Assembly: GCA_976226885.1 (NCBI GenBank)
Contig: OZ320321.1
Coordinates: forward strand, 55,862,001-55,926,000
Reading direction: 5' to 3'
DNA length: 64,000 nt
DNA from: Iphione sp. A-MEVVRFRX5
Taxonomy: Eukaryota
A program made the position numbers and the translations under genes. The notes below the pieces were generated by a model. That model made no database searches, had not been told where the DNA came from, and saw only the letters and a program-made list of their open reading frames with translations. Positions 1 to 64,000 of the stretch are shown here, one piece after another (positions within the stretch are counted from its first letter, which is position 1; each line of letters opens with the position of its first letter).

Positions 1-1528
1 AAACGTACAAAATAAGTTTAAAAACACATTATAAAATGTTACGGGTACAAATGTATATTAACATCTTATCTTGGCAAGGTTTGAAATTTATGCGTTTTGG
101 GAACGGTCTAAAATCAGCATGTTATGTCCTTCTGCAGGATGCATTAGTGCATACTGTACTCAAGGCTAATTATACATATCAAATGTTACACTCCATCGAT
201 TTCGCCATCTATCCAGTTTTAAGGACAGAAACAGAGTGGTGTTTCCACACACAGGGAATTCTTCATCAGAGGGCTGATGGAGATCGATCTTTAGGACCAA
301 ACAAGCTCGTAAAAAAGAAGAGATAATAACACCAGAGAGGCGGTGGGCTTTGGTCCGCCAAGCGGCCAGGCAAAGAGATGAAGACGGGGATGTCTAAAGA
401 TGATCAGAAGGGACGTCCGCGGCCAAAGCGAAAGGTCGGACCCATAGAAGCCATGTCGTTCTCTTCGGAATGGGACGAAGGGTTTATGGCGGATTAGATT
501 TCCACCTGACACAGGTAGCTGCACTTGCATGCTAACATGCAATCATGCAAACATTTCTAGACTGTGCCGCAGACACGCTGGAAACAGTCTGTAGAAAGCT
601 GTGATGACAATTTCAGGTAGGGACTTCAACCTGTAGGCGTATAATAACTTGTAATAGCATGCATGTTAGTACCTAGGCGACAGAAAACTTTGAAACATTG
701 AAGTAATATTCTGGTTTTTAGAGGGTGGAAAGTCAATTAGGAATTTTCGATTTTTGTCTTAAAAATGGCATTTAAAATTGCAAACCATTTGCGACCAGGA
801 CCGTTGGAGACCTTTCCCTAACGTCGACAAAATTCTGGGAGGAATTTCAAGAAAAAAAAAATTACGAGAAGTGAAATGTTAAATCTATTAGTCTGCGGAT
901 TTCTGTGGAGTCTACAGTTAATGAGGCAAGCCTTTTTTGCCCAGCCTTCGTTCCTACAAACTTCAGCGGAAATGAAGCTTTTTACGGTTGTCAAGACACC
1001 ATATGGTAAAGCTACCTGTTCCTCTGCCGATTCCCATTAGCCCTGCATTTTACCTGGTCGAGGCTAAAAGCCCGAAGGCCACACGGCTCATGCTGACCAC
1101 AGCGGGACCTGACCTACGTTTGCACTGGAGCCGTAGCTGCTGCTTGCCTCCGCGCGCTGCAGCCTGTGTCGTTGTCAGAAAGGTGAGCCTCGTATCGAGC
1201 CAACCTTGCTCGTTGGCCTTTATTTCCTTTGCAAAAGCGTGGATCGAATGCACATTAAAAAACCGCTGTTTCTGGCTAGCATTAAGGTTTTAAGCGTGGC
1301 GAAAGTGAAGTTCTAGCTGTATGGATATGGCTGGATTTGATATTCATAGTTGGAGATTTTCTAGGAGGCACACATCTAGAGTCTGTATTCTTGGATATAA
1401 ATATGAAAGGGTCATTTTTCACGGTCAACATGAGAGATATGGCTTCAAAAATCAATCTTAGCCGTCTGACATTTGCTATTTTCTACAGGCGGGTGCAGGA
1501 TTGTGGACAGTGATATAGTGGTAGTGAG

Positions 1529-1645
1529 GCAGGAGAGAGAGGGAGAGCGAGTGTGTGAGACATGGAGAAAGAGACAGAACAAGAAAAAGAAAAAGGGACA
1601 AAGAGGGAGAGAGAAAGAGAGAGAGAGAAAGAAGCAGAGAGAGAC
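1529..1645 (+). repeat. Purine-rich (GA/GAAA) low-complexity tract
   Basis: About 115 bp of near-continuous A/G containing (GA)n runs. Confidence 0.85.
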
Positions 1646-2718
1646 AAAAGGAATAACAACGATAGACGGCTTAGAATAGATCTTTTTCCTTAGATTCTGA
1701 AGCACATCTATTTACTGAATCATATTACAACACACGAAGCACTGCATATTTAAGTGGAAAGTGGACTATACAAACTCAGTTCACGGGAAAGACACTTCAC
1801 ACTAGAGGCAACTGAAGCCGAGAAGGGAAAGAGGCCGATAGATTTCCGGTATTGATACGACAATCTGATAGCCAATCAATACAAATGCACGTAACCGGAC
1901 CCGCCTGAGGTTGTACCCGGCCCAAGTGCTAAAGGCTGCTGACCCTACAGTGGCTCGACAATGCTCATAAGTAATAAACTCGGCCTAGGGATAAACATCA
2001 AACAACCGAACTACATGTACTACTCGCGTGGGTCGCGGGTTTAGCACGTAGGGCCACATCTACTCAGTCCCTGTTATATATATACATTATGGAAAAGAGT
2101 GCACACATATAGACAAGATTCCTTCTAAAATACACAGTCGGATGAACTAACTCGTATTGGCATTTAAACAAATGCTTTCCAACTCAACGGCATAAAAAAC
2201 TGTCCATCAATGAATATAATTCCGCTATTTTTTCCACTTTCAACTGTAACCGCATTAGCAGAGGCAGCCAATGTAGGATATCCTTAATAAAATATGCCAT
2301 ACATTCTCCATTAATTTAAGCTGTCTGAGAAAAAATTAAACACCAGGAAGTGCAATTCAGTGTTTATGACATCTGGAAGGAAACACTTGAAACAAATCAT
2401 TCGGTGCCAGATGGATAGACAGACATGTCAGATTTTCTTACGTTACAGATTAAAAAAAAAAAACAGTGGAAACATGGAATGTTCATCGGAGCCAATCTAG
2501 GTCATGATGCTGCTCGAGTGTAGAGCTCCCATATATCGGAGGGGAACGGGCAAATAGGTAAGTAGTCACTCACGAATCCCAAGATGTTCCTACCTGACAG
2601 GTGAATAATACGGGTCGATGGATATCGATCTAGTCAAGTAGGATTGGGTTGGCGCAGGTGGGATCAGTCGATGTGGTCTCATATTTTCTACCCGCTTTCA
2701 GCATGGCTCAACACTTAC

Positions 2719-2792
2719 TTCATCAGCAAACCACCACACGATATCGTCCCCTCAAGGACACCTATTTCTGTCAAGAACCCATGGAAACTCAC
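2719..2792 (-). other. Candidate recursive-splicing ratchet point with 74-nt cryptic RS-exon (RP1)
   Basis: The minus strand reads ...cattca ttttgttctttgtttgttctcttta CAG|GTGAGTTT (junction 2793/2792; 21 of 25 pyrimidines before the CAG). The 74-nt segment ends ...GATGAA|GTAAGT (donor hexamer 2718-2713). The 3' splice site is directly abutted by a consensus 5' splice site. Confidence 0.7.
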
Positions 2793-5236
2793 CTGTAAAG
2801 AGAACAAACAAAGAACAAAATGAATGTTGTGAGCAGATAGTTCGTTTCATGATAGACATGTGTACACACGTATAACCGTGTAATTGGTGTGTTTTATCAG
2901 ATGTTTCAAAAGAGCTCTAAGTATCCGCCTTGTTTCTAGCAGGGATACATTTTAGTCCTCTAAACAACATCCCGGTACATTGGAAGTTCATGCCGTTGAA
3001 AGTGTTTCTTTTTTAATATAGTTACAAACTTGTGCCGTCTACATGAAGGCAGCCACACTATAGAAAATGCTTCCGTTATAAACATACACTCTCAGACATC
3101 TTAATAATACATCACCTCCTATAAATACCATTAAAATGTTATAAGCCTGTAAAATATATTTCTTTAGATACATGATATACGTGCTCACTTTAATAAATAT
3201 CTTAAAATGTGTAAAATATGTGACAAAAAGTGTTAAAATGAACACTTGTTTCTGAGTGAAGTTGCAGGATGTCTTTATCCTTTTATGCACTTCGTGTATC
3301 TCCATTATACAGAATCAACTACATGTAGTTAATAAACAATGTAACTTTTTGCATCTAGAATGAAAAAGGTTCTAATCGGCGGTCTATAAATGACTCAGCA
3401 GTTTGCATCAGGAAACGGAGAAGGTGCAAAGGGCTTTATCTGGAGTCCCTCAAGGACATATCCCCTCCATCATTCGATTCACATATAACCAAATATCTGT
3501 GCACACTAGTCTGCAATTAAAACGCGCAAACATATAACCGTGTCAATATGGCGTCTGGTCTAAGAGCTTGTGTGGAAAGACAAAGGACAAGTATGGGAGA
3601 AACTCCCTTGTAGAAAGGCTTTCAGTGTGCATGATTAATTTAGTAAAAATATCCACACAAAATGCCAAATGCAATATACATGTACATAGAAGGTATGAAG
3701 TATTAATGTATGAAGCTGACGAGTTGGAATGTTACAAGATTCTCGAGCACTATTGGTCATGCAAAAAGACCTCTCACACCTGCGCATTGCTATGCAAATC
3801 GGTCTCATGGCCACAGCTATAAGGTCTTGCTGGATATCTACATGTAGTTTGTTCGGGTTTTAAAGGTACAGACATCAATGCAACCCACTAGTCTAAGAGA
3901 GGTTTTTAAAAGGCCGGGTCGATAGGTTTGCACCTGGCTTCCTTTCAGTCTATTCTTGTCCACAGTGGAGCCAGGCAACGACTGCATGTGAAATAAAGAT
4001 GTAAAACGACAAGGGCCTTGTATATACACGCTTTCAAATACACATGAATGTACATATGCATGATCATCGATGGGTGGAAAGGCGCCATCTCGGTTTAGCA
4101 GATAAGGCCACAGGTACTTTTTGTCATTATGCTTTGTTTATAAGCAGAGCATGCCTCTATTTGCCACCATTAATTTCTCTTTTAAAATATAAATTTTGGA
4201 GATGCAGGGTAGTTTTTGAAATTCAACCACACCTAAATACCTAGTGCTTGTCTTTGAACTATCTACTTCTCCGAATCAAATGAATCCAAGCACCAATAGG
4301 GCTAGATTATAAATAATTGCTCATTAGGAAGGCTTCCATGCCGGATAAACTTCAAATGCTATAGAAACAAAGCCCTAAGATCTCCCCCAGCCTGACAGTC
4401 TGGCTGTAAGTAGTATTTGAAAAGAGCAGCTTAGTGCTGGATGGGAACATGTCTCTTAAGAGCAGATTAGTTTTTATACAACGTCTCAGGGTAGACATGT
4501 TGATGTGCTCTTCCTCCTGGGAAATTTACCGATGCGAACACTGCAGATATCTTATAGGAATGAAGTATGGCCTTTATCTGTAGGCATTTTTAGTGTCCAT
4601 TTTCTTATGAGTGTCGGGTAATGTAAAAAGGAGCAAATCCTACACACTTTGTGATGTTCACAATCCTCGATAGGAAGGCCGCCGAGAATTGGATTAAGAC
4701 AAATGGCCCCGGGAGATGTTAATATATGAGCTTCCAGCATTCGGCGTGCGATCCCATTTTGGATGTAAAAATCATTATTCATAATATTACCGTCGACACA
4801 CGTTAGTTTTTTTTCCTGAGGAAGAAGAGAAAAAACACCTTGAATTAACTGCCGAACCATGTACACATCAAAACGAATCAGCGATTTCACTATGCTTTGG
4901 ACGAAATGGCAGTGAGAGTGCCATGGCACATATTTCAAGATAACTCCCCACAGGGACCATCCTTCCGAGATGCATACTTCCACTGAGCAGATGTACGATT
5001 AGGAAAAGAAAATGAAACAGGAATCAGTCGGAAAATCATAATGGATGGATTACAATATTTTCCCCATATACATACGTATGAGGCCAATGTTCCATCGTGA
5101 CGGATTACCCTTTCTAGGCCTCTGCTTTGTTGGGGGGGGGGGGCTGGGGATACCGGGCGACTCTCTTCTTCAGGAAACGTCTTACGTGTGTGGTGGTAGA
5201 AGATATGAAGTACGTCCTGCTTTCCTATACTCTGCC

Positions 5237-5326
5237 TTCCTTCATATCTTTTATCTTTTCGTTCTTTTCCTCTTTGTTTGTTTCCTTCTTTCTGTATTTC
5301 TTTCTTTCTTTCTTTCTGTCTCTCCC
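5237..5326 (+). repeat. Pyrimidine-rich (TTTC)n/(CT) low-complexity tract
   Basis: tttctttctttctttctttctgtctctccc with flanking T/C-rich sequence. Confidence 0.8.
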
Positions 5327-8300
5327 AAAAGCTTGTGTAGAATCTACAGCTAAGAGCTGTTGACAGCCAGGTGGCACTAAGATACTGTGTATAAAGGTTT
5401 GACCCTATGTCCCTTGATCCCCGCTACCCACAGGCTGCTTGCTATACATGGTGTGCATAAAGAAATTAGACAGGTATAACCTACAGGCATTGTAGCGTAC
5501 TCCGGCCCGGGGGAGCCATCTTCCATAAGTAGTAGTTGAGGACATGGCATACAGAAGGCCCAGTTACCTAGCAACAAGAGCAACATTTACCAGCGAGGGG
5601 CATTCAGATAGTGGGAAGCTAGGTTAGTGTAAGGGTTCAGGCTTTGCTCGATCTGTGTTAACCAGCAGGTGATTGGAATACCACCGGCATAAACGAGGAG
5701 GTTCAGGGTTGGGATCTGACCAGTGTACCAGGTCATGGGGAACTAAAACATTCACACTATATGTAATATGTTGTGCTTAATCTTACACAACAGAACACTC
5801 TTTGTACCGTTCGTGCAATACAGGCACGTCCGCCTGTTTATTAGGTTTTCAAAAGCACTATGCCCATGTAAGCTAGCCATGTAAGCCACAAATTGAATTC
5901 TATATAGGGAGAAACCATGTGCTGCACAGAAGAGTGCTCAGTAATATTTGTAGATGTTAATTGTGAAAATTGTATACCGCTGAACACAACAGAGTACAAA
6001 ATATTCGATTTGGCCAATGTAAACAAATAAGCCCATCAGAGAAGATGGTACCGACTAAATGTTAAACCACCCTTTGACAGCAGTCATCCCAGAAGGTGTT
6101 GAAATATAATCAATAGCGATTAGCTTTTATGCATACCATTTATGGGAGAGGAAGACTCGATCCCACTTGAAGTAAGGCGATGAAAATCAACAGCCTCGCC
6201 TTCCCCATAGACCAATGGTTTAGGATCCCGTGAGACCTAGAGTTGGAAATGTGGATGACCTTTTTGCATGCTCATATCAAAGCATCAGATTCTTGTGCTG
6301 CTATATTTGAAGTAGTAAGCAAAGATGCTCTCTTCCCCAAAGCCTTCAGAGAAGGAAACGAGGGACATTGCTCGAAGGACACTCACCACTAATGGCAATG
6401 AACGATGCATCGGAATAGCACAACATGTCAAGTGTGGGTTCAATTCGATTCAAAAGAATGTAGCTTTGATATTTTGTCATCATTGGACAATTTTTGAAGA
6501 TTGGAAATGGAGCTAACCCGACTACACTTATTGAAGTGTAGTTTAGGCGGTGATGGAATGGGATGAAGATTTTTACATCGCCAAAATTGAAAAAAAAACA
6601 AGAGCGTTGCGAAACTTCATATCACCGGGCCAAATATCCTTGTCATCATGACAATCCGCAGGTGCAAATGCATGGTGCTTCCAGGCATGTAGCTGGCTTT
6701 GTCGTGTAAAGTACGCAGGTCTGCCAAGAAATACCTCGGTACTCTTTTGGTCACTTTCGAAAGGGTAGAAAATTACTTGTGGAATGGCTTCAGCATTGAC
6801 AATGTCATCTACATATCTTACCACCAAGATGGGGGGCTCCTTTGTTCCATCTGATGCAGAACCTCACCGCCCACAGGCCGATATCTCTTGATATTAAACC
6901 ACACTCAATGGATGAAAGAGTCACTATGATAAGCAACACACAGAGCATCCTGTGCAGAACAAAGACTGTTCATTAAAGAATCTTGAGCAGTAAAAATATA
7001 TGCACGTTGTAGGCAAGACCAAAACAGATCAGAAGCAACCATCACATACCTTGAGACCCAGAACCCCAAAGGCATTCGTACTGTGTAAATATACGTACGT
7101 TAACATGATAATGGATCCGCTTTTCGTCACGAACTGCCAGTCTTGGTTCTCTACGATCGCTGGTGCACCTGCCAGATGCCGTGGTAGAATATTGTTCTGC
7201 CGTTCAGATGGCCCTCGGAGGCGTAACAAAAGAAGCCTTTGTGATGGGATTCATAACTTGGACATGCGCAATCCTCTAGGGCAAAATACTATTCATAACA
7301 AAACTTTCCCTTATTGTTGCTCGTCTAGCTTTACCAAAGTCCGTTCTAGACTGATCACCGTGATCTATAAGCCTTGATCGTGATGGGCTATGCCCATAAG
7401 TGCCAGACGTGGGGTGAATATAAGCACGCGCTGAACCCTTGGGTACGGGGCCACTATTAGCTTCACATAGGGGCTCCCAATAGCAGTTGCTCATTCTTAT
7501 CTCTGCCCAGATACTCTATTCATGGCAGACCAACAATTTGAATCAGGGAAATTGCCATTTGTCTTCAATTTAGGTCCAATTCAATTCTCGGTTCATGAAA
7601 TTGTCAATATGCATTATGCAATATGCATTAATTATACATTTATCTGTACACAACCGAAAAAGACGTCTGATACTAAATTCAGACCCAGTTGACATCAAAA
7701 TTCAAAAGATATTGTGTTAAAGATCAGTAGTAACTGTAAGGTATTAGGTAAACAAGGAATGCATACTGAAAAACAGTAGAGGGAACCTTAAAGGTTAAAT
7801 ACTTCAGGCTCCTTGTGAAATTCCAAAAGGAATCACAAATGTCGGACCACGATCCAGTGAGCATGTTTAAGCGTTTGCCTCAGTGTTTTTTTCAATGCAA
7901 ATCGTGGTCGTTATATTTTCTCAGCGCGCATGATAAGGATGGATGTCCAAATAATTCTGACCTCCTCTGACCTCTTAATTAAGGTATAATCTGCATAGAC
8001 ATACTTGATTTATACTGCCATTCTGACAGCACCCGGCATGACTCATGTGCAGCTATGGCAACCCGATAACAAGAATCCGGGCCCTGCGGCTGCATTTGAG
8101 GGGGTTTCAAATTGACCAGTTCCATGCACCCTGCACTTCATGCAGGTTGCACTACACTGGTAGATTTAACACTGTGTATGGAATAGAGGGGGTCTCATAT
8201 AAGCCCCTGCTTCCAGTCTTAGGGTTAATATCTTTACCATTGGAACTCTGAACTGAACGTTGCCTGGGGTCACAACCGATTATTCCCTTCTTGTGTCAGC

Positions 8301-11039
8301 ACAAATGTTACAGACAACCTGCTGAGGTGAAAGTAACTTACGTAGTCCTGACATGAAGAGAGGTGGGCAGCCAGACGCCTCGCTCCTGTAGTGTTATCCT
8401 ACCCTACACATATGGAGTTATTTCTTACTATCACTAGCCATCAATAAGGTATTGCTCCACGTATGCAGGCGATCAATGTCAACAATGAAATTCAGTCCCA
8501 TTTCATGCGAATGTATTAAATTGAAAGGTAGTTGGAGAGAGGAGGGAAAAGTGGGAAGAGGTAGGGAAGAGAGACTACTGCACCACTTAGAGTAAAGTCA
8601 ATGGCTCCTGTGTCTCCTTTTATATTACATGTAGTAACTCAAGCACCTTTTTTTACAATAAAATGTGCTGATGATTCATACGTGTCTTAACCATGATATA
8701 TTATACGCTAGGACGCTCCTATTCTAGATACCAAACGTTCTGAAAGTATACGGAGTGGAAGTTGTAAAGTATAGCCAAGAATTCGTCTTTACACAGTAAT
8801 AATTACCTAAATATTATTTCTATATCTAGTATTAAAGTTTTCTACAAAATGGATGTTACTTGAATATATGTACATGCAATTTATACATAGACATGAATGA
8901 AATCTACCGGTAAGGCTGCAGATTTTATCAAGATTGTATTTTAGGAGTACGTTAAAGCAGTTGCCAGAATATTTCTGTTCAAAAATGACTTTGTATAATA
9001 TAAATAGATGTACATATATGCCAAATAAGGTGTATATTTGGATATATAATACTGCACATAGGAGCCGTACAGAGACGGTAATGCCCAAGGAGCGTTTGCC
9101 AAGGGTAACATTATGCAAATCAGATAATTAGTAACAAAAAACTAATTAGTGGCAAAAGTTTCCTACGCCGCCCCCATTATAAGTCTACTCGTACACGGAA
9201 AGCTGTGAACGTGACCGGCAGGCTGAAATGTGAAAAAATACTACAGGCTGACGTCACTGGCGCCTGCGACGGCAACCCAATAAAACCTATTTTAATTCCA
9301 TTGACCTTTTTAAAGCATCAAAGCCTTGCAATGATGTTTCTGCCGATGAGACAATACAGTAGAGAGGGGCATGTTGGTAAGCCATGTCTGATTTGTTATT
9401 TTTTTTGTAGCTATGTGTAATGATAATCAACATTAATATAATTTTACGTGTAATATGTTTAGTCATTATGTATTCAATTTTACCTGAAAATGGGACGGGG
9501 CTCATACTGTAAATGAAAAGTGCTTACAGGCGCGATGAGACTCTGAAATGAAACAGTTATTTTGTCAAAGTCAAGCTCACGGTTATGTGGCTTCTTTACA
9601 TGCAAGGCTGTGGGTTTTCTTTGGAAGTGATTGTACAATGCCCCCTAAAGTCTGCAGGATGGGAAACGTTATCAGAATATTTTAATAAAAAAAACGCCAT
9701 TGTTCTTTGGGGCTTACAGTGCTCTTTCTTCTGTTTCCTGCACAAATAGTTCCAAATTGTAGGTTTGTACACTTCTCAAGAACGCCAATTCTTTTCAATG
9801 CGTTCAGGATTTTTTTTATAACCAATAGCTTGAAAAACCTACAATATATTCTACCAGACTTTAACCATAGAATGCTGCTCTGAGGACCTCCTGCCACTTA
9901 TTAGTCGTAGTGCTGTTGGGAATTTGAAAAAAAACACTATGTTCCCGTGTGTAACGTATGTTAGGGCCATGTTCCCCTGTCACACTCATGAAATGGCCGT
10001 GTCATATAGTGACAGCCATAGAGACGGGTAATACAGCCGTGTACACGCCAGACGTGGTCAGTTCACCTGTAGAACTGAGGGCTCTACGGCCCGGCTGCTT
10101 ATTATCGATTTATGTGCAAATAAAAACCGAGGCTGTTCGTTTCACGTTTCATCTACTGTTCACGCAAATGTGAACAAGCACCTGGCAGAGGGTCCTTCAT
10201 TATTTAATTAGTTATCCTTTTTTTCCCCTCTGGCCACCAATTAAAATATTTTGATGAAACCAAAACATGTCAAATGAAGCGTTCCTTTTGACGAAAAGAA
10301 ACAGGGCAGTAGCTTGAGCCGACTACTTGAGCCTGACAGAGCGTCATATAAAGATGTGCACTACGTCACTAAAAGGAGCATAGATTGTCAAGCCTCTGGT
10401 CAAACGGCAACTGCCTTGAGGTAATAACCTGTCATACACAGATGGGGAGACCCATAAAAAGGGTGTCAGCACATTAATCTCAGGCCAATTGAAAATGGGT
10501 GAAGTCGATGGAGTTAAGTGGCCACTCGTAATCTTTCAGCGACGAGCTGCTCGGGTGGGGGATCGGGAAAGAGTCTATTTGTCGTTCCAGCAGCCTGTAA
10601 TCTTTGCACTAGATGACCTTGATCAGGTTGCGGTGCGGTCACGTTATAGGCCGCTTCAATCATCATAAACATTGGTATTGAGAGAAGTGCGTTCCCTACC
10701 AAGAAAACAATTAATGGTAGATTGACATAAGGAATAAAAAAAATATAAGGAAACCGCGGTGATGGAGAAATACCCACGAGATATTTTGGTAGTTCGAGGT
10801 AAAACTCAGCAGGACTGTACTGATCAGGCACTGTCAGAAGATGACATCTAAGAACAACAAGAGTTTAAAAGTCAGCGTAAGATGCACGGCAGAAAAAAAC
10901 AGCATAGATGTTTTATAGCTGCCGGAATAAGAGATGGCGACTTCGATGAAAATTCACAGTTTGTTCCTCAATAATTTCATTACGGGGCCTTCATCCCTTG
11001 GCGTTTGCTTGTGCGTGGAATCTGGATGAAGACTTAGTC

Positions 11040-11345
11040 AATGCCCCCTCCCTCCGCTGCTTGGTGATCACGTGATTCCCGCGTGGAAACGCGCGTCCCT
11101 GTCTTTCTGTACGACCAGATGCCTATCTGCCCGCCGCCTCCTCCGTGTATGCACGTAACGTTCAAAGTTGACGTCTCATCCATAACTTATGACGTCCGTA
11201 CGCCGGGTCACGTACTATTTCCTTAACCAAGGCGTGGAAGTGCGATTCTCAGAGATGCCCGCGGGGGGCTGCGAGGCGGGCGGCAACACTTGACCACATT
11301 GGAACAACAAGAGACGTGGGCAGATTCAAAGCGGCTTTTGAATCC
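11040..11345. promoter_or_regulatory. CpG-rich putative enhancer/promoter with clustered ACGT-core motifs
   Basis: Palindromic E-box ATCACGTGAT (11067-11076), two TGACGTC CRE-like sites (11169, 11190), GTCACGT (11207) and further ACGT cores at 11153, 11158 and 11314. Confidence 0.45.
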
Positions 11346-14300
11346 ACTTTTTATGCAAAACTGGCTTAAAGAAATCAGACACAGAGCTTAGTTATATGGT
11401 CCTATTTCAATTAAACAAACCGGCTGGCCTGTTGTTGCTGTTGTTGATTGAAAAAATCGCACCTAAAATGCTGTTTGTGAGTGCTTTGATGAAGTAACTC
11501 CCTACAGCACCTTTTACCTCGCAGTACCTTAATTCCCCCCTTTCGCTAGATCCTTGTTGTTCCTCAGCAAGCCTTCCCCTAAGGCGTGGTCCTCGTTTCT
11601 TGTGCATATATACTTTACCCTTCGAGGCGGAAGATCTAATTAAATCAGACTACTGCCAACTGAATTTGCCGCGTTAGCCAGCCAACCCAGCATGATCTGC
11701 GCGACGCCCCCAAACGCCATTACTATCACAATACAATCACGTCCAAACAAGAGATACCGATCATTTAATTAAATCGCACATGAGCCCAGGGAAAGTGATA
11801 TTAAAACCGTGACTTCCTCGGCTGCATCCTATCTTTGGTGCGGTAACAAATCTTGGCTTTTTCAGGGCGCCAGAGTGAGGCAGTGGAATTTTCATAGTGT
11901 GCACCCAGCTGATGCTGCATCAAACACATGCTAGCACACTATCAGATAACATGCTATATAGTAACCTGTAGTAAAATAATTGAGATAAATTCTAAGCACC
12001 TGTCTAGTATTTTTCACATGTATCAAGTGGCAAAACGTATCCTTTCAGTGAAAAAAACCACGTCCTTCTATTTCATCATCTCTTCATGTATTATAAGTGG
12101 GCATTGTAAATTACTGGTAAAATTTTACACATCGATTCCTTACTACAATTGTAGATTTGACGTGAAATACATGTATGTATAATTTGTCGCGAATGCGCAT
12201 ACAGACATCCCTAATTCTTGCTAGTAATATTTATAGTAAATATCTGTTGAAGTTACATTTTATACTTAAGTAACATGCATATAAACGTTTAACATGTTCG
12301 CCTGCCGTCCTTTTCCCCCCAAGATCATTACATGGCCCTAAAGCTATTGCCTAAAGATGGGGTCGGTTTCTTCACATGCCGACCTAGTGCACAGCGACCA
12401 CTTACCGCGCGCCAGGTGGCGCAAATAGCGGCCATTGCGTCGCACATTACGAGCTAATGAGACCCCTGGATAAATGGTCGCCCGTCGGTTACCTGCCTCG
12501 TCCCTGGTGGGATGCACCCACCGTGGGTAACAAGCGGTGTCTGTGTGCGAGCCACAGGAATTCTGTAGTTCGTGTTATCTCCGGCCTGTGGCGCTAGTGA
12601 TACGGTCACGTTACCAAGATATCATATGTATTCGTCTCACTTAGGGGGCCGTCCCTTCCCGTGCTGGCTCTGATAAATTTGCGCGACGTGACTGTCATCT
12701 ACACGCTTCCAGAAGGTGTAATCGGTTTATATTCAACAGTTCGTCGCCCCTATTCACAACACTCCTCCGCCCTGCCCCCCCACCCCCCACCCCTCATTCC
12801 ACCTACCCACCCACCCCTCTCCTACAAGCCCCCTCATCCCGCCCTCTTACAAGCCAGCATTGGGGTGAAGTGATGGAGGCAGGAAGGTATACGATTAGCT
12901 CGAATGGGGGAGGAATAGCTGATGAAGGCAGCCATGTGCATCTGTGTAGTGCGCCACAGCCTTTCAGTCCACTGGTGTCTGCTAACAAATTCATGACGGG
13001 CTGGATGTCATTTTTCTCACTGTGGCTCACTCGAGAGTCCCTGCCCCCGCTGGGTCGAGCGGCCAGGGCACATCAAGTGAAGCCTTTCAACTGCCCGCTG
13101 CCCCCCCCCCTCGCAGTCCCGTTGCTGCTGGTTTTGGTCGCTGAAAAATTAGATAGCCGACCTTGACAATTATCGTTATTCTGATCGGCCTAATGCCGGA
13201 GGAATCAATACCGGGTCAGGGTCTAAGCAATTGTGGCATGCATGGGAATCTGAAGCTGGTGGCCGCAGGGGGCTGTGACCCGAACGGAATACAGACTAAT
13301 TCCCGCTACCGCTCGGTGCTCAGGGTGGAGGGCAGAGAGAACTGGAGAGCGCCGTCCTCGTGTTGGCTAATTCCAGGCTCTATCTAGTCCCTCAGTCAGT
13401 GGTGGAATTATAACGTAGCGTAGCGTGCTGAAGTGGCACGGTTGACTCGTCACGCGGTGTTAGGATCATTTTGATTAGAAGCCTTACAGAAAAGCAGCAA
13501 AATAAGTCGACAGAGGCCCACACGGGGAAGTGATAAGGACAAACATTCTACTTTGCTGGTTTCTGTTGTGAATGAGCAAGAGTAACTGCATCTCAACACG
13601 GCTTCAAACCTATCACGAAGTTGTTATGGCCAAGGGGAATTTATTTAAATGATAAAAAACCTACTCTTTTCCTGCAATACGTTGTATTCGGCAGACATTT
13701 TAAATGTCAGTACCTCTAGTTTCATTCACGTAACTTATGCTGTGACAATTCAATTGGCGCTCCTTGCATGATGACTTTAACCAGTTTCTGCCTTCTTGAC
13801 AATCAATACTATCAAATTAGGCATTTAGAGAAAGCCACATGGGCTTGCATGCATCACTTTCAATATCCAATTTAAACAAAGCCTTAGCTAAATTTAAAGT
13901 GACACTCGTTGTCAACCTTTAAGTCCTCTACAAACGTTGAAATCATGAGATTAAAAATCGAAATCCTCTTTTGATGAGTTCCTACACAGGCTCCCTTTTT
14001 AGCATAGGAGAGGTGACAGTGCGGCAGCAGGGGAGGGGGAGAATGAGTCTGAAAGCGCCAAGTCGCAATTGGCTGGCTTTTTGGTGGGGACTACCTGACG
14101 CTATTACCTAGCACCTCGACTGTCAGGTGCGAGATTACCGCTGGAAAGGTCAGCCCCGACCTGCCGATTCTAATTACACCACGCTCGACGGCTGCGGGCG
14201 TCGGTGTCAGGCCCGGAAAAGGCCGGCTGTCAGGAGCAGCTCGGGGAAGGACTCGGAGCAACTCGCAGAAACGCACGGCCGCCAAGAACATTTCGTCTGC

Positions 14301-28082: not shown

Positions 28083-31000
28083 TGTAGACGACATCTGCAT
28101 GCTCAGAGTGTCTGTGGGTTGTGCCGGTTGATATGTGCGTATGTGTGAGTGTACATATGTATGTATGTACATGTGCGGGGGGGGGGGAGACTGGGCAGGG
28201 CTTGTAGATGTGTCGTTGGCTATCAGACTGGAATACCCAATGGCAAATTTGTCTTTCATGGCACCACGAACACTGGGAGGGCGCAACACGCCAGACGCAT
28301 GCAATTGCAGACGCCATGCAAGCAAGCGAGGCCGCGCCTGACAATTTGAATGCTCGTATTTATTCAAATCATTACATCATTGGATCGACCAGCAGACAAT
28401 CGGAACGAAATTTGATAAAACCTGATTAAATGTTCACTGGGGATTAACCTATTGAATTACTGGACCAAACTAATCACCCGAAAAATAACTAGGAAAAAAT
28501 TTAAGTAACTAGGTCCATTTTTGTGATGATAAATAACAAACTCGTGCTATTATTGCTCGGCGCTACCGGCAAAGCGAAGATAACCCTTGAAAACGGGAGG
28601 CTTACTGTCAGTGACAGCTCCAGCGCCGGCAGCAGGATTATAAAGCAAACACGAAGGGACAAGGTGAATTACAAAGGGAGTGAGCTACCAGGAAAATAGA
28701 GCTGCACCGCTCGGGTCGTAGGGAAAAAAAAGCCATCGGGTGCCGGGTGCTCATCCTTTTGGTCAGTAGAGGTCAGTACGCGCTCCGGCCGTCGACTGAG
28801 CGTGGATTCCGGATCCATTTCACCGGGTGGGGCCGAGATGGAAGGACAGGGTGCGCTAAGGGCTTGGCGGGGCCGGTAGGCCAGTCCACTGGCACGACAG
28901 AGCTGCTGACCCCTCCCTGACCCGCACCATTATCGGCCCAGCGCCGGCCGAAGCGGCCCCTGTCCGGCCAGTCGCCCATCTTCACGCTGTCCTGATTAAG
29001 ACTACGGCCTTTCCATTGACCTTCACACCTCTTGAATAATTCGACGCACACACGCACATCTAGACACAACCGAAGGGCAAAAGGACTGCGGGTGGAGGTG
29101 GATGGGGGCCCTGACTACTTAGACTTGGACCGAACCCGATGACCAGAGTGGATGACCCGAAGGCTGCATGGCTACCCCCACAGACACTGTTGCTGCACGC
29201 TAGCCTAGGAACTTATTATGTTTGCCTGACAAACTGGAGAGATAACTCGAACAGGATCAGCTTTTGATAACGCTCCTCATCCCTGCAGCCGAAGGTCGTT
29301 CGCCTGTATACCACTATCTTTTCCCATTGCATTTTGCCTGTTACTCTCCAAAAGCCCCAGATGGCCTTCTTTTAGTCCATCCAGCACTTCATCTTTCTCA
29401 ACGTTCTGAACTTCGACACATGACCTTCTATACAGACGAATTTATTCTCTACCATGAAAACTTGAATGTTCTTCCCTCCAAGTTTAACAGAGCTATCCTC
29501 ATTTTGTGGATTTTCAAAAATTCAAATGTCTGACCTAACATTCCCATTGGTGCCAGGATTACCTATGTCAACAAGTCATCTGTTTCAATAGTACATTTTT
29601 TATACACACATAATATACATGTAAGCTGAATGTAGTCAGTGATCTCTACCCTCTGACGCCGCTAGGCAACATTTATCACACCCAGCGCTGGGCGAGGGGT
29701 AGCGGAAATTGGGGGCAAATCCTAGGGGTCAGTCGTGACCATTTTATCAGCTGACATTGAGATGGCGTTTGCGGCTATCCTTTGGGGTTCATTCAGGCAA
29801 TGACAGCTTTAGTCCCTATTATAGAATGATGTATTCTTGGAATGTTCCTTAGAAACTTTAGGGACTATGAGTACGATTTCCATATGCACCAACGAAGTCC
29901 AGATATCCCAATAGTAATGCAAACCCAGTATTTAATGTGTTCTAGGCTGGTTCGTGATGGAAAACTCTTTACCTGTGTCTCCTGAAGTTTAGACTGGTTT
30001 GATTACATATATACGTAATGGACTTAGCATTGAGATTCTATACTTATGCCATGAGAAATACGATCAAGAACTTCGATGGATGCATCAATGAATTATTCAT
30101 GAAGGATTCGCAGTAAACATTAACATGAACATTGCCATTGCGCTGTAACAGACTTTCTATGTAGCACATAATGGTGTCGACAGATCCGCGCAGTAAAATA
30201 GTTTTTCCTGTAAAACAAACGTGAACATTGGTCTTTTCGTGACATTAATCTGATGATCTTCTCCCGTAAAGAAGACGAACCCTATTACATTTCGTGTGCA
30301 GAAGGCCATAATAAGAGGCTTCTTCTTGTATTGATTCCACGAGCAGGAAACCTACAGGACAAGCCATTGTTGTAGGAAATAAGCTTTGGTAAGACCCTGC
30401 CTCTGTTTATCTGTTCGCCGGAACATCGATTTCCCTGTTATATGCAGACTTGTGAGTATTGATTTGTCAATTAGCACCACGAAGCCCTGATCATTTTCGC
30501 ACTCGGGGCTCTTAGAAATTACACCTTACCGAGTGGGTGGACCGGAACGAATCGCGCAACAATCTAAGCCTCGAAATAGGTTTGTAGAATGTGCTGTTCA
30601 TGTTACTTGTCAGCATCCTTGTGTTTTTTTCCATATAAACTTGCGTCACTGAATTCCGTGATAATCGTAGGCAGTGTTATGTTTGCAAACTGTGCAACTC
30701 TGGAAGAAAATGCCGTGGTATGTGTTGCATCAAAATATTTCTCTCCGATAATGTTCAACCCGATGAGTACCAATCATGAAGGAGAGAGTTCACCTCTTTC
30801 TAACTGATCGTGGCATTGCTTGTCTATGATAGCACTCGGTTATTTTATATTATATTCCCGGTATACAGCGGCGGTATATACATCCTACCTTGCCCTTGTT
30901 CCATTCATCATTGACCTATCCCTCGTGTACCATTACAGAAACCACCAGCCAATACCAGAAGCACCAACTCGCAGCATAACCTGGACATAAGCCACCCCCG

Positions 31001-32800
31001 CCCTGCCCGACTAGTCTACACTCACACCACCAGTAGACCGGATTAACCCTAAATGTAGCCATGCTCAGAAGGTCCAAACGATTTTCGATAAGCTAGCATG
31101 CCCTGGGTCCAATTATGAACCCATGGCTCGAGCTGGGAGAACGACACTTCGGAGGTCTATAGTTTGAACCCTGAATAAGTCGCCGACAAATACACCCCCT
31201 CAGTCTCCACTCTATCGATTCCTGCAGGCCGGTGGTAGTTGCAGAGTGCGGGTGGTGGCGGTGGCATCGGTAAACTAGGCGCCTGTAGAGGAAGCCACAT
31301 TGATATGGCTTCTCTGCCAGCCTCCACGAGTGGCTTCTCAAGGGCGAGCAGACTTTCGCTTGTGTTGTAGCCGTTGTTAAGCCTGCACTCAGCAAACACA
31401 CACCAGAGGCGTAGGGAGAGACAAAGCTAGCTTGTTAGGCTCACATTCGTAATTAATAAAGCGAAAACGTCCCTCTTGTGAGGGACTGTGGGCCACTGAA
31501 GGGAACGCTTAATGAAGAGAGCGGCTCAGCGGCAGTGAAAGGCGAGTGAGCAGCTCTCACTCTTACAGGCTCATTTCAAGCCATCTGGTGGAGTTTAGGA
31601 AAACACCCAAGCATTCCCATGCGCCCGTAACAAGGAACTGGTGGGACAACTCCACCTTCACAATGTATAGTCACTTTCCTTTGCTACTTGCTTTGATAAG
31701 ATACATTTTAGCGCATGTTACTCAGCCATCGGCCCCCGTTGTATGTTCTATATATAACTTTCTCAATAAGCTCTACATGCGCGGTGATACAACCGCGCCG
31801 TCAGTGTCGATCGATGAGTGTTTGTGGGGTTAGGGTTGAAGTGGGGTGAGCCGAGATGGATATGGGTGATTATCTTGAAGGCAGTGGAGCCGGACAACCT
31901 TATAGAACAAGGAACGTATACACAGTCTTTCGGCCAAGGTGCCTCCTGCAATCTCCAGGAGGTGCCCGAGCAATTAGAAATAAACCGCATCCATCCTGAA
32001 ACTGACAAGGGTGAAGGATCTCCTTTGATGGTATGAAAATTCCATAAAGAATTAATAAAGTGATTGCAGGCAATAACACGAAGATTTACAAATGTTTTCA
32101 TCAATGGAGGACGCTCACTACGCCATACGCGTAATTGCACATTGGAGCACCTCACTCATTCCGCCCACCTCTCCATCGAGTGAGAGTGAACTTTGTCGAC
32201 AGCTGTGATTTCTTTCGCTTTTTCTTTGCCAGCATAGGCCTCGCTTTTAAAAATGGAGCCAAACGGCGAAGGAAAACATGTAAAAAGGGATGCGCTTGTT
32301 CTAAATATGGCCGACAGGGCTGCGGCGTGCGGTAGAGGCTCCCGCCGTGTTGCAGCTGTTTTCATGTGCGGCCGCCGCCGCTGCTGCTACTGGCGATAGA
32401 CCGAAAGGACAAACTGTCGTAGAGGCAAGGTGACTAATTATGCCGTGTGCTAATCCTGAGGAGACGAGACGATGACAAGAGCATATCGTTTCCGTGAGGG
32501 TTCTCATGCTATTTCCCTCTGATGCCATTTTCCCTACTCATAATGAAGGATTCTCATATGCATATACATATGTATATGTATACGAGGAACCTTCATTATG
32601 GGTCTATATATGAGTATATTATATATACGAGTTTCTATCCACTTCTTGTTGATTTATGTTTCTCACTCTTTGGGGGAGTACTGAGCTAAGTTACCGGCCA
32701 ATGTTTTCCGCTGGGATAGCAGTGTGCGTGCAGTAGCGCTGGAAGATCTCTCACGGCTCCATTGGCGATTGGCTTATGGTGGGGCCGACACGTGATGGTG

Positions 32801-32813
32801 CCACCAGATGGCG
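32801..32813 (+). promoter_or_regulatory. CTCF-like motif CCACCAGATGGCG
   Basis: Matches 13 positions of the CTCF core consensus CCASYAGRKGGCRS. Confidence 0.45.
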
Positions 32814-34655
32814 ACTTAGGTGCCTGTGACAGGTCATCTGGTAGGTAGTCTATCTCAAGGTGGGGACAGGGTAGAGAATCTGCCCAACCACTTCGGACCT
32901 TCTCATCATTGGTTCCTCTTCTCCCGGGTCGTGTCCGGAAAGTGAACGGCACTGTCTATGATGAAACAACCGCTCAGACACTACTCTTAAAATTCGATTC
33001 ACCGCCAAAGGAAATTTGGTAGGAATACATATGTTATAAATATTCCGGATTGCTTCTATTCAGAATAAGCATAGATTATGCACGATTGGGACATTCATTT
33101 ATTGTGCTGCCAAAACTGACCAAGTATTACCTACTTTGTCAGGCGATAATAAAATGGATACAATATCTATAAAGTAAAGTTTACTCACCATAGAGACGAA
33201 CATATTACATAGGAAAATTTAAAGTGCTTCTATAGGATCTTCAGGGAGTAGGATAAGTAACCATTGGAATGGGTTCTATACAATTCATGTCAGAGGCAAC
33301 TCACACTTTCCCTATCGATTACCTCACGCCTTTAAACGCCTATAACTTCTGAAGTTCAAGGAAATCTTGTTGGGCCTTTTTCCATATAAACATTATTGGT
33401 TTAAAGCATCACACAATAGCAATGATTAGAACAGCGCTGTGCTGCTTTGAAGGCTGGCGTAATACAAATCAGCTCCAGAGCTGGATGGCAATGGCACTGA
33501 GTTGATTTTGGTGCGAGCTGGCAATGGTGAGGTTTGGTCATGGCGCGAATCATCGTACAGCATATTCTCGAATGAATGGGAAAAAAGACTAAACATAACC
33601 TGTCTCTGGGGAGTTGGTCCCTTCCCCAGATACCTTCCAGAGCGACCTCGCAATGCCTAAATAAGGCTACTTGACCAGGGACCCCTCCCTTACTTGGTCT
33701 ATTGATTGTTCTAATACATATGTCATCTACGCTGGAGATTAAGACTAATCCACAGCCCATGGGCAATGATCCTGGCCAGCTTGTCCCTGCAGTCGCTCTC
33801 CTCATCAGTCTGCCTTGCGTCAGCCTCGAGCTACATCTGTGCCAAAACACCAGCGACTTAATGCGCCCGGTCGATACCGTGGAATTACCCTAATAAGAAA
33901 AGCTTACAGTGAGGCTTCCTTTAATTACCTCCAATGCTGTCTGGGAAAATAAAGGCCCATAGAAATAGGGATTCTAGGCCAGCAGGGGTGATGCCAAGTC
34001 CGAAAGCCAACCCAGCGGAGACGGTCAATCCGCGGGACTGGCCCGGCAGGCGAGCTCCACATTTTCTTCAATGCCCGCACCACAGTCAGTGTTCAATTAA
34101 CCCACACACTACACCTTCTTTCTCTCATAACGACATTATAAAGCCAGGATCTGCGCCGCCATAGGAGGCCTTACGCCGAGTTTGCTGGGCGTGGCAATGA
34201 AGGCAAACTAAAACAATCAGCCACCAAAGCTTGCCCGGCCCGCCGCGGCTAATTCGAGGAATTCCTCAAAGAGCGCGTCGACGTCATTGCCCAAATCGGT
34301 TTGACATGGGCTGGATGTAAGAAAAGATGTGATCAAGGATGGATGGGAGGAAAGTAAAGTGAGTCCGCGTGCCGCCTCCCGGAACGTTATTAAGGAGACT
34401 GAAAGGGTCCTCGAATCCAGAACTAATGCCACACAAATGGGCAAGAGCTGCAGCATGATTCACTCGGTAAGATTATCAACAATCGGGTGGGTGAAATGGG
34501 TCTGAAGGAGGGATGTTCCCATTCTTCACCTGCACTGAAGCACCAGGTCTCCCTTCAATATCCCTCTGTGTGTGGCACTGTGGATATTAGATCAGTGAAG
34601 AAAAGAAGGTGGGAAGTTCACATCAAAGAAGGATTGGAAAAAAAGGCCAACTTAC

Positions 34656-34701
34656 TCAAGTCATGTCTCTCGCCATTAGGGCATCTCGTCTGCAAACTTA
34701 C
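34656..34701 (-). other. Candidate recursive-splicing ratchet point with 46-nt cryptic RS-exon (RP2)
   Basis: The minus strand reads ...gtattc attcccatgttttattcttctcattg CAG|GTAAGTTT (junction 34702/34701; 20 of 26 pyrimidines). The 46-nt segment ends ...ACTTGA|GTAAGT (donor hexamer 34655-34650). Confidence 0.7.
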
Positions 34702-36558
34702 CTGCAATGAGAAGAATAAAACATGGGAATGAATACGGTTATTTCCTGAAGTGTAATTGAGTAATGACAGGAACAAACACAGCTTCTTTTAACGCCTAAT
34801 GCATTGCTGTCAAGGAAAATAATGGAAGAGGCCGACGGAAAGAAATTTTAAATTTCCAAAATATCTACCGCTTTCTGTCTTTCTGAAGTGAGAATAGGAG
34901 CGAATTACTAGTCGGCGTCTAATTGTTAAAAATTCAATTAGCTCTTGGCCGTGGGTGAAAGCTGGGTTGTGATCCCATATTTTCGGATGTCATTACGCCT
35001 GCTCATTGGCTGCCCTTCGAAACGGGCTCATTAGCGGCACGAAAAGCCGCTTACAGAGAAGAGAGCGGAGTACTTCGCACGGCCTTGTCGCCGACACCTA
35101 GGTCGCGAATGACTAAATACTTTTTGGACAAGGTCACAGCAAGTAACAGAATTGAGTAGAGCGAGAGCTACGAGCACACTGTGTAATATTAGCACATCTG
35201 TATGACGACTGCATTTACATACGTATGTTCCTACATTGTAGAGACATAGAAGATTGCTAAGACGGCGAATAGTGTACTGTATTTATTCCTGAATATAAAA
35301 TCCCTATACAACAGCATGGTAAGATGATATAGAATATTATTTGATACAAATGATCCATAGTTATCAATCTCCTATAGGAATTCTATATGTTCTTAGTTAA
35401 TTATGAATATTTTCAGCCATAGGTATTGCTATCGAACCACCTATGAAATTACATGACAAATTAGCTGACCCGCGTAGTAATTAAAGACTTGAAAGGTTAC
35501 CACCTGCTCTGCGCGATGCGCATATATTCATTCATAATTACAGGCGTTATGACGAATTAAGTCAGGAATTTGCAAAATGTATTCCCGGATAATACATGCT
35601 GTAAGGCTTTGGACTGATCTTCTGTAAATGACGCCAACCCTGGTATATCTGAAGGCTTTAAGGCTGTGGTCCCATAAATCCTAAGTGGGAAATGCATCAT
35701 AATCCCTAGGTTAGGGCTTGGTCCGTCATACACAATCAATTCCCAGTCTGGCTTTAACACCGTTCATCCCCCCCCCCACCCTTCCCCCACTGGAAGGGGT
35801 GTCACGGTAAAAGATGGAGACTATCTTTCGTAGCGGATCCCACACGGGCTTCTCCTCGGAAAGCAGGGGAGAAGCCACCCGTCTGGGACTCGACAAGAAG
35901 AGGTCTTGTCAATCTCTTAAGGTAATTGCACATGTGTGAATCTGCGAGGGCTTTTCTGGCTTCACTGATGGGTGAGCAGGAGCTACGAGGCACACGAGTA
36001 GGCACGGAAGGTGGGATGAGCACAGGTCTACAGAGAAGCAGCCATTAGACAATAAGGGGACTTTCCTGGTGCGACGTCTAGAAGGACTAATTGGTATTAA
36101 GGCATGTCAATAGAAGACCAAATGAAGGCTGCATGAGAACGCTTCCCTCGCCAAATCGTGGATAAGGCGTTTCGCTGGGTTACAACGCGAAAACACTTGG
36201 CCAAATATCTGCTCTTGTCAGTGTGTTAATGTTCAAATTACGTTTTTAGAGGTAATTTAGATAGATGCTCACTTTAAAATGTAATTTCGTCAGGAGTACC
36301 CTATCTGGTGCATTACGTCCACAGCTATGCAATTTTCTAATCGTTATTAATAGCAGATAATATACTCAGGATTCAAACTTAACTTTCTTAAATGTTTAGT
36401 ATCTGGGTCAATCACCTCCGAGTAGATATGGCCCTTTTTTGAAGATTCATCACCAGAATTTTATCATTACCACTTCATAGCTCTTCATGGCTTCCTTCGC
36501 CGGCATAGTCATTTTTCAGTTAGCTTTTGCTGCTTGCTGCTTCCATCATGGCAACTCT

Positions 36559-36663
36559 CTTATCAATCTCTTCAAAGGCCTTCTCTTCTCTTGTCAATCT
36601 CTTCAAATTTCTGCTCTTCTCTTATCAGTATTCTCAAACTGTTTCCTTATCAACCTCCTCAAA
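36559..36663 (-). repeat. Degenerate tandem repeat, four 18-bp cores (TTTGARRANRYTGAYAAG) spaced 25/31/31 bp
   Basis: Cores lie at 36646-36663, 36621-36638, 36590-36607 and 36559-36576. They translate as FEEVDK, FENTDK, FEEIDK and FEEIDK, and successive cores are out of frame with each other. Confidence 0.6.
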
Positions 36664-39600
36664 CATCTTCTTTTCAGATGGTTGATTCCTGCCAGCTACA
36701 ACGTTTCTTCTAAGATTTGGCCCTTTTCCTCACTGGTGCGGTATACTTTACCTGATACTTTTCATTTCAGGGACATAACCAGAAGACACGAGAGAATGCC
36801 TCATACATTCAAGTTTTATATATTTTCTAAATATTTCTTCATTTGAGAGGCAGGCATAGTACTGCAGTAAATTCAAGATTCACCCTAATACATGTATATT
36901 ATCCTTATATATTAATTGCCATATATATGCACACATTTAATACATTATACCTTCACAAATTAGATCACAGAAATGATCTGTTTACTAAGGGCTAAAAATT
37001 AGACATGCATAACATAAGTCCCTTTTCTGTGGTGCTCCTGCTCAAGTCCCTCAATACCTTGGATATACACAATGATGGATCAGGCTTCATAATGTGTCAT
37101 TTCATAATCTCGACCACTCCCATGCTTCACTTTTATCCGTGATGAAGAAAAATCTTAAATTAGGCATACACATGACCATGATTTATTCGGCGGGACATCA
37201 CCCCATTTTAATGGGAGAAAATATGACACGAATGGAGTTTTATTTCAGTCGATCCTGACTCGAACACCGAATATATAGATCATAATTAGGCCGAGGATTT
37301 ATGCAAAAGTAGACATGTATTCTGTGGTCGCTGCTATTTAAAAAAAAAAATTTTTGCATCCATGCATACGTATACTTTTAGTAGTAGAAAATCGAAATAC
37401 AATTTACAACATAGGAAAGAGGTCTTTTGTAGCATAGGAAACGTGTACATATGCTGAGCCTGTCTCTTTCCGAGTTACATTACAATTACTACTAGGCCTA
37501 CTTAAGAATTCACATTCAATGAGAGAATGAACATGACCCCCTTTTTGTTATAGATCCGTATACAGACTGGTTGGACACTTCACAGGCCTATGGACTCCAT
37601 ACATAAAACAGGAATACATGGATTAGTAAGATGACCACATATCAATGGTTCACTGAACATATCGTACATTCTACTCCCAAATGGTACATCACCATATTCG
37701 TTGAAGCATAATAGCAGAGAAACCTAACTTTATGATGTTCTTGCGTAAACATCACTTACTTTCCTATATAGTATCTTCTGAAGTATGTAGTGCATTTTCA
37801 GCATAGTTTCATAGCACGGTGTTATAAATGAGGCAGCAAGAGGGGATAAATTTGTTTATCTGTATTATATACTCCCACTTTAAGACTATTCACGAGAAAC
37901 ACTAGACTACAACAGAAACCATATTTTAATAGTGCCAAACATTTATTTCTGCATAGGAATGACCACAGCGAGTCCAGTTCTCACTATTCCTAGAGGCGGC
38001 CTCCTCAGCGAGAGTTTTCTTTATTTATAAGGCAGCAAAATTCCTTTGCCGTCACTTGCACTGTATAATGTATCGTGTACGCTCACTGATGGTACAAAAG
38101 TGTTCCGATTAAATATTTAAGAGTGAAAAGGCACGTATTCAAGACTTATTCGTTACCCGTCAATTACAGAAATGGCAGCTGATGAAGTATTAATGCATCT
38201 TTGGGCTACAGCATTCCAATCAAATTTTATGTAGGGGGTATATCATTTTTGTTCGGCATTGAGGTGGAATTATGTTCAGGGCAATTACACCTACACATGT
38301 CAAGCAAAGCTTGTGACACAGTCAGAATGACCCTGGCGCAAGTGGTTTTGGTAATTGCTGATGTGGCTTCCTGTGCCATTACTACTACACGGACCCCTGG
38401 GGAACTGCGAGGACATGTATCAGGAGACTCCATAGGCTTGCATGTCAAGGGTTTCCTCTCCGGGGCCTCGTAGAGGGCATCCAAGTTAGAACAGCTTACA
38501 CGCCATCGTCGACTAGCAGCGGTGACACTGGCGGGGTGGACTGAGGCCGCCGCTGTCCGAGGAATCAGATGCTGGGGCTCGAGAAGGGGATTCACTGTTT
38601 GTCAATTATGGCGGCCATTATACACTAGAACGAATCTAAATGGCCCCACGCAGCGCGGATTTCTACAAGCAGATAGGCCATGATACCCTCGGCCAATTAC
38701 ATTGTGATTAGATGGCTAGCGAAGCAATTACCCGATGGCAAGGATTACTGGGTGATTAATATGGTCTCCCCCCTGGCCTACTGGGCAGTGATCGCCGTAG
38801 GGAAAGGCTTAGCGGCTCTCCAGGGGTGAAAGGCTCCCATGACATTAGACCGATTGACCTGCGGAGGCCTTGGTTGTTTCTCCCTCTCCAACCACCGTAT
38901 AACGAAATGCCAACGGCGCAGCTACGTGTGTCCAGTCCAAGAGCGATCGACCCAGTGAAGAAGAAGAACAAGTGATTGGAGATCAGGTAATTACGGACGA
39001 TAAGGCCAGGCGACAGTGTGTTCGAATAACATTTATCAAACGCTGTTGTTAATCCAAAGCTAATTTCTAGATTTATTCATCAAATCTTTTTGATAGGGGG
39101 AAAAAGATTGACTCGCATGACAGCGTACCATGCAGTGAAACTATACTTCACCACTTAACCGTTTCAAATCCGACAGAATGATTTCTCGATGTCATTGCGG
39201 GGATCTCTAATTTGATAAAATAACGCCGGCTCAAATTTGGAGCAGCAAAAAGAGCAATGACTCATCATAGAGGATGGGAAAATACTAATTTGCATGGAGT
39301 AGAAACTACGATGAGGCTCCGACTTAAGAAGTGTGTTTTGCTTGGCGGTGTTCTTTGTGTTTTGACCTTTTCGATAATTTTCACCTTCACCGTAAACTGG
39401 GCCTCAGCAACTCGGCATTATAACCCATTATATTTTGGTCACGATCGTCAGTCCGTGGATATTGGCTGATAATGGACTTGGCTGCTACCATTAGAAAATG
39501 CCGAGCAACGAGTTCCATTTGGGTAGACGTCATTATTCATCACAATCATTTTTTTTCCTAAGGCGCGGAAGAGATGAAGATGGGAGCGGCAGTGGCGGAG

Positions 39601-42600
39601 ACTGAAGCGACAAGCCGGAGACAGGAAGGCGGCACTCAGATCTTTATTACTGGATCACGGACTGACAGCTCTTACTGAGAAATGCAATTCTGAGCTGGCG
39701 CATCACAGGCTTGCACACACATGCACGGTCCCGCGCCAGAAGACAGAGCGGGCGGCGAAGGAGTGAGCGCTGCCACAGCATTTGCAGTCGGATGTAAATG
39801 GCCGGCCTTATGGCCCGCTGATTCTACCCAGACCACGCGGCGGCTCCAGGGGTGTGTGGGGACGAATGCAGCATGTCGGCCGAAGAGGCTTTGGCAGCTA
39901 ATGGTAAAGCCAACACCTCCTGAGTGGCTTCATGTGACAACTTGACCGCCACTACCGGATGCAGGGCGTATTGCATATTCCCGGGATGTAGTGCTGGGGA
40001 CGGGCGGGAAGCTGAGGATTAATGTATGGCACGACGGCGGAAGGGCAGCAGCAAGCAACGATCGCGCACCAGTCATCCCGTGGCATCCAATCAGATGAGA
40101 GATGCAGTGCGGCTGCACTTCTCCCCTCCACGGTCCATGTGCCTTCCAACCGCTCTCTTTCAGGGCGGATCCCAGTCACCCGTTACACATTCATGGCTGT
40201 CTGATGAGATCTTCCCCTAATTTCAGCCGAGTCGTTGGTATTACTATAGCCCAATAGCATCTCGCTTTACTGTTGAAAAGATTTTAATTCTTATTTCAGA
40301 TGTGTGTTCCCTTGATGAAACATGCTCGTAAAGGCACGGTCGTGAGAATGTGACACCACCGGACAAGGAGATTAAAGCACCCTCCTGTAACAAACGCTCA
40401 TTTTGTCCTCGCATGGAGTGACGGTATCGTTCTAAAACGGATGGCGGGGATCAGAGGCTTTACACGGGGGAAGTCAGTCACTTCATTACTCGACACTCGA
40501 GGGATTGTAGGCCTTTCTGCTGAGAGAATGCATCCCTTTGCTCCAGCCTAACCTTAATCTGAACTCGCTTTTCCAGGCGGACGTGATTTTATTGTGGCTT
40601 ACGTTACGTACGCCTCGTCCTTATGCAGCAATAGACCTGGGGGTTCCTTGCAGGTCGATAACGTATAGCCTACTTTGAGGTTAGATGATGCCACTTTCCT
40701 GTCCAAAACACAAGTTGTGCCTCTTTCAACTGCCAAGCAATTGAGGTCTCCCAAGATCAGTTACACCACTCTTCTCTCAGGAGTATCCTATTGAACAAAT
40801 CGCACTATTATGATACGTTACTATGGTACATGAGCTTCCAGAGACTTGCCCATGCTCGGCCCTATATCATATATAATAGCAAAAGTCCTCAAGCATCTCG
40901 GGGTTCACACACGAGACACGTCACAGTTTGCTCTATTCCCAGGAGGGTGTATTTAATCTGGTAATCCCACCCGCTGCACTATTCAGCACAAGGGCTCTCC
41001 CTGAATGGATGTATCAGATAAAAGGGAGACACAAACGTGTAAAACCCAATACTCCACCCCTTAATAAAAAAACGGAAAGAATACTCGGTTGCTAGAGATG
41101 TCCTTGTCGATTGGACCTACTAAGGCCATATAGTGTTGTCACTTTGCACTGGCTTCCTTTTACGTCCTGCTTCTAGTTGGAGGCTATAACAGGGCAGATC
41201 GTCTAACGAGAAGCAGTAAAACCGTTTGGCGTGCCACCTCAGATGTCAACCTTCAAACAGCGTCCTCCAGATAGTAATACATGGACGGACTAATACCATT
41301 CGGCGGCCCGAACGTCCAGACCGCGGGTGCGCTTTGATCCGAAAATTGAACAGGATGGTGCTCGTGAGGAGATGGTTATTGCCATGTGAAGCTAGGGGGA
41401 GCGGTAGTCGCCTGGTAATATCGGTCGGTATTGGTCTTGGGAAGGGAAGGACATGGGGACCTCGAAGTTGGGGGCCTCTTCACCCTCCTCCTCCTCCTCC
41501 TACTCCTCCTCCTCCCCCCCCCCAACCAAACCCCTGAGGGCGGTCAAAAATCACCTAGCAGCCTCAATTCGAAACAACCAGCCGGAAAAAATATGTCGAG
41601 TCCAATCTCTTTCTGTCCCTGGAGGTTGACCGCTTCAGCTATGGATGGCCCAGCGGGGGGACAGTGAGGTTACAGCAGGGACGACTCCGTCGCAGTTAGA
41701 GACTGGTGTTCATGGGCCGTCTCAGCATTGCGTCCTTCTGCCCGTGACATGACTATTGCCCCCGGGGTGGACAGCGTGTAAACGCATGATGTCCCAAAAC
41801 GTCAGCCTCCTCGCTCACGATGTCGAAGCAACAAGACGATTGTCGGGCGGAGGAGGTAGAGGACGCCAGGAAAGGGCTCTTTTTTTCCGAACATCTTGCT
41901 TAACAGTCGATGTGCCCTAAACGCTGCGAATGTCCTCATTGCCAATGCCTTCTTTAGCTCAAGTTCTGCTGCCATGGTGAACAAAGACAAAGGGGCTTTT
42001 GTTTCCTACTGGTAAATAAGATTTTCATCTGATGCACTGATGATATTGGCAATAGGAGAATGAGGGTTTGCAGATAAACACCGTGCGTGACCCAGCAAAG
42101 ATTGATTGCTCCCTCCCCCCCCCCCGATGTTCTTCTCCTGCTCCATGTACCCAGCTTCTAGTTTTCTGTGCGAGATTTCCACCTACCTTCCCCTCCTTGC
42201 TCCTGCCGAGCTCCCCTTCCACCTTGCAACTCTCGCATGAATAACAAGGGCATATTAATTTGCAGCGCCGCTATAGTCAATTTAGACGGGATGTAGGAGG
42301 CCATAATGTGTCTTACATCAACGCAGTGTCTTAACGGCCTAATGGCTAATCTCAGAGAAACGAGCCTAGTCTATCTCAATACATCATTTCATGCATGTAT
42401 ACTACAGGTTGTAGAAGAGAACCATTTACCGGGTAACTAGGAATAAATATTGTATTTGAAGCACCTATAATCTGAAGCAATACCGCTACGTGTGGTTTTT
42501 AGATGCGTCAGTTTGCAAAATTCGCATCCTGATCATGCGTACCTTATCAGAAATAAAGGGATTTATCACATCAACGCTTCTTGCACTGGGTAGAAGTGTT

Positions 42601-44279
42601 TATTATTTAAAGCACATCATCCGAAGTTTATATCATCCACCCAATGCGTATTCATATCTACGTAAGATAATGTCATATCTATTTGGAAGGACATTATTTC
42701 ACAGGAAATAGCATGTGGCATAATGTGGAGCTTCAGTTGCTGTGAATCGTATACGAGGAGAGCTACACATATTTAGACGGTGACTCATATACTAGTACGA
42801 CATCCCAAAGTGTGTTCTCGTGGGATGCCTAACGTATATTACGAGGATTTCTGATGTTATTGAATATAGATGCCTTCGAGTCTATTTCAATGCATTGGTG
42901 AAGCAGCATACAAGTTCTTTGCCATGTGAGATACACAGGCCATATATGGGCGTATCCAATCCGAGGCGTATAGCTGATCGATGGAATCTAGTTTCAGTTT
43001 GTGGTAGCAGTTGGTGCAGCTGTCCATAAAATATCTCCAGATGGAAATGAGAAAGTCTTCCGAATACGGTCAGCTGTTTCGTCATATTGCTATTTGCAAG
43101 TAATGTCCCTTTGGCAACGATTGTAGGTTTTTACAGGTCACTACATAAGCGCTACGACCTCCGAGCTTCTTAATTACTTTGATAAGTACATCATCATTTC
43201 TCTATTACTCGTATATACTCGAGATTTCTTATCGTCTTCCCCGGATTCTCATGGTTTTTGACGACATAATTATTTAAGGCAAGAGCTTTCCTAAACAGTT
43301 CCGAATTGGTGCCACCAGCCACCACACATTTAATGAATTCTCATCATTGCATCATTAGATTATCAGACTTGTCGCCTAAGCAGGTTTCGGAGGGCACATT
43401 TTACCGACAACTACAGGTATATAGTAGGAAAAACATTGGTCAAACCTTTCACTAAACCATTTATATTTTCCTGTGTGCACTTAGTTTGTCACTGCATGAA
43501 AGTAGAGGCCTAGAGGAACACATAGTGTAGTCGAATGGCTGACCAGACTAGAATTAAACTTCAAGATAAAAGCCAAATTTAAGCCAACTTACCGATCGGT
43601 GCGAGCTCATCCTTCCATAAAAAATCTAACTACACAAATTTTATTTCTCTAATATAGACGTATTGAAGCTCATACTGAATTCTAGTTCCTATTGCCGAAA
43701 CGGAAGCCGATAATGTAAGGGGAGATTTTAAACAGTGAAGAAAATGCGATCACTTTAAATTAGTTCTAAAATCTTTCCTCTATATCTGCCTTGTTCCTTT
43801 TTGCCTTATCAGTATCACGCGGAGTAGGCTGTCTCTTTTCTTCCAGTCTACAGACATTAAACAGAAGCTGTTAGTCCTTGGTTCACGAAGCGTCCGGTGA
43901 TATGTACAGCAGACTCTCTCAAAGAGGACAGCCTTGAGTTTCGAACAAAACCGTCCACTAAAGAGGTTTATCTCATGTATTGGTCGGTGCTGTCTTTTAT
44001 AGAAAAATTTGTGTTTTTAATTTTGAAAATCTTTCCTTTGTATTCTTTGAATAGACCTGTGTCTTGAGCGAGACATTCTTGTAATATATATATTTCATAA
44101 TATACCAATGATCTTTTCCTTCTCTATATGGGAACAAATCAATGAAATCAGCCACATTACGGAAAGCAAATATATCTTCTAGTCGCCTTTTGTGCGTAGA
44201 TACATGTTAGACATATAATTATCATAACTTACTCCACGGCGCCATTTAATAAAACATGGAGGTATAATACAACATGTCT

Positions 44280-45440
44280 AACACTTGCTTCCGACGTGAG
44301 GCAGGGGGCGCCCTCGGCAGGCCCACTCACCTTGACAATCATTTAAATCGATCCACGGGCTCAGGTAATAAGCCTCTTATGCTGCACCGGTGACGCTGTC
44401 TCCAACGGAAATTATAATCAAGCGGAAGACCTCCGCCCCCACCCCAAAGTGCAAATTGCACGGAGAAAGGGGCAGGGATTGCAGGCACGGTGGAGCTGGG
44501 GTGTGAGCTCGGAAGAGGTAGAGGAGAAGGAGCCCCACGTTGCCCAACGGTATACACGGACGGGGAAACATATTTATTCGTCTAACACTGCCCGAGATGC
44601 TTGTCGAGACAACAGAGGCTATAGTCTGCCGTGAAGGCGATGGAGCCAGGGCGGGGAGCATAACCCAAGACCTTCGTATAGTGGCCGAACGTATCTTAAC
44701 TCAGCGACGAAAACGGCACTGATATCAAGCACAACGCTCCTCCCAGATCCAAAATTCCGCCGCCATTTCCTAAATCAGTGTTGCCCCCGTTGTTGTGGAG
44801 GTGTTGTTCCGGCGCTGAATGGCTTGTTGATGCCCCCCAGTGCCTCCCGCGCGGTCGTCGATTTGTGAATTCAAGTCGCGCCGCTTGGTGGCCTTTTGAA
44901 TACATTAGTGGTCGAGGGATCGAGGCCTCCCGACATTGCATTATGAGCGTAAACAAAAGACAGCTATCGATCGCACCTCCAGGGGTCGGGAGGGGGGAGG
45001 GGGTGGGTGGGGGGCCACGTGTAGGGGAGGGTGTTTTGGGCGTTGGTGCCGAGATCTGTAGGTATAATTGGGGGGGGGGGAGGGTGAACTGGGCGAGAGT
45101 AACATATTCCAGAACAATGGTGGCCGTGATGGCCAGAAGCAGGTAATGCATGGTCATGTTGACACCGGCGGCTTCCCTCATACATGGCCACGCATTGAAT
45201 GGCGGATCACTCTGTTAAAAAAACACGACGACACTTAGCCCTACCATCCAACACGATCCCCCTTGCATACGGCGCCGCCGCCGCCGCCGCCGCGCGTCTG
45301 TCGCTTAAGGGGTGCTAGCTCTTCTCAAGGGACCGGAGTGTCTCCCTTTGGGCAAACAGACAACTGAGAAAAAAAGGGGAAAGGTGCCGAACAGTATAAA
45401 GGATTGTGAGGGGGTGAGGAAAGTGTCGCCGGGTGACGCG
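44280..45440. promoter_or_regulatory. GC/CpG-rich island with (GCC)n, G-runs and minus-strand splice signals
   Basis: Visibly GC-rich block with (GCC)6-7 at about 45272-45292 and G-run clusters at 44982-45014. It has a minus-strand donor AAG|GTGAGT at 44331/44330 and an acceptor (tttcccctttttttctcag) at 45364/45363. Confidence 0.4.
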
Positions 45441-47797
45441 TCGGACATTTTTAAAACCACACGGTTGTACTTCTAAATCAGACCTCTAAAAATGACGTTT
45501 CTTGAGGCGGGGGGAGGGCATGTAATAAGTGCATTTCCCATCGGAACCTCTTCCAGCTGAGGCATATTTACCTCCTCCCCCCACCCGTACCTTCCTTCCC
45601 AAACTTGAGGCGACAATGGCGGACCTAACTTTGAATCATTCTAGTATGGTGACCGAGCGAAGCGTTGTTTGCGTTCAGTTGAGAGGCGCCATAGAGGCGT
45701 ATTGATCGCCAGTGTTAGTGGTGGTGGTGCTATGTACAGGAGGCCTCCAGGAGGCCTCCGCTCTCTACTCCTGCATCCTTCAAGAGGTGCATCCTATCTG
45801 CCACACCCATCCACATACAACAGCTTCTGGCCCTCGCCGCCACTGATAACATCACAACCCATCTGCCACCTATATCAAACTCACCCCCGCAAGATCAGAC
45901 ACGCACAATGCTCTATCGCAGGGATTGGAATCGGGCGCATTATCGCAGCAAACTAATTTGTTAGAGCACTTCGAGAGATTAGATTAGCACATTAAAGTAG
46001 GTCATACTATTGCCTGCCGCCTGTGACGAGCAGCAGGCGAAATCTTGGTCGGTGCCGAGGAGACGCCTCCTATTCAGCCAAACACAAACCATGACTTGAT
46101 GTAAAATTGCGCGCCAATGGGAGGCACGCTGCAGCGCTGTGCATGCAAATCATGAAGTCTTACTCTCGCTGCCGTCAACAGTCTACACAATTACTCATAT
46201 TTAAAGACGCGGTACGTTAGCGTATTTTCCACTTAATTCATATGCGTTACATCACCATTGTGTATGCACTATAGTTATGGACATATGCTCAGCCGTTTTT
46301 CCTATGTCCCTAATCCCTTTCAGAGAGGCGTTTTTTTTTCTCTTTAAGTCGCATCGTAAGCGTCTTACTGCGAGTAAAAGATAATGAGTAGTCTTTCAAC
46401 AACACTGTCAGGCTCTTTCTACCCAATATATATGTATGCACCAATGTGTTTGATATAGAACACTATGGACGCCGAGGCAGTAATGGTGATAATGTGGCCA
46501 CAATGGCTCTGTTCCGTTCGGAAATAGAACCAATTAATAGGAGAAGTATTCACGCTAGACCAATTCATGTCATCATAATGCACACATGTATTCGATAAAT
46601 TCTATGTACACAGTTACAGCATGCAGGGCATACAAATACAATACGGAGAAAGCTCCATTATCATGCATTCAGTTTGGACTATTTTTGCATTCTAGCAAAA
46701 GGAGCGCTTGAAGCCAGCTGGCACTTAACAAATGCAAAACGATGTGGCCGGGTGGTTGGTACATGGTGCGGCCAGGAAAATGCCGCGGCCACTTTTCAGC
46801 CGAGCTGTTTGTTCATGTGCTGCTAATTCGATTGGACAAACAGGCTGGGAGGGCCACGGTGAGCCTGGGCCAATGGTCCACTTGCAGTGCGATAACGTTA
46901 CGCGCTGACCTAGTAAAGATTAGATGATAATTCAAGCCTGGGGCCAAGAGACACCAACGCGGTTACATTCTGCCCAAGGCGTCCCAATTGTTGTACCCTA
47001 TGCTGCGGCCCAATTGTTTTGAAGTCCGTATGCCACAGTTAATTGCCTCACTCGAGGATTTTGACTGCGCACGTCCATTTTAGAAGGATAACGAATGTGC
47101 ATATAATAATCGAAATACAGACGAAATTGTTGGAAATAGGTTCATGGTGATGCGAGTAGAATGTCCGCCCAGAGTAGCTCGGCTATGAGGCGAGTTCTTT
47201 TGTGTTCTGAATGACGTTGGTGCGGCTCCTTCCCTGTTTATCATATTCAGCGACTAATGTTAAAGGCTTCATGTCACAATGACAATGACAATGACTGACT
47301 ACTGTGGCGTTAGTGCGTCGAAAGAGCTACTCAGTACAGACCTCTTTCTACAGGGAGAGCATTTGAACCTGTTTTCATGCCGCGGAATCACTAAAAGAAG
47401 GCGCGCATGTGAAACGGACGTTATCCTGTAGATGTGTTTCGTCACATCCATTGCTCTACTATGGAAGCAGGTCAAATTTAGCCGCGACCGCATCGCCGCC
47501 CGTTGAACTCTCTCCCCAATGTCAAAAACTGTGCCATGTCAATTCTGCTCCCTCATGTTTGCCTCAGCTACCATATCACATCATGACCAGATCACACCAC
47601 GACAAGATTGCTGTCCCTCTTCTTGCCCCTGCAATTCCCGGAACGCCTCGGAAAATCAGCATCACCATAACGTTTTGTCCCCCCTGAAAAGCACTGGAAG
47701 CTGCTGAAATTTAGCCTTTCCCCCACCAAGTATAAAGACTACACTGAAAGTTCCCTAGATTCCTTCTTGTAACGCTATTTCTCTATCTGTATTTGTG

Positions 47798-47836
47798 TCC
47801 TCTCTCTCTTTTGTGCTCTCTCTCTCTCTCTCTTTA

Positions 47837-47887
<51 letters not shown>

Positions 47888-47895
47888 CCCTCTCT
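47798..47895 (+). repeat. Interrupted (CT)n microsatellite
   Basis: Long (TC)n runs with short interruptions, inside a ~150-bp pyrimidine tract. Confidence 0.9.
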
Positions 47896-50778
47896 TTGTA
47901 TCTTTTTCTCAGTGTCCTTCTTTATGTTTAGATTGCTAGTGTGATTTGGTGAAGGCGTGATTTAATGATGATGCTATTTGTTAATGGTACGATCTTAAGG
48001 TGGGATCGCCTGGTGAAATCTTTATTTTTTTGGGTTATAGTGTGATTTGAACTTGTGGCTGGCATCCTCCATACATTCTTTGTGCCTAAGCTTTGTAATG
48101 ATGCTTCGGTGTATTTATGCATGCAACCAGTGCCTGAACCCAATTGGGCACGAGAAACAGGGCTTTACGACCCAGAAAGTGCACTCTCGCATGCGTTTGA
48201 CTGCCATTATCCGTGCACTACTAATACATCAGGACAGGCTTTATGCATGCATAACCTTCGCATATTCGTTTCATGTCTGTCAAAGAATTTGGTATCACAA
48301 ATTACTACTACGGAAGGGCATAGAATAGATTTGAACGTTTCTTGCAAATATATGTACATGTAAATATAGAGGACACCATAAAATTGACACGGTGCCAACT
48401 GCTGTAACGAATAGGAATATTTACTCAACCAGTATGCAAACTGTACAACTGCAAATCAGAAAAGGGTTCATGAGGTTGCCTCCCTCATTCTTCTCTGTGC
48501 TATTTAAGGGAGGATTTCCATGCATGGGTGCCTCCATGTCCATGCATGCATGTTTGCGAATGTATATTTTGGGAACTATAACTAACAGGAGGAGTGTTTC
48601 CATGTATATGTGTCTGTGCATGTCCGTAACATGTATGCATGCTCTGTGTTTTAAAAATGAGAAATGTTCAATTTTCCACACTTCAAGGTGCGTGTTTGGT
48701 GCCTGTATTTTGGGAAAAATCATTATTACAGGTGTATAAGCTTAAAAACATGGTGAATTACACAACATGGTGTGTATACAGTGGTTAACAGATCAAGAGA
48801 AACACGCCCCAATATGCTCACACAGACACACATGCTGACATGCGTACATGGACACTCAGCCTAACAGACTAGCCTTAGTCAAATCCTAACACCCTATATA
48901 GCAGCTCTACCTCATATCAAAGGTTACTAGTGGTCAATTGATGAGCAAACTAGGTTATTTGCCGAAGACTAGCTGGCTTGTCTCTTTGGATACTCTTGGG
49001 GACTGGACGTTTCCATATGTAAGATATTTCTCTCTCCATGCATGTGCCGAAATTTGAAATAATTAATTGTTCACTGGAAACAACATGCTGTTAGTCATGA
49101 AATATAGATAGGCACAAACCCACGTAGAAGCAGCAAGAGAACATCTGCTGTCTTGGTCTGTGTTGAAAACCATGTTTATCATTTATGAGTATAACTATTA
49201 AAGCGTCCGAATACTTGTAATATTCAATAAACTAGGTCGACTTTAAAAATTGTGAGAGCAGAGTTTTCGAAGCTTATGTTCAGCAGCTTGTAATCTTACA
49301 AAACGAGTGACCAGGGTTATGATTGATGATACAGATTATAGTATAGTAAAATAAAATATCGGTATATTCCTTGAAGTAAGGTAATTATTTATTTGGATAT
49401 GTAGTTGAAAAATAATATGCTAACTGTAATACATGTAAATACATACAGCGAAACACATATGCCGAGAAGAGACAGACCTTCACAATCCAAACAGAAACTC
49501 AGAAATACTATTGTGACACCTCAGAGGGGGCAATATGCGAACATTAATGAATAAGGGGGCGATAATACGGCATGATTGCGATGTGCTGATGAAAGCCGCG
49601 AGTAAATGGTCTCCACTGTCATGGTGGCTAGCGCGAGTGAATAGATAATTACAAATGAGGAAGGCAACTACACTAGTTACAACAAAAGGAAGCCCATAGG
49701 AAATGCTCGGCCTCTGCGGGCAAATAGTTAACGTTTCGCTGAATGAATATATCTTCCTGTAATCATTGCGAAAACCGATTTTTTTTTGTCGAACCACTAG
49801 GAACAGTTACATGGAGTGTACCATATACACATGGCTATTGTTATGAAGGTAAACACGTTAGTAAATATTTAACTGCATCCCAATATGAAATGTCATTATC
49901 TCTTAATGACTGAATTCTTAGTGATTTTGAACTGTTCGATAAAATCTATTATTCGAAGATGAGACGTCACCTAAGGTAGAATGGTCGACGAATATTATTG
50001 ATCCCTGAGCATTCTGCCCTCTGTTTAAGCTTCTCTTTCTAATGCCGTTGCAGATGGACCCTTTTCCATTGTGTGCAACAGCTTCCGTGGGTGAACAGCG
50101 GTCAGTGGGTTGACCAGTCACATGGTCAGGGGTGGGCAAGAATTTAGTATGGAGTAGGTGACAGAAGGGGTAGAACACTGCCTTCAGCCACCTCGGCGTG
50201 TTTACATGGCTAACTGTGCGCCGGTGATGGAGCCGCGCAGGCACCAACCCCGGCCATGACTGACACCCAACAGGGCCAAGTAAGCATTGGGGGGGGGGGG
50301 GGGGGGGGCGCCAGAAGAGCGGGATTGGCGGGCGAGGGCGTTGGAGGTGGAGGCAGCAGGCAGTGCATTATCACCGCCACACTAAAGAGGTTCGACCCTC
50401 CACAGGCAGCGCAGGAGATCAATCTCCAATGGCTTATTTAGTGCCTACCATAGCGGGACACTCCGCCGGCAGAGATATTACAAAGCCGGGAGAGTCAGGG
50501 AGGGCACAAGGTAGGTCTCCAGAAGGTCGACGAGACAAGGCTCGGCCAGGGGTCCTCTCTACAGAGCCTGCGTACGGCTTCCTTCCAACCACAAGGGGCA
50601 CTACCTGAAGTATGGCTGTTTTGTGGCAACCCCCGCCACCCCCAGCCCCTCTTTCCAAGCGATCCTCCCCGAGCCCATGTGCTATTCATACTACCCGACG
50701 ACCTGTCGACAATAGATGAGGGCCCTTAAGGCCGACCCCATTGAGAGTTGTTCGGCAAAGTCGAGCCATAGTGTATCC

Positions 50779-50848
<70 letters not shown>

Positions 50849-50900
50849 GTGAGTGAGTGAGTGAGAGAGACAGAGATAGAGGGGGGGGGGGAGAGAGAGA
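50779..50900 (+). repeat. Compound microsatellite (GT)11(GA)22(GAGT)~5 followed by a G run
   Basis: Read directly from 50779-50900. Confidence 0.9.
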
Positions 50901-53900
50901 TTCACCTCTCTCCTCCTTATAGTATGTGAGGATCACAGACCCAAGCGCCACCTGACGGTCTTCCGGTGGCGCTCCTCGCAGATCTGGGAATAAGTCACAT
51001 CCTCACCTTCGCGGGGGGTATTGTCGTTGCGGTCGAGTTCAATGCTCGCCACCCTTATGACTCGAGTCGAGCTAGATGAACGTGGACCATCCTCAAAGTC
51101 AACATAGGAAAGGGCCGTGGATAATGGCAGAAAGACCTTCGTGTCTGGGTAGTCTAATAAGACGACCCAATCGGTAATTGGCAATCTTATTGCCACATTA
51201 TGTAAACACAGGCGCTCAGACATCCCCACAGACGTGTCAGGTGCCGTCGGACATACCCAAGCATCTCTCTTGAGTGTAGTAGAAACTATGCATCAGACGA
51301 TTATCAATTCTTATGATATAATCTATAATCAATATATTGCCTAATATACAACGTCTGCTGTCGGCTTCGAGATTGATCAAGGCGGCCGAAGTATTTACTT
51401 ATGTAAAGTTCACGAACTACTGAAACGCCCCTATTTATATCTTCATGTTAAAAAAAACTAAATTAGGTATTTTTTTCATAGTTATATGACCAATCAAGTA
51501 AGGTGTTCTCTTATCATAAGAAGATGGGTATAAGGACGAGAGTCCACTTTTTGAATCAATAGACACCCATCTATAATTCACAGAATACCTACGCTCTGTA
51601 GAAAGCATTCGATACCCGAGGGATTAGCATCGGTAGAAAACAATATTTACATAGTTTCATTTCATAAGAGGTGACTTTTGCATTCTTTGTTTCTTGTGTT
51701 TTTGCATGAACTGACATTACGGTGTGAGTTGTAGAAATTCACATAATTTTCATCGACTTCAAGGAGAAAAAAAGTGTTTTAGGCGCTCTAGACGCTATAA
51801 CCTGTTAGAGGCACATGCCGTTTTGGCTCGGCTTTCTGCTGAAATAGAGCAACGCATGATCTCAGAAATGGAGACGTCTCTGATCTGCTGCTAAATATAG
51901 ATTAGTGCTGCCGTGGCTGATATATCCACCGAACAAATATTGGTATCTTTCACGCCTGGCCATAAGCCTTTCAGCACACTAGAACTAGCGCGAAGACATA
52001 TTTACCATGTTTGAATCCAAGCGTATAATTTCCCTTGCATTCCTGGAGATGTGGATTCCAGATCAGTCCAGACAAAACCAGATCCACACACACTAATTTC
52101 TCATCGATTTTGTGTTACTCCAGCGCCAACAGAAACCATGGCCACTCGATATACGGCAACGGAAACAAAGACCCTTGCGACTTTATTTGCATGCTCGTCG
52201 AGTCTAACCTAGATTTAAAGCTTTGCCGAGATGGGGTTGATCCACTTCTCAGATTTTACCAGTTGATGGGCCTTGACGACTCACTTGCCATGGTTAAAGG
52301 ACTTCGATAAAAAGGAATCTTAGTAGGGGCCAAGCATATACATAAATGTCCTTGGACTTAATTACCGAATTGAACCTATTTCCCTGTTAGAACATTCTTG
52401 TTATGTATTAATGAGTAACGTGATGTCATTTATTGGCAGGGTCAATGATAGATGAAGACAGTGGAATCAAGAGACGTTTCTCCGCTAAAAAGCACTGTCT
52501 TGCTTGCATTAACCTCCAGCTGCACCCCCTACAGGTAACGATGACCTCTAAGGGTCAGGGCCATGGCATAACTTTCCCTCGAGATCAGTCTCCACGATCT
52601 TCTCCATCTTCATCGACACGATGGTGGGATCATGCCCGTCTGACCTCTCTCGGACAGTCAGCCGACGTTGACCGCAAATGGAGATCAAATCTCTGCCTTG
52701 TATCAGGACGTTATACAAAGACACAGCTCGGCTTTCAAAGAGGGAGAGACCGTGTTTTCCATTGCATTATCGTTGCAGAAGGGCCCCCGTGGTGGCTTCA
52801 AGAGCAAAGCTAGCCAGACCGTCTGTGTCGGACCAATATAACAATTAGGATTATACAACAGGCTGACAATAAATATTATGCAGCTGGTTCGACACACGGT
52901 TAGGTGGCTTGTATACAACCTTGCAAAACGAAACAGTTACCGCCGGTATAAATATTTCTGACGACATGCCTTCGAACCGGCGTTCCCTTTTGCAACGACG
53001 ACAGAAACAGGTAAAACTACATCCAAGGATGGCCTGGAAGTAAGCGAAGGTCAGGTAAACGGAGACAAATTGCGCTCATTGACATAATGGTTAACAAATA
53101 GTTGGCTGATCTCAGGGCAGTTTTTTCACTCTAGGGCAAATGAAATATATAAACTTCTGTATACTTTCTAATCTCGATGTAAATTTAATACTGACAGTGC
53201 TCCCTAAAAACGCCCTTGGATTTATGCCGCAGAAATTGTATGGAGACGAAGCATTGTCTGTAATGGCTTCAGGAGGTGGGCCACATGGTGTGCTGCAACG
53301 GCTAGATCTTCCAGGAACAAAAAGGAGCTATGCGTGATGTACAGAGTAATTGGACCTGTGCACGCATCTTCCAGCAGGCTCTCATTTGTTCCGGTCTAGC
53401 TGCAGATACAACACGCCCTTCACTCTTTGTGGCATGTTCTGGTGCGTACAGCTAATTGTCATGTTTTACGCAGAAGCTTTCTGTTGAAAAAACGGAAGTA
53501 CTCGTAGTGATAAAAGTCGAGACCGACTACTAAAATTATTGCTGATTGGAGTCGAAACGAAATAAATGCCACAAACTATGTCAGAAGTTACCCTCTCTCA
53601 CTTTGTGAGGAGAGCCTACCCAGAGTTATTTTGTGTTACAGCATTCTTGGGTAACCTTCTGTGGCAGTTGGCTAACATTTCGGACATGATCAGCTCGTAA
53701 ATATATCGGTAGGATTTCTAAAGGGTACAGATAACGTTAAAAACTGTTTGCACAACAACGGAGCCAATGCATATTATTGGTTTTCGCTTCGCTTATAATA
53801 CAACCGGATTAAAACCGATTATATTCTCACGCCGCTGTAGCTGAATATAACGAACTCAGGGTAGCGTAAATTCGGCTTTTAGAGCGAACCACCACTGAAA

Positions 53901-54639
53901 TGTCAGCAGGCTCTGCGAATCAGCCACACGGAAATGATGACAGGGGAGCTCGGGGGGGTTTTGGTACGGGTAGGAGAACATCAAAACTGGCGTCATTTAA
54001 TGCAGGAGTACCAGATTGGCCGCGCCGCTGATAACAAAGGCAGTTTATCCACTGCCTATCTCTGGCTCGAGCCGCTTCGGATCAGTGGTTAGACCACGGG
54101 TCGAGATTGCTGCTACCTCTAGTGTAGAATAGCGGTGCTCTCCTGCAGGACATTTACCAAAAAAAGGTGCATAGCATAAAGGTAAAAGCGTTTGCGAGAG
54201 ACATTTCCTGCATCCATAAAAGGACTTTTAAAATGTACGTTTATATTATCATCATTATTATGTTTCCCATATATAATGTTTGCTGGATTGGCGCTGGTTA
54301 AGACAGATATGTTATACACTGTTTCCGTGTTCTTAATAGACCTGTCTCGTATATTTTCCCCCTTATTTATCGTGTTATCATAAAATAATAAGCGACAGGA
54401 GAGAGAGGATTTTGCATTTGGACCATGGGTAAATACTTTTTGATAATAAGTAGGGAGGCCTGTCTATTGCAAAAACACCAAAAGACATGATGACAATAGA
54501 CAATGGACAGTTATGTTGTGGAGTAAATTATTTTAACATTTACTGTTAACTTAATGAATACATTTTCATTTTATCATTTAGTAAGCTACTTTGATACATG
54601 TATAGATATACCTATGTACATGTATATGCAGAGTATATG

Positions 54640-54986
54640 TAAGGCCCCCCACAAATAGGTGTGTTTCTGGTCACTCACTCCTACCTAGTAAAACCTCACC
54701 CTACCTAAAACTTTTCTGTCCCAAAGAATTTCCAAGGCTGAATTTCCTTAGATATATGTTTTCACAGCACATGTGTTTGGTAAATTCAATGGAAAAGCAA
54801 AAGAATCCATGGAAATTCAGCCAAGAACTGTAAAACTCATGCAAATTTGTTAAGATTCTTCATATTATCTTTATTATTATTGAAAACCAGAGGAGGAAAG
54901 TAGAAAAAAATTATCCCCCCTTCCCTACCTAGGTTTTGGCTGGTTGTTACCAGAAACAAACCTATTTTTTTGGGGGGGGGCGGCTA
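54640..54986. mobile_element. MITE-like non-autonomous DNA transposon (~345 bp) with imperfect terminal inverted repeats
   Basis: aaataggtgtgtttctggt (54653-54671) is an 18/19 inverted match to accagaaacaaacctattt (54949-54967). The match extends outward into a C-run (54645-54650) and G-run (54972-54980). TA dinucleotides at 54640-41 and 54985-86 are possible target-site duplications. The interior is AT-rich and non-coding, with three cctacct motifs. Confidence 0.65.
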
Positions 54987-55604
54987 AGGGTTAGTATCAA
55001 GCTTCGTTGTATGCAGACTATTCATAATATACAATTTAACATATCTTAAGCAGGTTTGAACTCCTTTCACCAGTACCATCCGAAGGATAGTCATGGATAG
55101 CCATTGAGAGACTGCATTTTGTACATCAACGAAGGCCAATATTTAATGGCGTGCTGCCTTCTGTATGGCAGAACCAATTACAGCTGACAACTCTGATGAG
55201 ATACCATGTTACATACCACTCTGGGTTATACACCGGTGAATACCCATTCGCTGGTTAGCATAAAGCCACAATCAGGGCACTAGCCCATAATAAATATACG
55301 TGTACAAGTATGCACGTAATACACATAGGAAATGTACAGAAGAAAGGGGTAAACAAGGACTCTTTGTGTTACTATAACAATGTGGATAAATGACATTGAC
55401 AACCACACCCCCTTGCGGTTTCACTGAAAGAAAAAAAATATACAACTGGGCACACGTACTCCGTCAACCATGCCTAATTCCGTGTTTTATATGCTTTAAT
55501 CTTGGGGCGATTATAACAATTAATGTTTTAAAGTACGAATATACCTTTCATACACGATGCTCTCAGTAGCCAATTACACACATAATACGTGACAACTGTG
55601 GCAT

Positions 55605-55664
<60 letters not shown>
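55605..55664 (+). repeat. (TC)30 microsatellite with one interruption
   Basis: 60 bp of TC repeats with a single TA. Confidence 0.92.
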
Positions 55665-55668
<4 letters not shown>

Positions 55669-55961
55669 AGATGTAGTTGACCAGCTGCCATGCGGTGAAA
55701 CTGTTTGCATTTTCCTTATCCGACGGGCTTCATAGAAACATGCAGCCTGGGCTGCTCTGGTAAATTTCACGTTGGCCCAAGGCGATCGATCCGTCTGCGG
55801 CTTTACGAAGCCTCCTGTGGTCGCACGCGCCCCTTACATGTTTGGGGGCGTGGGAGCGACGCGTGCAGGCCCAAATCTGCCGCCCCGGGTCCAGGCAAGG
55901 GTCGAGGCTCAAGCGCTTGGTCGATGGCGTTGGCAGACGTAGGACCAAGTGGTGGAGTGGT

Positions 55962-56009
55962 GGGCGAGGGAGGGAGGCTGGGTGGGTGGGTGGGTGGGTG
56001 GGGGGGTGG
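55962..56009 (+). repeat. (GGGT)n G-run repeat, G-quadruplex-capable
   Basis: gggcgagggagggaggctgggtgggtgggtgggtgggtgggggggtgg: more than 4 G3+ runs with short loops. Confidence 0.75.
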
Positions 56010-58679
56010 ACTCCGTTGGGGGAGGTTGCGCCAACCTCTTCCTCTTTCTCCCCCTTTATTCCCTCATGTGTGCATGTCTATCGCCAACCCTGTAGTCAAA
56101 CCATGTCCGCAGAACACCGGTCCATCCAACCGCGCATTTGGCATGAGCCACCATCTCCCACCAGTGTGCCACGGAGGGACGGGGGGGGGGGGGGTTGGCC
56201 ATACGGCGGTCAGCAGTCGAACCAGACGTCCAGTTGGCTGGGTTCCCCCTAAGAGATCGACTCATACCAAATCATTAAGCATGGCCCTCAAACGGCGGAC
56301 GTCACCACGACCAATGCGGTAACCATGAGTACTATCGCCATCGTCGTTGCCTTTGAATACACCATTACTATAATGACAACCGGTAGAGGTACATGTTATG
56401 CACGTTACTGGATGAATGTCTCATGCAACAAATATTAATGACTACAAGAGCTCTCTGAATATTTTACATGATTTGAAGTAAATTGGCCTATTACCCACTA
56501 AAGGTCACCAGGTCGTCAAGCCATTACTGTCTACGATGTTTCCCGTTTCTCTAGGAAGACATATCCTTCTACAAGCAATATAATATCATGACGTTTTTGA
56601 CGTGTGCGATGGTTCTACCGTTTTTACACGAAAAAGACACTTTTATCATCATTGAGACTCAATTCCGTTCATGGTTAGGAGCTATTTTTAGAATGAAACC
56701 CCTATGTAAGGTACTTCATATGCGAGCCACGGAGCTTCCCCGAGTGTTTGGTTCTCGTATGGAGGGTGCTGGACATACCGTGTATATACGGAAAGGGGGA
56801 GGCCAGTGGATGTGTGGGACAGCAGCGAGAGGATGTAATGCATATCAAATAGTCCACAGCAAAAGTGCCTACCATCATGCGAGCATAAAGCTACGCAGCT
56901 GAGGCGACGCTTCAAACGATAGAACACCTCCCTAGGGGTATCAGCAATCAAAAAGAGGATTTCTCCCCCACTCCGCGCCTGTAGGTGGATTGATCAATTT
57001 GCGTACGTTACAGTCCGTCATTTTGCCGCCTCGATTTTATCGAGGCAAACTGAGCATTTGAAATCTGAATCGCGGTTCATTTGTCGAAGTCGCCTCACGG
57101 ATGTGTCGTAGGGAGCCGGGAGAACTGATACGCCTCGTTCTATAGACAACAAATGGTGGGGGGGGGGGGGCTCCCTAACTGCAGCATACCTCATGTTTCT
57201 ATTTAAAATGGATAGTCGTGCCACCGCCCGACGGAGGCAGATCTATTAGTGGAAGCTACAGAAATGTAATCAGCATCACATTGCTGACCGGCCTGGGTGT
57301 CTCGCAGGCTCTTGCTGGCCCGCTCAGGCTTTAAATCCGCGTTAAGGCGATTGGCTGTTCACGTAATGTCAGCCAGAGAAATGACTAACGAGCACTGGAA
57401 CGGTCGGATAAACAAGGACACTTTTGTACGTAAGACAAAGCCAATATACCGAAGGCCAATAATCGCTAAAAACACAGCGGAGAAATTAAAGACATCATCC
57501 GCAGCTTTCGCTCTCTTCAAAGAGTGAGAAATAAGCGGTTACTTTCCTGCTGCTGCTTTCCAATGCCTTCGCATGGAGCTGTAGAGATGTCAGTCGATTG
57601 AACTATTGTTGATGTGCGTGTAATGATAATGCGATCAGTCTACGAGGAATGGCGACACTTTAGGTGTGAGAAAAGAAACCTAAAGCGATGCCAAACGTCT
57701 CCCAATCGCCTCCACTAAGTGGCTGAAATTGCTTCGCACAAATCAGACGGCGGAGGAGGTTCGGTGGAGAGTGGTGATGGATCTCCTCCTTTCACACCGA
57801 CGCCATTTAACTCGATAATCATTCACTGAGATTGATGGTCGTCGTATCGAATTATATCACAATACGTCTGCTAGCATTTTTTCGCCACTCGCGGTTACAT
57901 CCTAGTTAAATCTATTGTTAAACCATGTACATAAATAACGCTAATACGAGAGAACGCGATACAGCCCCACCGTGGCAAAGAAAGAATCATAATTTCGAGT
58001 AATACAAATGATCGCGAAAATGGAGGAATAGTACATTGTAGGGCCGTAACCTATACTCGAATCAGTGCGACTTGAAAATAAACGCAAATTAGGTTCGAGC
58101 AATTAGCTCGACCTTTAGACTGTCACTTGTCCTTCAGCGAGCTGTCATGCGCAGTGGATCGATAGCCCAGCCACTCTGCTGCATCGTACATATATAATCG
58201 AAGACGAAGTATACACAAGAGTCATACAAGTATTTACTCAGTCCCACACAGGAAACAAAAGATTTGTACGTATTTGCATGATGGTTTACGAGTGAGGTTG
58301 AACATGCTATTCTTATGATATTTTTACCTGTATTTCTCCCATTGCCTCTACTGCAACTAACACAGCACTTTGAGTCACTCAGTATTATTTACGTTATTAC
58401 AGGAACTCATTTTTGGGTGGGTTACTTATCTATTTGGGAAAAGCTACATACTGAGACGACCATACTGAGAAACATAAAAATCCAGTCAGATACTACACAT
58501 GTGCATTTTCACCGAAGGAAAAACTCCTAACATAACACTTATCGTTGGCAAAGGAGATTAAAGTACGGAATACCCGGTTAGTCCTTTTTTTCTCTGTTTG
58601 AGTGCAATATTCAAAGACGGCGTGAAGATAATTTACAGACTTGTGTAGGGGGGGACCTAGGTGACTGATCTTACCGTGT

Positions 58680-61260
58680 TTATTCGCGTAATCCATGCCT
58701 CCTGCGCCGCCCATGCTGTACGCTGTCAACCACAGCGGCATGAGGACAAACGCGTGCAGGCCATGGTATGTCATGGCTCCAAGCTGCATGGCTGGCCGAA
58801 CCTCTGGGACGAAGGAACAACTCGCTCTCTTGTCGCCGTCTCTGACGTCGTCGTCGTCGTCGTCGTCGTCGCTGTCGCCGCCGCCGCCGCCGCCCTCGCT
58901 GTTGACGCTGACGGTCGCTTCTCAGTCCACCAGGCGGGGCATTCTCCTCTCCGCCAAGGGTAGGCTACCCGCCGAGAGAAGCGGAGGGTCATCTAAGCTA
59001 CAGTTGTCATGTCATTTAAGACATCGACTCCAGTTTCACGTCCTCTATTGCCTTTCTATTCAGCAGTAGCTTGACAGACATCTACACTTGGCGTTTCGAT
59101 GTAGACATCTCCATCTAAATCCCCAAACAGCTCCGACAACTCTGCAACGCGCCCGTGCACCTTCTCTCTTCTCGCCACTGGTGCCTACTGTGGAAAAATG
59201 GTTTTTCTTGGCAGGATTCACCTCCGCGGGGGTCTCTCCCTACCACAGGGGTAGTGCAAATAACACTCAGAGATGCAACCGGCTCTCTTACTGCCGCTGC
59301 TGCTTTTACTGACTGACGATGTAGATAATTCCTGCACCGAAAGCTCTCATCAGAGGGAACGAGTACAATGAGATGGAGGAGGAGGAGTGGGCGGCCGACA
59401 GGTGAGGAAAATCTCGATGGCCACCTACAAAGTAATGATAATGGTGATAAGCACTTACGAGAGTCTCAGAGAAGCCTTAGTCCTGAGATACCTTATCACC
59501 GCCACTGCCGTTACCACTGTCGTTCCAGTGAGTCGAGTCCACCTCTTGCCTGCTGCCACGGCTACTCCTGAGCAGCTACCTCTGACAGGCGGCCGTGGAC
59601 ATTAATGATTCTCGGGAGAGTGAGGAGCTCTCCAGGGTCGGAGGGGTGATGTGGTCGGGCGTCGGGAGGCACTGCCGCTGCTGTCGCCGCCGCCGCCGCC
59701 ACCGCTGCCGCCACTGTCTGTGTCTCCCGCCTCCGCTAGCACCAGCACCACCGACGCCGTCACCGCCACTGCCACCACCGCTGAGGCTGGGAAGCCACCC
59801 GCCGCCAGCGCCAACGACAATGACGCCGACGAGAAGAGCGGACACTTGCCTCTTCAGTTCGCCTCTTCCGGATCGGGCCTCAGCCTGATACAGAGAGTGG
59901 CCAACGCCAAGTTCCTGCCCATTGGTGTGTACATTGGTTGGTCCTTGGCACAAACTGGGACAGGCGCCCAGGCTACTCGGTTAGCACATCTGGTTCAGTA
60001 GAGAACAAAACCTCGGGAGAGGAGGAGCCCGTCGACTTTTCAAGCTGACAAAACGTCTGAGTAGTCGCGTCCTCCCATCTAAGCTGCTACTGCGCCAGTG
60101 TCTCTGCTTGTCTCCTCCACTCCCTTTCAGGCGCACTCTGTCTCACATCGAACAGCCGGAGGAGGAGGAGGAGGAGCAGCCCTCGTCCCTGATGCTGCAC
60201 CTCTCTCCCCAATGTATCTGCTGCTGGCGCCGCTGTAGTCGCTGCTGCCGCTTGCTGCCGCTAAAGGCGCGGACACTCGATGTCTCAGAAAGTCCACCGG
60301 TCCGGCAGCTAACCTTGCAATTGTCGGGCTAATTTGCTGTCGATCAGAATCAAGTTAGTGATCTGGCCTTGTCGTGGGCTGACCGGGCGGAGGAGGCGGA
60401 GGTGGAGCTGTAGGAGGAGGTGGATGTTTCTTGAAGTAGTGGGTGGAGTTGGCTGTGTAGGAGTAGAGGAGGGAGGAGACTTAATAGGGAGGAGGCCTGT
60501 GGGTGGCTGAGATGGTGATGGTGGTGGTGGTGGGGGATCTAGCACCGACTGACGTTTTCAGTGATAAGATCCGAGAGGTGGTTTTGGGCACGAGCACGTC
60601 GCAGTTCTTTGGCCGGTCAAACTCGATCGTCTTCTGCAGAACCGAATCTGGATGTGTGTCCTGTTGGCCTTGAAGTCTAGTTGAAATGTCCGCTCGTTTA
60701 ACTTGGCTGCTCGGCAATGGCCAGGGCCCATCCCTCGTCGTCGCACAGCATTCGTCCCCGTCGAGCTAGTCTAGTAGCACTGGCCACCGAAGAACTAGTA
60801 GTAACGAACTTGGCCGTTTAGCGGCGGTAGTCGTGCTTGCCATGCACCACTCCCATTTACTGACTGAGTGCTACGGTCGATGAGCGCCGGCTGCACCACG
60901 TCTCTCTGACCGGAGCCACTGACTGCGGCGTTTGCCTCATGGACGCCTGCTGGTCTTGGGACACATTGCGGCACTCATAGACATAACTATACTGGCAGCA
61001 CACACCTCTCCAGCGGCTTGATGTGCTATTTCGTCCACAGAACAGGCAGTGCCTGCCATCAGAGGTACAACGAGGGCTGGGAGTTCGCAAAAAAAAGGTG
61101 GCAGGAGGAGGAGAAGGAGGAGGAGGAGGTAGGGGGCAGCAATACAGCAGTTGTGGCGGGAGGTCTAGTTAAAATCTACCACAAGCGGGCGCCTGTAGCA
61201 AACATTTATGACCTGGGTATCAGCAGTGCGAGTCCGTGCACGTAGAGCAGCTAGAAATAG
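58680..61260. promoter_or_regulatory. ~2.6-kb GC-rich island saturated with trinucleotide repeats (candidate CpG island / UTR / low-complexity exon cluster)
   Basis: Contains (CGT)n, (GCC)n, (GGA)n, (GCT)n and (GGT)n runs. All six frames are broken into low-complexity ORFs of about 125 aa or less. Confidence 0.35.
58846..58894 (+). repeat. Compound trinucleotide repeat (CGT)8...(GCC)6
   Basis: cgtcgtcgtcgtcgtcgtcgtcgtcgctgtcgccgccgccgccgccgccc. Confidence 0.9.
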
Positions 61261-64000
61261 CGGTTTAGGGAAATTGTACTAACGACGCGAAGAACGTGTA
61301 GCGCACTGTTTTGGAAGCAAAGGTTCTGCATTAAGTTTCATCGGGTCGTTTGATTTCGAGTGTCAAAGCATGCCAAGTCAGATCGGATGGCGATGATTGA
61401 GCATTATCCGTTAGTTACGATTGATGGAATGTGGGTCTACGCGTCATCGTATGGAGTGCTGTTGGCAACAGCCATATCGAGATATTGGTTTGCCGTGATT
61501 GCCAGGCAAACAGACCGGCCACGTAGGCCAAGAGCCTGAAAGACTGGCCTGGGTGCTTTATTCTCTCCAACTGCTGGGGTGTCATACTGCAAATCCCAGT
61601 TGGCCCGTTCTTCAGTTTTGATAAACCTGTATCTAAACGCACACAGATAAGTGTTGCGTGTGAATATTCATGGCAGGCAGGTACGACAACAACCGTAAAA
61701 TATTCCACTGTGGTAGCTCTGGTGACTAATGCATGTGAGTTGCATAGATATCCAGATATTTCTTTTACAGATTAATGTATTACGGACAGGCACATTAGAA
61801 AAGCAGGACCATCCAGCAAAGAAGCACCGAAATATGCTTCGACTTACAATACACCTCCTGCAAAACAGTATCTAAGGTAGCCGTAGGTGTGCTGCACATT
61901 TTAAAAAGAAACTGAGCGTGAAATATTATCATCATCCCCCTCTACATCCATGACTGAAGCTTTCAGAGGTGAATATTTCCATGAAACGAGCCCAACGTGT
62001 TGGTTAGAATGGTGCATTTCTCACCCTAGCCAATCTTGATTGCCTTATCGATCTACTAAATGGGCTGACTTATTAATGTGCGCACAAAGGTTATTATAGA
62101 TTATTGGACAATATGTTAATTTACCTGACACCATATTCTCAGTATCCTACTCCTAGTTCTAACATGAAGGTCTATGCAAGATCTAAGGTTACTGATGATA
62201 TAGAAACATGTCTTTTTGCTTCATTTCACTTTGCCTTAGTATTTCTCGTTTATGATTGTATTCAACGAATTTAAGTCTTTCATAGCAGAGAGAAGATATA
62301 CATATTCAGTATATAAGCTAGTTATCAAATGATGGTTGTTTTAGGATGATTCAGTGTTACGTTCTTAATGTAAATGGCCTACGTTGAGATTTATTTACAG
62401 GGAAGCTTAAGTTATTTTAATATTTGCATACTATATATATGTACATGTATAATTTTACAGATCAATATATTTGATCTACTCTTAAACGTAACTGGCTGTA
62501 CACTCAACAAGTACTACGCTTTGTCTCGCGCAATATCGCAACTCACAGGAGAGATTTGAAACGGTCCACTTTGTGTCTTGCATGAAGTTGAGCCTTATTG
62601 TCCTCTTCAAAGATTAAAGAACAAAAGGCCTTTTTATTACGTGGAGATCATGTTACAATGAAGCCCTTATTCAGTGTATTACTAGTCGTGTCCTCTAGGA
62701 GTGGACTTTTTCTAGCAACATGTGACATCTTCAAAGAGATGTCTGCATCTTTATTTATACGCGTGGCCGCGGGGGGATCTTATTCATTTGGGCAGTGCCG
62801 TATGTGATGTAGTACGACTGGACATAATGTACGTTTTTGGGTGAAGCATTTGGAAAGAAAAAGTGGATGTTGGGCTGTGATAGAAACAAATCACATGATG
62901 AATAAACAATATTTCCATGCCGTTTTCAACATCCACGATTGCTCATTTGATCCCGCATGAGGTGTCCAAGCTTTAAACAATGACCCCGCCTCGCCCCGAA
63001 CTATAGACCACAAGGAACTGAAATCTATTACTTTCTTGAATCAAAATAATATATTCGGTATTCGCTTGCCACATATAGCCGCTTGTCGCTAAAGCCTGCA
63101 CGGCGGTAGGCTTGGCTTATCTTCCATTAGAACATAGCTACAGGCCTTGTAGGGAGAGCTATGCTGATGAAGTCGGCCGTCCTTTTCGCGCAGCTCGCGT
63201 TTCCTTTGATGCTGCCGTGAATGGGACATCTGAGACAAGGTGGCCCCCAGTGCGATGCTCTCTCGAAGATCTCTCACGGATGCAGCCGCGCCGGCCAGGA
63301 GTGATCACAAGGGGGCGCGGCGAGGAGGCGGCGGGGAGTGGATTTTTAGTTTATGCGACGGGAGAAAAGCGATAGGAAAGTGTAGAGAATTGGGTGCACA
63401 GAGAGCGTTCTTGAATCTGCTATCTTCTCAGCACCAATTAAAGTCGTTCCTGGATTTTAGCAAGAGCCCTTTCTCGGTTCCCTAGCCCCCCCCCCCGCTT
63501 GGGCATTCGTACGGGCGCTATTACAGTGGTAGGAGATCCGAAGGGATAGTCAACTTAAGACGCATCTCTTAATGTAATTAGACCTAGAGCCCATCACCAT
63601 CAACCACCCACTCCGACCTTCCCCAAATCATGCAAACCAACCGCCTGACACTGCAGCAGCAGCAGCAGCAGCCCTCCTCCATCCCTAGGCCAGACTCCCC
63701 CATATAAGCTCGTCCTCTCTGGCTGGGCACTGCGCTGGCCAGTTGCCTGCCATTCAATATCCACCCATAAAGGCAGTGGGTCTCTCACAAAGCTAGGCTG
63801 TCGCCATTCTCCTCCGTTTCGGTTATTACAATATTCCACGCATCACCAGATTGGACAGAGCGAGTCGTTCGATGTTGGTCCTAGGCGGAAAGAAAGGCCA
63901 ACCCTGGAAATATCCCTCACGTTACCAAAACGTCTGTGGCATTGAAGGATCTGAACATTATTACGGTTCTGAAAAATCGATGGCCCTTCCAGAAATGCAT

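What the first reader, a model, noticed from the sequence alone, without database searches (positions are those of the whole stretch)
2713..34734. Candidate recursive-splicing system: two near-identical ratchet-point/RS-exon modules subdividing a giant minus-strand intron in a non-insect, non-vertebrate-like genome
Seen in sequence: two minus-strand sites 31.9 kb apart share one architecture. Each has ATTCAT (a yUnAy branch-like motif) with its A at exactly -29, an AG-free pyrimidine tract, CAG immediately followed by GTRAGTTT, and a perfect GTAAGT 74 or 46 nt downstream. Neither exon length is a multiple of 3. My manual scan found no plus-strand site combining a tract with AG|GTRAGT, and no recognisable coding exon in the window. 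Established knowledge: AG|GT zero-length-exon ratchet points followed by short cryptic exons define recursive splicing in Drosophila long introns and in long introns of vertebrate (often neuronal) genes. Inference: a host gene with an intron over 32 kb, probably longer, is transcribed on the minus strand and spliced stepwise. I know of no description of recursive splicing in cephalochordates, though I cannot search for one. Rough hand estimate at about 42% GC: a perfect GTAAGT within 80 nt occurs by chance about 2-3% of the time per site.
Basis: partly seen in the sequence, partly recalled or inferred. Interest (0 to 1): 0.85.

Follow-up and report, generated by a model that had tools for sequence, protein, structure and literature searches.

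The report
Two likely recursive splice sites
Two spots 32 kb apart on the same strand of a gene-free stretch each carry an intron-end signal fused to an intron-start signal, far more perfectly than chance allows, so a very long intron is probably removed here in steps, a mechanism known in flies and vertebrates but not yet shown in this animal group.

Summary
On the minus strand, positions 2792 and 34701 each have, in this order:
- ATTCAT with its A at -29;
- an AG-free pyrimidine tract with TT at -6/-5;
- CAG|GTRAGTTT;
- a perfect GTAAGT 74 or 46 nt downstream.

By a generic splice-site matrix, the two sites are the two best donors and the 4th and 5th best acceptors on that strand. Their combined scores are 26.4 and 25.8 bits, against 16.8 for the next-best AGGT on either strand. 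A Markov null expects 0.0004 such sites per 64-kb strand. Only 0.9% of AGG sites have GTAAGT 25-80 nt downstream.

The two modules are not homologous copies; they share only the signals. Both short exons are non-coding and out of frame.

The best reading is Drosophila-type ratchet points with cryptic RS-exons in a long minus-strand intron (confidence 0.58).

Use of the sites remains unproven:
- no sequencing run was listed, so no reads could be laid;
- no related DNA could be fetched;
- the window holds no recognisable coding exon, so the host gene is unknown.

The scan has noted similar candidates elsewhere in this genome, including one in a Dachsous intron that a follow-up called conserved. 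This is a new member of a known kind, of moderate interest.

The parts
34729..34734 (-). ATTCAT, branch-point-like yUnAy motif of the upstream site (RP2); A at 34730 = -29
   Evidence: function inferred
34702..34728 (-). AG-free pyrimidine tract ending TTGCAG: the 3' splice-site half of RP2 (TT at -6/-5, C at -3)
   Evidence: acceptor score 13.3, 5th best of the strand
34696..34701 (-). GTAAGT, the 5' splice-site half of RP2, starting directly after the AG
   Evidence: donor score 12.6, best of the strand
34656..34701 (-). 46-nt candidate cryptic RS-exon of RP2; stops in two of three frames
34650..34655 (-). GTAAGT, downstream donor that would define the RP2 RS-exon (context TGA|GTAAGT, score 5.3, weaker than the ratchet donor)
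2820..2825 (-). ATTCAT, branch-point-like motif of the downstream site (RP1); A at 2821 = -29; a second yUnAy (CTCAC) has its A at 2830
   Evidence: function inferred
2793..2819 (-). AG-free pyrimidine tract ending TTACAG: the 3' splice-site half of RP1 (TT at -6/-5, C at -3; no AG for more than 120 nt upstream)
   Evidence: acceptor score 14.1, 4th best of the strand
2787..2792 (-). GTGAGT, the 5' splice-site half of RP1
   Evidence: donor score 12.3, 2nd best of the strand
2719..2792 (-). 74-nt candidate cryptic RS-exon of RP1; stops in two of three frames
2713..2718 (-). GTAAGT, downstream donor that would define the RP1 RS-exon (GAA|GTAAGT, score 8.2, weaker than the ratchet donor)
44325..44330 (-). 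GTGAGT after CAAG, third-best donor of the strand, at the end of a GC-rich stretch with a (GGC)n run. Speculative 5' splice site of an upstream, possibly first, non-coding exon, 9.6 kb before RP2
   Evidence: inference only

Best explanation
The two sites are intronic recursive splice sites (ratchet points) of the Drosophila type. They lie in a long intron of a gene transcribed on the minus strand.

Proposed mechanism, all of it inferred:
1. As the polymerase passes each site, the strong 3' splice site and the GTAAGT 46 or 74 nt further on are recognised together as a short exon (exon definition).
2. The upstream exon is spliced to that short exon. This removes the intron segment transcribed so far.
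3. The join places the end of the upstream exon directly in front of GTRAGT, which recreates a strong 5' splice site.
4. That recreated site outcompetes the weaker donor at the end of the short exon. The short exon is therefore removed together with the next segment and never reaches the mRNA.

The 31.9 kb between the two sites would be one such segment.

Shown: the motif architecture and its statistical excess on one strand. Not shown: transcription, use of the sites, order of the steps, and the host gene.
For: 1. Composite signal. Both sites are at once top acceptors (14.1 and 13.3 bits) and the two top donors (12.3 and 12.6 bits) of the minus strand. Their combined scores exceed every other AGGT on both strands and in reversed controls by 6-10 bits. 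The Markov expectation is 4.4e-4 per 64-kb strand, which puts two on one strand at about 1e-7.

2. Strand specificity. There are two such sites on the minus strand and none on the plus strand. Published background for such sites on complementary strands is about 0.1 per 100 kb, against 0.5-2.2 per 100 kb in large introns of invertebrates (PMC2773006).

3. Downstream donor. Both sites have a perfect GTAAGT at 46 or 74 nt, which occurs at only 0.9% of AGG sites here. This matches the short cryptic RS-exon (about 50 nt) required in flies (PMC8605326).

4. Exon properties. The short exons are out of frame and carry stops, and their own donors score lower than the ratchet donors (8.2 and 5.3 against 12.3 and 12.6). 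These are the properties reported for skipped cryptic RS-exons.

5. Fine detail of the acceptor. TT at -6/-5 is present at both sites. It is found at 99.5% of fly ratchet points and at 44% of fly introns in general (10.1101/006163), and at 7% of all AG in this window.

6. Segment length. The 31.9-kb spacing lies within the 2.6-63.6 kb range of fly recursive segments.

7. Setting. The window is unique, repeat-poor, non-coding DNA with no Pfam, Rfam or tRNA hits, as expected for a giant intron or gene desert. There is a mild excess of T-runs on the minus strand: 52 against 29 runs of 6 or more, p = 0.014.
Against: - There is no RNA evidence of any kind: no run was listed.
- Conservation could not be tested.
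- No flanking exon or host gene was found, so even minus-strand transcription is an inference.
- Strand skews are weak and mixed. T exceeds A on the minus strand, but G exceeds C on the plus strand.
- RP2 has two fair acceptors 105 and 181 nt upstream, so its GTAAGT could also serve as the donor of an ordinary exon.
- The splice matrices are generic ones written from my own knowledge; they were not trained on this genome.
Confidence: 0.58

Rival explanations
1. The two segments are expressed exons of a minus-strand transcript. They could be alternative, 5'-UTR, lncRNA or poison exons that begin with a donor-like sequence. They would be included in at least some mature RNAs, with re-splicing at their 5' ends acting as a switch between inclusion and skipping, as for Ubx mI/mII or vertebrate annotated RS-exons.
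For: The exon-like architecture is the same as in the best explanation. Expressed RS-exons exist in flies (fewer than 50) and are common in vertebrates (PMC8605326; PMC6224609). The joined length of 120 nt preserves frame.
Against: Each segment has stops in two of three frames, and the joined sequence has stops in all three. Their own donors are weaker than the regenerated ones, which in flies predicts skipping. An exon starting with GTRAGT by chance is expected at roughly 1 in 1000 (my own estimate), so two in a row need selection for re-splicing anyway.
Confidence: 0.2
2. These are chance or non-functional motif matches in DNA that is not transcribed on the minus strand, or is transcribed but never spliced at these positions.
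For: No transcript evidence was obtainable. The scan reads very many windows, so rare coincidences will be flagged. Strand skews are weak.
Against: The expectation of 4.4e-4 sites per strand-window makes two on one strand about 1e-7. That is small even against about 250,000 windows. The sites are 6-10 bits above all controls, and independent extras (the downstream GTAAGT, TT at -6/-5, the AG-free zone) are present at both.
Confidence: 0.12
3. The GTRAGT motifs are ordinary 5' splice sites of exons lying just upstream, for example 34806-34702 or a first exon started near 34.9 kb. The pyrimidine tracts would simply be the 3' ends of those exons.
For: RP2 has acceptors scoring 9.7 and 9.8 at -105 and -181, and the 105-nt candidate has one open frame. 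A CCAAT-like element lies about 300 nt upstream.
Against: RP1 has no acceptor scoring 6 or more within 600 nt upstream. Only about 0.1% of AGG sites have an acceptor context this strong, yet both sites do. This model leaves the branch-like motif, the AG-free zone and the downstream GTAAGT unexplained.
Confidence: 0.07

Closest known systems
Drosophila intronic ratchet points with cryptic RS-exons (Hatton 1998; Burnette 2005; Duff 2015; Joseph 2018/2021; Pai 2018)
   Same: - (Y)n-NCAG|GTRAGT core with TT at -6/-5.
- A short downstream exon of about 50-75 nt that is out of frame and stop-rich, with a weaker donor than the ratchet donor.
- A segment length in the tens of kb.
- Location in long non-coding DNA, on one strand only (PMC8605326).
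   Different: - The organism is not an insect; notes on other pieces of this genome say annelid-like (not checked here).
- There are no RNA, lariat or conservation data here.
- The host gene is unknown.
- One site uses GTGAGT rather than GTAAGT.
Vertebrate recursive splicing through RS-exons (Sibley 2015) and EJC-repressed annotated RS-exons (Blazquez 2018, PMC6224609)
   Same: An exon-definition step, followed by a regenerated 5' splice site that competes with the exon's own donor. Cryptic RS-exons act as poison exons if included.
   Different: In vertebrates most RS-exons are annotated, included exons protected by the EJC, and few are fully suppressed intronic sites. The present exons look non-coding and built to be skipped, which is closer to the fly pattern.
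Computationally predicted RP-site enrichment in large introns of non-insect invertebrates (sea urchin; Shepard 2009, PMC2773006)
   Same: Motif-only inference that juxtaposed acceptor/donor sites accumulate on the sense strand of large introns outside insects. The density here (2 per 64 kb) is like that of fly large introns (2.2 per 100 kb).
   Different: That study was genome-wide with annotated introns. Here a single window was examined, without annotation. No lophotrochozoan was included in that study.
Zero-length exon / NMD pseudo-exon of rat tropomyosin (Grellscheid and Smith 2006, as cited in PMC2773006)
   Same: A 3' splice site directly followed by a 5' splice site, with an alternative downstream donor giving a stop-containing pseudo-exon.
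   Different: That case lies in a short regulatory context and is not thought to subdivide a giant intron. Here the sites are 32 kb apart in long non-coding DNA.

Membership tests
Intronic recursive splice site (ratchet point) with cryptic RS-exon | Strong 3' splice site (pyrimidine tract, YAG) directly abutting a strong 5' splice site (GTRAGT) at a central AG|GT | tested here: met
   Acceptor 14.1 and 13.3 bits, donor 12.3 and 12.6 bits. Both sites are outliers by 6-10 bits over all other AGGT and controls.
Intronic recursive splice site (ratchet point) with cryptic RS-exon | Prominent pyrimidine tract with TT at -6/-5 (99.5% of fly ratchet points) | tested here: met
   (both sites TT; background 7% of AG sites). 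The fly figure is from 10.1101/006163.
Intronic recursive splice site (ratchet point) with cryptic RS-exon | Downstream donor defining a short RS-exon (about 50 nt) needed for exon definition | tested here: met
   GTAAGT at +46 and +74. Only 0.9% of AGG sites have this.
Intronic recursive splice site (ratchet point) with cryptic RS-exon | RS-exon out of frame or stop-containing, with its donor weaker than the regenerated ratchet donor, so that it is skipped | tested here: met
   Lengths 46 and 74 nt, stops in two of three frames each. Donors 5.3 and 8.2 against 12.6 and 12.3, scored with a generic matrix. The true regenerated site depends on the unknown upstream exon end.
Intronic recursive splice site (ratchet point) with cryptic RS-exon | Lies on the sense strand inside a long intron of an expressed gene | tested here: inconclusive
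   No coding exon, Pfam hit or host gene in the window. Strand skews are weak and mixed. Both sites are on one strand and none on the other.
Intronic recursive splice site (ratchet point) with cryptic RS-exon | Junction reads from the upstream exon to the site, saw-tooth nascent coverage, segment lariats | not testable with these tools
   No sequencing run was listed for either query, so read laying could not be used.
Intronic recursive splice site (ratchet point) with cryptic RS-exon | Core motif conserved in orthologous introns of related species | not testable with these tools
   No protein anchor was available to fetch relatives. Window ORFs are not on record. Exact-pattern scans of metagenome contigs found nothing.
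Expressed (annotated) RS-exon, Ubx mI/mII or vertebrate EJC-protected type | Exon is included in mature mRNA and usually preserves coding frame | tested here: not met
   The frame criterion fails: stops in two of three frames each, and in all three when joined. Inclusion in RNA could not be tested.

The most novel reading that the evidence does not exclude
These are constitutively used, fly-style ratchet points with cryptic RS-exons in a spiralian (annelid-like) animal. Together with the other candidates that the scan noted in this genome, they would show that intronic recursive splicing of giant introns is ancestral to protostomes or bilaterians, and not an insect speciality paralleled in vertebrates. 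A bolder sub-reading is that they cut an intron of about 85 kb, the first intron of the neighbouring Cys-loop (ACh-gated chloride channel) gene, into three nearly equal parts. That depends on a speculative signal-peptide exon at 58789-58675, and nothing supported it.
Probability: 0.45. Interest if true: 0.55.

Novelty: new member of a known kind. Interest (0 to 1): 0.42.

Why it matters
Recursive splicing has been demonstrated with RNA data only in Drosophila and vertebrates, and the two differ. Flies have hundreds of silent intronic ratchet points. Vertebrates mostly have included RS-exons held in check by the exon junction complex.

In the open literature searched here, no paper reports recursive splicing in an annelid, mollusc, other spiralian or amphioxus. 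The only hint outside insects is motif enrichment in sea urchin.

Sites as clean as these, in a third major animal branch, would indicate that the fly-type mechanism is old. They would also give precise coordinates for a simple RT-PCR or nascent-RNA test. For annotation, they warn that such short exon-like modules should not be called as exons.

Tried and rejected
- **RNA evidence.** I made two sequencing-run queries (kind rna on 32000-37000, kind any on 33200-36200). None was listed, so read laying was never usable.
- **Homology between the two modules.** Local alignment shows only the 44-nt signal stretch, no better than shuffles. A self-BLAST of the window finds no repeat family. A shared mobile element or duplication is therefore rejected.
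- **Coding exons or host gene in the window.**
  - ORF lists showed nothing coding.
  - Pfam on the ten best ORFs gave only a sub-threshold PRIMA1 match.
  - Splice-flanked open exons gave nothing protein-like.
  - The 3-periodicity scan peaked only at triplet repeats at 58.8-59.9 kb.
- **Signal-peptide first exon.** I considered 58789-58675 as a signal-peptide first exon. An exhaustive phmmer search found no match, and many equally good ATG-to-donor candidates arise by chance. It is left as speculation.
- **Walking outwards or to relatives.**
  - The look-up of encoding contigs on a window ORF found nothing.
  - An exact look-up of ten ORFs found nothing.
  - Exact-pattern scans of metagenome contigs with each core found no hits.
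- **Strand of transcription from composition.**
  - GTAAGT occurs 15 times on the minus strand and 4 on the plus, with about 13 expected.
  - In the first 16 kb, poly(A) signals number 30 on the plus strand and 10 on the minus.
  - T-runs favour the minus strand 52 to 29.
  - These are suggestive of a minus-strand sense, but they depend largely on one A/T skew, and the G/C skew points the other way. I did not rely on them.
- **Known RNAs.** Rfam and tRNA scans found none.
Full report
**What is there**

Read on the minus strand, position 2792 is the first base after ...ATTCAT-TTTGTTCTTTGTTTGTTCTCTTTACAG, and the sequence continues GTGAGTTT. Position 34701 is the first base after ...ATTCAT-TCCCATGTTTTATTCTTCTCATTGCAG, and the sequence continues GTAAGTTT.

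A script confirmed the details:
- The A of TTCAT lies at -29 at both sites (coordinates 2821 and 34730).
- There is no AG between it and the 3' AG. The nearest upstream AG is more than 120 nt away at 2792 and at -46 at 34701.
- The tracts are 75-85% pyrimidine.
- Both sites have C at -3 and TT at -6/-5.

A perfect GTAAGT follows at +74 (2718) and at +46 (34655). The 74- and 46-nt segments each have stops in two of three frames. Joined (120 nt), they have stops in all three.

The window holds only five AGGTRAGT octamers. The two on the plus strand (2558, 18003) have purine-rich upstream sequence. The third on the minus strand (44330) has a poor tract. Only the word 'near-identical' overstates the likeness, and GC is 45% rather than 42%.

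**Is it more than chance?**

I scored every AG as an acceptor and every GT as a donor, using generic metazoan matrices written from my own knowledge.

- On the minus strand the two sites are the best and second-best donors (12.6 and 12.3 bits). They are also the fifth- and fourth-best acceptors (13.3 and 14.1 bits).
- Their combined scores are 25.8 and 26.4 bits. The next-best AGGT on either strand scores 16.8. The best in the two reversed-sequence controls scores 19.5.
- In 2 Mb of third-order Markov sequence modelled on this strand, 0.12% of AGG sites had an acceptor score of 13 or more, and 0.35 donors of 12 or more occurred per 64 kb. That gives 4.4e-4 composite sites per 64-kb strand, and about 1e-7 for two on one strand.
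- The real window agrees with this null away from the two sites, so the null is not grossly wrong. The result survives correction for the number of windows scanned.
- Independently, only 19 of 2024 AGG sites (0.9%) have GTAAGT 25-80 nt downstream. TT at -6/-5 occurs at 7% of AG sites.

The two sites are not copies of one element. Local alignment of +/-400 nt finds only the 44-nt signal stretch, with a score inside the shuffled range. A self-BLAST of the window finds no repeat family at all. So the shared architecture looks like convergent selection for the same signals. It is not shared descent.

**Surroundings**

The window has no ORF longer than 207 codons and nothing that looks coding. There were no Pfam hits among the ten best ORFs apart from one sub-threshold low-complexity match. 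There were no Rfam families and no tRNAs.

Splice-flanked open segments are few and not protein-like. Three-base periodicity peaks only at triplet repeats around 58.8-59.9 kb. CpG observed/expected is about 0.8 throughout. This is long, unique, non-coding DNA, either a giant intron or a gene desert.

Two GC-rich stretches could hold upstream exons of a minus-strand gene:
- One is about 45.3-44.33 kb, with a (GGC)n run. It ends in CAAG|GTGAGT, the third-best donor of the strand, 9.6 kb before the first site.
- The other is 58.9-58.67 kb, where an ATG-started 38-codon open frame with a hydrophobic core ends at ACG|GTAAGA, 24.0 kb before the first site.

The second has no match among 1.84 billion representative proteins. 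Many equally good ATG-to-donor candidates arise by chance. Both are speculation.

Compositional hints of strand are mixed:
- GTAAGT occurs 15 times on the minus strand and 4 on the plus, with about 13 expected.
- T-runs of 6 or more number 52 against 29 in favour of the minus strand.
- In the first 16 kb, poly(A)-signal hexamers number 10 on the minus strand against 30 on the plus.
- The G/C skew points the other way.

**What could not be tested**

- No sequencing run was listed for either query, so no reads could be laid. None was listed; that is not to say none exists.
- Orthologous DNA could not be reached. The tools fetch eukaryotic loci only through an exact protein, and the window offers none.
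- Exact-pattern scans of metagenome contigs with each core motif found nothing.

Transcription, use of the sites, conservation and the host gene are therefore all open.

**Most likely mechanism**

The architecture matches, point by point, what is described for Drosophila ratchet points.

- The core is a juxtaposed acceptor and donor, with an especially prominent tract and TT at -6/-5 in 99.5% of cases (10.1101/006163).
- A short cryptic RS-exon of about 50 nt has a downstream donor that is needed for exon definition.
- The ratchet donor is stronger than the RS-exon donor, so the exon is always skipped (PMC8605326).
- Recursive segments measure 2.6-63.6 kb. The 31.9 kb between the two sites here falls within that range.

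Published background for such composite sites on complementary strands and in intergenic DNA is about 0.1 per 100 kb. In large introns it is 0.5-2.2 per 100 kb in insects and sea urchin (PMC2773006). Two per 64 kb on one strand and none on the other fits the intronic figure.

I therefore put 0.58 on silent intronic ratchet points. I put a further 0.20 on the same re-splicing signals attached to exons that are sometimes included.

The remaining rivals are weaker:
- The 'ordinary donor of an upstream exon' model is possible only for 34701, which has fair acceptors at -105 and -181. The site at 2792 has no acceptor scoring 6 or more within 600 nt upstream.
- Pure chance is hard to sustain.

**Comparison with what is known, and novelty**

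This is a known kind of element. What would be new is the animal group.

Notes on other pieces of this genome call it annelid-like. I could not check that from this window.

Full-text searches found no paper that reports recursive splicing in an annelid, mollusc, other spiralian or amphioxus; the few papers holding both terms are on unrelated subjects. The cross-species comparison of RS-exons in PMC6224609 covered seven species; the text I read names yeast, zebrafish, sea urchin, fly and human, and no lophotrochozoan among them.

The scan has already flagged similar candidates elsewhere in this genome, in Fat and Dachsous introns and others. One follow-up reported three Dachsous sites recurring in a distant relative. 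I did not test those notes. They agree with the present reading but are not independent evidence.

**Verdict**

I rate it a new member of a known kind, of moderate interest.

Noticed in passing
window 32536-32603: A 65-nt near-perfect AT-rich palindrome, the only self-match in the window. It folds into a long hairpin: plus strand -42.6 kcal/mol, z = -8.1; minus strand -32.2 kcal/mol, z = -5.1. There is no Rfam match. It could be a small inverted-repeat element or a hairpin RNA precursor.
   Followed up: partly
window 58800-60500: A GC-rich block (52% over 58-62 kb, 57% at 59-61 kb); CpG observed/expected reaches 1.1-1.2 just beside it, at 57-59 kb. It has (GTC)n/(GCC)n triplet repeats and the strongest 3-base periodicity in the window. 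All frames are low-complexity. It is possibly a promoter or 5'-UTR region. On the minus strand, a 38-codon ATG-started frame ends at ACG|GTAAGA (58675/58674), but it has no protein match.
   Followed up: partly
window 44330-45400: A GC-rich stretch with a (GGC)n run, ending on the minus strand in CAAG|GTGAGT (third-best donor of the strand), with a second GTAAGT 98 nt further on. It looks like a non-coding first exon with alternative donors.
   Followed up: partly
whole window: Strand asymmetry of the hexamer GTAAGT: 15 on the minus strand against 4 on the plus, with about 13 expected from a first-order Markov model. The plus strand is depleted; the minus strand is not enriched.
   Followed up: partly
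window 47800-47895, 50801-50900, 55605-55664: Three long CT/GA dinucleotide microsatellites of 30-50 units. Otherwise the 64 kb is strikingly free of internal repeats and of recognisable transposon ORFs.
   Followed up: no
window 2556-2600: Within 200 nt downstream of the 74-nt module, the minus strand carries further donor-like sites: CAG|GTAGGA at 2593 and a GTGAGT about 20 nt further downstream. The plus strand carries AGGTAAGT at 2558. This is a local cluster of splice-like signals on both strands.
   Followed up: no

What the first reader, a model, noticed from the sequence alone, without database searches (positions are those of the whole stretch)
2713..2833. RP1: CAG|GTGAGT ratchet point with 74-nt frameshifting RS-exon
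The minus strand has two branch-like motifs, CTCAC (A at 2830) and ATTCAT (A at 2821). These are followed by a 21/25 pyrimidine tract, CAG|GTGAGTTT at 2793/2792, and a 74-nt segment ending GAA|GTAAGT. Two of its three frames contain stops and the length is 3n+2, so inclusion in a coding mRNA would frameshift it and likely trigger NMD (inference).
Basis: partly seen in the sequence, partly recalled or inferred. Interest (0 to 1): 0.72.

Follow-up and report, generated by a model that had tools for sequence, protein, structure and literature searches.

The report
Probable recursive splice site in giant intron
A spot on the minus strand joins a near-perfect intron end directly to a near-perfect intron start, with a 74-base decoy exon behind it. 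A twin 32 kb upstream has the same layout, so a very long intron is probably removed in steps as in flies, but no RNA data could be obtained to show it.

Summary
On the minus strand there are CTCAC (A at 2830), TTCAT (A at 2821), 21 pyrimidines in the 25 nt before the AG, and CAG|GTGAGT at 2793/2792. A 74-nt unit (3n+2, stops in two of three frames) ends GAA|GTAAGT.

It is far more than chance. This site and a second one at 34702/34701 are the two best donors of the minus strand and also its 2nd and 4th best acceptors. Their combined scores are 27.3 and 26.4 bits. The next best site on either strand scores 16.9, and the largest value in 300 shuffles was 24.7.

The two sites are not repeat copies. 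They share only signal features:
- TTCAT with its A 28 nt before the AG
- TT at -6/-5 and C at -3
- an AG-free zone
- a weaker GTAAGT 74 or 46 nt downstream

This is the anatomy of fly-type ratchet points with cryptic RS-exons.

Not shown: use in RNA (no RNA run was listed), conservation (no relatives were reachable) and the host gene. The 20 ORFs tested (nearly all of the longest) have no Pfam domain. A candidate signal-peptide exon at 58789-58675 is unverified, so the frameshift/NMD claim stays an inference.

The scan has noted similar candidate sites elsewhere in this genome. This is a new member of a known kind.

The parts
2829..2833 (-). Distal branch-point-like motif CTCAC (yUnAy). Its A at 2830 lies 37 nt before the G of the acceptor AG.
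2820..2824 (-). Proximal branch-point-like motif TTCAT (yUnAy). Its A at 2821 lies 28 nt before the G of the AG, the same motif and spacing as at the second site (A at 34730).
2795..2819 (-). Polypyrimidine tract: 21 of 25 pyrimidines, 17 of them T. TT at -6/-5 and C at -3. No AG in the 60 nt upstream of the acceptor.
2787..2795 (-). Ratchet-point core CAG|GTGAGT. The acceptor AG is 2794-2793 and the regenerated donor GT is 2792-2791. Acceptor 14.6 bits and donor 12.7 bits, the best combined site in the window.
2719..2792 (-). 74-nt cryptic RS-exon candidate (3n+2). Frame 0 is open and frames 1 and 2 have stops. It has an in-frame TGA if entered in phase 1 from the candidate upstream exon.
2713..2718 (-). 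Donor of the cryptic exon, GAA|GTAAGT. At 7.9 bits it is weaker than the ratchet-point donor, which scores 12.7 in place and 10.3 if the upstream exon ends ACG.
34650..34734 (-). Second module of the same build (RP2). It has TTCAT (A at 34730), a 20/25 pyrimidine tract, CAG|GTAAGT at 34702/34701, a 46-nt unit at 34701-34656, and the donor TGA|GTAAGT at 34655-34650 (5.0 bits).
58675..58789 (-). Unverified candidate for the upstream coding exon. An ATG at 58789 opens a 38-codon signal-peptide-like reading (MQLGAMTYHGLHAFVLMPLWLTAYS|MGG...). The donor is ACG|GTAAGA (8.6 bits) and the intron phase is 1.
   Evidence: no relative found

Best explanation
RP1 is a recursive splice site (ratchet point) inside a very long intron of a gene transcribed from the minus strand.

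Inferred mechanism, following the fly and vertebrate model:
1. The spliceosome recognises the 74-nt unit 2792-2719 as an exon. Its strong acceptor (branch A at 2821 or 2830, the tract, CAG) and the downstream GTAAGT at 2718 define it.
2. The upstream exon is joined to base 2792.
3. That join rebuilds a strong donor (xxG|GTGAGT) at the junction.
4. The rebuilt donor outcompetes the weaker donor at 2718, so the 74-nt unit leaves with the rest of the intron and no trace stays in the mRNA.

RP2 at 34702/34701 would be the preceding step of the same intron. With the candidate exon ending at 58675, the intron would be removed as about 24 kb, then 31.9 kb, then the remainder that runs past the window start.

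If the cryptic exon were kept, its 3n+2 length would shift the frame of a coding message.

What is shown: the sequence architecture and its statistical excess. What is inferred: use in RNA, the order of the steps, the host gene and the NMD consequence.
For: The motifs are exactly as described.

Strength and rarity:
- RP1 and RP2 are the 1st and 2nd best donors and the 2nd and 4th best acceptors of the minus strand.
- Combined scores are 27.3 and 26.4 bits, against 16.9 for the next site on either strand and a largest value of 24.7 in 300 shuffles.
- 2 observed against about 0.015 expected GTRAGT after strong acceptors on the minus strand; 0 on the plus strand.

The two sites are not copies of a repeat. 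Only the 44-nt signal core is alike, at 73% identity.

Shared hallmarks of validated fly ratchet points:
- TT at -6/-5, found in 196 of 197 fly ratchet points against 44% of ordinary introns (10.1101/006163).
- A prominent pyrimidine tract, C at -3 and an AG-free zone.
- A short downstream unit ending in a donor weaker than the ratchet donor. PMC8605326 describes cryptic RS-exons of about 50 nt, generally out of frame.

Context:
- About 58 kb without a recognisable coding exon. The 20 ORFs tested have no Pfam domain, and no exon-like unit scores above 17.4 bits apart from the two built on the RP sites themselves (RP1's 74-nt unit and a 105-nt unit ending at RP2's donor).
- The 31.9-kb spacing lies within the 2.6-63.6 kb range of fly recursive segments (10.1101/006163).
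- Weak strand signs agree with minus-strand transcription: GTRAGT 26 against 14, AWTAAA 62 against 76, and T over A.
Against: - No RNA evidence of any kind: no RNA run was listed for this stretch, so no junction reads, sawtooth or lariats.
- No orthologous sequence could be fetched, so conservation of the core is untested.
- The host gene and flanking exons are not identified. The candidate upstream exon has no match among 1.84 billion representative proteins.
- The position-weight matrices were written from general metazoan consensus, not trained on this genome.
- A single site of this strength is expected by chance about once per few hundred windows, so RP1 alone would not be conclusive. The case rests on the pair.
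Confidence: 0.65

Rival explanations
1. The 74-nt unit is an ordinary expressed exon: constitutive, 5'-UTR, or a regulated poison cassette of a minus-strand gene. It merely happens to begin with GTGAGT, and the donor at its 5' end is not used.
For: It is the best exon-like unit on the minus strand: acceptor 14.6 plus donor 7.9 bits, with frame 0 open. In mammals most exons with a 5' donor motif are expressed rather than cryptic (PMC8605326, introduction).
Against: An exon starts with GTRAGT by chance about 5 times in 10,000 (frequencies). Here two units in one window do so, each with the best donor score of the strand. One open frame in 24 codons is expected about one time in three. The unit's own donor is weaker than the one at its 5' end, which in tested cases favours skipping (PMC8605326).
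Confidence: 0.17
2. The site is a dual-use AG|GT site or an alternative splice site. It serves as an acceptor in some isoforms and as a donor in others (for example the donor of an exon that ends at CAG), with no stepwise removal of one intron.
For: At RP2 an acceptor at 34806 (9.8 bits) plus the RP2 donor would frame a 105-nt unit with one frame open. The fused motif alone does not say in which order the two halves are used.
Against: At RP1 no comparable upstream acceptor frames an exon ending at 2793. The last 25 nt before each AG are a pyrimidine tract with branch-like motifs, which is intron-like and not exon-like. The paired architecture with downstream weaker donors fits the recursive model better.
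Confidence: 0.08
3. It is a chance juxtaposition of splice-like motifs in untranscribed or non-spliced DNA.
For: No expression, conservation or host gene could be shown. The scan reads many windows, and a single site of this score is expected by chance in roughly 1 of 400 windows (extrapolated).
Against: Two such sites lie on the same strand of one window, both beyond every one of 300 shuffles. Both have a downstream GTAAGT within 80 nt, and both have TT at -6/-5 and TTCAT at -28. The joint expectation is about 1e-6 per window before counting those extra features.
Confidence: 0.07

Closest known systems
Drosophila intronic ratchet points with cryptic RS-exons (Ubx, kuz, Bx, luna; Hatton 1998, Burnette 2005, Duff 2015, Joseph 2018/2021)
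   Same: - A fused (Y)nNCAG|GTRAGT site with a prominent pyrimidine tract and TT at -6/-5.
- A setting in tens of kb without exons.
- Several sites per intron, tens of kb apart.
- A short, out-of-frame downstream unit ending in a donor weaker than the ratchet donor (10.1101/006163; PMC8605326).
   Different: The animal is not an insect; other notes of this scan call it annelid-type or lancelet, and I did not check this. No junction, sawtooth or lariat evidence and no conservation data exist here. The cryptic unit is 74 nt against about 50 nt typical in flies.
Vertebrate RS-exons in long neuronal genes (Sibley et al. 2015, as cited in PMC8605326)
   Same: An exon-definition step uses a downstream donor. 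The reconstituted donor then competes with the RS-exon donor. Inclusion of the RS-exon would give a premature stop.
   Different: Vertebrate genomes show little strand-specific enrichment of such sites (ratio 0.9-1.5 in PMC2773006), and most of their RS-exons are expressed. Here the density, 2 sites in about 56 kb, is fly-like.
Computationally predicted RP-sites in large introns of non-fly invertebrates (Shepard et al. 2009, PMC2773006)
   Same: Fused donor-acceptor sites are enriched on the sense strand of introns over 50 kb in sea urchin (8.2-fold), mosquito, bee and beetle. This shows the motif class exists beyond Drosophila.
   Different: That study gave genome-wide counts only, with no spiralian or lancelet genome and no RS-exon analysis. 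The present case is a single locus with the full module.

Membership tests
Recursive splice site (fly-type intronic ratchet point) | Juxtaposed 3' and 5' splice-site consensus (Y)nNCAG|GTRAGT | tested here: met
   CAG|GTGAGT at 2793/2792 scores 14.6 bits as acceptor and 12.7 as donor, the best combined site in the window.
Recursive splice site (fly-type intronic ratchet point) | Exceptionally strong pyrimidine tract with TT at -5/-6 (196 of 197 fly sites; 10.1101/006163) | tested here: met
   21/25 pyrimidines and TT at -6/-5, with no AG in the 60 nt upstream. RP2 has the same features.
Recursive splice site (fly-type intronic ratchet point) | Lies on the sense strand of a long intron (tens of kb) of an expressed gene | tested here: inconclusive
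   About 58 kb has no recognisable coding exon, and the strand signs for minus transcription are weak. The candidate upstream exon at 58789-58675 is unverified. The host gene was not identified.
Recursive splice site (fly-type intronic ratchet point) | Short downstream cryptic RS-exon ending in a donor weaker than the ratchet donor | tested here: met
   The 74-nt unit ends GAA|GTAAGT at 7.9 bits, against 12.7 (or 10.3 rebuilt) for the ratchet donor.
Recursive splice site (fly-type intronic ratchet point) | Splice junctions from the upstream exon to the site, a sawtooth in total RNA, and lariats | not testable with these tools
Recursive splice site (fly-type intronic ratchet point) | Core conserved in related species while the cryptic exon body drifts | not testable with these tools
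   No relatives were reached. An exact-pattern scan of metagenome contigs found 0 matches, and an ORF near the site found no homologue. No eukaryotic genome collection is on hand.
Poison (NMD) cassette exon | Included in a fraction of mRNAs, where it introduces a premature stop in the host reading frame | tested here: inconclusive
   The length is 3n+2 with stops in 2 of 3 frames, and there is an in-frame TGA if entered in phase 1. The host frame and any inclusion are unknown.

The most novel reading that the evidence does not exclude
Fly-type 'zero-nucleotide' recursive splicing with cryptic poison RS-exons operates in a non-insect, non-vertebrate marine invertebrate. Other notes of this scan call it annelid-type. 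Here it would cut an intron of more than 56 kb into steps of about 24 kb, 32 kb and a remainder. That intron may be the first intron of the neighbouring acetylcholine-gated channel gene, which lies 14-28 kb beyond the window start. This would argue that the mechanism, RS-exon included, dates back to the bilaterian ancestor.
Probability: 0.5. Interest if true: 0.55.

Novelty: new member of a known kind. Interest (0 to 1): 0.45.

Why it matters
Recursive splicing has been demonstrated experimentally only in flies and vertebrates, and the two differ in how the sites are used. A clear, statistically secure pair of fly-style modules in a distant invertebrate would give a concrete, testable locus for two questions: whether stepwise removal of giant introns is ancestral to bilaterians, and whether the cryptic-exon safeguard came with it.

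For genome annotation, such sites also flag the strand and extent of very long introns where no exon is visible.

Tried and rejected
- **RNA evidence.** The look-up of sequencing runs (kind rna) on 1500-4500 listed none. Its cap is one, so read laying could not be used.
- **Repeat or transposon origin of the two modules.** Rejected. The pairwise alignment, the repeat finder and a local blastn show only a 44-nt, 73% similarity at the signal core.
- **Known RNA families and tRNAs.** None found.
- **Host gene.**
  - 20 ORFs (nearly all of the longest) have no Pfam domain; the only matches are weak and far below cut-off.
  - Two ATG ORFs are not on record as called genes.
  - The candidate signal-peptide exon (38 aa) found nothing among 1.84 billion representatives. 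That library holds one protein per 50% cluster, so this does not disprove the exon.
- **Relatives.** An exact 25-mer across the core found nothing in metagenome contigs. The 143-aa ORF 1.8 kb away found no homologue.
- **CpG profile.** Computed to locate a promoter or gene-body methylation; it is flat at 0.56-1.02 and uninformative.
- **Literature.** No paper in the library links recursive splicing with annelids or amphioxus in substance.

Full report
**Observation**

Reading the minus strand confirms each item of the finding.
- CTCAC lies at 2833-2829 with its A at 2830.
- ATTCAT lies at 2825-2820 with its A at 2821.
- The 25 nt before the acceptor AG (2819-2795) hold 21 pyrimidines, 17 of them T.
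- The AG is 2794-2793 and is followed directly by GTGAGT at 2792-2787.
- 74 nt later the unit ends GAA (2721-2719) and is followed by GTAAGT at 2718-2713.
- The 74 nt are open in frame 0 and carry stops in frames 1 and 2; 74 = 3n+2.

The window has no N runs, GC of 45% and CpG o/e of 0.80. No ORF exceeds 205 aa, and there are no Rfam families or tRNAs. It is non-coding DNA of an invertebrate-like eukaryote.

**Is it more than chance?**

The bare 9-mer YAGGTRAGT is not remarkable: 4 matches against 1.4 expected, and 6 of 100 shuffles reach 4. The composite site is remarkable.
- Of the five AGGTRAGT sites in the window, only the two on the minus strand at 2793 and 34702 sit behind a pyrimidine tract: 21/25 and 20/25, against 7, 11 and 13/25 for the others.
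- The minus strand has 24 YAG sites with at least 20/25 pyrimidines. At the observed frequency of GTRAGT after AG (5-8 per 10,000), about 0.015 should be followed by it; two are. The plus strand has 15 such sites and none.
- I scored every AG and GT with position-weight matrices written from the general metazoan consensus. The matrices are my own approximation, not trained on this genome.
  - The two sites are the 1st and 2nd best donors and the 2nd and 4th best acceptors of the minus strand.
  - Their combined scores are 27.3 and 26.4 bits, and the next best AG|GT on either strand scores 16.9.
- In 300 dinucleotide shuffles done in 500-nt blocks, to keep local composition, the window-wide maximum averaged 19.2 (sd 1.7) and never passed 24.7.
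- Extrapolating that tail, one such site is expected in roughly one window in 400. Two on one strand are expected in about one window in a million.
- Each site also has a GTAAGT within 80 nt downstream. The chance of that is about 0.045 per site from the strand's GTRAGT density.

**Not a repeat**

The two modules do not align outside the signal core. The repeat finder reports only microsatellite families. A sensitive local blastn of 1 kb around each site finds only the 44-nt core of the other, at 73% identity with E = 0.65. The likeness is therefore convergence on a signal, not common descent.

**Anatomy shared by the two sites**
- A TTCAT (yUnAy) motif with its A exactly 28 nt before the G of the AG.
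- TT at -6/-5 and C at -3.
- No AG for at least 44 nt upstream.
- GTRAGTTT after the junction.

In Drosophila, TT at -5/-6 occurs in 196 of 197 validated ratchet points against 44% of ordinary introns, and the tract is more prominent than usual (10.1101/006163).

The downstream donors (GAA|GTAAGT at 7.9 bits; TGA|GTAAGT at 5.0 bits) are weaker than the ratchet donors. Those score 12.7 and 12.5 in place, or 10.3 and 10.2 if the upstream exon ends ACG. In flies this relation leads to skipping of the cryptic RS-exon. [quoted passage not shown] The 31.9-kb spacing lies within the 2.6-63.6 kb range of fly recursive segments (10.1101/006163).

**Context and host gene**

- None of the 20 ORFs tested (nearly all of the longest) has a Pfam domain.
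- A search for exon-like units (acceptor at least 7 bits, donor at least 6 bits, one open frame) gives only 19 on the minus strand.
  - The best is RP1's 74-nt unit at 22.5 bits.
  - The second is a 105-nt unit that ends at RP2's donor.
  - All others score 17.4 or less.
- From about 58.6 kb down to base 1 there is thus no convincing exon, as expected of a giant intron or of intergenic DNA.
- The GC-rich zone at 58.4-61.2 kb holds a possible first coding exon on the minus strand.
  - An ATG at 58789 in a fair Kozak context opens 38 codons, MQLGAMTYHGLHAFVLMPLWLTAYS|MGGAGGMDYANKH, with a hydrophobic core and A-x-S before a possible cleavage point.
  - The donor is ACG|GTAAGA at 58675/58674 and the intron phase is 1, the phase typical after signal peptides.
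  - Entered in that phase, both cryptic units run into stops: GEFPWVLDRNRCP* and GKFADEMP*.
- This exon is an inference. It found nothing among 1.84 billion representative proteins. That neither confirms nor excludes it, because signal peptides diverge quickly and the library holds one protein per 50% cluster.
- Earlier notes place an acetylcholine-gated channel gene 14-28 kb before the window start. Its strand is not given, so it is only a candidate host.
- Weak strand signs agree with minus-strand transcription of 1-58600: GTRAGT 26 against 14, AWTAAA 62 against 76, and T over A by 2%.
- The CpG profile is flat and uninformative.

**What could not be done**

- No RNA run was listed for the stretch (the cap is one), so no junction, sawtooth or lariat evidence exists here.
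- No related genome could be reached. The collections on hand hold no eukaryotic genomes.
  - An exact 25-mer scan of metagenome contigs found nothing.
  - A nearby 143-aa ORF has no homologue.
  - Two ORFs are not on record as genes.
- The identity of the animal is also unchecked. Other notes of this scan call the genome annelid-type or lancelet.

**Interpretation**

Only splicing signals are known to produce such a fused, strand-specific, doubly optimal site, and the pair excludes chance for practical purposes.

The reading that fits all features is a fly-type ratchet point:
1. The 74-nt unit is defined as an exon.
2. The upstream exon is joined to 2792.
3. The rebuilt GTGAGT donor beats the weaker donor at 2718.
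4. The unit leaves with the downstream intron segment.

I put this at about 0.65. The rivals are:
- an expressed exon that merely begins with GTGAGT (0.17);
- a dual-use or alternative splice site without stepwise removal (0.08);
- chance (0.07).

It applies only if the intron interrupts a coding sequence, which is plausible but unproven.

**Comparison with what is known**

Recursive splicing is established in Drosophila and vertebrates (PMC8605326; 10.1101/006163; PMC6110456). A strand-specific excess of such sites in large introns was computed for sea urchin, mosquito, bee and beetle (PMC2773006). I found no paper in the library that treats it in annelids or amphioxus.

The scan has noted several other candidate sites in this same genome, on other pieces. 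These are unchecked leads, but they suggest the feature is genome-wide. This is therefore a new member of a known kind: a good, testable locus rather than a new mechanism.

Noticed in passing
window 34650-34734 (-): A second ratchet-like module (CAG|GTAAGT at 34702/34701) with a 46-nt unit and a downstream TGA|GTAAGT. It has the same build as RP1 and is central to the statistical case. An acceptor at 34806 could also frame a 105-nt unit that ends at this donor.
   Followed up: yes
window 58400-61200: A GC-rich zone (52%) with GTC/GCC triplet repeats. On the plus strand, a strong donor at 59402 (11.7 bits) and the best plus-strand acceptor at 60131 (13.9 bits) would frame a 729-nt intron. This suggests a plus-strand transcript running head-to-head with the candidate minus-strand exon at 58789-58675.
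   Followed up: partly
window 4815 (-): The strongest acceptor-like site of the whole window (17.3 bits, ...ttttttctcttcttcctcag|G) lies inside the 143-aa ORF 4552-4983. It has no matching donor, no Pfam domain and no homologue.
   Followed up: partly
window 6576-6863 (-): A 96-aa open stretch contains VVRYVDDIV, which recalls the YxDD box of reverse transcriptases. There was no Pfam match at E up to 1, so it may be a decayed retroelement fragment.
   Followed up: partly
window 44696-45181 (-): A 161-aa ATG ORF with a hydrophobic N-terminal stretch and a proline-rich middle. It has no Pfam domain and is not on record as a gene. It could be an alternative upstream exon candidate (exon-like unit 45211-44977) or a chance ORF.
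   Followed up: partly
window 47800-47902, 50801-50900, 55605-55664: Long (CT)n and (GA)n microsatellites. The 47.8-kb and 50.8-kb arrays form imperfect inverted arms about 2.9 kb apart.
   Followed up: no
window 2555-2563 (+) and 18000-18008 (+): The plus-strand motifs TAG|GTAAGT and CAG|GTAAGT have no pyrimidine tract (7/25 and 11/25). They served as internal controls for chance AG|GTRAGT sites.
   Followed up: yes

Follow-up and report, generated by a model that had tools for sequence, protein, structure and literature searches.

A candidate recursive splice site with a 46-nt cryptic exon, and a genome-wide module of the same architecture, in a lophotrochozoan genome

Analysis of a 64-kb stretch of genomic DNA (the window) points to a recursive splice site at position 34701 of the minus strand, where a ratchet point and a cryptic RS-exon appear to be combined within a very long intron transcribed from that strand. 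Judging from the sequence, we put the probability of this reading at roughly 70%. The local anatomy of the site, its rarity in the surrounding DNA and the counts of similar modules over the whole assembly all bear on it.

Results

Anatomy of the site

The juxtaposed consensus of a 3' and a 5' splice site is present at 34702/34701 on the minus strand. Upstream, a branch-point-like ATTCAT that fits yUnAy is found at 34729..34734 (minus strand), with the A of the predicted branch point at 34730, 29 nt before the junction. The adjoining pyrimidine tract at 34705..34729 (minus strand) contains 20 pyrimidines in 25 nt (20-21 in the 26 nt after ATTCAT, depending on where the count starts), and 15 of the 20 nt directly before CAG are pyrimidines. 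The ratchet-point core CAG|GTAAGT, that is CAGGTAAGT, covers 34696..34704 (minus strand), which places the last base of the acceptor AG at 34702 and the first base of the donor that would be regenerated at 34701. Exactly 46 nt past the first G of this donor lies a second GTAAGT (34650..34655, minus strand), which closes a predicted cryptic RS-exon of 46 nt at 34656..34701 (minus strand). This length falls within the modal class of the genome (26-56 nt).

The original prediction had named the ATTCAT element, a tract of 20 pyrimidines in 26 nt, the acceptor fused to a donor, the second GTAAGT and a frameshifting exon between both donors, and a direct reading of the sequence bears out each of these. 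Its description of two identical donors in competition, however, holds for the hexamer GTAAGT that both have in common and not for the flanking context: the RS-exon donor reads TGA|GTAAGTTG, with an A instead of a G at position -1. The interpretation as an RS-exon stands as far as the anatomy is concerned, which equals the published architecture of fly ratchet points (PMC8605326), and the composite is enriched genome-wide as described below, whereas use of the acceptor is presumed.

The 401-bp region around the site is single-copy in the 1.18-Gb genome and shows no tandem repeat. No Rfam family is found anywhere in the 64-kb window.

A sister site (RP1) is located 31.9 kb downstream on the same strand. 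This module, at 2711..2830 (minus strand), consists of ATTCAT, a tract with 17 of 20 pyrimidines, CAG|GTGAGT at 2793/2792, a 74-nt RS-exon and the donor GAA|GTAAGT at 2718. At both sites ATTCAT is situated about 30 nt upstream. An ATG-initiated ORF resembling a signal peptide ends at the RP1 donor in the right phase, which offers a rival reading of RP1 itself.

Read in phase 1, the 46-nt exon gives x-K-F-A-D-E-M-P-stop, with TAA after 8 codons; phase 1 is also what the downstream coding exon 2 needs, given its phase-1 acceptor. The 74-nt exon of RP1 likewise contains a stop and changes the frame. With its frame shift and stop, either exon would act as a poison exon if it were included, in line with what has been published on cryptic RS-exons; for the 46-nt exon this argument is relevant only if the upstream exon is coding. 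The same acceptor and downstream donor also bound a plausible small exon of the ordinary kind, and expressed RS-exons are known in flies and vertebrates (PMC8605326; PMC6224609). One might therefore read the element as an alternative exon (cassette, poison or 5'-UTR) whose 5' GTAAGT is incidental or rarely re-spliced, with no obligatory stepwise removal. We consider this unlikely: the length of the exon changes the frame, a stop is present in the phase that exon 2 sets, a consensus donor at the start has no reason in ordinary small exons, and a perfect GTAAGT right at the acceptor is what distinguishes the enriched class from its controls.

Rarity in the window and its flanks

Taken by itself, CAGGTAAGT is weak evidence against chance: it occurs twice in the window against 0.43 expected, and at least two copies are obtained in 7 of 100 shuffles. 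Nor is GTAAGT in excess, with 19 copies where 27 are expected. The picture is different for the composite. We scanned both strands of 264 kb, comprising the window and 200 kb of flanks, for YAG|GTRAGT and obtained 9 matches, two of which are genuine donors of exons of a Cys-loop channel gene. The three matches on the plus strand are preceded by only 4-8 pyrimidines in 20 nt. At least 15 upstream pyrimidines in 20 nt are seen only at 34701 and at RP1, both on the minus strand and both followed by a second GTAAGT, at 46 nt and 74 nt respectively. Given that about 3% of the YAGG sites in the 264 kb have such a tract and that about 2.9 matches to YAG|GTRAGT are expected per strand, chance would yield about 0.1 of these sites on each strand of the 264 kb, which corresponds to about 0.05 for the window.

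Genome-wide pattern counts

Patterns were counted over the whole assembly, independently of annotation, with the same pattern reversed as a control and a purine tract as a second control. The bare pattern Y8-N-YAG|GTRAGT is found 426 times against 328 in the reversed control. Chance thus explains most of these matches, and the excess of about 100 agrees in size with the number of complete modules: when a second GTRAGT is placed 20-50 nt further on, 99 matches remain against 4, about 25-fold over chance. For a second GTRAGT at 51-81 nt, the range that takes in RP1, the counts are 24 against 10. With a purine tract (R8-N-YAG|GTRAGT) we find 435 matches against 501 for the reversed pattern, and 10 against 12 when the second GTRAGT at 20-50 nt is included. 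A second donor is therefore about 10 times more common after pyrimidine than after purine tracts (99/426 versus 10/435, Fisher p = 2e-22).

The tract at 34701 is interrupted by one purine within the 8-nt stretch of the pattern, and for this reason the strict pattern misses the site. Its own class, Y5-R-Y2-N-YAG|GTRAGT with a second GTRAGT 20-50 nt on, has 23 members, the 34701 site among them, against 3 in the reversed control. About 87% of the class would accordingly lie above chance, a rough estimate given a control of only 3.

Differences are also pronounced when the arrangement of the modules is considered. When neighbours separated by 2-100 kb are paired up within the first 100 strict sites of the listing, 19 pairs share a strand and no pair is on opposite strands. 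Random placement gives 1.8 pairs of each orientation, and 19 pairs were reached in 0 of 5000 simulations; the purine-tract control shows 5 same-strand and 2 opposite-strand pairs. Examples of chains among the listed sites are six plus-strand sites at C1:129.25-129.55 Mb and four sites at C1:132.87-132.98 Mb, whose members are not copies of a repeat, since their sequences differ. Such same-strand chains are the pattern predicted by recursive splicing of giant introns. Together, the enrichment and the same-strand clustering indicate that the module of fused acceptor and donor, 26-56-nt exon and second donor is selected and chained on one strand. We regard this as strong evidence that the module is under selection in this lophotrochozoan genome.

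These counts also bear on whether the site could be a chance motif in non-functional intronic or intergenic DNA that the spliceosome leaves unused. Most bare matches are indeed chance, CAGGTAAGT by itself is only marginally enriched in the window, and even the reversed control of the interrupted class still gives 3 modules. Nonetheless, the window holds two sites where about 0.05 are expected, both of them on one strand and followed by a further GTAAGT, the enrichment is 23 against 3 in the site's own class and 99 against 4 in the strict one, and clustering on one strand is a genome-wide property of such sites. An origin by chance thus appears very unlikely.

Even less credit can be given to the proposal that 34701 serves as donor for a first or internal exon missing from annotation, with the pyrimidine-rich stretch being exon sequence rather than an acceptor. 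CAG|GTAAGT is admittedly also a plain donor consensus, and at RP1 the signal-peptide-like ORF that ends at the donor in the right phase would suit such an exon. At 34701, however, the only upstream ATG (34724) opens 7 codons that lack signal-peptide character and end in phase 2, a misfit to exon 2. In addition, this proposal leaves unexplained the branch-point-like element, the second donor 46 nt on and the roughly 10-fold excess of second donors after pyrimidine tracts.

The host gene and its intron

The minus-strand Cys-loop channel gene beside the window is confirmed. Its exon 2 is found at C19:55841538-55841345 (minus strand), 55 kb downstream of the 34701 site; it encodes ...TIAMSDEKRLIKHLL... 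and has the phase-1 acceptor tttcag|AG. There is a single exon 2, followed by two alternative sets of downstream exons (55836747-55830710 and 55824670-55821283). The best named protein matches come from annelids (Owenia, Dimorphilus, Paralvinella), a nemertean, a brachiopod and molluscs, with best identities of 80-91%. CpG observed/expected is 0.80, unlike in vertebrate genomes. We accordingly take the animal to be a lophotrochozoan and probably an annelid.

Exon 1 of the orthologs is a short signal-peptide exon, and here it must lie upstream of exon 2, towards and into the window. A candidate first coding exon is predicted at 58675..58789 (minus strand), where an ATG-initiated signal-peptide-like ORF (MQLGAMTYHGLHAFVLMPLWLTAYS...) ends at the phase-1 donor ACG|GTAAGA, fitting the phase-1 acceptor of exon 2. 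The candidate is located where the GC content of the window is highest, downstream of (GGC)n and (GAC)n repeats. If it is accepted, intron 1 measures 79,136 nt and is cut by the 34701 site and RP1 into segments of 23,973, 31,909 and 23,254 nt. The most likely host is a first intron of about 79 kb in an acetylcholine-gated Cys-loop channel gene. We infer this host intron rather than read it directly, since the exon-1 scan (ATG, hydrophobic core and phase-1 donor) is unspecific, with 5 candidates under strict and 25 under relaxed settings, CpG density across the window singles out no promoter, and 20 long minus-strand ORFs located between the two flanking genes gave no match to Pfam. Exons were searched one by one.

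On the other side, 46 kb upstream of the 34701 site, a complete RWD-domain exon is present at C19:55942925-55943281 (minus strand). A word search returned no relatives of this exon, and the Atlas gave generic RWD clusters only. The site thus shares its strand with the genes on either side; the gene of the RWD exon could be the host instead, or part of the interval could be intergenic.

Comparison with relatives

The closest relative with long contigs (an ENA assembly) shows 89% protein and 75% nucleotide identity over the exons, and its introns are shorter. In its 36 kb upstream of exon 2 no strong fused site was found, only two weak TAG|GTAAGG, and aligning these 36 kb to the 100 kb upstream here returned nothing alignable. 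As this relative is too distant, the comparison is uninformative rather than negative. In the Mytilus edulis ortholog, intron 1 is the longest intron (19.6 kb) and follows a signal-peptide exon of 19 codons; a fused site is absent from these 19.6 kb. The ortholog locus of Owenia has a gene range of 48.4 kb, and the Littorina gene model comes without an exon 1.

Discussion

A stepwise removal of the intron can be proposed for the recursive splice site favoured here. The stretch 34701-34656 would be recognised by exon definition, by way of the branch point, the pyrimidine tract and CAG on its upstream side and of the GTAAGT at 34655 on its downstream side. The upstream exon would then be joined to 34701 (GTAAGTTTGCAG), by which about 24 kb are removed, and the new junction would recreate a strong donor, exon|GTAAGTTT. 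If the last base of the upstream exon is a G, as in the candidate exon 1, this donor has G at position -1. The RS-exon donor TGA|GTAAGT has an A there and is therefore probably weaker, in parallel with flies, where the cryptic exon is skipped; it would be beaten by the recreated donor. In the next step the recreated donor would be used with the acceptor that follows, which is RP1, 31.9 kb further on, or exon 2. As a consequence the 46-nt exon would be absent from the mRNA, where its inclusion would shift the frame and meet the TAA. What we infer in this scheme, which is modelled on flies (PMC8605326), is that the site is used in vivo, which exon lies upstream and in what order the steps occur.

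RNA-level work has established recursive splicing in Drosophila and in vertebrates. In the literature searched, annelids and molluscs are mentioned only incidentally in connection with it, and the whole-genome test of the module of ratchet point plus second donor is new here. It seems fairly probable that a lophotrochozoan uses fly-type recursive splicing via short cryptic RS-exons throughout its genome, with at least about 100 strict modules chained on one strand in giant introns. All three superclades of bilaterians would then possess the mechanism, which would probably be ancestral, and 34701 would be one functioning case, situated in intron 1 of an acetylcholine-gated channel gene.

Several implications would follow. 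If the 34701 site and its roughly 100 siblings are used, the stepwise removal of giant introns via decoy exons would be an old and general bilaterian solution rather than a speciality of flies. Annotators of such genomes would have to regard short poison exons as intermediates that are obligatory. Moreover, long neuronal genes such as the channel gene would depend on a 9-nt element, mutation of which should abolish function, as it does in flies.

Comparison with known systems

The nearest parallel is found in flies. There, acceptor and donor are fused at the ratchet point, and a short cryptic exon comes next that is out of frame and ends in a competing donor of its own (PMC8605326). Sites of this type in Drosophila introns are described from Ubx, kuz and Bx and from hundreds more cases (PMC8605326, PMC6110457, bioRxiv 10.1101/006163). 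The candidate described here shares with these the fusion (Y)n-NCAG|GTAAGT in a putative very long intron. Its cryptic exon is likewise out of frame and has its own donor, with a length of 46 nt against about 50 nt for the fly RS-exons, which are generally out of frame (PMC8605326). Further similarities are the chaining of several sites on one strand, tens of kb apart, and the neuronal character of the likely host gene. On the other hand, the organism is a lophotrochozoan and not an insect, and the pyrimidine tract is less perfect than at typical fly sites. The present candidate is predicted from sequence; in flies, conservation of the core is a hallmark of the sites.

In vertebrates, the RS-exon is defined first, after which the donor recreated at its 5' end is in competition with the one that closes the RS-exon (Sibley et al. 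2015, as cited in PMC8605326; PMC6224609; PMC6110456). As in those cases, inclusion of the 46-nt exon would bring a premature stop, and the vertebrate hosts too are long neuronal genes. Vertebrate sites are few, however, and the ratio of the motif in large introns to that on the complementary strand is 1.5 or less (PMC2773006). With a module enriched about 25-fold genome-wide, the present genome is closer to flies in this respect.

Ratchet-point enrichment has also been predicted in large introns of mosquito, bee, beetle and sea urchin (PMC2773006). That study agrees with ours in that sequence statistics by themselves show a preference for the fused motif on the sense strand of long introns in animals other than Drosophila, but it included neither a lophotrochozoan nor the downstream RS-exon donor. 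Our test, in turn, dispenses with gene annotation and relies on the reversed-pattern and purine-tract controls and on strand clustering.

Fused sites around RP1 and the Cys-loop channel locus

RP1, the sister fused site 31.9 kb downstream of the main site, lies at the end of an ATG-initiated open reading frame, MSIMKRTICSQHSFCSLFVLFT (window positions 2792-2859, minus strand), which runs exactly to the RP1 donor, CAG|GTGAGT, and leaves it in phase 1. If spliced in frame to exon 2 of the Cys-loop channel, this reading frame would yield a signal peptide of 26 residues, a length also found among the orthologs. RP1 could thus serve as a ratchet point, as a proximal first coding exon or in both roles. 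The sequence upstream of the reading frame is AT-rich, holds several ATGs and does not resemble a promoter.

The channel locus itself occupies C19 (OZ320321.1):55821283-55841538 on the minus strand, 20-41 kb before the window, and contains only one exon 2, followed by two full sets of later exons. These may be two alternative 3' modules sharing exons 1 and 2, or else the second set belongs to another gene whose 5' end went undetected.

Two weaker fused sites are found on the minus strand as well. Between RP1 and the main site, TAAG|GTAAGA at window position 15642 is followed 35 nt further on by a donor-like GTRAG; TTTTCAG|GTGAGT at C19:56005925, 80 kb past the window end, is without a second strong donor.

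Coding and repeated sequences

Also on the main site's strand, 17 kb past the window end, a single ATG-initiated exon (C19:55942925-55943281, minus) holds an RWD domain in its full length, matched by Pfam at E = 8e-17. A word search returned no relatives, and the remainder of the gene was not found. Further along, two overlapping long open reading frames of 401 and 177 aa (C19:56015550-56017243, minus) look like mobile-element protein.

One module sequence occurs in three identical copies on three different chromosomes (C11:581576-581625, C12:784965-785014 and C13:101795595-101795644), so a dispersed repeat supplies a small share of the genome-wide module count.

Chains of fused sites in the genome

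Elsewhere in the assembly, distinct fused acceptor|donor sites form chains, each with four to six members on one strand and spaced by tens of kb, at C1:129248029-129548885 (plus), C1:132867922-132983829 (plus), C2:19098131-19171139 (minus) and C4:92405799-92831761 (plus). Most of the chained sites have a second donor 26-56 nt further on. Each of these four chains makes a strong candidate for a giant intron removed by recursive splicing.
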